A DNA stretch of 32,000 nt, from positions 1 through 32,000 of the forward strand of contig LVZN01000023.1 in the NCBI GenBank assembly GCA_001695645.1, given 5' to 3'. The number at the start of each line of letters is the position of its first letter. Position 1 is the first letter of the stretch. The notes below the pieces were generated by a model. The model did not search any database. It saw nothing but the letters and a program-made list of their open reading frames with translations, and had not been told where the DNA came from. Shown here one piece after another: positions 1 through 32,000 of the stretch. The stretch comes from Erysipelotrichaceae bacterium MTC7 (GTDB lineage: Bacteria > Bacillota_I > Bacilli_A > Erysipelotrichales > Erysipelotrichaceae). A program made the translations under genes and the position numbers.

Positions 1-1
1 C

Positions 2-349
2 GCTGCACAGCTTTACTTTCAACAACATGACTTGCCTTACGACTTAATCCAAGTCATTGGCGTTTCTAATAAAGATACGGTTTCCAAAGCAAATCGTCCC
101 TTTAAACAAATTGAAGAACGTTTAAACCGAACCTTCAAGCAAAACTATCACGGGACAAACGGTTATCACTCACTCATATGTGCAAATAGCTATATGGTGT
201 GTTATGTAGCTTTCTTCAACTTCCTTAGAAGACACTCATCATTAGGCTACAAAACACCTGTTGATGACAACCTCTTTGATGGTGCTGAACTCATGCCGGA
301 CAAATGGTTAAAACTTATCGAATTAAGTTCTCAATACCAAATACACTAA
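2..349 (+). CDS. DDE (integrase-core type) transposase, C-terminal fragment; the 5' part lies outside the window
   Basis: The ORF is open to the left window edge; the listed start at 32 is a TTG inside an open frame. The tail ERLNRTFK...FFNFLRRHSSLGYKTP resembles the conserved C-terminus of rve/DDE transposases. I cannot assign an IS family by eye. Confidence 0.55.
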   Translation, partial: AAQLYFQQHDLPYDLIQVIGVSNKDTVSKANRPFKQIEERLNRTFKQNYHGTNGYHSLICANSYMVCYVAFFNFLRRHSSLGYKTPVDDNLFDGAELMPDKWLKLIELSSQYQIH

Positions 350-387
350 CAAATCAATCAAACTAGACTAGCCACATTGGTTTTTTT

Positions 388-417
388 ATCATGCTTAATT
401 GCATGATTTTTTCTTTT
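388..417 (+). terminator. Rho-independent terminator after the transposase gene
   Basis: ATCATGC-ttaatt-GCATGAT hairpin (388-407) followed by TTTTTCTTTT. Confidence 0.6.
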
Positions 418-981
418 GAATTTAGATTTCGTTTTCAAAGATCTCATTTATATCCATTTCCAAAGATTAATCACCTTTGGAATTCACTCGTTTTCATAAA
501 CTTTTTACACTACCCATATAACTAAACATCACCGGTTCCCGGGAATGTTTTTTTTGTTTTTTTCGATTGATTATAGAATATAATCGCTCGAACTTTTCTT
601 TCTTTTTTGTAATCTGCTTTTATTCATTACTGCTGTACGGGTAATTACCTGGTTAATTCTATTCTCATAATTGATCAGTTCCTTCCTTCCTTGTATTTAT
701 TAGATCCTGTGAAAGCAATCGAGTAAGGTATATGCTTTGTATTCTCTCTCTCGATTCCGCTCACAGCATCCAACAAACGTTTCTTTTATGTTTGTTGAAT
801 TGCCTTACCTGATAATTTTTGGCTTGTGTGTGTGTTTCAGTGTGTTTGTAAGAAGGTTCTCCTGGGCTATTAGGCAATCCCAAGTTCTTTATAATCATTC
901 ATATTCTTGAATGCGTCTTTTGCTTTTAGATATTGCTTTTTAGTTGTATTTTGCTATAATATGCATATAGCATCACGAAAA

Positions 982-1072
982 GCTTGTTTTTGCTTATTTC
1001 GCTTATTTCGCGTAATTTGCTTAATTCATTCATTTGCTTGCTTTGCTTACTTGCTTTGCTTGCTTTGCTTAT
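982..1072. repeat. Low-complexity GCTT-rich short tandem repeats
   Basis: GCTTATTTC occurs twice (992-1009), then reiterated TTGCTTGCTTTGCTTAC-like units (1034-1071). A (GT)n-like tract lies at about 826-848. The region is non-coding. Confidence 0.6.
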
Positions 1073-1092
1073 TCGTGTTGTGAATCGTTAAT

Positions 1093-1638
1093 CTAATTCG
1101 AAGCGTCCAAACTTTGAGAATTAGATTTTTTTTGTTTAAAATATTGCTCCAATACTGATACTTCCATTTTAGAGCCAAGAGCAAACACATACAGCGTTTC
1201 AATATTAGGGTTTAATTTTCCTAGGATATATTTATTTGTATTGTATGAGTCCATGTAGATCGTTTCAGATAGCATTTTTTGTGAAATGTTATCTTTTTTT
1301 AATTGTTCTAATAACTTCTTGAAAAAACATTTCCTGATTTTTGTTGCTTTCTTTTTAGCATCATCATATAAGGTTTCTTTTGCATTGCCATGTATAGCAA
1401 TGTCAAACACGCACATTGTTTCCAGAGTTGATTTTGCCTTTCCATGGATGTATTTTTTCATGTTGATATAGTCCATGTTCATCATCTTAGAAAATTTCAT
1501 AAGTGAAATATTATTCGCTTTAAGTTCTTCAGCAATTTCTTGAAAGAACTCTTTTCTTAATTCTAAAGACATCTCTGCAGCTCTTTCATACAGCGAAGCT
1601 TTAACTTTTATACTTTCCTCATCGAACTTTTTGGCCAT
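1093..1638 (-). CDS. Tandem double XRE-like helix-turn-helix protein (internal duplication), function unknown
   Basis: Two ~85-aa halves align with each other (FFQEIAEELKANNISLMKFSKMMNMDYINMKKYIHGKAKSTLETM and FFKKLLEQLKKDNISQKMLSETIYMDSYNTNKYILGKLNPNIETL), and each has an HTH_3-like pattern. I chose the start MAKKF (1638) because AGGAAG lies about 8 nt upstream; the longer ORF to 1677 has no RBS. Confidence 0.6.
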   Translation of the reverse strand: MAKKFDEESIKVKASLYERAAEMSLELRKEFFQEIAEELKANNISLMKFSKMMNMDYINMKKYIHGKAKSTLETMCVFDIAIHGNAKETLYDDAKKKATKIRKCFFKKLLEQLKKDNISQKMLSETIYMDSYNTNKYILGKLNPNIETLYVFALGSKMEVSVLEQYFKQKKSNSQSLDASN

Positions 1639-1718
1639 ACTCATCACTTCCTTTCTAATAAAACAAAAAAGAGCCATATTCTTTAAGAACTAAAGAATAT
1701 GACTCCTTGAATTTCCGA

Positions 1719-1794
1719 TGGCGGTCCTGATGGGACTCGAACCCACGATCTCCTCCGTGACAGGGAGGCATGTTAACCACTACACCACAGGACC
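1719..1794 (-). tRNA. tRNA-Asp (anticodon GUC), CCA encoded
   Basis: I folded the cloverleaf by hand: acceptor GGTCCTG/CAGGACC, D arm GTGT-AGTGGTTA-ACAT, anticodon stem CCTCC/GGAGG with loop CTGTCAC, T arm GTGGG-TTCGAGT-CCCAT, discriminator G, 3' CCA. Length 76 nt. Confidence 0.93.
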
Positions 1795-1836
1795 ATATTT
1801 TCTTCGTTTGCGAATTGTTTACCGCTAACGAAGTTA

Positions 1837-1865
1837 ATAATACCAAAGATTTCTCATCTGTGCAA
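1837..1865 (-). promoter_or_regulatory. Sigma-70-type promoter for tRNA-Asp
   Basis: On the minus strand, TTGCAC (-35, 1865-1860), an exact 17-nt spacer and TATTAT (-10, 1842-1837), about 40 nt upstream of the mature tRNA 5' end. Confidence 0.45.
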
Positions 1866-1928
1866 GTGTTTTTATGCAACTTTTTTTATTTTTTTTAGTT
1901 TTTTTATTTTTACCTATTTTTCTGTGGT

Positions 1929-2540
1929 TTAGACAATCTCCAAACCAAGCATTAATGCAATTGATGCGGCTTGGTCGAAGCGTATTTTTAAGCCTTTGCA
2001 TTTTTGTAAATCCACAAATAAACTATCAAATTCAGAGTTCGATACATCCAGGCCTGCTAAACTTGTTTCTCGTAAATCGAGTTTGTTGATAAGGCATTGT
2101 TCAAATGATAAGCCCTTTTGTTTCATCCCTAAAAATGAGCCTTCGACAAGTTCGCAACTTGTATATGCAACTTCTTTTATTTTCGTTGTCGCAAAGTTAG
2201 CATATCGTAAGATGGATTCTTGAAAACGCACATAGGTTAGACTTGCTTCAATAAAACTTGCACCAATTAACTTACAGTGCATAAAATCTACACGGTGCAA
2301 TAAGCTTTCTTCGAAATCAAAATTTGACACATCACAGTAAAGGAAGATTACATCAAGGATTTCCAACTTTTTAAAACTGTCGAAAGCAAACGTACAACGC
2401 TCAAACTTTACTTGATCAATTTTAACGAGATCAAAATCTTTGATATGACAATTTAGATAGTGTGTACATGCTTCTATAGTATCGATGGTTTCATCTTGTA
2501 TGATGGCATCGTACATTTCAATTGGTGTCGTATATTTCAT
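1929..2540 (-). CDS. Pentapeptide-repeat protein, Qnr/EfsQnr-like (DNA-gyrase-protection family)
   Basis: 203 aa, almost entirely pentapeptide repeats (for example CTFAFDSFKKLEILDVIFLYCDVSNFDFEESLLHRVDFMHCKLIGASFIEASL). Size and the C-terminal tail QAASIALMLGLEIV resemble the Enterococcus EfsQnr tail (QAIYLASALGLVIT) as I recall it. Confidence 0.7.
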   Translation of the reverse strand: MKYTTPIEMYDAIIQDETIDTIEACTHYLNCHIKDFDLVKIDQVKFERCTFAFDSFKKLEILDVIFLYCDVSNFDFEESLLHRVDFMHCKLIGASFIEASLTYVRFQESILRYANFATTKIKEVAYTSCELVEGSFLGMKQKGLSFEQCLINKLDLRETSLAGLDVSNSEFDSLFVDLQKCKGLKIRFDQAASIALMLGLEIV

Positions 2541-2666
2541 GCATCTATCATAGCTTACTCTTAGAAAAAGGAAAACCCCTCATTTGAAAATCATGTACCT
2601 GCTTTGCATGATTGATACGCCTAAGGTATAGTAAAAGTAGATATATACCCACGAGGAGGATAAGGT

Positions 2667-3038
2667 ATGAAACAATTCGATGCAAAGATTATTACGGAAC
2701 TGGTAGACACGTATATGCAAGCCGTTTACAACGGGGACATTGAGACTTTACAAACCATCTTTTATGGAGATGCAGCAATGTACGGTTACTTAAATGGATA
2801 TGGCGTCATGGCTACCCCACAAGTATTCTATGATGATATCAACAGTAAACCGACAATGAAAGAAAACGGTGATGATTGTCAGTATGTCATTACCCACCTA
2901 CAAGTAGAAGGAAACATTGCTTCTGTTTGTATGCAAGTGGAAGGTTTCTATGGTGAAGCTACTGTTATTGATATGTTTCACTTAATGAAAATTGAAGGGG
3001 TTTGGAAAATTACTTGTAAAACTTTTTCACAAAGATAG
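2667..3038 (+). CDS. NTF2-like (SnoaL / putative lumazine-binding fold) small protein
   Basis: 123 aa with RBS GAGGAGGA upstream. The pattern N-terminal helix (YMQAVYNGDIETLQTIF) plus C-terminal beta strands ending in WKI is typical of NTF2-like proteins. Confidence 0.6.
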   Translation: MKQFDAKIITELVDTYMQAVYNGDIETLQTIFYGDAAMYGYLNGYGVMATPQVFYDDINSKPTMKENGDDCQYVITHLQVEGNIASVCMQVEGFYGEATVIDMFHLMKIEGVWKITCKTFSQR

Positions 3039-3041
3039 TCA

Positions 3042-3069
3042 AAAGAAATCCACTATGGATTTCTTTTAT
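3042..3069 (+). terminator. Rho-independent terminator
   Basis: AAGAAATCCA-cta-TGGATTTCTT hairpin followed by TTATT. Confidence 0.65.
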
Positions 3070-3083
3070 TGTATAATACATGT

Positions 3084-4001
3084 ATGAATAATAAGAAACG
3101 AAATAACACCTTTCTAACGTTCCTATTAGTTTTATGTGTTGTCCTACTAGGTACGTTAACAACGAAAGGTATCATGACAAAACTATCGCAAGAGCAAAAG
3201 CAACCAATTGCGCTTTATCAAAATCAGACTTCTTTGCTAAAAAATGATACACAAGATCTTAACAGTGTCATTAAATCTCAGTTCCCTAAAAGTGTTGATT
3301 ACGAAGAGCGAAAGAAAGCAGAAGCAGAACGTGCAGCACAGGAAGCAAAAAAAGCAGAGGAAGAAGCAAAGCGTCAACAAGAAGAAAGTCAGCAACAAAC
3401 CAACACGGTTCCACAAATCCCACAGTATGCTGGTGATAAAATCGTGACCCTTACGTTTGATGATGGCCCTGGTTATGGCTCGACAGAACGCATTTTAAAC
3501 GTCTTAGCGCAATACAATATCAAAGCGACGTTCTTCGTCTTAGGTCAAAAGGTTGCACAAAACCCAGCAATGCTACAACGTATCATTGCCGAAGGTCATA
3601 CCGTTGGCTCGCATAGTTATGATCATCCGGATTTGGCAACCCTATCTTTAGATGCAGCCCAGCAACAAATGGATGCAACCGATCAACAAATTATCGCCGC
3701 TGGTGGTCAAGCAACAAGATATATGCGTCCACCCTATGGTAGTTATAGTGATGCACTTCGTCAACACATCCAAAAGAAAGAAATCCTTTGGAATGTGGAT
3801 AGTAATGATTGGCGCAACAAGCAAAACCCACAAGCAACTGTGAATAACGTAATGAGTAGTCTCAATCAAAACTCACTCATTCTATTTCACGATATCTACG
3901 ACAGCAGTGCAAGTGCTGTGGAGATGATCATTCCCCAACTTCTTGCAAATGGCTATCGGTTTGTGAGTTTGGATGAATACATCCAACTAACCGGATATTA
4001 A
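3084..4001 (+). CDS. Membrane-anchored polysaccharide deacetylase (NodB homology domain; peptidoglycan GlcNAc deacetylase-like)
   Basis: Classic NodB motifs are present: TFDDGP, HSYDHPDL and RPPYGS. The protein has an N-terminal TM anchor and a charged K/E/A/Q low-complexity linker. I set the start at the first ATG (MNNKKRNN); there is no SD (see the leaderless-start finding). Confidence 0.85.
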   Translation: MNNKKRNNTFLTFLLVLCVVLLGTLTTKGIMTKLSQEQKQPIALYQNQTSLLKNDTQDLNSVIKSQFPKSVDYEERKKAEAERAAQEAKKAEEEAKRQQEESQQQTNTVPQIPQYAGDKIVTLTFDDGPGYGSTERILNVLAQYNIKATFFVLGQKVAQNPAMLQRIIAEGHTVGSHSYDHPDLATLSLDAAQQQMDATDQQIIAAGGQATRYMRPPYGSYSDALRQHIQKKEILWNVDSNDWRNKQNPQATVNNVMSSLNQNSLILFHDIYDSSASAVEMIIPQLLANGYRFVSLDEYIQLTGY

Positions 4002-4007
4002 ACAAAA

Positions 4008-4046
4008 AAAGCAAGTTAATCACCCCAAGTGAACTTGCTTTTTTTG
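4008..4046 (+). terminator. Rho-independent terminator
   Basis: GCAAGTT (4011-4017) pairs with AACTTGC (4032-4038), followed by a T7 run. Confidence 0.7.
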
Positions 4047-4090
4047 GTCTCGATTTGCATGATTTTTTTAGCGAAATGTATAGTATTTAG

Positions 4091-4354
4091 TTAATTGCGA
4101 TATTTACTAAATAAAATGTCTGCTAATTCTAAGCTTAGTTCTCCTTTGCTAAAGAGTTCTACTGTTGCTGGATTTTGTACATCTTGACTTTGTACAATCG
4201 ACTCGATTTTCGATAAAATCTCCTCGTGCTTTTCTTTTACTTTACGATAGCTCAAATTGTATTGTCTAGCTAAAGAAATAAGCGATCCTTCTGCTTTTAC
4301 GTAATCATTCATATATGTTTGTTCTTCTTCATTTAATATACTGTACCAGTTCAT
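4091..4354 (-). CDS. Small HTH protein, DUF2089-like (lacks the zinc ribbon)
   Basis: LNEEEQTYMNDYVKAEGSLISLARQYNLSYRKVKEKHEEILSKIE resembles the HTH half of DUF2089 proteins. I chose the start MNWYS (4354) because GGGGA lies 7 nt upstream. Confidence 0.4.
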   Translation of the reverse strand: MNWYSILNEEEQTYMNDYVKAEGSLISLARQYNLSYRKVKEKHEEILSKIESIVQSQDVQNPATVELFSKGELSLELADILFSKYRN

Positions 4355-4525
4355 TTCAAGTCCCCACTTTCCATTTACCATACATCTCACATGCCTATTA
4401 TGATTAGAAACTTCCATACAATAAAGTTTCTTACCGCTATTCTAGCAAAACAAATAAAAAAAATCTATATGTTGTTTTGTATTTTATCCATGCGAATTTA
4501 CATATGGTAATCTCGTCTTTATTCC

Positions 4526-4552
4526 ATAAAAAATGCCACCATGATAGTGGCT
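4526..4552 (-). terminator. Rho-independent terminator downstream of bcp
   Basis: Minus-strand GCCAC-tatcatg-GTGGC followed by ATTTTTTAT. Confidence 0.6.
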
Positions 4553-4570
4553 TGTATCAACCGTATTGGA

Positions 4571-5032
4571 TTATAAACTTTTCAAGTATTCCACAATTTC
4601 CTCTGCATTCTTTTGTGGATTTGCACGTTTATAAACTTTGATGATTGTACCTTGTTCGTCAATCACAAATGTTGCTCTAGCAACACCCATATATTTTTTA
4701 CCATACATGTTTTTTTCAACCCAAACACCGTATTGTTCAATTGCATCAAGGGTTGGATCACTTAATAAGATAAATGGTAAATCGTATTTGTCGATAAACT
4801 TGCGGTGGCTATCTTTGCTATCCTTACTGATTCCAATGACGACTGTATTTTCATCATGAAAATCTTGAAACGCATTGCGAAAGGCACACGCTTGTTTTGT
4901 ACATCCAGCCGTATGATCTTTTGGATAAAAATATACGACTACTTTCTTTCCTAGATAATCATGAAGGTGATGCACCTTACCATCCGCATCTTCTAAAGCA
5001 AAATCATAAGCTTTTGTGTTTTCTGCTAACAT
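4571..5032 (-). CDS. bcp: Thioredoxin-dependent thiol peroxidase (peroxiredoxin Q/BCP)
   Basis: FYPKDHTAGCTKQACAFR active-site motif, 153 aa, RBS GAGGTG. Confidence 0.88.
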   Translation of the reverse strand: MLAENTKAYDFALEDADGKVHHLHDYLGKKVVVYFYPKDHTAGCTKQACAFRNAFQDFHDENTVVIGISKDSKDSHRKFIDKYDLPFILLSDPTLDAIEQYGVWVEKNMYGKKYMGVARATFVIDEQGTIIKVYKRANPQKNAEEIVEYLKSL

Positions 5033-5089
5033 GTCTTACACCTCATTTCTATATGTATAGTTTACGTGGTATCTTCTTTCGGTGCAATT

Positions 5090-5626
5090 TTATTGCCCAA
5101 AGTTAGGGTTACATAACGCATAGATGTAGTGGTCTTCCCAGTTTCCGTGAACGTAGATACTTGTTTTTGCAAGACCAACCTTTTCAAAACCACAACGTTC
5201 TAGTAAATGAATCGAATCTGTATTGTTTGGCATTACCCATGCCTCTAAGCGATGCAATTTCAATTGTTGAAATGCAAGTTGAATCACTTGTTGCATGGCT
5301 GAAGTACCATATCCCATGTTTTGAAAGTCCTGGTCAATACAATACCCAAGCCAGGCGCTTTGCATCGCCCCTCTTTCAACTTGATAGATATCAAAGGTCC
5401 CAATGAGTTCTTTGTCCACAAACAAGCCGTAGGCGTACGCCAAATCGCTCATCCGCAAAGCTAAAACATGTTCCATCCGCATTTCTTGCCCTGCTTTGGT
5501 AAAAAACGCTTCCGGTTTTGTTGGGTTAAATCGTTCAAAGTTTTCACGATTGTAGGTTTCAAATGTAACCATTTGATCAATATCTTGCACGCTTAAAAAA
5601 CGTATTTCAAAAGTTTCTTCATTCAT
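5090..5626 (-). CDS. GNAT family N-acetyltransferase (RimJ/RimL-like)
   Basis: QNMGYGTSAMQQVIQLAF (acetyl-CoA-binding-like segment) and HRLEAWVMPNNTDSIHLLERCGFEKVG, typical of the RimJ/L subgroup. Confidence 0.75.
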   Translation of the reverse strand: MNEETFEIRFLSVQDIDQMVTFETYNRENFERFNPTKPEAFFTKAGQEMRMEHVLALRMSDLAYAYGLFVDKELIGTFDIYQVERGAMQSAWLGYCIDQDFQNMGYGTSAMQQVIQLAFQQLKLHRLEAWVMPNNTDSIHLLERCGFEKVGLAKTSIYVHGNWEDHYIYALCNPNFGQ

Positions 5627-5783
5627 TGTATATCCTATCCCTTCTGCCTAACTTCTACGTTAGGGATTGTTCTATATGTATATGGTAACGTATTTCCAGT
5701 TTTTTTCCCATTGATATGACAATATATCCCAAACCACCAAACGATAAGGCACCCCATAGCTGAAGTGCCTTTATGTTTGTATG

Positions 5784-8700
5784 CTATTTTCTTTTTCTGT
5801 TTTTTAAGATTAAGATTCCAGTAGTGGCAAACGCTAGTAGAAGTAAAACCACATAATTGGTACTTCTAAAAACATCACCTGCTTCAATCACTGTTGAAGT
5901 GCTTGTCTGCGATCCTTGGTGTTCATCTTCAACCAATGGATGGTTCTCCACTTGTTTTTGAATGTGCAAAACACCATGTGTATAGGATGCAATTTCATAG
6001 TTTGGATGTACGTTTCCACCCGAAATGGTAATTGCATGTTTTCCACTTGTTTGGGTATTGTTTACTGGATACACCAACAGCGGAACTGCAAGGACAACAT
6101 CTTCTTGTCTATGTCCTTCCACTAAATTTTTAACAACAAAGCTTGCTTCTGGCAACGCATCACCTACCGTAATGTTAACATCATTTGCTTGTAGGTGTAA
6201 TGGACGCTTGTTGATCGTAAACTGTTGACTTGCATGTCCTTTGTACTCGTAAACCTCACGGTTTATGTTGACATAAACTTGATACGTTCCTGCATCCACT
6301 GGTGCAATCTCACTTGGTGCATAATCCGTTCCGTTTATCCCCATGTACATAATCGAGTACGCTTCTGGTGATACTTCAACAATATTTTTATTTGCATCCA
6401 CAAACGTAAGTTCGCTTAGCTCATGGCCAAGACCATCGTATACGAGATCCTTTACAGTGAACACTGGAGTAAGCTGTGTTTTTTCTTTTATGGTTAAGGT
6501 AAGTGTTACTTCAAATGGTTCAAAGTTATCACTGTATACAAGAATTGGGATGCTTGCTTTTTTACCATGAGGCACAGCAGCAACATGCATAACGATATCT
6601 TTTTCATTTAACTGCACAGGTTCACTCAACAGTCCGTCATCGTTGTTCACTTCACCCAGTTGATAGTTCGCATTTCCAAGTTGTTGATGCTCAGGCAACG
6701 TTGGTAAAAGACTACGGTAATCAAAGCGATACGTATCAGCAGTATTCTCTTGTAGTGTATGTTCTTTTGTCTTCCCTTTGGTTGCGGCTTTTGTAATATC
6801 CACAAGCACATCGGTTGGTTGGATCAACTTGTAATTGTGTGCACGATCTCCAGCGATGCTTAGGTCGGTACGCACAGGTTTTTGCATTTCAGCTTTTGCA
6901 CTTGAAACATATCCTGTAGTCCCAATAAGTTGTACATCATCTTGATCTACATCAAGCAACCCTTCAAGGGTTCCACCAGTTAACGTCACTTGCTTCGATC
7001 CATTGTAAGCACGACTTTTCGCCTTTACATCTTTTGTTTCAACTTCTTTAGTTGCAATATCCACCGTAAGATTTGATGGTTGTTCAATTGTATAGTTGGC
7101 AGCATTTGCACCCGTTAATTGCATGTTGGTCGTTACGGCTTTTGCATTTCCTGCATTTGCATTGTCTAACGTTCCGCGTCCAACTTGCAAACTTACAGTT
7201 TCACCAGCAAGAACTCCCTCAAGTTCTCCACCGCGTAGTTCAACTATCTCTGTTCCATCATAGACACGATTGATGGTTTGAACACCTTTGACGCTAAGTA
7301 CGTGATTGGCAATATCTACAAACAGATCATCTGGTTGTTGTAGCGTATAATTGCCTTTATCTTTTCCCGTCAAGGTTACACTTGTGCTAACGGCTTTGTT
7401 TTTTCCAGTTGCCGCACTCGCAACCTGTCCTTCGTGTAAATCAAAGCTTACATCTTCTCCTGCTACCACATTTTTAAGTTTACCACCTTGTAATTCCACA
7501 CTTGTCTTTCCATTGTAAGCACGATTGACTGTACGTACATCTTCTAAGTGAAGCTCTCGTTTTGAAATATTGACTGTCACATCGGTTGGTTGGACAAATG
7601 TATAGTTGTTTACATCATAGTCACCATGTAGTTGAATTGCCGTTTGCACTGACTTGGCAGTTCCAACATTAGCAGTCATTATCTTTCCTTCACCTAATGA
7701 TGGACGTACATTTGCACCATCATCTCCAATGAATCCCGAAAGCGTTCCACCTGTTAGTTCAACCGTTTTCGTTCCATCATAGACACGATTTGTTGCTTTG
7801 ACGTTTGCAACTGTAATTTCTTTAGGTAAGATATCGACTGTTAAATTGTTTGGAAAAATCAGTCGATAGTTATTTGCGGCACTTCCCTTAAAGGTAAAGC
7901 CTATATACACATGCTTCAGTTTTCCTGCATTTGCGTCCTTCGTTTTTGCATGTACGATGGTAAGTTCAACGTTTTGCTTATCACTTTCAAAAACATCATG
8001 CAATGACATCCCCGTAAGTTCAACGCTTGTTGATCCATCATACGTTTTATTGGTTGCCTTTATATGTTCAAGGGAAAGCGGTAATTTTTCAATCGTATAC
8101 GTTCCAACTTTCAACGGTGTTGTAATCGGTCCAAAAGCAGTACCACCTGTTGTAGTGACACAAATTTCATACGTTCCAGCTTGGCTGGGTGCAGTTGTTG
8201 TAACGACTTGATTTTTATCTTTGTAATGGACGGTAATCAATCCACCTGTTTGCGTAGTGAATTTATTTTTTCCTTCCACAAGAACTGGTTGTTCTTTTGC
8301 ATTATAAATCACATTGGCAAAGGTATTGGTAAATTCCTGTTTTGTTGGTCTTTTTTGTATAACTTGTACAGGTAGTTCAATAAATCCATTTGTTGTTTCA
8401 TTTTCATATGAAATTCCATATTGATTTTTTGCTAGCGTTGACCAATATACATTTGCTGCTGGTGCCAAAAATAAATCTGTCGTACTTAATTCTTCGTACG
8501 TTTGTGATGCCCCATCTTGTGTATCCCATGCGATGATTTGTCCTGCTGATGTTGGTGAAAAACCTGGTTTACTAACCACATCGTTCGTTGACTTCCCATA
8601 ACTAAACACAGCTCCACCTTGCAGGCTTAGACTTGCTTCTTCTTTTGTTAGAATCGCAGGTTTTGTTGCACTTTCATTCATAATTAACCCGCCACGGATG

Positions 8701-10469
8701 GAAATTACATCTTCTCCAAAATACGATTGAATTGCCGGTTCTGTTTTTGCCCTAATAAGTGTTGTTGCACCGTTTGCTTGTGTAACATCCAGCGTCATCG
8801 AACCATAAATCGCCGCTCCATTTCCGGTTGCTTGAATGGTTCCACCAGAGATTTTTACCGTACTTGATGTATTAGATAAATCAAGAGCTCGTTTGTACGC
8901 ACTTGTTGATGTTGACGTAATCTGACCACCATTGATTTCAATTTGTGCTTTATGCATTTGTTCGATGGCTGTCCCCGTTGAACGAATGGTTCCATCGTTA
9001 ATGGTTAAATTTGAACTTGAATGTATCGCAACTCTATTCGAACTTGTACTTTCAATGAACGTGTCTTTACCATTGATTTCGATTGGCATAGTGTCGTCCG
9101 TTCTTCTTCCACCGTCAATTGCCACTTGTGAACCAATAATTTTACCACCATTTATGACTAGTTTTTTCTTGAGTGTTGGGTCTCCCATAACACTAATAGC
9201 GGTTGAACCTGTAACTTCTCCACCATTGATTTCCACATTTCCATTTGCGTAAATACCAGCACTGTTTGATCGAAGGGTTCCCCCATTTACAACTAAACTG
9301 TGGTTAGACTCAGTTATTCCAATAGCAGTTCCAGTACCATTAACACTGGTTGCCTCAACAATACCGCTATGTATGACAATATTACCAGATGCTGGAAATG
9401 TACTTTGCTTTTTTATTGATGCAATGGCGTAACCATATTCACCAGTTGCACGGACCGTTCCACCGTTGATGACAATTGAATCCTCAAGTATATCTCCATG
9501 AAACATTCCTATAGCAATTGCATTTTTCCCTGTTGATTCAACCAAGCCACCTTTATTGACGGTTAAGGTTGCTGCACCATTCACCAAAACTGTAGGTTCA
9601 CCCTTTGTTCCCCCACTTACTTTTCCACCATTTTCAATGACTGCTTTATCCGAAGCAGAAAGAGCGGTTCCAATTGTACTTTTAACAGTTCCTTTTCCAG
9701 ATACAACCACATCATTTGCTATAATTGCTTCCAATTTATTACCTGCAAGGTCAACGATTGTTTCTGGTCCGTTTACAGTCCCACCATTGATATTTACATT
9801 TTTTGCCATAATGGTTCTAGCACTCACTTTAGATAATAGCTCCCCACCATTTATGGTTACATGACTCTCGCGCGCTAAAATGGCCGCATTTAGTTGACCA
9901 TCGTTACGGGTTATTATTTTCCCTCCATTAACGATTATTTCACTTGCACGATCTTTAAGACTTTGCGGAAAAACAATTGATGATTGTTTTGCGCTAATCA
10001 ACCCATCATTAACTATAATATTTGTTGTTTCACTCTCATTTGTGATTGCGTCCGCTTGACTGATAAGTTCCCCACCAGTATCAAGAATAAACTCACTTTG
10101 TTTAGAGGCTTTTCGAATTAAGATTAGCGTTCCAACGCGCACAGAAGAGTGTTTATACTTCGCCTTCCATACGAGTTTTTGATTATTCAATGTAACTCGC
10201 ATCGGATTATCGTCACTCATCACCAAGGCATTTTCGCCTGTAACCGTGACACTCCCATTCGCACCTACTTCATCAAGTGCCTTTTGAATATTCTCTTGCA
10301 TTTGCACGGTTGTTTGTCCTGCGCTAATCACTACGCTTTTATTTCCCGCTCTTTCTTCAATTGCAAGCTTCATACGGACATGTCCATATGGAGTAGGTAT
10401 ACTTATCGTTATGACAATTATGCATAAGATAAACACTTGCAAACCTTTTATCAGTTTGTGTTTCTTCAT
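5784..10469 (-). CDS. Giant (1561 aa) cell-surface protein: signal/anchor, ~600-aa beta-helix-like NGG-repeat region, YDG/MBG-type repeats, C-terminal TM anchor
   Basis: The N-terminus has a hydrophobic signal. More than 20 reiterations of (I/V)NGGx(I/V/L)-type motifs follow. Then come five ~86-aa repeats of the form YDG/YNG-x-VEL-GG-L ... NY-x-(P)-D-V-I, and MBG-like segments (AGTYQVYV, NYEI). The C-terminus is a hydrophobic stretch plus KNRKRK. RBS AAGGGAAG. Confidence 0.85.
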   Translation of the reverse strand: MKKHKLIKGLQVFILCIIVITISIPTPYGHVRMKLAIEERAGNKSVVISAGQTTVQMQENIQKALDEVGANGSVTVTGENALVMSDDNPMRVTLNNQKLVWKAKYKHSSVRVGTLILIRKASKQSEFILDTGGELISQADAITNESETTNIIVNDGLISAKQSSIVFPQSLKDRASEIIVNGGKIITRNDGQLNAAILARESHVTINGGELLSKVSARTIMAKNVNINGGTVNGPETIVDLAGNKLEAIIANDVVVSGKGTVKSTIGTALSASDKAVIENGGKVSGGTKGEPTVLVNGAATLTVNKGGLVESTGKNAIAIGMFHGDILEDSIVINGGTVRATGEYGYAIASIKKQSTFPASGNIVIHSGIVEATSVNGTGTAIGITESNHSLVVNGGTLRSNSAGIYANGNVEINGGEVTGSTAISVMGDPTLKKKLVINGGKIIGSQVAIDGGRRTDDTMPIEINGKDTFIESTSSNRVAIHSSSNLTINDGTIRSTGTAIEQMHKAQIEINGGQITSTSTSAYKRALDLSNTSSTVKISGGTIQATGNGAAIYGSMTLDVTQANGATTLIRAKTEPAIQSYFGEDVISIRGGLIMNESATKPAILTKEEASLSLQGGAVFSYGKSTNDVVSKPGFSPTSAGQIIAWDTQDGASQTYEELSTTDLFLAPAANVYWSTLAKNQYGISYENETTNGFIELPVQVIQKRPTKQEFTNTFANVIYNAKEQPVLVEGKNKFTTQTGGLITVHYKDKNQVVTTTAPSQAGTYEICVTTTGGTAFGPITTPLKVGTYTIEKLPLSLEHIKATNKTYDGSTSVELTGMSLHDVFESDKQNVELTIVHAKTKDANAGKLKHVYIGFTFKGSAANNYRLIFPNNLTVDILPKEITVANVKATNRVYDGTKTVELTGGTLSGFIGDDGANVRPSLGEGKIMTANVGTAKSVQTAIQLHGDYDVNNYTFVQPTDVTVNISKRELHLEDVRTVNRAYNGKTSVELQGGKLKNVVAGEDVSFDLHEGQVASAATGKNKAVSTSVTLTGKDKGNYTLQQPDDLFVDIANHVLSVKGVQTINRVYDGTEIVELRGGELEGVLAGETVSLQVGRGTLDNANAGNAKAVTTNMQLTGANAANYTIEQPSNLTVDIATKEVETKDVKAKSRAYNGSKQVTLTGGTLEGLLDVDQDDVQLIGTTGYVSSAKAEMQKPVRTDLSIAGDRAHNYKLIQPTDVLVDITKAATKGKTKEHTLQENTADTYRFDYRSLLPTLPEHQQLGNANYQLGEVNNDDGLLSEPVQLNEKDIVMHVAAVPHGKKASIPILVYSDNFEPFEVTLTLTIKEKTQLTPVFTVKDLVYDGLGHELSELTFVDANKNIVEVSPEAYSIMYMGINGTDYAPSEIAPVDAGTYQVYVNINREVYEYKGHASQQFTINKRPLHLQANDVNITVGDALPEASFVVKNLVEGHRQEDVVLAVPLLVYPVNNTQTSGKHAITISGGNVHPNYEIASYTHGVLHIQKQVENHPLVEDEHQGSQTSTSTVIEAGDVFRSTNYVVLLLLAFATTGILILKNRKRK
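6786..8090 (-). repeat. Five tandem coding repeats (period 255-264 nt) inside the surface-protein gene
   Basis: The YDG/YNG codons recur at 8034, 7773, 7509, 7254 and 6999. A 20-nt identity (GTTCCATCATAGACACGATT) links the copies at about 7252 and about 7771. Confidence 0.75.
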
Positions 10470-10675
10470 GTAATACTTCCCTTCTCTTCAATACTTATCT
10501 TACACACATACCGTTATATAATAACTTAGTTATATAATGAAAGTCAATTTCAATGACTTCATATATTCATTTTTTTGTGTACTATAGAAGTAGTAACAAA
10601 CCTCTGTTTTACCTTACATTTTTGTTATGGGATACATGAAATATTCATGTTACAATGATTTAGGAGGGTTCGCCT

Positions 10676-11704
10676 ATCAAAAAAAATATCTTAAATGCAC
10701 TCCTACTGATTGGTTTAATTGCCTTTGCTTTATGGTTCACCTTACATGATGACTATAAACAAGTAATAGAAAACGTAAAAGCCATTCCTTTATGGTTAGT
10801 CTTCATTGTTTGTGGACTGGGAATTATTTACTATTGCTTACAAGGTTATGTCATTAGTCGATGTGCCAAAATATACAAAAAAGATATCCGTGTCATTGAC
10901 GGAATTCAAAATGCATATGTCGCTGCTTTCTTCAACGGTGTGACACCTGTTGGTGGTGGTCAAGTTGCTCAAAGTTTCGCGCTTAAACAAATCGGTATGA
11001 AAATCCCAGACATCGCTAGTACCTTATGGATGGATTTCTTCATGTTTCAAATTGTCGTCATTGTGTATGCTGCATTGATGTTAATTTGTAACATTAGTTT
11101 TGTCCTAACAGATTTAACTGTATATATGCCATTTATTATTCTTGGTTGGGCAATTAACTCATTTGTTATTATTGGCTTGTGGTTAATGACAAAATTCCCA
11201 AATGCATTTATTGCATTAACGGAATGGATCATTAAACTATTGCATAAAATACGTATTGTCAAAAACCCAGAAGAAACTGCAAAAAAATGGAAGCTTTCCT
11301 TAGAATACTTCCATAGTGAGATTATAAAACTAAAAAAGCGTAAGAAACTTTTGGTAAAAGGAATCTTGTGCAACATATTACGAATGACAATCTTCTATAG
11401 CATTCCATATGTCATTGCACTTGGTTATAACTTGCCACTTACACCCATCGATATTTTCCACATTGTGGCTATCTCATCCTTTGTGCATATGTTAAATGCC
11501 TTAACGCCACTACCTGGAGACACCGGCTTTACGGAAACCATGTTCATCTTGATTTACGCTATCGTCTTTCACGATTATGCAAAACCTATTATGATCATTT
11601 GGCGTTTAGCAACGTATTACATCAACATTATAATCGGTGCTGCTGTTTTATTCTATTTTCGCCTTAAAGGTTCGAAAACAAAAAAAGCGGATATTTATCA
11701 ATAA
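10676..11704 (+). CDS. UPF0104 / lysyl-phosphatidylglycerol-synthase-TM-region-like (flippase-like) membrane protein, apparent ATC start
   Basis: The frame is open from 10664 and encodes a typical family N-terminus (KKNILNALLLIGLIAFALWF...NGVTPVGGGQ). AGGAGG (10662-10667) lies 8 nt before ATC 10676. There is no ATG, GTG or TTG before the GTG at 10940, which would remove two TM helices. Confidence 0.65.
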   Translation: MKKNILNALLLIGLIAFALWFTLHDDYKQVIENVKAIPLWLVFIVCGLGIIYYCLQGYVISRCAKIYKKDIRVIDGIQNAYVAAFFNGVTPVGGGQVAQSFALKQIGMKIPDIASTLWMDFFMFQIVVIVYAALMLICNISFVLTDLTVYMPFIILGWAINSFVIIGLWLMTKFPNAFIALTEWIIKLLHKIRIVKNPEETAKKWKLSLEYFHSEIIKLKKRKKLLVKGILCNILRMTIFYSIPYVIALGYNLPLTPIDIFHIVAISSFVHMLNALTPLPGDTGFTETMFILIYAIVFHDYAKPIMIIWRLATYYINIIIGAAVLFYFRLKGSKTKKADIYQ

Positions 11705-11744
11705 AAAAGAGTCTTTCCACAGTCGTGGAGAGGCTCTTCTTTTT
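11705..11744. terminator. Bidirectional terminator between convergent genes
   Basis: A 14-bp stem (11707-11720 with 11725-11738, two G-U pairs), loop AGTC, flanked by an A run on the left and a T run on the right. Confidence 0.75.
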
Positions 11745-12960
11745 ACACGTGTGGTAACTGTATCTTGATGGTAAACATATCGTTTACACTGATTGCTTGA
11801 ATCGTTCCTTTGTGGATTTCCACAATACGTTGGCAAATCGACAACCCTAAACCATGACCACCCGTTTGTGAGTTGCGATCAGCATCTGCTCGATAAAATC
11901 GTTCAAACAAGCGCTCAGTTTTTTCTTTTGGTAAGGTTGGGCTTGGGTTGCAAATACGCAGATTCGCATACTTTCCATCCTGTTGCAGTTGTACGTGAAT
12001 CGTACTGTTTGCTTCGCTATATTTTAACGCATTTTCAAGTAAGGAAACTACAACTTGTTCCAACAGTTCTTTTTGTCCATTGACTTGCACATGATGCGCA
12101 ATATTTGGTTCAAGCTGTAACTGTTTTTCAAATGCCTGTACTTCCATCATTAAACACACTTCTTCAACCACCAAAGAGAAATCAAAGATTTGATGTTGTT
12201 TTACATAATCTTCATCACTTCTTGATAGATAGAGCAAAGAATTGGTTAGTTTGGTGGTTCGCTTGACTTCATCTTGAATGTTATCAAGCCACCGTCTTTG
12301 ATTAGAAATCGTATCTTCACCACTTGATAACATGGCATCTACATTTGTTGAAATGATGGTTAGTGGTGTTTTTAGTTCATGACTTGCATCACTAACAAAG
12401 TCCTGTTGCTTTTTAAAGGTGCTTTGTATAGGTGCGATTGCCCGACCTGCAAAATAGTTTGAGAACCAAACGACAACCACTAAAGAAATTACACTAACTA
12501 AACCAAATGCCATCATCATTTGCTTTAGCATGTCACTTTGCTGGTTGATGTCCAAAAAAGCGATTTTATATTTCCCAGCGTTTTCTTGCACTTTATATGC
12601 AAAGTATCGTCCGTTCAATTGAAAGTATCCATTTGTTTTATGAATATCCACTTTCTCGACCAAACTTGTATACACGGTTTCATTCAACGAAACAAAGGAT
12701 GGTTCACTGGTTGCTAAAATTGTTTTATCTTTATCCACAACAGCCAGATACGAGATACTTTCTGGACCATTGCTATCTTCTTTATTTGGTATCATTGGTG
12801 CTTTAAAATGAACATCCAGGGTTTTACTTAATTCCTTTTGAATATCGCGATTGGTGTTTTGAACAGTTAAAAAGCCTACCGCAAAAAATGCAGTTAAAAG
12901 AATGCAGGCGATGCTGATTACATTCATCAGTAGAAATTTCTTTTTTAATTTCTTAAACAT
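11743..12960 (-). CDS. Sensor histidine kinase (two TM helices, ~130-aa extracytoplasmic domain, HisKA + HATPase)
   Basis: H-box SHELKTPLT and the G-box region GGHGLGLSI. Start MFKKLKKK (12960) with GGAGGTG upstream; 8-nt overlap (ATGTTTAA) with the response regulator. Confidence 0.85.
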   Translation of the reverse strand: MFKKLKKKFLLMNVISIACILLTAFFAVGFLTVQNTNRDIQKELSKTLDVHFKAPMIPNKEDSNGPESISYLAVVDKDKTILATSEPSFVSLNETVYTSLVEKVDIHKTNGYFQLNGRYFAYKVQENAGKYKIAFLDINQQSDMLKQMMMAFGLVSVISLVVVVWFSNYFAGRAIAPIQSTFKKQQDFVSDASHELKTPLTIISTNVDAMLSSGEDTISNQRRWLDNIQDEVKRTTKLTNSLLYLSRSDEDYVKQHQIFDFSLVVEEVCLMMEVQAFEKQLQLEPNIAHHVQVNGQKELLEQVVVSLLENALKYSEANSTIHVQLQQDGKYANLRICNPSPTLPKEKTERLFERFYRADADRNSQTGGHGLGLSICQRIVEIHKGTIQAISVNDMFTIKIQLPHV

Positions 12961-13636
12961 CTTGCACCTCCACGAGTTTGTATCCAACCCCACGAAGGGT
13001 TTGAATTGCCGTATGGGATTGCACATATTTTAGTTTTTTACGTAAAAAAGAAATATAAACTTCCACATGGTTAAAACTAGCATCGCTTTCATAGCCCCAA
13101 ACTTTATCCAGCAATAATTCCTTTGTTGTCACCGTTGTTTGTTGCGACATTAACAATTCTAAAATCTCTGCCTCTTTCAAAGTTAAGGTGATTTGATTCC
13201 ACTTAGTTTTCAGTAATAGATTTGTTTTATCTAACTGGATATCACCAAAATATAATTCATCTTCTTCCAACATCACATGTCGACGTCTAAGATTTGCCCG
13301 AATACGTGCAAGTAACTCTTGGGTATCAAAAGGTTTAGCAATATAATCATCTGCTCCATAATCCAAACCACGTATCTTATCTTGCACATGATCCTTTGCT
13401 GTTAACATTAAAATTGGAATTTGAATGTCTTGCATGCGTAAAGCAGATAGCACTTGAAAGCCATCCTGTTTTGGCAACATCACATCCAAAAGAATCAAAT
13501 CGTGAATATTCGCTAACGCTTGATCTTCACCGTCCAACCCATCATAAGCGACGTCAACTAGATAATTGTTTTTTCTAAGAATTTGTGCAAGTGAATCTGC
13601 TAGTTTCTTTTCATCTTCAATAATTAATATTCGCAT
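12953..13636 (-). CDS. OmpR/PhoB-family response regulator
   Basis: Receiver domain (MRILIIEDE, DLILLDVMLP, LTAK) plus a winged-helix C-terminus (LTLKEAEILELL..., RGVGYKL). I chose the canonical MRILII start. Confidence 0.85.
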   Translation of the reverse strand: MRILIIEDEKKLADSLAQILRKNNYLVDVAYDGLDGEDQALANIHDLILLDVMLPKQDGFQVLSALRMQDIQIPILMLTAKDHVQDKIRGLDYGADDYIAKPFDTQELLARIRANLRRRHVMLEEDELYFGDIQLDKTNLLLKTKWNQITLTLKEAEILELLMSQQTTVTTKELLLDKVWGYESDASFNHVEVYISFLRKKLKYVQSHTAIQTLRGVGYKLVEVQDV

Positions 13637-13666
13637 ATATATACCCATAGTAAGTATATCATTCTT

Positions 13667-13699
13667 CCTTAAAAAAACCTTAAATTCCATTTAACCTTC
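13667..13699. promoter_or_regulatory. Direct repeats (candidate OmpR-type response-regulator binding site) in the divergent intergenic region
   Basis: CCTTAAA occurs at 13667 and 13678, 11 bp apart. A third CCTT at 13695 overlaps the -35 position of a TATACT box (13717-13722). Confidence 0.35.
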
Positions 13700-13757
13700 T
13701 TTTAAGATTTGCTATCTATACTTCTAGTAAGCAATCACTTGCATCGAAAGGAACTAT

Positions 13758-14558
13758 ATGGCAAAAGAAGTATTTGGACGACATGAATGTAAATTCATAG
13801 TCAATCAGCAACAAAAAGATGCTCTACTAGTTGCACTCAAAAAGAGCATCGAACATGATATCTACAACAAAGATGGAAAACCTTACACCATCTACAACTA
13901 CTACATTGATGATGCTTACAACACGTATCTACAACGTTCCGTTAGCAAACCACGATATAAAGAAAAACTACGAATTCGTGGATATGCACCATTTACTGAT
14001 ACCGGTATCGTCTTTGTGGAAGTGAAAAAGAAATACAAGAAGTATGGAAATAAACGAAGGGTACAAATGACTTTTCAAGAAGCAAAAGCATTTATTGAAA
14101 AAGGTGTGTTACCTGCTGATATCTCTAATATCAATCAACAAGTATTATACGAGTTGAAAACGATGATTGATAAACAGCGGTTACACCTGAAAGTACATGT
14201 GCAATATGATCGATATGCGTTTTTCTCAACTACAGAAAAAGGTTTACGTTTTACCTTTGATACAAACATCATAAGTCATCGCAAGCATGACAAAACCCGC
14301 ATTTTACTCGAACCCGGTTTGTATGTTTTAGAAATAAAAGCCGAAGGAAGTTTTCCTTTGTGGTTGGTCAAACTTTTACAACAACACCAAATATATAAAC
14401 AAAGCTTTTCTAAAATAGGAAAAGAATATGAGCTTTATACAAAAGAACTAGCAGAAAAGAAACACGCAAATAAGCAAATGGAGGAATTATATGTTAGAAA
14501 CACTGTTCAATACAACTACAGACACAACAACCCTATCACTCGAAAATCTACTTTGTAG
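13758..14558 (+). CDS. VTC-domain protein (polyphosphate-polymerase-like triphosphate-tunnel/CYTH-like domain)
   Basis: N-terminal RHECKFIV strand, YKEKLRIRGY, and VFVEVKKKYKKYGNKRRV basic strands match bacterial VTC-domain proteins as I recall them. RBS AAAGGAAC. Confidence 0.7.
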   Translation: MAKEVFGRHECKFIVNQQQKDALLVALKKSIEHDIYNKDGKPYTIYNYYIDDAYNTYLQRSVSKPRYKEKLRIRGYAPFTDTGIVFVEVKKKYKKYGNKRRVQMTFQEAKAFIEKGVLPADISNINQQVLYELKTMIDKQRLHLKVHVQYDRYAFFSTTEKGLRFTFDTNIISHRKHDKTRILLEPGLYVLEIKAEGSFPLWLVKLLQQHQIYKQSFSKIGKEYELYTKELAEKKHANKQMEELYVRNTVQYNYRHNNPITRKSTL

Positions 14559-15174
14559 CATGGGGATTGCTTTACTATTAGGAGCAATGATTGCTTTGAC
14601 CTATAAACACACAAGTAAAAACCACTATTCGCAAAACTTAATCATCAGCTTACTTTTACTTCCCGTTTTAATGAGTTGTGTATTTTTATTGATTGGAAAT
14701 AACGTTGCCGGTGCATTTTCTTTAGCAGGTGTCTTTTCAGTCATTCGCTTTCGAAGCGCACCAGGAAGTAGTCGCGATATTGTATATATTCTCTTTTGCG
14801 TTGCCGTTGGTTTAGCATGTGGACTTCAAGCACTACTGTTTGCGATTGTCATCACGGTATGCATTTGTATCGTCTTCTTTTCATTGGAAGTGTTTCAAAG
14901 TCATAACCAACATAGTAAACGTTTGAAACTAGTAATGCTGGTTCCTGAAGAAATGAACGTGGAAGAACTCTTTTCAAACATTCTTCAAGACTACACAAAA
15001 GCATTTGAACTTGTGCGCATGCGTACCAAAGATTTCGGAAGTGTGTTTGAACTAACGTACATAATATCTATGTATGAAAGTCAAAATAAACATGAACTTC
15101 TTGATGTCCTACGAATGCATAATGCCAATTTAAATATTTCCATCAGTAACCTTAGTCAAATTGACGAGTTTTAG
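14491..15174 (+). CDS. DUF4956 family integral membrane protein
   Basis: Four predicted TM helices and the hallmark GAFSLAGVFSVIRFRSAPGSSRDIVYILFCVAVGLACG, plus a ~90-aa soluble C-terminus. The ATG has GGAGGA 5 nt upstream and overlaps the VTC ORF by 68 nt. Confidence 0.75.
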   Translation: MLETLFNTTTDTTTLSLENLLCSMGIALLLGAMIALTYKHTSKNHYSQNLIISLLLLPVLMSCVFLLIGNNVAGAFSLAGVFSVIRFRSAPGSSRDIVYILFCVAVGLACGLQALLFAIVITVCICIVFFSLEVFQSHNQHSKRLKLVMLVPEEMNVEELFSNILQDYTKAFELVRMRTKDFGSVFELTYIISMYESQNKHELLDVLRMHNANLNISISNLSQIDEF

Positions 15175-15182
15175 GAGATCCT

Positions 15183-16769
15183 ATGAAACACATAAAACAG
15201 ATATTTATTGTATTGCTATGTATGATAATTGTCAGTGGTTGTCAAACAAGCAAGCAAAAAGCAACAAACACAGACAACGAAGAGAATGTAATTACGCTAG
15301 ATAAGGATACGATTAACTGTAAAACTGATGGTGTTGTAATTACAGGAACAACTGCAACCATCACCAAAGCTGGAAACTACACGATAACTGGCACACTGGA
15401 CAATGGACAAGTGATTGTCGATACCACAGACGATGCGAAGGTGACCCTTATTTTGGTTAACGCTAACATTCATAGTGAAACAAGTAGTGCAATTTATATT
15501 AAAAATGCGGAGACAACGACCATCACGCTAAAAGAAAACTCAGAGAATCATCTCAGCGATGCATCAACATACAGTAGTCTCGATGAGAGTGGTGAACCAG
15601 ACGCAACACTTTTTGCAAAAGATGATCTAGTGATTAATGGTACGGGTTTATTATCTATTCAAGCAAATTACAAAGATGGCATTGTTGGTAAAGATGATGT
15701 AATCATTGAAGATGCAACGATCAAGATACAAGCAAATGATGATGGAATCCAAGGTAAGGATTCACTGGGACTGAAAAATGCAAACCTTGCAATTGAAGCA
15801 GTAAATGATGCCATCAAATCTACGAATGATACAGATGCTAAAAAAGGAACCATCGAAATTCATGGTGGCAGCTATCAATTGCAAACATCGGGAAATGATG
15901 AATCAAGTCATAAAGCAATTAAAGCATATACGTCACTCACCATTAGTGAAGGAACATTTACGATTGATGCAACAGATGATGCTTTACATGCACAAAATGT
16001 CACAATTGATGGGGGGCAATAAACAATCCAAAGTGGTGATGATGGCATTCATGCTGATACAAGTTTAGTCATCAATCAAGGTACGATTGATATCCAAACT
16101 TCTTACGAAGGAATTGAAGCAAGTGATTTGCAAATCCACGGTGGAACCATTTCTATTGTGTCTACTGATGATGGAATCAATGCTGCAGGAGGTAGCGATG
16201 ATTCCACCCAATCAACATCTCAAAGTTTTCCTGGTGGCCCTGGTAGCGATAGGTTTTCATCTTCAACTGGTACGTTACTAATCACAGGTGGAAATATCCT
16301 AGTTAACGCAGAAGGTGATGGTATTGATGTCAATGGTGATGCAACAATTGCTGGTGGTGAAATTCTTGTCTACGGACCAACAAATGACGGCAACGGCGCA
16401 CTTGATTACGATGGAACATTTCTTGTGAATGGAGGCAGTCTAGTTGCCTATGGCTCTAGTGGAATGGCACTTAACATAAGTAGTACGTCTACACTCCCAT
16501 CCGTCATGATCAACTTGGACACTTCGATACAAGCCGGTGCGCAAGTATCCATTCTTGACGGAGAAGGCAATGAAATCTATCATGGAACGAACGCTAAAAA
16601 AGCCAATTCCTTAATCATTGCAAATACAGCATTACAGCTCAACTCAACCTATACCTTACAAGTGGACGATTCAACCATCACGACCTTTACTTTTACCACC
16701 ACAGTTACTACCATTGGTAATAGTGGTCAAATGAACGGTGGACCTACTGACTTTGGTCGCCCTCGCTAA
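15183..16769 (+). pseudogene. Cthe_2159-type (carbohydrate-binding beta-helix) lipoprotein gene interrupted by a single in-frame TAA at 16020-16022
   Basis: Lipobox IIVSGC. Repeats of the form I-x-GG-x-I...DDGI run through both pieces: 15183-16022, and 16023-16769 in the same frame with no further stops. The repeat unit is cut mid-motif (ITIDGGQ*TIQSGDDGIHAD). Confidence 0.7.
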
Positions 16770-16772
16770 CAA

Positions 16773-16806
16773 AAACAAGCAATCTTTTAGTGATTGCTTG
16801 TTTTAC
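16773..16806. terminator. Bidirectional terminator between convergent genes
   Basis: AACAAGCAATC-ttttagt-GATTGCTTGTT with flanking A and T runs. It overlaps the last codons of the minus-strand regulator. Confidence 0.65.
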
Positions 16807-17572
16807 TTTCTTCTAATAATTCAACAAATTGTTTGGGACTGCAGTTCATGTATTTTTTAAAAACAACACTGAAGTACTTATATTCACTTATACCAATTTG
16901 TTCGGGAATTTCGTTTGGTTGAAACGTTTTGTTTTTTAGTAACTCAATGGCTTTTTGAATACGAAAGCGATTGAGGTATTCAATAAAGGTTAAACCAACG
17001 GCTTGTTTAAAACGTCGACTCAATAGTGATTCACTGTAATTTAACGTTTCACATAGATCTTCAATGGTAATTCGTTCTTGGTAATGCGCACTTACAAACT
17101 GTAGCATATCTTGTACCAACGCATCTTTTGCTTGGACAACTTTAAGCAATTCGATGTCATGTAAGGCATCTTTGTTTTGTTGGATTTTCTCATAGGTTGC
17201 TAGCATGTTTCTTTGTTCAATTGCTTGTTGGAGAGCAGCTTCTAATTCCTTTTGTTCCACAGGTTTTAAGACATAATCACTCACCCCAAAACGAACCGCC
17301 TTTTGAGCATAGGAGAAGTTGCTATACCCAGAAATGATAATTGCGGTATAGTTATAGTCAATGGTTTTTTCAATCATCGCTAAACCATCCATACGTGGCA
17401 TATTGATATCACTAATCACTATGTCAGGTTGCAACTCTTGAATTGCTTGAATCCCTTCTACACCATTGGATGCTTCACCAACTAGCATACATTCATATTT
17501 TTCAAAGTCGATGAGTGAGATTAAACCTTTACGAATAATCTCTTCATCTTCGACAACTAAAATTTTATACAT
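16787..17572 (-). CDS. Response regulator with AraC-type HTH output (YesN-like)
   Basis: Receiver domain (MYKILVVEDE, DIVISDINMP) plus an AraC-family C-terminus (ITIEDLCETLNYSESLLSRRFKQAVGLTFIEYLNRFRIQKA). 8-nt overlap with the kinase gene. Confidence 0.85.
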   Translation of the reverse strand: MYKILVVEDEEIIRKGLISLIDFEKYECMLVGEASNGVEGIQAIQELQPDIVISDINMPRMDGLAMIEKTIDYNYTAIIISGYSNFSYAQKAVRFGVSDYVLKPVEQKELEAALQQAIEQRNMLATYEKIQQNKDALHDIELLKVVQAKDALVQDMLQFVSAHYQERITIEDLCETLNYSESLLSRRFKQAVGLTFIEYLNRFRIQKAIELLKNKTFQPNEIPEQIGISEYKYFSVVFKKYMNCSPKQFVELLEESKTSNH

Positions 17573-19250
17573 GTGAACTCCTTTTTTGCTTAATTTTGAT
17601 CAAGATACTTGTTCCTACTTGATTTTCACTCATAATATCCAATTGACTATCCAAACCATACATCAGCAACAATCTTCGATTGATGTTATACAAACCAAAC
17701 TGTGAATTTGCATTGGCTTGTTTTGCTAGATTCACTTGAATTTGGACAAGTCTATCTGGTTCAATACCCAGTCCATTGTCATGAACCTCAATAAATACAT
17801 AATCCAGTTTTGAATATACAAATACATCTATTTTAAGTTGATCTTTTTTCTCATACCCATATTTGATACTATTTTCCACCAATGGTTGTATCAGCAGTTT
17901 GGGTACTAGCACATCCGTGACTGCATCATCAATCATTAAGTTTACCGTTAAACGTTCCTTATAACGATATTTCATAATATCGAGATATTGATTCACAAAG
18001 TCTATTTCTTCTTCCAAATGGACTTCATCTGCACCATGATTGATACTGTATCGCAAGATTTTTGTCAGTTTAATGATAAGTGCACTTGCCATAGCAGGAT
18101 CACTTTCAATCGTATAGCGAATGGTTTCTAGGGTATTGTAAATAAAGTGTGGATTCAACTGAGCTTCCAATTGTTTGATTTCACTCATTTTTCGATTGTA
18201 GTGCAATTCGCTATTTTGCGAAGCTATGGTTTGAATCGCAACCACCATGTCGTTGATATCATTAGCGAGATTTTCAAATTCATCACCAGAATGCATCACA
18301 ATGCGGTGATTCAAATCCCCTGCTTTGATCACTTCTAGCTCTGCCATTAACATCTCTATACTCTGTACGCGATTTTCAACCAATAAGCGATTTTGTTTGC
18401 GTAAAATCCACCATGTTAATCCAGAGAAGCATGTGAATAAAACAATTCCCAATACATAAGAAGATACATATCCATTCAAGTGTGCCAAGCTTACTATATG
18501 TAAAAGCATTGCTCCACGACGATACGTGTCATTATCCACGTAAATTAGATTGTTGTCACCATCTTTTTTGATCCCTTCTTTTAGATATTGATCTTGAATT
18601 CGATGCAAACTACCACTTTGGAATTCAACGGAATTCGAGGCAAGAACATTGCCAAAACCATCAACGATTGCAGTTTTATTGTAGGTACTTGAGATGATGT
18701 TGTTTAAAGCATCCCGGTTATAGAAGTAAGAAACATAGCCAACCAGCTGTTCATCTTCAAACAATCCTGAAGTAAAAACCAGACAAGTCGTATTTTTTGA
18801 GATACGAAGTACCCGTGTTGTGTAACGATTGTTGCGCAAAGAATCTGTATCAAGGTATGCATATTTATCCATGTACATTTTTTCATCTTCGATATTAAAC
18901 GTTGAAAATTGCAATTGCTTATGTACATCTGTCAGTAACAAATCCGCTTTTACATCCGCTTTGCTGTTGAAACTGTAGTAGGTTTGATAAACACAGTCTT
19001 CACCTTGCCCGGTTTTAAGGTAGTTCAAATAGTTTTCATTGCGTCGTGTGACTTCTAAGGTATCTTCGTATTGATCGAAAATGTTATTTAAAACACCTTT
19101 GACTTGGAACGATGATTCATCAACACTGCGCGAAACACTAAACACATCAACAAGTAAAATCATGATGGTAAACAAGACGAAAAACGCAATCAAAATGCGA
19201 TTGGTGAATTTTCTAAGATCCTCTTGTAGGTTTTCTTTAAATTGTTGCAT
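17565..19250 (-). CDS. Sensor histidine kinase, YesM/LytS-type (His_kinase PF06580-like) with HAMP and a large extracytoplasmic domain
   Basis: LEAQLNPHFIYNTLETI H-box, characteristic of the YesM family; HAMP-like region (IKAGDLNHRI); C-terminal ATPase. I chose the start MQQFKEN (GAGGGA upstream). Confidence 0.8.
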   Translation of the reverse strand: MQQFKENLQEDLRKFTNRILIAFFVLFTIMILLVDVFSVSRSVDESSFQVKGVLNNIFDQYEDTLEVTRRNENYLNYLKTGQGEDCVYQTYYSFNSKADVKADLLLTDVHKQLQFSTFNIEDEKMYMDKYAYLDTDSLRNNRYTTRVLRISKNTTCLVFTSGLFEDEQLVGYVSYFYNRDALNNIISSTYNKTAIVDGFGNVLASNSVEFQSGSLHRIQDQYLKEGIKKDGDNNLIYVDNDTYRRGAMLLHIVSLAHLNGYVSSYVLGIVLFTCFSGLTWWILRKQNRLLVENRVQSIEMLMAELEVIKAGDLNHRIVMHSGDEFENLANDINDMVVAIQTIASQNSELHYNRKMSEIKQLEAQLNPHFIYNTLETIRYTIESDPAMASALIIKLTKILRYSINHGADEVHLEEEIDFVNQYLDIMKYRYKERLTVNLMIDDAVTDVLVPKLLIQPLVENSIKYGYEKKDQLKIDVFVYSKLDYVFIEVHDNGLGIEPDRLVQIQVNLAKQANANSQFGLYNINRRLLLMYGLDSQLDIMSENQVGTSILIKIKQKRSSHV

Positions 19251-19266
19251 AGGTCCCTCGTATACC

Positions 19267-19290
19267 ACAAAAAGGTGTCTTTGACACCTT
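19267..19290 (-). terminator. Hairpin / intrinsic terminator or attenuator between the ABC permease gene and the kinase gene
   Basis: Minus-strand AAGGTGTC-aaa-GACACCTT followed by TTTGTGG. The stem contains the permease stop codon and ends about 16 nt before the kinase ATG. Confidence 0.5.
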
Positions 19291-20959
19291 AAATTGTAAC
19301 ATTATCACTCTTGGAAATCTTCATAAAAATGAGTAGAGAGATAACTGTTAATGTTGTTAGGATGGCTGCAAGAGCAGCTGCTACCCCATAGTTTCCACGC
19401 ACAACTTGTTGGTAAATGGAAACGGTTAACGTTTGGGTTTTTACTGTGTATAGCAATACTGCAGTCGACAATTCCGAAATCATCGTTACCCAACTGAGAA
19501 TTGCTCCAGCAATGATTCCGTTTGCCATCATAGGCACAGTAATTTTGAAGAAAGTTTTCATCTTCGAACAACCCAAACTCAATGCCGCTTCTTCAATGCT
19601 CATCGGTATTTGTTGCAATGTTGCCGTTGAAGAACGAATTGTATACGGTAACCGACGAATGACCAGTGCCACAATCATAATACCAATCGTTCCACCGATC
19701 GCTAAAATTCCTGACCCCATAATTCCTGTATTGAATGCTGTTAGTAAAGCAATCCCTAAAACCGTTCCTGGAATAATGTAAGGTACCATAGAAATTACAT
19801 CAATGGTTCCAGTTGCAGGGTTTTTACGTCGTACCGTTAAATAAGAGATTAATACGGCTAACAAAATGATCAACACAAGTGCAATCCCAGGAATCAAAAT
19901 GGTATTTTGAATAGAATTTCCTAATCTTGAAAATGCAGTACGATACGATTCAAACGAATACCCTTCCACAAATATTTTTCCCCGTGTATTTAAGAATGAA
20001 GTATATATAACATACGCTTGCGGTAAGATCGCCAAACCAACAACACCATAACAGAAAATATAAGATACTATACTCGTACGTTTGTTTTGGAAGTTTTTCT
20101 CTTCAATTGGATGCAATGAATTCATCGAGAAACTCTTGCGGTTTGCAACCCATTTTTGAACTAAGAAAACTATCGTTGTAATTAATACGGCAATAATTGC
20201 AATCGCTGCTGCAAATCCATCATCACCACTTACCTCACCTAAGAACTCGGTGAAAATCAAGACAGGAAATGTACGATACCCTTCCCCGATTAACATTGGT
20301 GTCCCAAAGTCTGCAAGTGCTCGCATGAATACAAGTAACATTGCAGCAAGTAACATTGGCATAATGAGCGGAATGATGACTTTAAAGAAACGTTTTGCTC
20401 CTGTACACCCCATGTTTTCACTTGCTTCAATCAATGAATTATCAACGTTTCTTAGCGCCCCTTGTACATACAAGAACACGAGTGGAAACAGTTGTAAGGT
20501 AAAGACAAGTAAGATTCCACCAAACCCGTAAATATCAGGTGTTTGGAAACCAACAGTTTGGTTAAAGAAATTTGTAATTACTCCATTACGTCCAAGCAAT
20601 AATATCCAAGCATACGCTCCAATAAATGGTGCTGACATTGATGCGATGATAATTAAGACTTGTAACACTTTCTTTCCTTTCACACGATACATTGTGAACA
20701 AGTAAGCTAATGGAGTCCCTACTGCTAAAGCTAATGCTGTTGCACATAAGGAAACCTTAAAACTATTCATTAAGGTATCAAAATAGTACGACTGTGAAAA
20801 GAATTTAATAAAATAATTAAATGTGATGTCTCCACTTGTTTTATCCACAAATGCCTGTAGCAGCAATTTCCCAACAGGATAAAGCAAGAAGATTGCATAA
20901 AGTAAGATGACTCCAATGGTAATAAGTTTCCATGGATCCATGCGTAACTTAGCTTTCAA
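19289..20959 (-). CDS. ABC transporter permease, fused double (2 x 6 TM) Fbp/Afu/Pot-type
   Basis: 556 aa with two BPD-transporter-like halves carrying EAA-type loops (IEASENMGCTGAKRFFKVIIP and EEAALSLGCSKMKTFFKITVP). The start is uncertain: TTG at 20959 or ATG at 20941. Confidence 0.8.
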   Translation of the reverse strand: MKAKLRMDPWKLITIGVILLYAIFLLYPVGKLLLQAFVDKTSGDITFNYFIKFFSQSYYFDTLMNSFKVSLCATALALAVGTPLAYLFTMYRVKGKKVLQVLIIIASMSAPFIGAYAWILLLGRNGVITNFFNQTVGFQTPDIYGFGGILLVFTLQLFPLVFLYVQGALRNVDNSLIEASENMGCTGAKRFFKVIIPLIMPMLLAAMLLVFMRALADFGTPMLIGEGYRTFPVLIFTEFLGEVSGDDGFAAAIAIIAVLITTIVFLVQKWVANRKSFSMNSLHPIEEKNFQNKRTSIVSYIFCYGVVGLAILPQAYVIYTSFLNTRGKIFVEGYSFESYRTAFSRLGNSIQNTILIPGIALVLIILLAVLISYLTVRRKNPATGTIDVISMVPYIIPGTVLGIALLTAFNTGIMGSGILAIGGTIGIMIVALVIRRLPYTIRSSTATLQQIPMSIEEAALSLGCSKMKTFFKITVPMMANGIIAGAILSWVTMISELSTAVLLYTVKTQTLTVSIYQQVVRGNYGVAAALAAILTTLTVISLLIFMKISKSDNVTI

Positions 20960-20961
20960 AA

Positions 20962-22040
20962 CTACATACCTTTTGAGTAGTTTGTTTCACCATTTTGATC
21001 AAACACATTGATCTTGTGGCTTTTGACTGCAAGTACTACTTCACTGCCTTTCTCTACATTACTTCGCAAATCAGATTCACTGACCACTTCAATAACTTTT
21101 CCGTTACCAAGTTTACAATAATAATGCGTATTCAATCCTAAGAAGATACTATCTAACACTTCAGCTTTGATACCTTCTCCACTTGTGCAAATTTGAAATT
21201 CTTCTGGACGAATGGAAACTACAACATCTTGTGCTTCTGTCGTATTTACGTCAATTGCAAATGGTGCTTCTTGTTCCACACTAACATACATCTGTCCGTT
21301 TTCTTGTGTTAGTTTTCCCTCAAGTAAGTTTGTTCGACCAATGAAAGTAGCAACAAACGTATTTTCTGGACGATGGTAAATATCCTGTGGCGTTCCCAAG
21401 TGTTGAATGATTCCATCCTTCATAATTGCCACACGATCACTTACTGCCATCGCTTCTTCTTGGTCATGCGTTACATAAACGGTTGTAATACCCACTTCTT
21501 TTTGAATGTTACGAATGGCTTCCCGCATTTCTACACGAAGTTTTGCATCAAGGTTACTTAACGGTTCATCCATCAACAATACATCAGGCATAATAGCGAG
21601 CGCACGTGCCAAAGCCACACGTTGTTGTTGACCTCCGGATAAACGTTCAGGCAAACGTTCTTGATATGTATCGATTTGCATAAGTTTTAGAAATTTATCG
21701 GTTTGTGTTTTTATTTGTTCTTTTGAAAGTTTTCTTTGTTTCAATCCAAACTCAACGTTTTGGCGAACGGTTAAGTGCGGAAAGATCGCATAGTTTTGAA
21801 ACACCATCCCGATGTTTCGTTTACTTGGTTCTTTGTCATTAATACGCTCTTCATTGAAATAAAAGTCCCCACCTTCAATTGAGTTAAATCCTGCAATCAT
21901 TCTTAACAATGTGGTTTTCCCACATCCTGAAGGTCCTAGCAAAGTAAAGAACTCTCCATCTTTTATTCTAAATCAAGATCGGGGATAATCACATTATCCC
22001 CATATTTCTTGAGCGCATGTGTTATTGAAATTGTGCTCAT
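20962..22040 (-). pseudogene. ABC transporter ATP-binding protein (PotA/FbpC-like with C-terminal TOBE-like domain) carrying a 1-nt frameshift near 21963-21968
   Basis: ATG at 22040 (GGGGAG RBS) gives MSTISITHALKKYGDNVIIPDLDLE then TAA. The next frame continues KDGEFFTLLGPSGCGKTTLL (Walker A), LSGGQQQR and LLMDEP. One extra A (GAAATAAAAGAT) would restore ...DLEIKDGEFF... Confidence 0.75.
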
Positions 22041-22061
22041 GGTATACTCCCCTCTGTCTGC

Positions 22062-23084
22062 TTATTTTGATGAAATTTTTGTGAATACGTCTTTGTATCT
22101 TTCAACGATGTTTTCTCTATTAGCGATTACGTATTCACTATCTTCTTCAATTGTTTTAATGTCTTTCATAGGTTTCATAACATCACCCATTTTTACGTCT
22201 TTTAGTACTGGACGGTTTGTTGTGTTTTCACCAAGGTAGTCTTGGCATTCTTTTGATTGGATGAAATCAATAAATTTCTTTGCTGCTTCAGGGTTTTTAC
22301 AGTTTTTGATAATACCTGAACGTGCTGGTAAGAAAACAGTTCCTTCACTTGGATAAATCACCTCAACTGGTGCACCATCACGAACTAATGTTACCGTTGG
22401 ATCTTCATAAGATAAACCAACAACCATTTCACCGTCTGCTACAGATTTGTAAACTCCAGATGAACTAGATGAAATTTTACCATCGATGTTTGTGAATAAA
22501 TCTTCTACATATTTCCATGCAGCATCATCATCGTATCCACCTTTTGCAAGTAACATATTTGTCAGTTGTGCAAATGAACTTGAAGAGTTTGTTGGATCTC
22601 CCGTTGCAATTTTTCCTTTAAGTTCTGGATTTAATAAATCTTCATACGATGTAATTTTAATATCTCCAATTAAGTTTTTATTTACGATTAAGTTACTTCC
22701 GTCTAATGTGTATGCAGAAGCAACCTTTGAAGTATTTTGGTAAGCTTCAATTACGTTTTCATCATTTGGACTTACATACTCTTCAAATAAATCTTTATTT
22801 GGTAAGTAGTGTGTATCTTGTCCACCCCACATAATATCAGCAACAGGATCATCTTTTTCTGCTTGTAACTTTTTAATACATTCTCCTGTTCCCACTTGTT
22901 GTATTTCGACTTTAATTCCTGTTTCTTCTTCAAATGCAGGAATAACCGCCTCAACTAACCCCTCTGAGTTTGGTGAGTAGATTACTAGCGTTTCGTTCGC
23001 ATTATCCTTTCCTCCACCACATGCAGTCATCGTTGCTACCATCATTAACGATAAACATGCGAATACAATTTTTTTGATTTTCAT
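22062..23084 (-). CDS. ABC transporter substrate-binding lipoprotein, Fbp/Afu (iron(III)/sugar-phosphate-type) family
   Basis: Lipobox MTACGG; VIYSPNSEGLVEAVIPAFEEETGIKVEIQQ...ADIMWGG is typical of PBP2 Fbp-like proteins. RBS GAGGAGA. Confidence 0.8.
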   Translation of the reverse strand: MKIKKIVFACLSLMMVATMTACGGGKDNANETLVIYSPNSEGLVEAVIPAFEEETGIKVEIQQVGTGECIKKLQAEKDDPVADIMWGGQDTHYLPNKDLFEEYVSPNDENVIEAYQNTSKVASAYTLDGSNLIVNKNLIGDIKITSYEDLLNPELKGKIATGDPTNSSSSFAQLTNMLLAKGGYDDDAAWKYVEDLFTNIDGKISSSSSGVYKSVADGEMVVGLSYEDPTVTLVRDGAPVEVIYPSEGTVFLPARSGIIKNCKNPEAAKKFIDFIQSKECQDYLGENTTNRPVLKDVKMGDVMKPMKDIKTIEEDSEYVIANRENIVERYKDVFTKISSK

Positions 23085-23132
23085 AGACTTTATTCTCCTC
23101 TCGTTATGAATTTCTATGTACATCTTAATTGA

Positions 23133-23150
23133 TTTGTAAGCACTTACAAA
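23133..23150. promoter_or_regulatory. Perfect 8+8 palindrome (candidate operator) upstream of the ABC operon
   Basis: TTTGTAAG-ca-CTTACAAA lies 49-66 nt upstream of the SBP start, in a divergent intergenic region where no terminator is expected. GTACA(A/T)TTT direct repeats lie nearby at 23162 and 23182, 20 bp apart. Confidence 0.35.
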
Positions 23151-23279
23151 CTCTTTATCCTGTACATTTTTCCGAAATACCGTACAATTTCTTATTCTTT
23201 ACATACTTTATAAATATAAAAACTGTTCATCATTCATTGACCATATCACATATGGTAAAATAGAAACAGGAGGCAAATT

Positions 23280-24275
23280 ATGCAAAACATTAATTCCGAT
23301 CGTTACGATCATATGCAGTACAACGTCTGTGGAAACACAGGTTTGAAATTACCCGCTTTATCATTTGGGTTATGGCACAACTTTGGTGATCACACACCAT
23401 ACGAAACGATGGTGGATTTGGTTATGACAGCTTTCAACAATGGAATTACCCATTTTGATTTAGCAAATAACTATGGACCAATCCCCGGACGAGCAGAAGA
23501 AAACTTTGGAAAAATCTTACGAAATGAACTTGCTGGATATTGCGATGAACTAATCATCTCAACCAAAGCCGGTTATACGATGTGGGATGGTCCTTATGGA
23601 GACTGGGGGTCAAGAAAGTATCTGATTGCATCACTTGACCAAAGTTTAAAACGGATGGGCTTGGATTATGTTGATATCTTTTATCACCACCGTATGGATC
23701 CAAACACCCCACTTGAAGAAACGATGGGTGCACTTCACTCAATTGTCCAAAGTGGAAAGGCTCTTTATGTAGGGCTAAGTAACTACGATGGACCAACCTT
23801 AAAAAAAGCTGTAAAGATTTTAAACGAACTAGGCACACCTTGTATCATTAACCAAAACAAGTATTCCATTTTTGTTAGAGACATTGAAACTAACGGATTA
23901 AAAGAAACCGCAATGAAAGAAGGTAGTGGAATCATTAGTTTCTCTCCTCTTGCCCAAGGTTTGTTAACGGAACGATACATTCATGGAATTCCTGAAGACT
24001 CAAGAGTGAAAACCGATGCACGATTCTTACAAGAAACTGGCGTCGAAGAAAAATTACCACAAATCAAAGCACTTCATGAAATTGCTAGAAAAAACGATAT
24101 GACACTTGCACAAATGGCAATCAAATGGCAATTTAGAGAACCAGGTGTGACAACCGTTTTGATTGGAGCAAGCAAACCATCGCAAATCATCGAAAACATC
24201 AAAGCATTAGATAAACCCGATTTAGATGAAGCAATCATCAAAGAAATCGATGCAATAACAAAATCCAATTTTTAA
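23280..24275 (+). CDS. Aldo/keto reductase (YghZ / L-glyceraldehyde-3-phosphate reductase-like)
   Basis: 331 aa; THFDLANNYG, FGKILR, LIISTKAG, DIFYHHRMD and YVGLSNY motifs of the AKR14/YghZ group. RBS AGGAGG. Confidence 0.8.
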   Translation: MQNINSDRYDHMQYNVCGNTGLKLPALSFGLWHNFGDHTPYETMVDLVMTAFNNGITHFDLANNYGPIPGRAEENFGKILRNELAGYCDELIISTKAGYTMWDGPYGDWGSRKYLIASLDQSLKRMGLDYVDIFYHHRMDPNTPLEETMGALHSIVQSGKALYVGLSNYDGPTLKKAVKILNELGTPCIINQNKYSIFVRDIETNGLKETAMKEGSGIISFSPLAQGLLTERYIHGIPEDSRVKTDARFLQETGVEEKLPQIKALHEIARKNDMTLAQMAIKWQFREPGVTTVLIGASKPSQIIENIKALDKPDLDEAIIKEIDAITKSNF

Positions 24276-24280
24276 CTATA

Positions 24281-24327
24281 AACAATATAAATTTATCGTA
24301 AAACAATAAATTTATATTGTTTTTTAT
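24281..24327 (+). terminator. Rho-independent terminator with a perfect 16-bp A/T-rich stem
   Basis: AACAATATAAATTTAT (24281-24296) pairs with ATAAATTTATATTGTT (24307-24322), followed by TTTTT. Confidence 0.7.
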
Positions 24328-24369
24328 CTTTTCCCTTGCTAATGTAGAAGTACATACATGGAGGTTTTT

Positions 24370-24849
24370 ATGAAAGGAAAACATATACCAATTATTTTAT
24401 TTCTATTTCTAACAATGATTTTGGGGTTCGCTGTTATTGTTTATGGATTTTTTATTCCAGTTTTGGCTGATCAATATGCTTATGCATCACCTGAGTTAAG
24501 TCATATCAAAACCATTGTGCTTACCTTTGTTGAACTCACAGGACTTCCTGTTTTAGGTATCATCGTCTTGGGTTATGCAATTGGTCTACGGATTATGAAG
24601 TTTGAACACTTTACTAGAAAAACTGCAACCTACATGCGTTATATTTATATTCTTGCACTAGGTGATGCCACTTACTTTTCCATTGGCATGTTTGTCATGA
24701 CAATGAACGGATTCATTGATGCTCCTGTCGTTATTGGTTCAGGTACTGCGATTATCTTTGCCTTAGCCGTTGCTGGAGCCAGTTATGCACTTAGCTACTT
24801 CATCTATGAAGCGGCCCAGTTACAAGAAGAAAGTGAGTTGACCATCTAA
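24370..24849 (+). CDS. DUF2975-like multi-pass membrane protein
   Basis: Four TM helices, about 160 aa, directly paired with a YozG-like HTH gene as in the conserved DUF2975/YozG module. Start at 24370 (GGAGG 4 nt upstream). Confidence 0.6.
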   Translation: MKGKHIPIILFLFLTMILGFAVIVYGFFIPVLADQYAYASPELSHIKTIVLTFVELTGLPVLGIIVLGYAIGLRIMKFEHFTRKTATYMRYIYILALGDATYFSIGMFVMTMNGFIDAPVVIGSGTAIIFALAVAGASYALSYFIYEAAQLQEESELTI

Positions 24850-25073
24850 TGGACGAAAAAGGAAAGATTGTATTCAACATTGATGTCATGCTAGCAAAAC
24901 GGAAAATGAGCGTAACTGAACTATCTAAACAAGTGGGTATCAATATGGCAAATATCTCCATTTTAAAAAATGGAAAAGCAAAAGCCATCAAGGTGCAAAC
25001 CTTACTCAAGTTATGTGAGGTGCTTGATTGTCAGCCTGGTGACTTACTTAGCTATGAAACATTGAATGATTAA
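24849..25073 (+). CDS. Small XRE-family HTH regulator (YozG-like)
   Basis: IVFNIDVMLAKRKMSVTELSKQVGINMANISILKNGKAKAIKVQTLLKLCEVLDCQPGDLL is the canonical YozG-type sequence. Its start overlaps the upstream stop (TAATG). Confidence 0.8.
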   Translation: MDEKGKIVFNIDVMLAKRKMSVTELSKQVGINMANISILKNGKAKAIKVQTLLKLCEVLDCQPGDLLSYETLND

Positions 25074-25075
25074 CA

Positions 25076-25127
25076 AAAAGATGCAAACTTAGATTTACCT
25101 AAGATTGCATCTTTTACTTTTACTGCA
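25076..25127 (+). terminator. Compound hairpin terminator after the HTH gene
   Basis: AAAGATGCAA-a-CTTAG-atttac-CTAAG-a-TTGCATCTTT followed by a T-rich tail. Confidence 0.6.
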
Positions 25128-25181
25128 TGTATTGTCATTGCCAACATTTCATCAAGTATGTACAATCACGTTTGTCATAGA

Positions 25182-25223
25182 AAAAACCACCAACGAATAC
25201 CGATTGTATTTGTGGTGGTTTTT
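25182..25223 (-). terminator. Terminator of the pump/RCK operon (usable in both directions)
   Basis: AAAAACCACC pairs with GGTGGTTTTT (10-bp stem), with flanking A and T runs. It lies 16 nt downstream of the last RCK gene. Confidence 0.65.
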
Positions 25224-25238
25224 AAAGAATATTAGGAT

Positions 25239-25898
25239 TTATGAAAATAAGTTATTTAACATTTCCAATTGATCGTCATAGCATAGTACCATGATGTGAT
25301 CGTTTTGCTCAATTGTCGTATTTCCTTTTGGAATGACAACTTCATGATCGCGGGTAATGGCAATCAAGACTGCCTTATCAGGGATTTGTAAATCCTTAAT
25401 TTCTTTGCCGATGGCTGGTGAATTTACTGCTACACAAATTTGGCTAATTGAGTACTCGCCACGGTTTAATTTCATCAATGTCATTACATTACGCATGTCA
25501 ATTTCATCAACGACCAAACGAGCCAATAACTCAGCTTGGTTGACTTTTACATCAACTCCCATTTCTAAGGTAAACAGCCATTCGTTGCTCGGGTGATTGA
25601 CACGTGCAATAACTCGGTCTACCCCAAACTCATATTTTGCTATCGTTGCACTAACAAGGTTGACTTCATCTTTCCCTGTTACACATACAACAACATCAGC
25701 ATCTTTCATTCCTGCTTCAGCCATAACAAGCGGATCACTACCATCACCTTCCACTAGAATGTTTGCATCATATTTAGAACGGATTTTTTGCAATACTTTT
25801 TCACGGGACTCAATCACTTTTACATCGATGTCATGTTTCACTAAAATATCACTAATGTAAGAACCTACTTGTCCTCCACCAATCACAATAACTTTCAT
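25239..25898 (-). CDS. RCK-domain protein (TrkA-N + TrkA-C; KtrA/TrkA-like K+ transport regulator), copy 2
   Basis: Rossmann motif VIGGGQVG, TrkA-N core, C-terminal TrkA-C (IGKEIKDLQIPDKAVLIAITRD...). RBS AGGAGG. Confidence 0.85.
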   Translation of the reverse strand: MKVIVIGGGQVGSYISDILVKHDIDVKVIESREKVLQKIRSKYDANILVEGDGSDPLVMAEAGMKDADVVVCVTGKDEVNLVSATIAKYEFGVDRVIARVNHPSNEWLFTLEMGVDVKVNQAELLARLVVDEIDMRNVMTLMKLNRGEYSISQICVAVNSPAIGKEIKDLQIPDKAVLIAITRDHEVVIPKGNTTIEQNDHIMVLCYDDQLEMLNNLFS

Positions 25899-25908
25899 GA
25901 TGCACCTC

Positions 25909-26556
25909 CTAGTCCATGCCCAGTAGGTTTTTAAGCGTTCCTACCGAAGCATTTAACACAGCAATAAATAAGCCGTCATTTGGTTGTAGAACTGTCCCAC
26001 CAGTTGGCAAGAATGCATCATTGTTTCGTTCAATGGAAACAACACGAACTTCACCAAGGCGGTTAATTTCCTCAATGGTTTTTCCAACGAGCAGTGTTGG
26101 TACATCAACTTTAACTAACTCAACCCCACCACCAAGTGACATAATGCCATCCAATTGGGTATAGGTGATAATTTCACTTGCTCGAGTAATTCCCCAATCG
26201 GTTGTTGAGATGGTTTGCACACCAAGCATCGAATAAATCTTTGCTTTATCACGGTCATATAGACGCGCAATTACGTGTGGAACCCGGTAGATATTTTTAG
26301 AGATTCTGGCAATCAAAGCGTTTGTTTCATCAGAATTTGTACAACTGATGAGCGCATCGCTTCTTTCAATCCCTGCTTGTTCAAGTACTTTTTTATCAAA
26401 CCCTAAACCGTGAACTGCTCTAAACGTACTTGTTTTACCAAGCTTATCCAACACTTCTTGATCGGTATCAATTAAGGTTATGTTGTGGCCTTCTAATGAT
26501 AGTTTGCTTGTTAAGCCGCTACCCATTCTTCCACCACCGACGATTATAATATTCAT
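25909..26556 (-). CDS. RCK-domain protein (TrkA-N + TrkA-C; KtrA/TrkA-like), copy 1
   Basis: IVGGGRMG Rossmann motif and TrkA-C (LVGKTIEEINRLGEVRVVSIERN). Its ATG directly follows the pump's TAA (TAAATG). Confidence 0.85.
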   Translation of the reverse strand: MNIIIVGGGRMGSGLTSKLSLEGHNITLIDTDQEVLDKLGKTSTFRAVHGLGFDKKVLEQAGIERSDALISCTNSDETNALIARISKNIYRVPHVIARLYDRDKAKIYSMLGVQTISTTDWGITRASEIITYTQLDGIMSLGGGVELVKVDVPTLLVGKTIEEINRLGEVRVVSIERNNDAFLPTGGTVLQPNDGLFIAVLNASVGTLKNLLGMD

Positions 26557-29361
26557 TTACTTCACCCCTTTGCTAGTTGCTTTTGACTTTTTATACATGA
26601 TTTTTTTACGTAATTCTTCTAGTGCAATAACCGGAATTGGAATGATTGCAAGAATGACCCATTGATGCAAGCCAAGTGGTCCGGTGTTAAAGACATCTTG
26701 CAAGAATGGCACATACATTAGCAATGCAAGCAATGCAATTTCAAAAACAATTCCAAACACGATTTTTTTATTTGAAAACAAGCCGACCGTAAATACGGAA
26801 CGTTTGTTTGTTCGACAGTTAATCACAGCTCCAATTTGACAGAAGACAATCGCTGCAAGTGTCATCGTTGTTGCTTCTTTATAAACTGCGCCAGAGCTAG
26901 CAAGCGGCTCGTTTGGCCATCCTGCTGCCATGTTGATTAAGAAATATCCAGCCATGGAAATCACAGCTGCAATCAAACCATACCATAAGAAGGCTTTAAT
27001 GATTAACGATTTACTTAATAAACGATCGGTTTTCTTCCGTGGTGGTTGTTCCATAATTCCTTCTTCTGGAAGTTCTGTACCTAGTCCAAGTGCAGGTAAC
27101 ATATCCGTACCAAGGTCAATTGCCAAGATTTGCATAACGGTTAATGGCAGTGGAATCAGTCCACCAGAGAATAAGAAGGCTGCACTAGGCACGGCTTCTG
27201 CCATATTCGAATTAAGAATGTAAAGTAAGAAACGACGAATGTTTGCATAAACAGCACGTCCTTCTTCAACAGCTTTTACAATACTTGCAAAGTTATCATC
27301 CGTTAAAATCATATCGGCAGCTTCTTTTGCCACATCGGTACCAGTAATACCCATCGCAACACCAATATCTGCTTTTTTAAGTGCAGGTGAATCATTCACT
27401 CCATCACCGGTAACGGCAACGGTTTCACCCATTTCTTGCAGTTTGCTAACAACGCGGTATTTTTGTTCTGGTGCAACTCTGGCAAAGATGATTTCATCTT
27501 TTAGTGCATGTTTCAGTTCATCATCTGACATACTTTCCAGTTCCATACCCGAAACAACACGTGGGTGCTCACCTTTGACAATCCCAATTCGTTTGGCAAT
27601 ACTTTCTGCAGTTAATCCATAGTCACCAGTGACCATCACAATACGGATGCTTGCCTTGTGACAAAGTTCTACCGCTGCTGCCACTTCTGGACGTGGGGGA
27701 TCAAGCATGACTTCAAGACCGACAAACACCAAATCTTGTTCAATAATTTCTGGTGTGTAGGCACTCATTTGCACCGGCACATTGCTATCTTTTGTAATTG
27801 GTCGATAACTCAAAGCTAACACACGAAGTCCATTACGTGCATAGGTATCATTTGCATCCATGATTTTTTGACGATAGTCATCACTCATTTCAACTTTTTG
27901 ACCATCCACCATAATATGCGTCGACAATTCCATAACTTCTTTTGGCGCACCTTTTACAAAGGCAATTCGCTTACTTCCATCAAATGCATCGTGCAGTTGA
28001 TGAATGGTTGTCATACGTTTACGACGTGAATCAAATGGAAGTTCACGTACTCGTGGGGCTTGTTCATTCATCTGTTTCATATCAATGCCAGCTTTTTTGG
28101 CAGAGACACTTAAACAAGCTTCGGTTGGATCTCCTAGTACCGTGTAACGATCGTTTTCCTCGTTAGGGGGAACGATACGCGCATTGCTACATAAAGCCAT
28201 ACCACGAAGTAGTAATTCCAAATCTTTATCATCTTTATAAGTTACTGGTTTTCCATCAAGTTCGACTGAACCTTCACTTGAATAACCCAAACCAGTGACT
28301 TTATACTCTTTATTTGCTAACCAAATATCGCTAACCGTCATTTCATTTTGCGTCAAAGTCCCAGTCTTATCCGAACAAATGACACTGGTACTACCCAAGG
28401 TTTCCACCGCACTTAGTTTTTTTACCAAGGCGTGTTCTTTGGCCATTCGTTGGACTGCCATTGCCAAAGATAAAGTTACCGTTGGTAGTAGACCTTCTGG
28501 AATAAAGGCAACCATCATTCCTAAAGCAAAAATAAAACTTTTCGCAATGGGATCATGTACAAATAAAATGGCTGATAAGAAAAAGAATAACCCAATACCA
28601 GCAGCAATCAATGAGATTTGACGCGTTAGCCGGTCAAGTTCTTTTTGCAGTGGACTTTTATCAACGTCCATGTTTTGTGTCAGGTTTGCAATTTTACCAA
28701 ACTCAGTATTCATTCCAATGGCTGTTACGACTGCTTTCCCAGAACCACTGGATACACTTGTTCCCGCAAAGATTAAGTTTGGATATTCGAAGCGTGTCAA
28801 ATCCGCCTTTATTACAGCATCGCTTTGCTTGTGTACCGGATTGCTTTCTCCAGTTAAGGCACTTTGATTAGCTTGAAAATCAGAGGTTTCAACAAGACGT
28901 GCATCCGCACTAATCTTATCACCTTCCTCAACTAACATCACATCGCCAGGCAACAATTCTTCCGTTAGGATTTGTTGATCTTTTCCATCACGAATCACAC
29001 GTGCATAGGATGGCAACATCTTCTTTAAGGCATCGGTTGCTTTACCTGCTTGAAACTCTTGCCAAAAACTAAAGAGCCCGTTGATCACATTAACTAACCA
29101 AATCGCAATTCCTAACTCTGGCATATCGGCAATGATGGCTACAAGCCCACCAAACCATAGCAAAATTGCCATCATTGAAGTAAAGTGTCCTAGAAATAGT
29201 TTCCAGGTTGGCTCCCCTTTTACTTCTTCAATTTCATTTTTTCCATAGGTAGCGCGCAGGCTTTCAACTTCACTAGTTGATAGACCTTGTGGTTTACTAC
29301 CTAGAGCTTCATAAACTTCTTGGGGTTGAAGTTTATGAATGTCCACATGTTTCTTCTCCAT
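26557..29361 (-). CDS. P-type cation-transporting ATPase, type IIC-like (Na,K/H,K-ATPase alpha-subunit-like)
   Basis: DKTGTLT, TGES, TGDGVNDSPALKKADIGVAMG. TM4 IPEGLLPTVT, TM5 YILNSNMAEAVP and TM6 ILAIDLGTDMLPALGLG closely mirror Na,K-ATPase PEGLLATVT, YTLTSNIPEITP and ILCIDLGTDMVPAISLAYE. Start MEKKHV (29361) with GGAAAGG upstream. Confidence 0.85.
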   Translation of the reverse strand: MEKKHVDIHKLQPQEVYEALGSKPQGLSTSEVESLRATYGKNEIEEVKGEPTWKLFLGHFTSMMAILLWFGGLVAIIADMPELGIAIWLVNVINGLFSFWQEFQAGKATDALKKMLPSYARVIRDGKDQQILTEELLPGDVMLVEEGDKISADARLVETSDFQANQSALTGESNPVHKQSDAVIKADLTRFEYPNLIFAGTSVSSGSGKAVVTAIGMNTEFGKIANLTQNMDVDKSPLQKELDRLTRQISLIAAGIGLFFFLSAILFVHDPIAKSFIFALGMMVAFIPEGLLPTVTLSLAMAVQRMAKEHALVKKLSAVETLGSTSVICSDKTGTLTQNEMTVSDIWLANKEYKVTGLGYSSEGSVELDGKPVTYKDDKDLELLLRGMALCSNARIVPPNEENDRYTVLGDPTEACLSVSAKKAGIDMKQMNEQAPRVRELPFDSRRKRMTTIHQLHDAFDGSKRIAFVKGAPKEVMELSTHIMVDGQKVEMSDDYRQKIMDANDTYARNGLRVLALSYRPITKDSNVPVQMSAYTPEIIEQDLVFVGLEVMLDPPRPEVAAAVELCHKASIRIVMVTGDYGLTAESIAKRIGIVKGEHPRVVSGMELESMSDDELKHALKDEIIFARVAPEQKYRVVSKLQEMGETVAVTGDGVNDSPALKKADIGVAMGITGTDVAKEAADMILTDDNFASIVKAVEEGRAVYANIRRFLLYILNSNMAEAVPSAAFLFSGGLIPLPLTVMQILAIDLGTDMLPALGLGTELPEEGIMEQPPRKKTDRLLSKSLIIKAFLWYGLIAAVISMAGYFLINMAAGWPNEPLASSGAVYKEATTMTLAAIVFCQIGAVINCRTNKRSVFTVGLFSNKKIVFGIVFEIALLALLMYVPFLQDVFNTGPLGLHQWVILAIIPIPVIALEELRKKIMYKKSKATSKGVK

Positions 29362-29551
29362 AATTACCTTTCCCATAACATTCTAACAAATGTAAATATG
29401 AATGGATGCAAAATCCATAAGCACAATCATACTCTTTTCTTCCTATAAATCAATACTAAAGCTAAATGATTTTTCTAGCAATTGAGATACTTGAAAGTAA
29501 TGTTAAGATTTGGTTAATATATGGTAAAAAAACAGGTATTTTTCATGGCTT

Positions 29552-29576
29552 ATTCCCCTATCTATATGAGGGGAAT
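29552..29576 (-). terminator. Hairpin downstream of the Crp/Fnr gene (weak terminator candidate)
   Basis: ATTCCCCT pairs with AGGGGAAT (8-bp stem, 9-nt loop); there is no clear U-tract. Confidence 0.35.
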
Positions 29577-29597
29577 ATCAAATTTATATATCATAAG

Positions 29598-30239
29598 TTA
29601 ATAGATGGTGAACTCACTTAAATGATAATCAATGATACCTTCTTCCCGCATCTTTGAAAGTTCCGCACTGAGGGCAGAGCGATCAACGGACAAATAATCT
29701 GCAAGTTCATTTCGATTGAATGGAATCGTAAAACGATAATTTCTTTGTTGCTGGGCTTGCATCGAAAGAAAAGCCAACACCTTTTCGCGAATCTTACGTT
29801 TGGTTAAAATATCCATTTTTTGGGTCATAAAGACATTCTTACTAGCTAAAATATACATCATGTTTTTCATCAGTTGCGGATAACGCACCCCAAAATCGAT
29901 AAACTGTTCAGGTGTAATAAACAAAAGATTGGTACTCTTTTGAGCTACCACATTCACTGGTAGTTCATCCACACCAGAAAAGGCAAAGGACTCACAAAAG
30001 ATTTCACCTTTTCCAAGCACATTGACAATGCTTCGATTGCCCCAGTAATCGAGTTTGGAAATTGTGACATTTCCTTTAAGGATAAAACCAATGGCGTACT
30101 GACTTTCACCCATGGAAAATACTGTTGTTTCATGCTCGTAGATTTTATAGGTTAAACTATTGAGAATATCTTCAACTTCTGGGTTCTTTAAACCACGAAA
30201 TAACGGATGTGTATAAATCATTTGAAAAACTTTATTCAT
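29598..30239 (-). CDS. Crp/Fnr-family transcriptional regulator
   Basis: N-terminal cNMP-binding-like beta-roll (LFRGL..., GEIFCESFAF) and a C-terminal HTH (RNELADYLSVDRSALSAELSKMREEGII). I chose the start MNKVFQ (30239) because GGAG lies 7 nt upstream. Confidence 0.8.
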   Translation of the reverse strand: MNKVFQMIYTHPLFRGLKNPEVEDILNSLTYKIYEHETTVFSMGESQYAIGFILKGNVTISKLDYWGNRSIVNVLGKGEIFCESFAFSGVDELPVNVVAQKSTNLLFITPEQFIDFGVRYPQLMKNMMYILASKNVFMTQKMDILTKRKIREKVLAFLSMQAQQQRNYRFTIPFNRNELADYLSVDRSALSAELSKMREEGIIDYHLSEFTIY

Positions 30240-30252
30240 ATCATGCTCCATC

Positions 30253-30268
30253 TGTTGTAATAACAACA
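30253..30268. promoter_or_regulatory. Candidate Crp/Fnr-type operator TGTTGT-N4-ACAACA
   Basis: Perfect 6-bp inverted arms with a 4-bp spacer (the same geometry as TTGAT-N4-ATCAA), in the divergent region. It overlaps the -35 position of a TATAGT box (30285-30290) facing the Fe-S gene. Confidence 0.4.
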
Positions 30269-30334
30269 TACTTAATAATTTCACTATAGTATTCTATGCA
30301 TACAAAGTCAAATGACATGAAGGAGATATACCAT

Positions 30335-31069
30335 ATGAAACGAAACATTGTAACGATAAATGAAGAATTATGTAATGGTTGTGCTGCTTGTGCAGTAGCC
30401 TGTCACGAAGGTGCCATCGCTATGATTAACGGAAAAGCAAAATTGATCAAAGAAGATTACTGTGATGGGCTTGGCGATTGTTTACCAAGTTGTCCAACTG
30501 GAGCCATCACAATTGAAGAAAAAGAAGTGGAAGCATATGACCAACAAGCCGTCGATGCCCACATGAAGGCGATGGCAGAACTAGGAAATCCACACCATAA
30601 AAACGTGGAAGTTCCTATTCATGCCCACAGTGGTTGTCCTGGTTCCATGGCAAAAGCGTTGCATCCACAAACTGAAACGATAAATGCAGTGCAAGAAGCA
30701 AGTCAAAGCCAACTGCGTCAATGGCCGATTCAAATCAAACTTGTGCCAACATCTGCCCCATATTTTGATCAAGCAAACCTACTCATCGCCGCAGACTGTA
30801 CAGCTTACGCTTATGCAAGTTTCCACCAAGATTTCATCAAGAATCACATTTGTATCATCGGTTGTCCAAAACTTGATGAAGGTGATTACAGCGAAAAACT
30901 CGAGCAAATCATTAAACAAAACGACATCAAAAGTGTCACAATTGTACGTATGGAAGTACCTTGTTGCGGTGGGTTGGAGTTTGCTGCTAAAACCGCTTTA
31001 CAAAACAGTGGTAAATTCATTCCATGGCAAGTTAAAACAATCAGTATCGATGGAAATATCATCGACTAA
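30335..31069 (+). CDS. 4Fe-4S dicluster domain protein with a Cys-rich C-terminal domain
   Basis: CNGCAACAVACHEGAI and CDGLGDCLPSCPTGAI ferredoxin motifs; C-terminal ADCTAYAY...IGCPKLD...VPCCGG. RBS AAGGAG. Confidence 0.8.
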   Translation: MKRNIVTINEELCNGCAACAVACHEGAIAMINGKAKLIKEDYCDGLGDCLPSCPTGAITIEEKEVEAYDQQAVDAHMKAMAELGNPHHKNVEVPIHAHSGCPGSMAKALHPQTETINAVQEASQSQLRQWPIQIKLVPTSAPYFDQANLLIAADCTAYAYASFHQDFIKNHICIIGCPKLDEGDYSEKLEQIIKQNDIKSVTIVRMEVPCCGGLEFAAKTALQNSGKFIPWQVKTISIDGNIID

Positions 31070-31081
31070 TAGGAAGTCAAC

Positions 31082-31416
31082 ATGAACAAAGTCGTAAAAA
31101 CATTACGCCAAGTGAAGTTGTAGAACTTAAAAACTTGGTACAAGCAAACCCTGGTGAAGTCGTAAGTAAAATCTTTGTTCAAAACGAACATGTATCGATG
31201 ACCCTATTTTCGTTCGCCCAAGGTGAAGAAATTGGAGCACACACCTCAAAAGGAGATGCGCTTGTAAGCATTCTTGAGGGAAGTGCAGAAATCACAATCG
31301 ATGGTAATGTGTTTACAGTAAACGCTGGTGAAAGTATTTTAATGCCAGCTGATATCTTACACGCACTTTATGCAAAAGAACCATTTAAAATGCAACTTAC
31401 TCAAATGTTTGCCTAA
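31082..31416 (+). pseudogene. Cupin-domain protein with an apparent 1-nt frameshift in an A5 run (31096-31100)
   Basis: The SD-preceded ATG at 31082 (AGGAAG) reads MNKVVKTLRQVKL then stops. The cupin frame (ITPSEVVELKNLVQANPGEVVSK...GAHTSKGDALVSILEG...) is open upstream to 31069 but has only a TTG (31135) as a start. A6 instead of A5 gives MNKVVKNITPSEVVEL... Confidence 0.6.
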
Positions 31417-31417
31417 C

Positions 31418-31464
31418 AAAAAGGTAATCAAACTCACTATCATGTGAGCTGATTACCTTTTTTC
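31418..31464. terminator. Bidirectional terminator between convergent genes
   Basis: AAAAGGTAATCA pairs with TGATTACCTTTT, with an inner CTCAC/GTGAG stem and flanking A and T runs. Confidence 0.7.
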
Positions 31465-32000
31465 TTACTTCATTTTAAATAAGCGTTTCAGTGCATACAC
31501 AACGATGGTTGCACCTGTTGCAAAAATGCTTATGTAAATCCAATTTTCAATTCCTAAAGGCACAGTACCAAGTACCGAATTAAAGAATGGTACATATATG
31601 GCCACCAACTGCAAACTAATGGCAACGATCATGGCAATGATCATCGACTTGTTTTGCAATAGGGTTTTGTCTAAACCAAACACTTTCAAACGTCGCACAT
31701 TTAAGATGTGCAATAGTTGCATAATTGCCATTAAGGTAAAGGTTGTCGTTTGTGCTTCAATCACAGAAACCTCGCGATGCAACATGAATGCATAGATTCC
31801 AAATGCACTTAAACCTAAAACCAACCCACTTAGTAAAATCGGTTTTAGAAAATCTGCAGACAATAAACCTTGTCCTTTCTTCCGCGGTGGTTGATCCATG
31901 ATGCTATCTTCTGCTGGTTCAAATCCCAAAGACATGGCTGGTAGTATATCAACGACAAGATTTAACCAAAGAATATGTAAAGGTAACACAGGTAAATCCG
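31465..32000 (-). CDS. P-type ATPase (type IIA/Ca2+-ATPase-like), C-terminal part; the 5' part lies outside the window
   Basis: LPLHILWLNLVVDILPAMSLGFEPAEDSIMDQPPRKK matches the SERCA/bacterial Ca-ATPase TM6 pattern (LWVNLVTDGLPATALGF). The frame is open to the right window edge. Confidence 0.8.
   Translation of the reverse strand, partial: DLPVLPLHILWLNLVVDILPAMSLGFEPAEDSIMDQPPRKKGQGLLSADFLKPILLSGLVLGLSAFGIYAFMLHREVSVIEAQTTTFTLMAIMQLLHILNVRRLKVFGLDKTLLQNKSMIIAMIVAISLQLVAIYVPFFNSVLGTVPLGIENWIYISIFATGATIVVYALKRLFKMK

Follow-up and report, generated by a model that had tools for sequence, protein, structure and literature searches.

Polyphosphate (polyP) synthesis in bacteria is attributed to PPK1 and PPK2. 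Here we ask what is encoded by a locus of Erysipelotrichaceae bacterium MTC7 in which a VTC-like domain, a DUF4956 membrane protein and a lipoprotein stand beside a divergent two-component system (TCS). The locus lies in a contig stretch of 32,000 nucleotides (the window), and a first-pass annotation had described it as an orphan 'split VTC' operon. Comparison of the sequence and of related loci shows that the cassette, 11743-16804, is a self-contained, conserved unit with the following parts.

11707..11738, no strand: terminator-like hairpin, a 14-pair stem followed by a T-run, the left edge of the module
11743..12960, minus strand: sensor histidine kinase (HK), 405 aa, HisKA and HATPase_c domain matches
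12953..13636, minus strand: OmpR/PhoB-family response regulator (RR), 227 aa, receiver and winged-helix domains
13637-13757: TCS/VTC intergenic region, 121 bp
13758..14558, plus strand: soluble VTC-like triphosphate-tunnel enzyme, 266 aa, Pfam VTC (PF09359) E=1.2e-38
14491..15174, plus strand: DUF4956 membrane protein, 227 aa, Pfam E=3e-17
15183..16769, plus strand: Cthe_2159-type beta-helix lipoprotein gene, interrupted, both halves matching Cthe_2159
16772..16804, no strand: terminator-like hairpin immediately 3' of the lipoprotein stop codon, the right edge of the module

A direct check of the sequence reproduced the coordinates, gene overlaps, Shine-Dalgarno sites and CCTTAAA repeats given earlier, as well as the length of the intergenic region. 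The end of the RR gene and the start of the HK gene share 8 nt (ATGTTTAA). The DUF4956 ATG at 14491 has GGAGGA 5 nt upstream and lies in a 68-nt overlap with the VTC reading frame; at most loci these two frames overlap. The lipoprotein ATG at 15183 is found 8 nt after the DUF4956 stop, and its AGGAG overlaps that stop.

The first product of the operon had been proposed to be a triphosphate-tunnel domain, and this is confirmed by the family, profile and structure searches. The reading frame scores 133.5 bits against PF09359, where the gathering cut-off is 23. A profile built from 35 homologs finds the Vtc4 catalytic domain with E=2.6e-16 and the inactive paralogs Vtc2/3 with only 1e-8 to 1e-7. 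The AF2 model (pLDDT 90.9) forms a closed beta-barrel tunnel, and the top 13 Foldseek matches are VTC tunnel domains of Vtc4/3/2 (E ~1e-13, TM 0.63), with CYTH enzymes next. No second domain was identified in the 266 aa by the domain scan, and SPX is absent. When the tunnel residues were checked, all nine of the triphosphate and Mn ligands of Vtc4 were aligned to residues that are invariant in the 35 homologs: K12 (K200 in Vtc4), R72 (R264), R74 (R266), K90 (K281), Y150 (Y359), R152 (R361), E192 (E426), S218 (S457) and K219 (K458). K458 distinguishes active Vtc4 from inactive Vtc2/3, where Ile or Leu is found. At the sequence level, the first product is thus shown to be a genuine Vtc4-type tunnel domain with its substrate and metal ligands intact.

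Could it nevertheless be another tunnel enzyme (for example a cyclase, an NTPase or a phosphatase acting on tri- or polyphosphate), with DUF4956 modulating ion or energy homeostasis in the manner of MgtC? In the structural comparison, CYTH and TTM hydrolases rank next after the VTC domains, and the beta1 strand reads R-x-E-x-K, compared with R-x-T-x-K in Vtc4, so that one glutamate (E10) of the hydrolase ExExK motif is retained and hydrolytic TTM chemistry still has some room. However, the profile is much nearer to catalytic Vtc4 than to the CYTH enzymes or inactive Vtc2/3, the polymerase-specific K458 is among the nine invariant ligands, and R8 replaces the first ExExK glutamate, as in Vtc4. 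We therefore consider this reading improbable, and the residues argue that the VTC protein is probably a polyP polymerase.

The similarity to the eukaryotic system covers the enzyme. With yeast Vtc4 the protein has in common the Pfam family, the tunnel fold and the nine ligands including K458. In contrast, the cassette has neither the SPX domain nor a TM channel of the Vtc1 type (DUF202) with its rings of basic residues, both characteristic of the eukaryotic complex, its enzyme carries no fused TM domain, and the cassette is regulated through a bacterial TCS instead of inositol pyrophosphates. The membrane partner is also an unrelated, MgtC-like protein. The idea of a 'split VTC' holds for the catalytic domain, which is homologous, but not for the membrane part. 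Neither the profile nor the model of DUF4956 matches the VTC TM chains 7ytj or 8i6v, and comparison of sequence and fold with the VTC channel and with known transporters detected nothing similar; a homolog of the Vtc1/3/4 TM channel was rejected on these grounds.

According to the AF2 model, which is of moderate quality (pLDDT 73.6), DUF4956 consists of about five TM helices followed by a cytoplasmic beta-alpha-beta-beta-alpha-beta (ACT-like) domain, probably with an N-out/C-in topology. The same architecture, a TM bundle with a cytoplasmic ACT-like C-terminal domain, is found in the MgtC/SapB/YhiD proteins. The fold matches of this ACT/ferredoxin-like domain include ACT, PII and MgtC C-terminal domains (E ~0.01-0.05), and weak MgtC matches over the whole TM region recur in 23 of 36 DUF4956 family members. 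These scores all stay below the Pfam MgtC threshold (E=0.63 here, 0.0017 for the best of the 36), and the layout is best described as looking MgtC-like in the model. DUF4956 differs from MgtC by its own invariant motif, GNN..AFSLAG.FS.IRFRSA, whose RFRS and GNN parts are located within and beside the TM helices, and by being paired with a VTC enzyme at every scoreable locus. MgtC itself, the nearest relative of DUF4956, works by binding partner proteins and is a regulator, not a transporter.

How is the cassette controlled? Four elements are predicted in the intergenic region.

13653..13658, minus strand: inferred -10 hexamer of the TCS promoter, TATACT on the minus strand, 8 nt downstream of the TCS-directed box
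13667..13684, minus strand: perfect predicted RR box, CCTTAAA-N4-CCTTAAA on the plus strand, TTTAAGG-N4-TTTAAGG on the minus strand
13690..13707, plus strand: VTC-directed predicted RR box, TTTAACC-N4-TTTAAGA, 3 mismatches, overlapping the -35 of the operon promoter
13717..13722, plus strand: -10 hexamer of the operon promoter, TATACT, 9 nt downstream of the VTC-directed box

The TATACT box noted in the first-pass annotation was confirmed. The third CCTT, noted there at the -35 position, is present, but it is a piece of the second, inverted box that faces VTC. The box at 13667-13684 is the sole perfect match in the window and is kept at the same position in three related loci (L001, L004, L013). 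Its orientation towards the TCS genes suggests autoregulation, and in L001 the TCS promoter has the same layout with TATAAT as the hexamer.

The HK has two TM segments on either side of an extracytoplasmic region of ~120 aa, followed by HisKA and HATPase_c, and its orthologs adjoin VTC in five loci (L001, L003, L004, L011, L013). The RR is 42-84% identical to the VTC-linked RRs at six other loci, and only 32% identical to an unrelated neighbouring RR. The lineage has one recognition helix in common (NHVEVYISFLRKKL) and co-occurs with the TTTAAGG-N4-TTTAAGG box. This box was found in the TCS/VTC intergenic region of all seven TCS-linked loci, upstream of a separately placed Cthe_2159 gene (L003) and upstream of a CotH operon (L005). 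Thirty loci have both box and -10, and in 27 of them exactly 9 nt separate the two. Of 29 boxes, 18 lie directly upstream of VTC, in a region that makes up 2.4% of the sequence, an enrichment of ~26-fold.

Shuffled AT-rich sequence of the window gives about one match at <=2 mismatches, as would be expected if the CCTTAAA repeats were AT-rich noise and the TCS, the VTC-DUF4956 pair and the lipoprotein were neighbours by chance. However, the arrangement is found again in Erysipelotrichia, Clostridia and Paenibacillus, and the recurrence of the box, its enrichment upstream of VTC and the fixed spacer refute chance, to which we assign next to no probability. The conserved box and promoter geometry agree with the earlier proposal that the TCS is a dedicated signal input, and point to a dedicated regulator of the cassette that would act by PhoB-like class II activation.

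Receiver and winged-helix domains in the RR, HisKA and HATPase domains in the HK and a direct-repeat operator overlapping the -35 are those of an OmpR/PhoB-type TCS. As in the pho box, two 7-bp direct repeats with 11-bp periodicity take the place of the -35 at a fixed distance from the -10, and the regulator is of the same winged-helix family. In contrast to PhoB and its box, the half-site is TTTAAGG, paired inverted boxes serve two divergent promoters, and the NCBIfam scores are below the PhoB/PhoR equivalog cut-offs (187 bits against 296 for the RR, 162 against 334 for the HK, which is below all equivalog cut-offs). The regulation is the new result of this analysis, and we are highly confident of the identity and regulation of the cassette.

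The locus is not an orphan. The VTC family contains ~2000 clusters (50% identity) at E<=1e-30, the cassette is widespread, and a variant with CotH was already in print. The synteny survey showed that the VTC-DUF4956 arrangement is conserved across Firmicutes: DUF4956 is immediately downstream of VTC in all 13 curated loci, and the two are adjacent in 52 of 52 metagenome loci with enough flank. Cthe_2159, CotH or NAGPA is found at 10 of the 13 curated loci and at least 14 of the 28 full-flank metagenome loci, and in each partner protein examined we found a lipoprotein or Sec signal or else an N-terminal TM anchor. At about half of the related loci the pair has no surface partner, and 22 of the 28 full-flank metagenome loci have no local TCS. 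The cassette is one copy of a widespread bacterial pair of VTC and MgtC-like proteins, here under its own two-component switch.

The closest published relatives are the CotH / 'polyphosphate polymerase' / DUF4956 accessory genes of Gram-positive pel operons, S. intermedius SIR_1594-1592 (Whitfield et al. 2020), and the VTC-'tubulin'-CotH cluster of C. perfringens NELoc-2. These contain the same VTC-DUF4956 pair with a secreted partner, and the published in-silico reading is also a VTC-like polymerase with an MgtC-like TM/ACT protein. The present cassette differs in having its own divergent TCS and conserved box, and a Cthe_2159 lipoprotein in place of CotH; neither CotH nor pelDEADAFG was detected among the window ORFs scanned. 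The preprint on the pel trio reports that it was not found outside pel operons; in our survey the cassette is often outside them, including the CotH form at L011. When the homologous trio was deleted from S. intermedius, no clear phenotype resulted, and the S. intermedius authors favoured cytoplasmic polyP. The first-pass annotation knew of no experimental function for the trio, and we found none in the searchable literature.

The lipoprotein, which has a VSGC lipobox, had been read as a single ORF and as the outside partner of the pair. An in-frame stop codon divides the gene into 15183-16022 and a remainder to 16769.

16020..16022, plus strand: in-frame TAA, Tyr280 to stop, TAC in L014 and L015 and TAT in B. 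blatticola

Both halves match PF14262, the N-terminal one with E=2e-67 and the C-terminal one with E=6e-12, and an ortholog matches the solved Cthe_2159 structures 4PEU/4PHB with E=1e-36. The codon is intact in L014, L015 and L001. Related strains have an unbroken gene, and the B. blatticola ortholog has 534 aa. Because B. blatticola has TAT and two independent assemblies, L014 and L015, 97-99% identical, have TAC (Tyr), the TAA is either a strain-specific nonsense change or an assembly error. An obligate outside partner is not supported, given the loci with the pair alone and the broken gene here.

Judged from the conserved box geometry, the mechanism that we propose starts with the HK, which would sense an extracytoplasmic signal and phosphorylate the OmpR/PhoB-type RR. 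The RR would bind the two opposed TTTAAGG-N4-TTTAAGG direct-repeat boxes that replace the -35 of the divergent promoters, and activate the VTC-DUF4956-lipoprotein operon as well as its own TCS genes in a class II, PhoB-like manner. The VTC enzyme, with its translation coupled to that of DUF4956, would polymerise phosphate from NTP into polyP. DUF4956, as an obligate partner, may dock the polymerase at the membrane and conduct or present the polymer. In the weakest step, the polymer would reach the outer side of the membrane, where tethered partners may bind or use it, the Cthe_2159 beta-helix here and a CotH kinase or NAGPA phosphodiesterase-type protein elsewhere.

As a whole, this chain, in which polyP synthesis is inducible and membrane-associated and the product may be delivered to the surface, has slightly less than an even chance of being correct. 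Against it stand the lack of channel or transporter similarity in DUF4956, its moderate model and the regulatory role of MgtC. The surface partner and local TCS are missing at many loci, the S. intermedius deletion had no clear phenotype, the lipoprotein is broken, and the beta1 motif leaves room for hydrolysis. Export of the polymer to the surface is rather doubtful when taken separately.

PolyP might instead be made and kept in the cytoplasm, with DUF4956 as an MgtC-like anchor or allosteric regulator whose ACT-like domain senses a metabolite, and with surface proteins that are merely co-regulated in an envelope or phosphate stress regulon. The recurrent MgtC matches, the C-terminal fold, the partner-protein binding of MgtC, the pair standing alone at about half of the loci and the preference of the S. 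intermedius authors all agree with this. However, the enzyme repeatedly clusters, and shares its box, with proteins that are strictly extracytoplasmic and belong to three unrelated folds, which makes a trans-membrane link hard to avoid for a cytoplasmic enzyme, and the invariant RFRS/GNN in and beside the TM helices suggests more than anchoring. We regard purely cytoplasmic polyP as unlikely.

The broadest form of the trans-membrane proposal is also unlikely to hold in full. It states that VTC-DUF4956 is a third, PPK-independent bacterial polyP route, in which synthesis is coupled to crossing of the cytoplasmic membrane, so that the tethered proteins CotH, NAGPA or Cthe_2159 would be supplied with a polyanion at the surface or a phosphoryl donor outside the cytoplasm, and which is switched on by a dedicated PhoB-like TCS. 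According to a 2026 preprint, extracellular polyP in the Gram-positive B. cereus group needs neither PPK1 nor PPK2, and the missing pathway is being sought; a VTC4 homolog is, by its authors' account, lacking in B. cereus itself. Bacterial protein clusters of a Vtc4-type enzyme that retains its catalytic residues number in the thousands, and the enzyme often comes with surface kinases or polyanion-binding proteins. Because this enzyme is widespread, membrane-paired and often surface-partnered, the cassette is a concrete, cheaply testable candidate for a PPK-independent polyP route in other Firmicutes, among them species of the gut and the mouth. If the route is confirmed, it would give DUF4956 a role and suggest a phosphoryl donor for the secreted CotH kinases. 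The conserved box and fixed promoter geometry provide an experimental handle on the operon.

At the left edge of the module, the hairpin at 11707..11738 sits between the HK gene and a convergent LPG_synthase_TM gene.

The two-component system (TCS) and the divergent VTC-DUF4956-lipoprotein operon form a conserved and bounded cassette at 11743-16804. The features of the cassette in the window are:

11707-11738, terminator-like hairpin, flanking the cassette on one side
11743-12960, minus strand, histidine kinase (HK) of the ORF listing, Pfam HisKA and HATPase_c
12953-13636, minus strand, response regulator (RR) of the ORF listing, Pfam Response_reg and Trans_reg_C, overlapping the HK ORF by ATGTTTAA
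121 bp, TCS/VTC intergenic region between the divergent RR and VTC ORFs
13758-14558, plus strand, VTC ORF, Pfam VTC E=1e-38
14491-15174, plus strand, DUF4956 ORF, Pfam E=3e-17, with GGAGGA 5 nt 5' of its ATG and a 68-nt overlap with VTC
15183, plus strand, start ATG of the lipoprotein, Pfam Cthe_2159, 8 nt past the DUF4956 stop, which AGGAG overlaps
16772-16804, terminator-like hairpin, flanking the cassette on the other side

The ORF listing and direct reading confirm nearly all ORF coordinates, overlaps and Shine-Dalgarno sites of the first-pass annotation, as well as the 121-bp gap, and the observation is real, a missed stop codon aside. In the public annotation the DUF4956 protein of the window (P0041) is 204 aa long, with its start 23 codons past 14491. 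The longer, overlapping ORF is the better call, because homologs align across all 227 aa and its ATG is preceded by GGAGGA.

The lipoprotein gene had been taken as one ORF, overlooking an in-frame TAA at 16020-16022 that cuts it in two in the ORF reading of the window. The Breznakia blatticola ortholog is intact (534 aa) with TAT at the matching codon, and two independent metagenome assemblies, with identities of 97% and 99.3%, carry TAC. Given these close relatives, the TAA is either a single-base nonsense change confined to the source strain of the window, Erysipelotrichaceae bacterium MTC7, or an assembly error. It does not belong to the VTC system as such. An alternative genetic code was ruled out, as the near relatives carry TAC and all other window ORFs end normally.

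Neither VTC nor DUF4956 has an NCBIfam model. Used as a single phmmer query against PDB, the VTC protein gave no relevant match, and a profile of 35 homologs was required. This profile matches the catalytic domain of Vtc4, the catalytic subunit of the yeast VTC polyphosphate polymerase, at E=2.6e-16, and the inactive paralogs Vtc2 and Vtc3 at just 1e-8 to 1e-7. VTC tunnel domains take all of the best 13 places among the PDB matches of the confident AF2 model (pLDDT 90.9), with CYTH/TTM enzymes next. The 35-homolog alignment contains 25 invariant positions, in the alternating pattern expected of tunnel-lining strands. According to the VTC cryo-EM paper, the triphosphate ligands of Vtc4 are K200, R264, R266, K281, R361, K458, S457 and Y359, the Mn ligand is E426, and K458 is the one residue substituted in inactive Vtc2/3. 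The bacterial counterparts are K12, R72, R74, K90, R152, K219, S218 and Y150, with E192 for E426, all invariant among the 35 homologs. Loss of the triphosphate-tunnel fold or its residues, set beforehand as a point of refutation, is clearly not observed: the fold is matched and all nine ligands are kept. In beta1 the window protein has R-x-E-x-K, whereas Vtc4 has R-x-T-x-K. The VTC protein of the window retains an intact Vtc4-type active site, and the cassette probably synthesises polyphosphate (polyP). A TTM chemistry other than polymerisation is less likely, as the Vtc4-specific residues are kept in the bacterial protein.

At E<=1e-30 the VTC family numbers 1998 clusters (50% identity). We surveyed 13 curated loci (Erysipelotrichia, Clostridia, Paenibacillus) and 62 non-redundant metagenome loci, 28 of them flanked by 5 kb or more on each side (full-flank set). 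In all 13 curated loci, and in all 52 metagenome loci with sufficient downstream sequence, DUF4956 is located immediately 3' of VTC. Chance adjacency of the cassette genes is excluded. The cassette represents a bacterial variant of a VTC-type system that is widespread and as yet uncharacterised. Natural fusions of the two proteins were absent among the best 150 VTC matches (229-356 aa) and the best 120 DUF4956 matches (204-234 aa). In gene order, the MgtC-like DUF4956 protein is an obligate partner of VTC.

DUF4956 homologs are about 225-235 aa long and share a strikingly invariant stretch, GNN.A.AFSLAG.FS.IRFRSA. The AF2 model, of moderate quality (pLDDT 73.6), has five helices and, after them, a beta-alpha-beta-beta-alpha-beta domain. 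By the positive-inside rule the topology would be N-out/C-in, with both the RFRS loop and the C-terminal domain then cytoplasmic. Weak Pfam MgtC matches span the entire TM region in 23/36 family members, and a preprint on S. intermedius reports independently that CDD puts the TM domain of a homolog in MgtC, terming the C-terminus an ACT domain. Foldseek returned weak matches to the C-terminal domain alone, with ACT, PII, CutA and MgtC C-terminal folds. DUF4956 matched the TM chains of VTC neither in the profile search of PDB, which gave noise only, nor in Foldseek, and no channel or transporter analogy can be supported. The 'split VTC' proposed at first pass therefore holds for the catalytic part, which is homologous to VTC, and fails for the membrane part. 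The earlier interpretation as a whole is partly supported. Weak matches to Pfam prok_STING were also seen in 14/36 members of one DUF4956 alignment (A3, best E=0.005) and to STING_LBD in the window protein (E=0.016, residues 136-202); these are probably noise from the TM helices or the small domain.

Surface-tethered partners are frequent. They are found in 10/13 curated loci (Cthe_2159 in 7, CotH in 3, NAGPA additionally in 2) and in 14 or more of the 28 full-flank metagenome loci, where CotH counts are lower bounds because the two-sequence CotH profile missed Bacteroidota-type CotH (L032 and L050 were regained by a Pfam scan). The surface partners examined all carry either a signal (lipoprotein or Sec) or a TM anchor at the N-terminus. 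At the other loci the VTC-DUF4956 pair stands alone among unrelated housekeeping genes. That the polymer is passed on to the cell surface is conceivable, though we consider it somewhat doubtful; the main rival is that polyP is cytoplasmic and DUF4956 an anchor or regulator. Two Clostridia loci have a DUF4474 gene near the Cthe_2159/VTC cassette (L003 of C. swellfunianum, 25-867; L012, 1954-2997), and L012 has GGDEF and Metallophos_2 genes close by as well; these genes may be further accessory components.

The VTC-adjacent RRs form one lineage, 42-84% identical to the window RR and with the recognition helix NHVEVYISFLRKKL in common. RR and HK of the window are below all NCBIfam equivalog cut-offs, PhoB and PhoR included. 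A direct repeat, CCTTAAA-N4-CCTTAAA (the box, a predicted RR site), is present in the TCS/VTC intergenic region of 7/7 TCS-linked loci, and also 5' of the separately located Cthe_2159 gene in C. swellfunianum. Of the 29 boxes in the 28 loci of the full-flank set, 18 lie within the 400 bp 5' of VTC, a stretch that makes up only 2.4% of the sequence. With the box oriented along transcription (TTTAAGG-N4-TTTAAGG), exactly 9 nt separate it from a TATAAT-like -10 hexamer in 27/30 loci. The box consequently spans roughly -39 to -22, in place of the -35 element. The window has two boxes, inverted relative to each other:

13667-13684, perfect box toward the TCS promoter, -10 hexamer at 13653-13658 on the minus strand, 8-nt spacer
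13690-13707, weaker box toward the operon promoter, -10 hexamer at 13717-13722, 9-nt spacer

The 'third CCTT' noticed earlier at the -35 position is present as part of the inverted box 13690-13707, not as a separate element. The geometry is that of class II activation as known for PhoB and the pho-box. The TCS is dedicated to the cassette, as its predicted class II activator.

Some loci have the box with its 9-nt spacer 5' of VTC and no cognate RR/HK within 7-8 kb on either side (L007, 6921-6938; L008, 6901-6918; metagenome loci such as L089, L023, L036 and L053). The regulator of all these loci must lie at another site in the genome. The neighbouring TCS of L007 was ruled out as the cognate regulator, its RR being 32% identical to the window RR with a different recognition helix. 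In L005 the box (3472-3489) lies 5' of a CotH(dockerin)-VTC-DUF4956 operon and adjoins an orphan gene (3035-3427, minus strand), whose 130-aa product is nothing but a winged-helix DNA-binding domain; it belongs to the VTC-linked RR lineage, shares its recognition helix and lacks a receiver domain. This product may act as a constitutive activator or be a remnant. Genes for NAGPA (phosphodiester glycosidase), with an N-terminal TM anchor in each product, occur inside the cassettes of L013 (5261-6193) and L002 (10732-11772); in L013 the gene sits between TCS and VTC, with a second box at 6195-6212.

The VTC/DUF4956/CotH trio is on record among the accessory genes of pel operons in Gram-positives and in NELoc-2 of C. 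perfringens. The S. intermedius study described it in silico as a VTC-like polymerase and an MgtC-like protein, found no clear phenotype for trio deletions and reported it as absent outside pel operons. In the searchable literature no bacterial VTC protein was found to be characterised biochemically, and neither the TCS-plus-box regulon nor the Cthe_2159 form of the cassette appears. On synthesis and export of polyP without PPK in Gram-positives, a 2026 preprint describes extracellular polyP in the B. cereus group that is independent of PPK1/PPK2. The preprint also states that B. cereus lacks a VTC4 homolog, and the cassette is not the answer for that species.

Beside the cassette, an LPG_synthase_TM (MprF-like) gene (10673-11704, plus strand) aligns over its full length (residues 2-344, 85% identity) with the B. 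blatticola ortholog. The first canonical start codon of the gene is the GTG at 10940; GGAGGG is conserved 7 nt 5' of an ATC in both species, and this ATC may serve as a non-canonical start. In L005, too, the VTC pair has an LPG_synthase gene (LPG_synthase_C) next to it, and a functional link of the cassette to these adjoining genes is unproven. A 1561-aa protein with five YDG domains (5784-10469, minus strand) is present in the window and the related assembly L014 and missing from the B. blatticola locus (L001), which is syntenic in other respects, and therefore resembles a lineage-specific insertion. A separate module at 16787-23123 (minus strand) encodes a YesN-like AraC-type RR, a YesM-like HK, a fused double permease, a TOBE-domain ATPase and a solute-binding protein. 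It was apparently inserted relative to B. blatticola, since it separates the lipoprotein gene from genes that are cassette-adjacent there.

Follow-up and report, generated by a model that had tools for sequence, protein, structure and literature searches.

A three-gene operon in a 32,000-nt stretch of DNA from Erysipelotrichaceae bacterium MTC7 (contig LVZN01000023.1; hereafter the window) tightly joins a P-type ATPase with a cation pocket of the animal sodium-potassium pump type to two regulators of the K+-channel type, RCK1 and RCK2, in a gut-type bacterium. The same unit is found again in widely differing bacteria and is uncharacterised to date. Its gene structure, cation-ligand set, clade placement, conserved and clade-restricted synteny, and intact nucleotide-binding motifs were observed directly. 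The operon may encode a K+ pump that is driven by ATP and under the gating control of a TrkA-like RCK1/RCK2 hetero-ring, a reading to which we give an even chance. Direct docking and gating by the ring, if true, would make it the first RCK-controlled primary ion pump, and would also yield an experimentally tractable relative of the sodium pump that is bacterial, beta-less and limited to sites I and II.

Operon organization and expression signals

The three genes form a single operon on the minus strand, where all of the operon features described here lie, and run from the pump (29361-26557) through RCK1 (26556-25909) to RCK2 (25898-25239). Taken from its first ATG, the pump reading frame (29376..26557) encodes 939 aa, with 29376 as an alternative start. 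The start at 29361, giving 934 aa, was preferred because a Shine-Dalgarno sequence, GGGAAAGG, lies upstream of it at 29374-29367, and because the identical NCBI protein (P0001; 100% identity, Erysipelotrichaceae bacterium MTC7) is 934 aa long.

At the pump/RCK1 junction (26554..26570), a Shine-Dalgarno-like AAGGGGTGA is contained within the last pump codons, followed by the pump stop directly joined to the RCK1 start as TAAATG (26559-26554). The Shine-Dalgarno sequence of RCK2, AGGAGG (25905..25910), overlaps the TAG stop of RCK1, with 10 nt between this overlap and the RCK2 ATG. The operon ends at an intrinsic terminator (25181..25223), a hairpin followed by a U-run with a fold energy of -17.2 kcal/mol (z = -4.61; 0/200 shuffles equally good). 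An earlier note on this DNA, made from the letters, had described both junctions and the terminator, and all were borne out. On the 5' side of the pump, a promoter-like site, TTGATT-16 nt-TATGAT (29426..29453), is preceded by a hairpin (29575-29553) closing an upstream Crp/Fnr-family gene. The site matches the consensus at 9/12 positions, in a region where such matches are as numerous as expected from shuffles, and its assignment as the pump promoter is a suggestion from the consensus match only.

Separately, a second, partial pump at 31989..31465 carries LWLNLVVD, the Ca-type pattern that the earlier note had read there.

Cation sites and classification of the pump

The 934-aa protein (26557..29361) matches the Pfam families Cation_ATPase_N, E1-E2_ATPase, Cation_ATPase, Hydrolase and Cation_ATPase_C, and contains the phosphorylation motif CSDKTGTLT (28351..28377), LTGES and TGDGVNDSPALK, as required of a P2 P-type ATPase. 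Together with PDB matches and neighbour-joining (NJ) trees, these features identify it as a Na,K-ATPase-like prokaryotic P2 pump. It has the site I/II signature ESNEDD in common with bovine alpha1 (E327, S775, N776, E779, D804, D808); H,K-ATPase has Lys at the S775 position. The Glu of TM4, IPEGLLPTVT (28474..28503; VPEGLLATVT in Na,K-ATPase), corresponds to E327. TM5, YILNSNMAEAVP (27187..27222), keeps Y771, S775, N776 and E779, with T774 replaced by Asn, while TM6, LAIDLGTDMLPA (27091..27126), keeps D804 and D808 and reads IDLGTD (D..TD) rather than the N..TD expected of P2A Ca2+-ATPases (SERCA/LMCA1/PMR1). The Na,K-type reading of these three segments, already made from the letters, therefore holds.

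TM8, VFCQIGAVINCRTNKRS (26797..26847), keeps Q923, and the carboxylate of Na+ site III, D926, is replaced by Ala; in the close pump family this position is A, M, V or E and is not conserved. The TM7-TM8 ectoloop is approximately 25 aa shorter than that of Na,K-ATPase (2zxe alignment: query 819/839 vs chain 882/927), the short C-terminus has no ...YY tail, and no beta-like gene was found in the operon by the ORF list and Pfam.

Overall, the pump is as similar to Ca pumps as it is to Na,K-ATPase. In the PDB it matches Na,K-ATPase alpha best (534 bits, compared with 525 for Listeria LMCA1), and its top NCBIfam match is formally TIGR01522 (Ca, PMR1-type; 636.9, below the cut-off of 798.3), with TIGR01106 (P2C) at 629.4, below its cut-off of 946.1. 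The IID (ENA) model scored 470 bits, well under these two P2 models, and the KdpB model 116.6 vs a cut-off of 527.9. In an NJ tree with one eukaryotic reference (bovine alpha1) and no P2B, P2D or P3 references, bovine Na,K-ATPase alpha1 nested with the window pump, apart from all 67 Ca-type representatives, in 100/100 bootstraps using all columns. The same grouping was obtained in 99/100 without the TM4/5/6/8 columns and in 63/100 with cytoplasmic domains only. All 67 Ca-type representatives, which the tree separates from the window pump, have N..D in TM6. In this tree the pump does not fall in a Ca/Mg clade, which the earlier note had raised as a possible placement, and the TM6 D..TD, the site I/II set and the tree grouping speak against a P2A Ca2+-ATPase identity. 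The earlier label P2C-type stands as far as the site I/II ligands and tree grouping are concerned; judged by its sequence, the pump resembles Na,K-ATPase without qualifying as a true P2C pump, because site III carries Ala in place of Asp, the beta loop and gene are absent, and TIGR01106 (629 vs 946) is below cut-off.

The pump might still not be a K+ pump, and instead export Na+ (as ENA does), Ca2+ or another cation, with the RCK pair tuning it or signalling to other targets. The TrkA-family protein CabPA of S. mutans has been reported to bind the regulator VicR, which would fit signalling of this kind. Export would also agree with the formal top match to a PMR1-type Ca model (637 bits, below cut-off) and with database names of relatives, given by several sources as 'potassium/sodium efflux' or 'Ca2+-transporting' ATPase. 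We consider this improbable, since the TM6 sequence and the full site I/II ligand set are those of Na,K-ATPase, the NJ tree sets the pump apart from Ca-type pumps, and the ENA model scores much lower. In addition, K+ flux is overwhelmingly what RCK proteins regulate, and a gene for a KdpD-type K+-sensor kinase lies directly 3' of the module in one locus (L003).

The RCK1 and RCK2 proteins

RCK octameric rings (KtrA/TrkA) gate K+ channels and transporters in response to nucleotides and, in Firmicutes, c-di-AMP. RCK1 (215 aa; 25909..26556) and RCK2 (219 aa; 25239..25898) each consist of a TrkA_N and a TrkA_C domain (Pfam E 1e-26/7e-12 and 2e-25/8e-16, respectively), and share 25% identity. The glycine-rich motif is GGGRMG in RCK1, with Asp30, and GGGQVG in RCK2, with Glu30; GxGxxG and the beta2 acidic residue are intact in both paralogs in all 19 loci compared. 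Structurally, their nearest relatives are TrkA of Vibrio and, from T. maritima, the split TrkA TM1088A/B, and their C-lobes match TrkA-type domains. The best scores against the NCBIfam TrkA equivalogs (128.6 for RCK1 and 157.4 for RCK2) are below the cut-off of 293, each protein being half the length of TrkA. By these sequence criteria RCK1 and RCK2 correspond to a TrkA divided in two, its nucleotide-binding motifs preserved. They had been called TrkA/KtrA-like, of which the first half is retained, the structural relatives and C-lobe matches being of TrkA and not KtrA type.

A c-di-AMP signature, (I/L)(I/L)x2DxRx5N(I/L)(I/L), has been described for RCK_C domains of the KtrA/KtrC/KhtT/CpaA type (PMC10117811). 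The best matches in RCK1 and RCK2 cover 4-5 of 7 positions in non-homologous places, equal to the expectation from shuffled sequences. The RCK_C domain of BusR, a solved c-di-AMP receptor, is likewise without the literal signature, so that its absence alone leaves binding possible. Because the RCKs are TrkA-type and lack the canonical signature, ATP/ADP/NAD(H) rather than c-di-AMP are the better guess for their predicted ligands.

Conservation of the three-gene unit

Conservation of synteny was a check proposed in the earlier note, and pump, RCK1 and RCK2 were found in this order and on one shared strand in 20 loci of 30-69% GC, within unrelated flanks. Junctions in these loci vary between overlaps of 4 nt and spacings of 19 nt, most being short or overlapping. 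Given this recurrence in 20 independent loci, the three-gene arrangement is far beyond chance. Among informative loci, the RCK pair accompanies 16/25 close pumps vs 0/31 distant Na,K-ATPase-like or Ca-like pumps (Fisher p = 4.9e-8). Distances among pumps, RCK1 and RCK2 co-vary (r ~0.75, Mantel p = 5e-4), indicating that all three move together.

Close pumps without RCK genes occur in Lactobacillaceae and Raineyella, and loss of the pair in several lineages shows it to be dispensable for the pump. Since these lineages keep the pump alone, the RCKs are accessory, as expected of regulators, and from their distribution they look regulatory. Only eight pump positions distinguish the RCK-linked pumps, which is scant evidence of a docking surface. 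No natural pump-RCK fusion was present among the 150 nearest representatives; an apparent fusion at L082 proved to be a decayed locus.

Selfish or mobile co-transfer could bring the genes together without a functional link; the module is present in taxonomically scattered genomes, and an IS481 transposase is encoded close to the pump of Raineyella. Such an origin is highly unlikely, as the fixed order with overlapping or very short junctions, the retention of both RCK paralogs with intact motifs over deep divergence, and the clade-specific association all point to selection on the three-gene unit.

A further possibility is that the RCK pair forms the gating ring of an ordinary Trk/Ktr system encoded elsewhere, and resides in the pump operon only for co-expression of Na+ (or H+) extrusion and K+ uptake. 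The nearest matches of both RCKs are true TrkA proteins (structural relatives, NCBIfam TrkA models), and trkA genes can be split or unlinked; in E. coli, for instance, trkA lies away from trkH. Some lineages also have what appears to be a working pump without RCK neighbours. The pair is nevertheless fixed directly 3' of this pump clade across 30-69% GC, is never found beside the more distant pumps, and co-varies with its own. The earlier note had seen no KtrB/TrkH/KefC-type partner in the operon or its flanks. This absence extends to the entire 32-kb window, where Pfam analysis of all ORFs of at least 120 aa detected no TrkH/KtrB/Kef-type protein, and no TrkH/KtrB/Kef gene was present in any examined flank of the other module loci. 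From the synteny and from the window and flanks covered, we regard a Trk/Ktr partner encoded elsewhere as unlikely, and prefer regulation of the pump itself. This inference of the earlier note is partly supported, as the refuting conditions that it named for synteny, for a neighbouring Trk/Ktr gene and for the clade of the pump all turned out in its favour.

Proposed mechanism

In the mechanism that we propose, the pump would be a beta-less, Na,K-ATPase-like enzyme with two cation sites, I and II being kept and the Na+-specific site III lost. Its transport cycle would alternate between E1 and E2 as in Na,K- and H,K-ATPases, most likely with ATP-driven uptake of K+ in exchange for H+ or Na+. 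The cytoplasmic regulator would be a TrkA-like ring assembled from the two diverged half-size RCK paralogs, with Rossmann lobes that would bind adenine or nicotinamide nucleotides. This ring may dock on the cytoplasmic domains of the pump, and could start or stop transport in response to energy or K+ status. We infer in this scheme the transported ions, the direction of transport, the formation of a ring and its physical coupling to the pump. Direct docking of the hetero-ring on the cytoplasmic domains of the pump, with K+ uptake by ATP hydrolysis gated according to nucleotide status, is put forward tentatively, with a chance of being correct that falls a little short of even.

Comparison with known systems

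The window pump resembles Na,K-/H,K-ATPase alpha in its site I/II ligands of TM4/TM5/TM6, Q923 and Y771, its best PDB match and its position in the tree. It differs in having Ala for D926, no beta-binding TM7-8 ectoloop, a short C-terminus and a TIGR01106 score below cut-off, and in its bacterial host, attached RCK genes and lack of a beta or FXYD gene. P2C pumps of methanogens, whose function is unmeasured, are likewise prokaryotic and beta-less with a Na,K-ATPase-like ligand set, but are said to keep all three Na+ sites, whereas the clade of the window pump has lost the site III Asp (Palmgren 2023, PMC10654040). That literature makes no mention of RCK or TrkA partners. No member of the pump's bacterial clade has a measured substrate.

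Like TrkAH/KtrAB, the module has TrkA_N and TrkA_C domains with intact nucleotide motifs, its diverged halves recalling a tandem TrkA or the split TrkA of T. maritima, but the putative membrane partner is a P-type ATPase instead of a channel-like TrkH/KtrB. KdpFABC is comparable as a bacterial K+ uptake system based on a P-type ATPase and regulated by K+ status, and a KdpD-type kinase adjoins the module in L003. However, KdpFABC uses the P1A pump KdpB with channel-like KdpA, KdpC and KdpF, none of which is present here (kdpA and kdpC are absent from the 32-kb window), whereas the window pump is of the P2 type with 10 TMs, and K+ would be bound at canonical sites within the pump itself. RCK/KTN modules also regulate non-channel transporters, namely the K+/H+ antiporters of KhtTU/KefC/CpaA (PMC10117811). 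Their partners are secondary antiporters, while the partner here would be a primary pump.

A possible parallel is 'Trk1' of S. mutans (trkB-trk-pacL), listed as a putative K+ system in a 2016 study cited in PMC7082836. By RNA-seq, trk and pacL change to a parallel extent (2.544- and 2.540-fold), and binding of c-di-AMP has been reported for SMU_1562. Trk2 was the main K+ system, with Trk1 functionally uncharacterised. Compared by gene names and locus tags alone, Trk1 resembles the module in having TrkA-family gene(s) adjoining a P-type ATPase, with the gene order apparently reversed and the pump last. The earlier note knew of no characterised example of such coupling, which agrees with the status of Trk1 but must now allow for trkB-trk-pacL as a possible precedent, the sole one found for a pump with a TrkA-like module.

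Organization of the pump-RCK operon

The P-type ATPase is encoded on the minus strand by an ORF at 29376..26557, with translation probably starting at the ATG at 29361, because this ATG is preceded by GGGAAAGG and yields the 934 aa annotated by NCBI. The pump is 100% identical to that of Erysipelotrichaceae bacterium MTC7 and 92% identical to that of Breznakia blatticola. A promoter-like element (TTGATT-16 nt-TATGAT, 29453-29426, minus strand) lies 3' of the hairpin that closes the upstream Crp/Fnr-family gene. At the other end, the pump TAA abuts the ATG of RCK1 (TAAATG, 26559-26554, minus strand), and the Shine-Dalgarno-like AAGGGGTGA falls within the last codons of the pump. RCK1 (26556..25909) and RCK2 (25898..25239), both on the minus strand, each contain TrkA_N and TrkA_C domains (Pfam); an AGGAGG overlaps the RCK1 TAG stop, followed by 10 nt to RCK2. 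The operon ends at a hairpin with a U-run (25223-25181, minus strand; -17.2 kcal/mol, z = -4.6), whose long, interrupted stem was missed by a simple terminator scan and recovered by direct folding. The layout read earlier from the sequence, from the order of the three genes through the TAAATG, the AGGAGG over the stop and the 10-nt gap to the terminator, proved accurate in every detail. A Pfam scan of every ORF of at least 120 aa in the 32-kb window revealed no TrkH/KtrB/Kef-type membrane protein, in agreement with the reported lack of a KtrB/TrkH/KefC-type partner. Riboswitch control of the operon, of the c-di-AMP (ydaO) type, was rejected, as Rfam at gathering thresholds returned only a tRNA in the window.

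The Crp/Fnr-family regulator (cNMP_binding and HTH_Crp_2 domains; 29598-30284, minus strand) is the immediate upstream neighbour of the pump, read from the same strand, with a hairpin between the two. Divergent from it are a Cys-rich ORF with several CxxC-type motifs (30296-31069, plus strand) and a 93-aa ORF (31135-31416, plus strand). A second P2-type ATPase is represented by its C-terminal part (31465-32000, minus strand) and runs past the window edge; its TM6 reads LWLNLVVD, the Ca-type pattern that had been attributed to it, and the same genome region thus carries both a Ca-type and a Na,K-ATPase-like pump. A two-gene cassette with overlapping stop and start (24358-25073, plus strand) follows the operon closely and is read from the other strand; it comprises genes for a DUF2975 membrane protein and for a 74-aa HTH_26 (Cro/C1-type) regulator. 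Elsewhere in the window, a 1561-aa protein (5784-10469, minus strand), in which Pfam recognizes five YDG-domain repeats and nothing else, is possibly a large surface protein, and genes for VTC-domain, DUF4956 and Cthe_2159 carbohydrate-binding-domain proteins (13758-16022, plus strand) adjoin a two-component system (11743-13690).

Conservation of the pump-RCK1-RCK2 module

The order pump, RCK1, RCK2 was found in a first set of seven genome or assembly loci, from Breznakia (92% pump identity), a Lactobacillales MAG (72%), a Bacillota MAG (62%), C. thermosuccinogenes, Anaerocolumna aminovalerica, Caproiciproducens galactitolivorans and a Logan MAG. Junctions, taken exactly from gene calls or direct reading in four of the seven loci and the window, range from 4-nt overlaps to 19 nt, except for a 198-nt RCK1-RCK2 gap in one locus (L009), and the flanking genes are entirely different at each of these loci.

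In a wider survey, 80 metagenomic loci were retrieved with a TM5-TM6 profile of the Na,K-ATPase-like clade, and all of their ORFs were scored against the window proteins. Among informative loci, defined by at least 1.5 kb of downstream sequence and a pump ORF no shorter than 700 aa, the RCK pair accompanied 12/15 pumps scoring at least 1050 bits, 4/6 scoring 800-1050 bits and 0/31 scoring below 800 bits. Inclusion of four further stand-alone close pumps gave 16/25 close versus 0/31 distant pumps with the pair (Fisher p = 4.9e-8), so that the map of pumps with adjacent trkA pairs suggested in the earlier note shows conserved synteny. RCK-positive loci span 30-69% GC; the order pump, RCK1 type, RCK2 type is invariant among them, and the distances among pumps, among RCK1 and among RCK2 proteins vary together (r about 0.75, Mantel p = 5e-4). 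The module is real, conserved and clade-specific; its components are of known kinds, and the combination is new. That the pump-RCK linkage is nevertheless non-functional takes up what little probability the other readings leave. In the Bacillota MAG locus L003, a KdpD-type sensor kinase (KdpD domain and DUF4118; 5313-6782, plus strand) lies immediately 3' of the module, which links the module to K+ sensing.

Relationship of the pump to Na,K-ATPase

By overall sequence similarity, the window pump is equidistant from Na,K-type and Ca-type pumps. Its PDB matches include Na,K-ATPase alpha (534 bits), the Listeria Ca2+-ATPase LMCA1 (525), SPCA (496) and SERCA (462), and the NCBIfam models IIA2 (Ca) and IIC (Na,K/H,K) score 637 and 629 bits, both below their own cut-offs. 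TM4 reads IPEGLLPTVT, TM5 YILNSNMAEAVP and TM6 LAIDLGTDMLPA, reproducing the Na,K-ATPase ligands E327, Y771, S775, N776, E779, D804 and D808, together with Q923 in TM8. The position of D926, in Na,K-ATPase the carboxylate of the Na+-specific site III, is Ala in the window pump and A/M/V/E in close homologs, a variation that indicates no selection there for a ligand. The window pump also lacks the long beta-binding TM7-TM8 ectoloop, and no beta-like gene is present.

Neighbor-joining (NJ) trees were built from the window pump, five named homologs, bovine alpha1 (rebuilt from alignment text) and 137 of the 150 nearest representatives drawn from 1.84 billion protein clusters. Na,K-ATPase is nested, together with the window pump, among about 50 taxa; all 67 Ca-type representatives lie on the opposite side of the tree. 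The grouping was recovered in 100/100 bootstraps with all columns, 99/100 without the TM4/5/6/8 columns and 63/100 with the cytoplasmic domains only. This grouping assigns the window pump, in a tree without P2B/P2D/P3 references, to a large clade of prokaryotic P2 pumps that falls with Na,K-ATPase and has members from Firmicutes, Actinobacteria, Melainabacteria, Cyanobacteria and Desulfuromonadia; the possibility of a Ca/Mg-clade pump, raised in the earlier note, thus finds no support here. Judged by sequence, full P2C membership does not hold for the pump: site III is lost, the beta subunit is absent and the score stays below the family cut-off. Of the proposed P2C-type assignment, the TM4/5/6 ligands and the side of the tree stand. 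Overall similarity to Ca-type pumps leaves some room for a different substrate or transport direction, a reading that we consider unlikely beside the shared ligands and the NJ grouping.

Metagenomic pumps with the complete Na,K-ATPase signature, D926 included, occur at loci L036, L041, L043 and L088 (590-3766), the last matching bovine alpha1 at each of the 12 positions scored (EYTSNEDDQDET). These may be true P2C pumps, whether archaeal, bacterial or eukaryotic, and no RCK neighbours were found beside those with enough downstream sequence. Other pump relatives (representatives P0148, P0162, P0190, P0243, P0249, P0256 and P0259) carry large extra regions, either C-terminal ones of about 330 aa or N-terminal ones of 400-780 aa, which are not RCK by BLAST.

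Properties of the RCK proteins

RCK1 and RCK2 share only 25% identity, and their best solved relatives are Vibrio TrkA and the T. maritima split TrkA, TM1088A/B. Vibrio TrkA carries a tandem RCK1-RCK2 in one polypeptide, whereas here the two are separate proteins that together look like a split TrkA. Such TrkA-like proteins might serve an unlinked Trk/Ktr membrane subunit rather than the pump; given the invariant gene order, and with no TrkH/KtrB seen in any annotated flank of the module loci, we hold this to be improbable. The GxGxxG motif and the acidic residue closing beta2 (Asp30 in RCK1, Glu30 in RCK2) are kept in both paralogs across 19 loci, and both N-lobes should therefore bind a nucleotide, as far as motifs can predict. 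The C-lobes match TrkA-type C-lobes, and none of the RCK1/RCK2 orthologs has the RCK_C signature reported for c-di-AMP receptors (PMC10117811). Absence of the signature is a weak test, because BusR, a solved c-di-AMP receptor taken as a positive control, also has an RCK_C without the literal motif; binding of c-di-AMP thus appears unlikely but possible.

Pumps without the RCK pair

Stand-alone close pumps are found in Liquorilactobacillus mali, Limosilactobacillus, Ligilactobacillus acidipiscis, an abundant uncultured relative, Raineyella fluvialis and the metagenomic locus L018, and Pfam analysis of their downstream genes (NmrA-like, MerR, ZIP, DsbD and others) revealed no consistent replacement regulator. 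The RCK pair is for this reason an accessory of the pump and not a structural necessity. In L018, the gene next after the pump (7943-8917, plus strand) encodes an NmrA-like NAD(P)H-binding Rossmann protein, which could be a different partner that senses nucleotides, or could stand there by chance.

A BLAST search with RCK1 and RCK2 for Rosetta-stone fusions gave 0 matches among the 150 nearest pump representatives, including proteins with 150-780-aa extensions. In the high-GC metagenomic locus L082, one ORF (4967-8191, plus strand) joins pump TM1-6, an Arg/Pro-rich linker and a complete RCK2-like domain; TM7-10 and RCK1 are missing, and an RCK fragment lies upstream at 3460-3864. It was rejected as a fusion, since the out-of-frame-like linker, the losses and the RCK domain's own Met point to a decayed locus. 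Only eight positions are specific to RCK-linked pumps (S156, P199, T412, V413, Y540, E591, R596 and T856). Most of them, from S156 to R596, lie in the A, N and P domains, a weak lead towards a possible docking surface.

Proposed mechanism

The alternating E1/E2 transport logic of Na,K- and H,K-ATPases is established, and K+ flux is, to our knowledge, what RCK proteins control in nearly every case. A pump that retains sites I and II but has lost site III would be expected to move two monovalent cations in each cycle. If it works as Na,K- and H,K-ATPases do, E2P would bind external K+ and carry it inward, and E1 would export H+ or Na+. An RCK1/RCK2 hetero-ring would respond to ATP/ADP or NAD(H), with c-di-AMP a less probable ligand, and would control the pump through its cytoplasmic A/N/P domains, averting futile ATP use or K+ overload. 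We give this picture as a whole, a Na,K-ATPase-like pump moving K+ in and H+ or Na+ out under control of an RCK ring, about an even chance of being correct.

The module bears on the question of what prokaryotic P2C-like pumps do (PMC10654040), and offers a simple bacterial system for Na,K-ATPase-type sites, with one catalytic chain, no beta subunit and two cation sites. If the proposal holds, RCK regulation extends to P-type ATPases, and anaerobic Firmicutes and other bacteria possess a widespread, overlooked K+ uptake route, which annotations often mislabel as 'Ca2+-transporting ATPase', 'haloacid dehalogenase' or 'TrkA'.

Comparison with known systems

K+ channels and channel-like transporters (Trk, Ktr, MthK, BK) are, as a rule, gated by RCK rings, and some antiporters are also RCK-regulated. 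RCK/KTN control of non-channel transporters is known from KefC, KhtTU and CpaA, whereas such control of a primary pump is not; we know of no characterised primary pump regulated by an RCK ring. Full-text literature searches returned no description of a P-type ATPase/RCK (TrkA) operon pairing, in line with the earlier statement that no characterised example was known. The literature recognizes prokaryotic Na,K-ATPase-like pumps as an uncharacterised group, and a 2023 review (PMC10654040) discusses archaeal ones only, with no mention of RCK or TrkA.

The nearest described arrangement is the S. mutans Trk1 locus (trkB-trk-pacL), listed in PMC7082836 as a putative K+ system, with Trk2 as the functional one. 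There, trk and pacL shift in parallel in RNA-seq, and SMU_1562 is reported to bind c-di-AMP. No streptococcal protein was among the best 120 matches to the Lactobacillales-lineage pump, and the two systems are likened by description, not by sequence. The pump is apparently the last gene in Trk1, whereas in the module it comes first.
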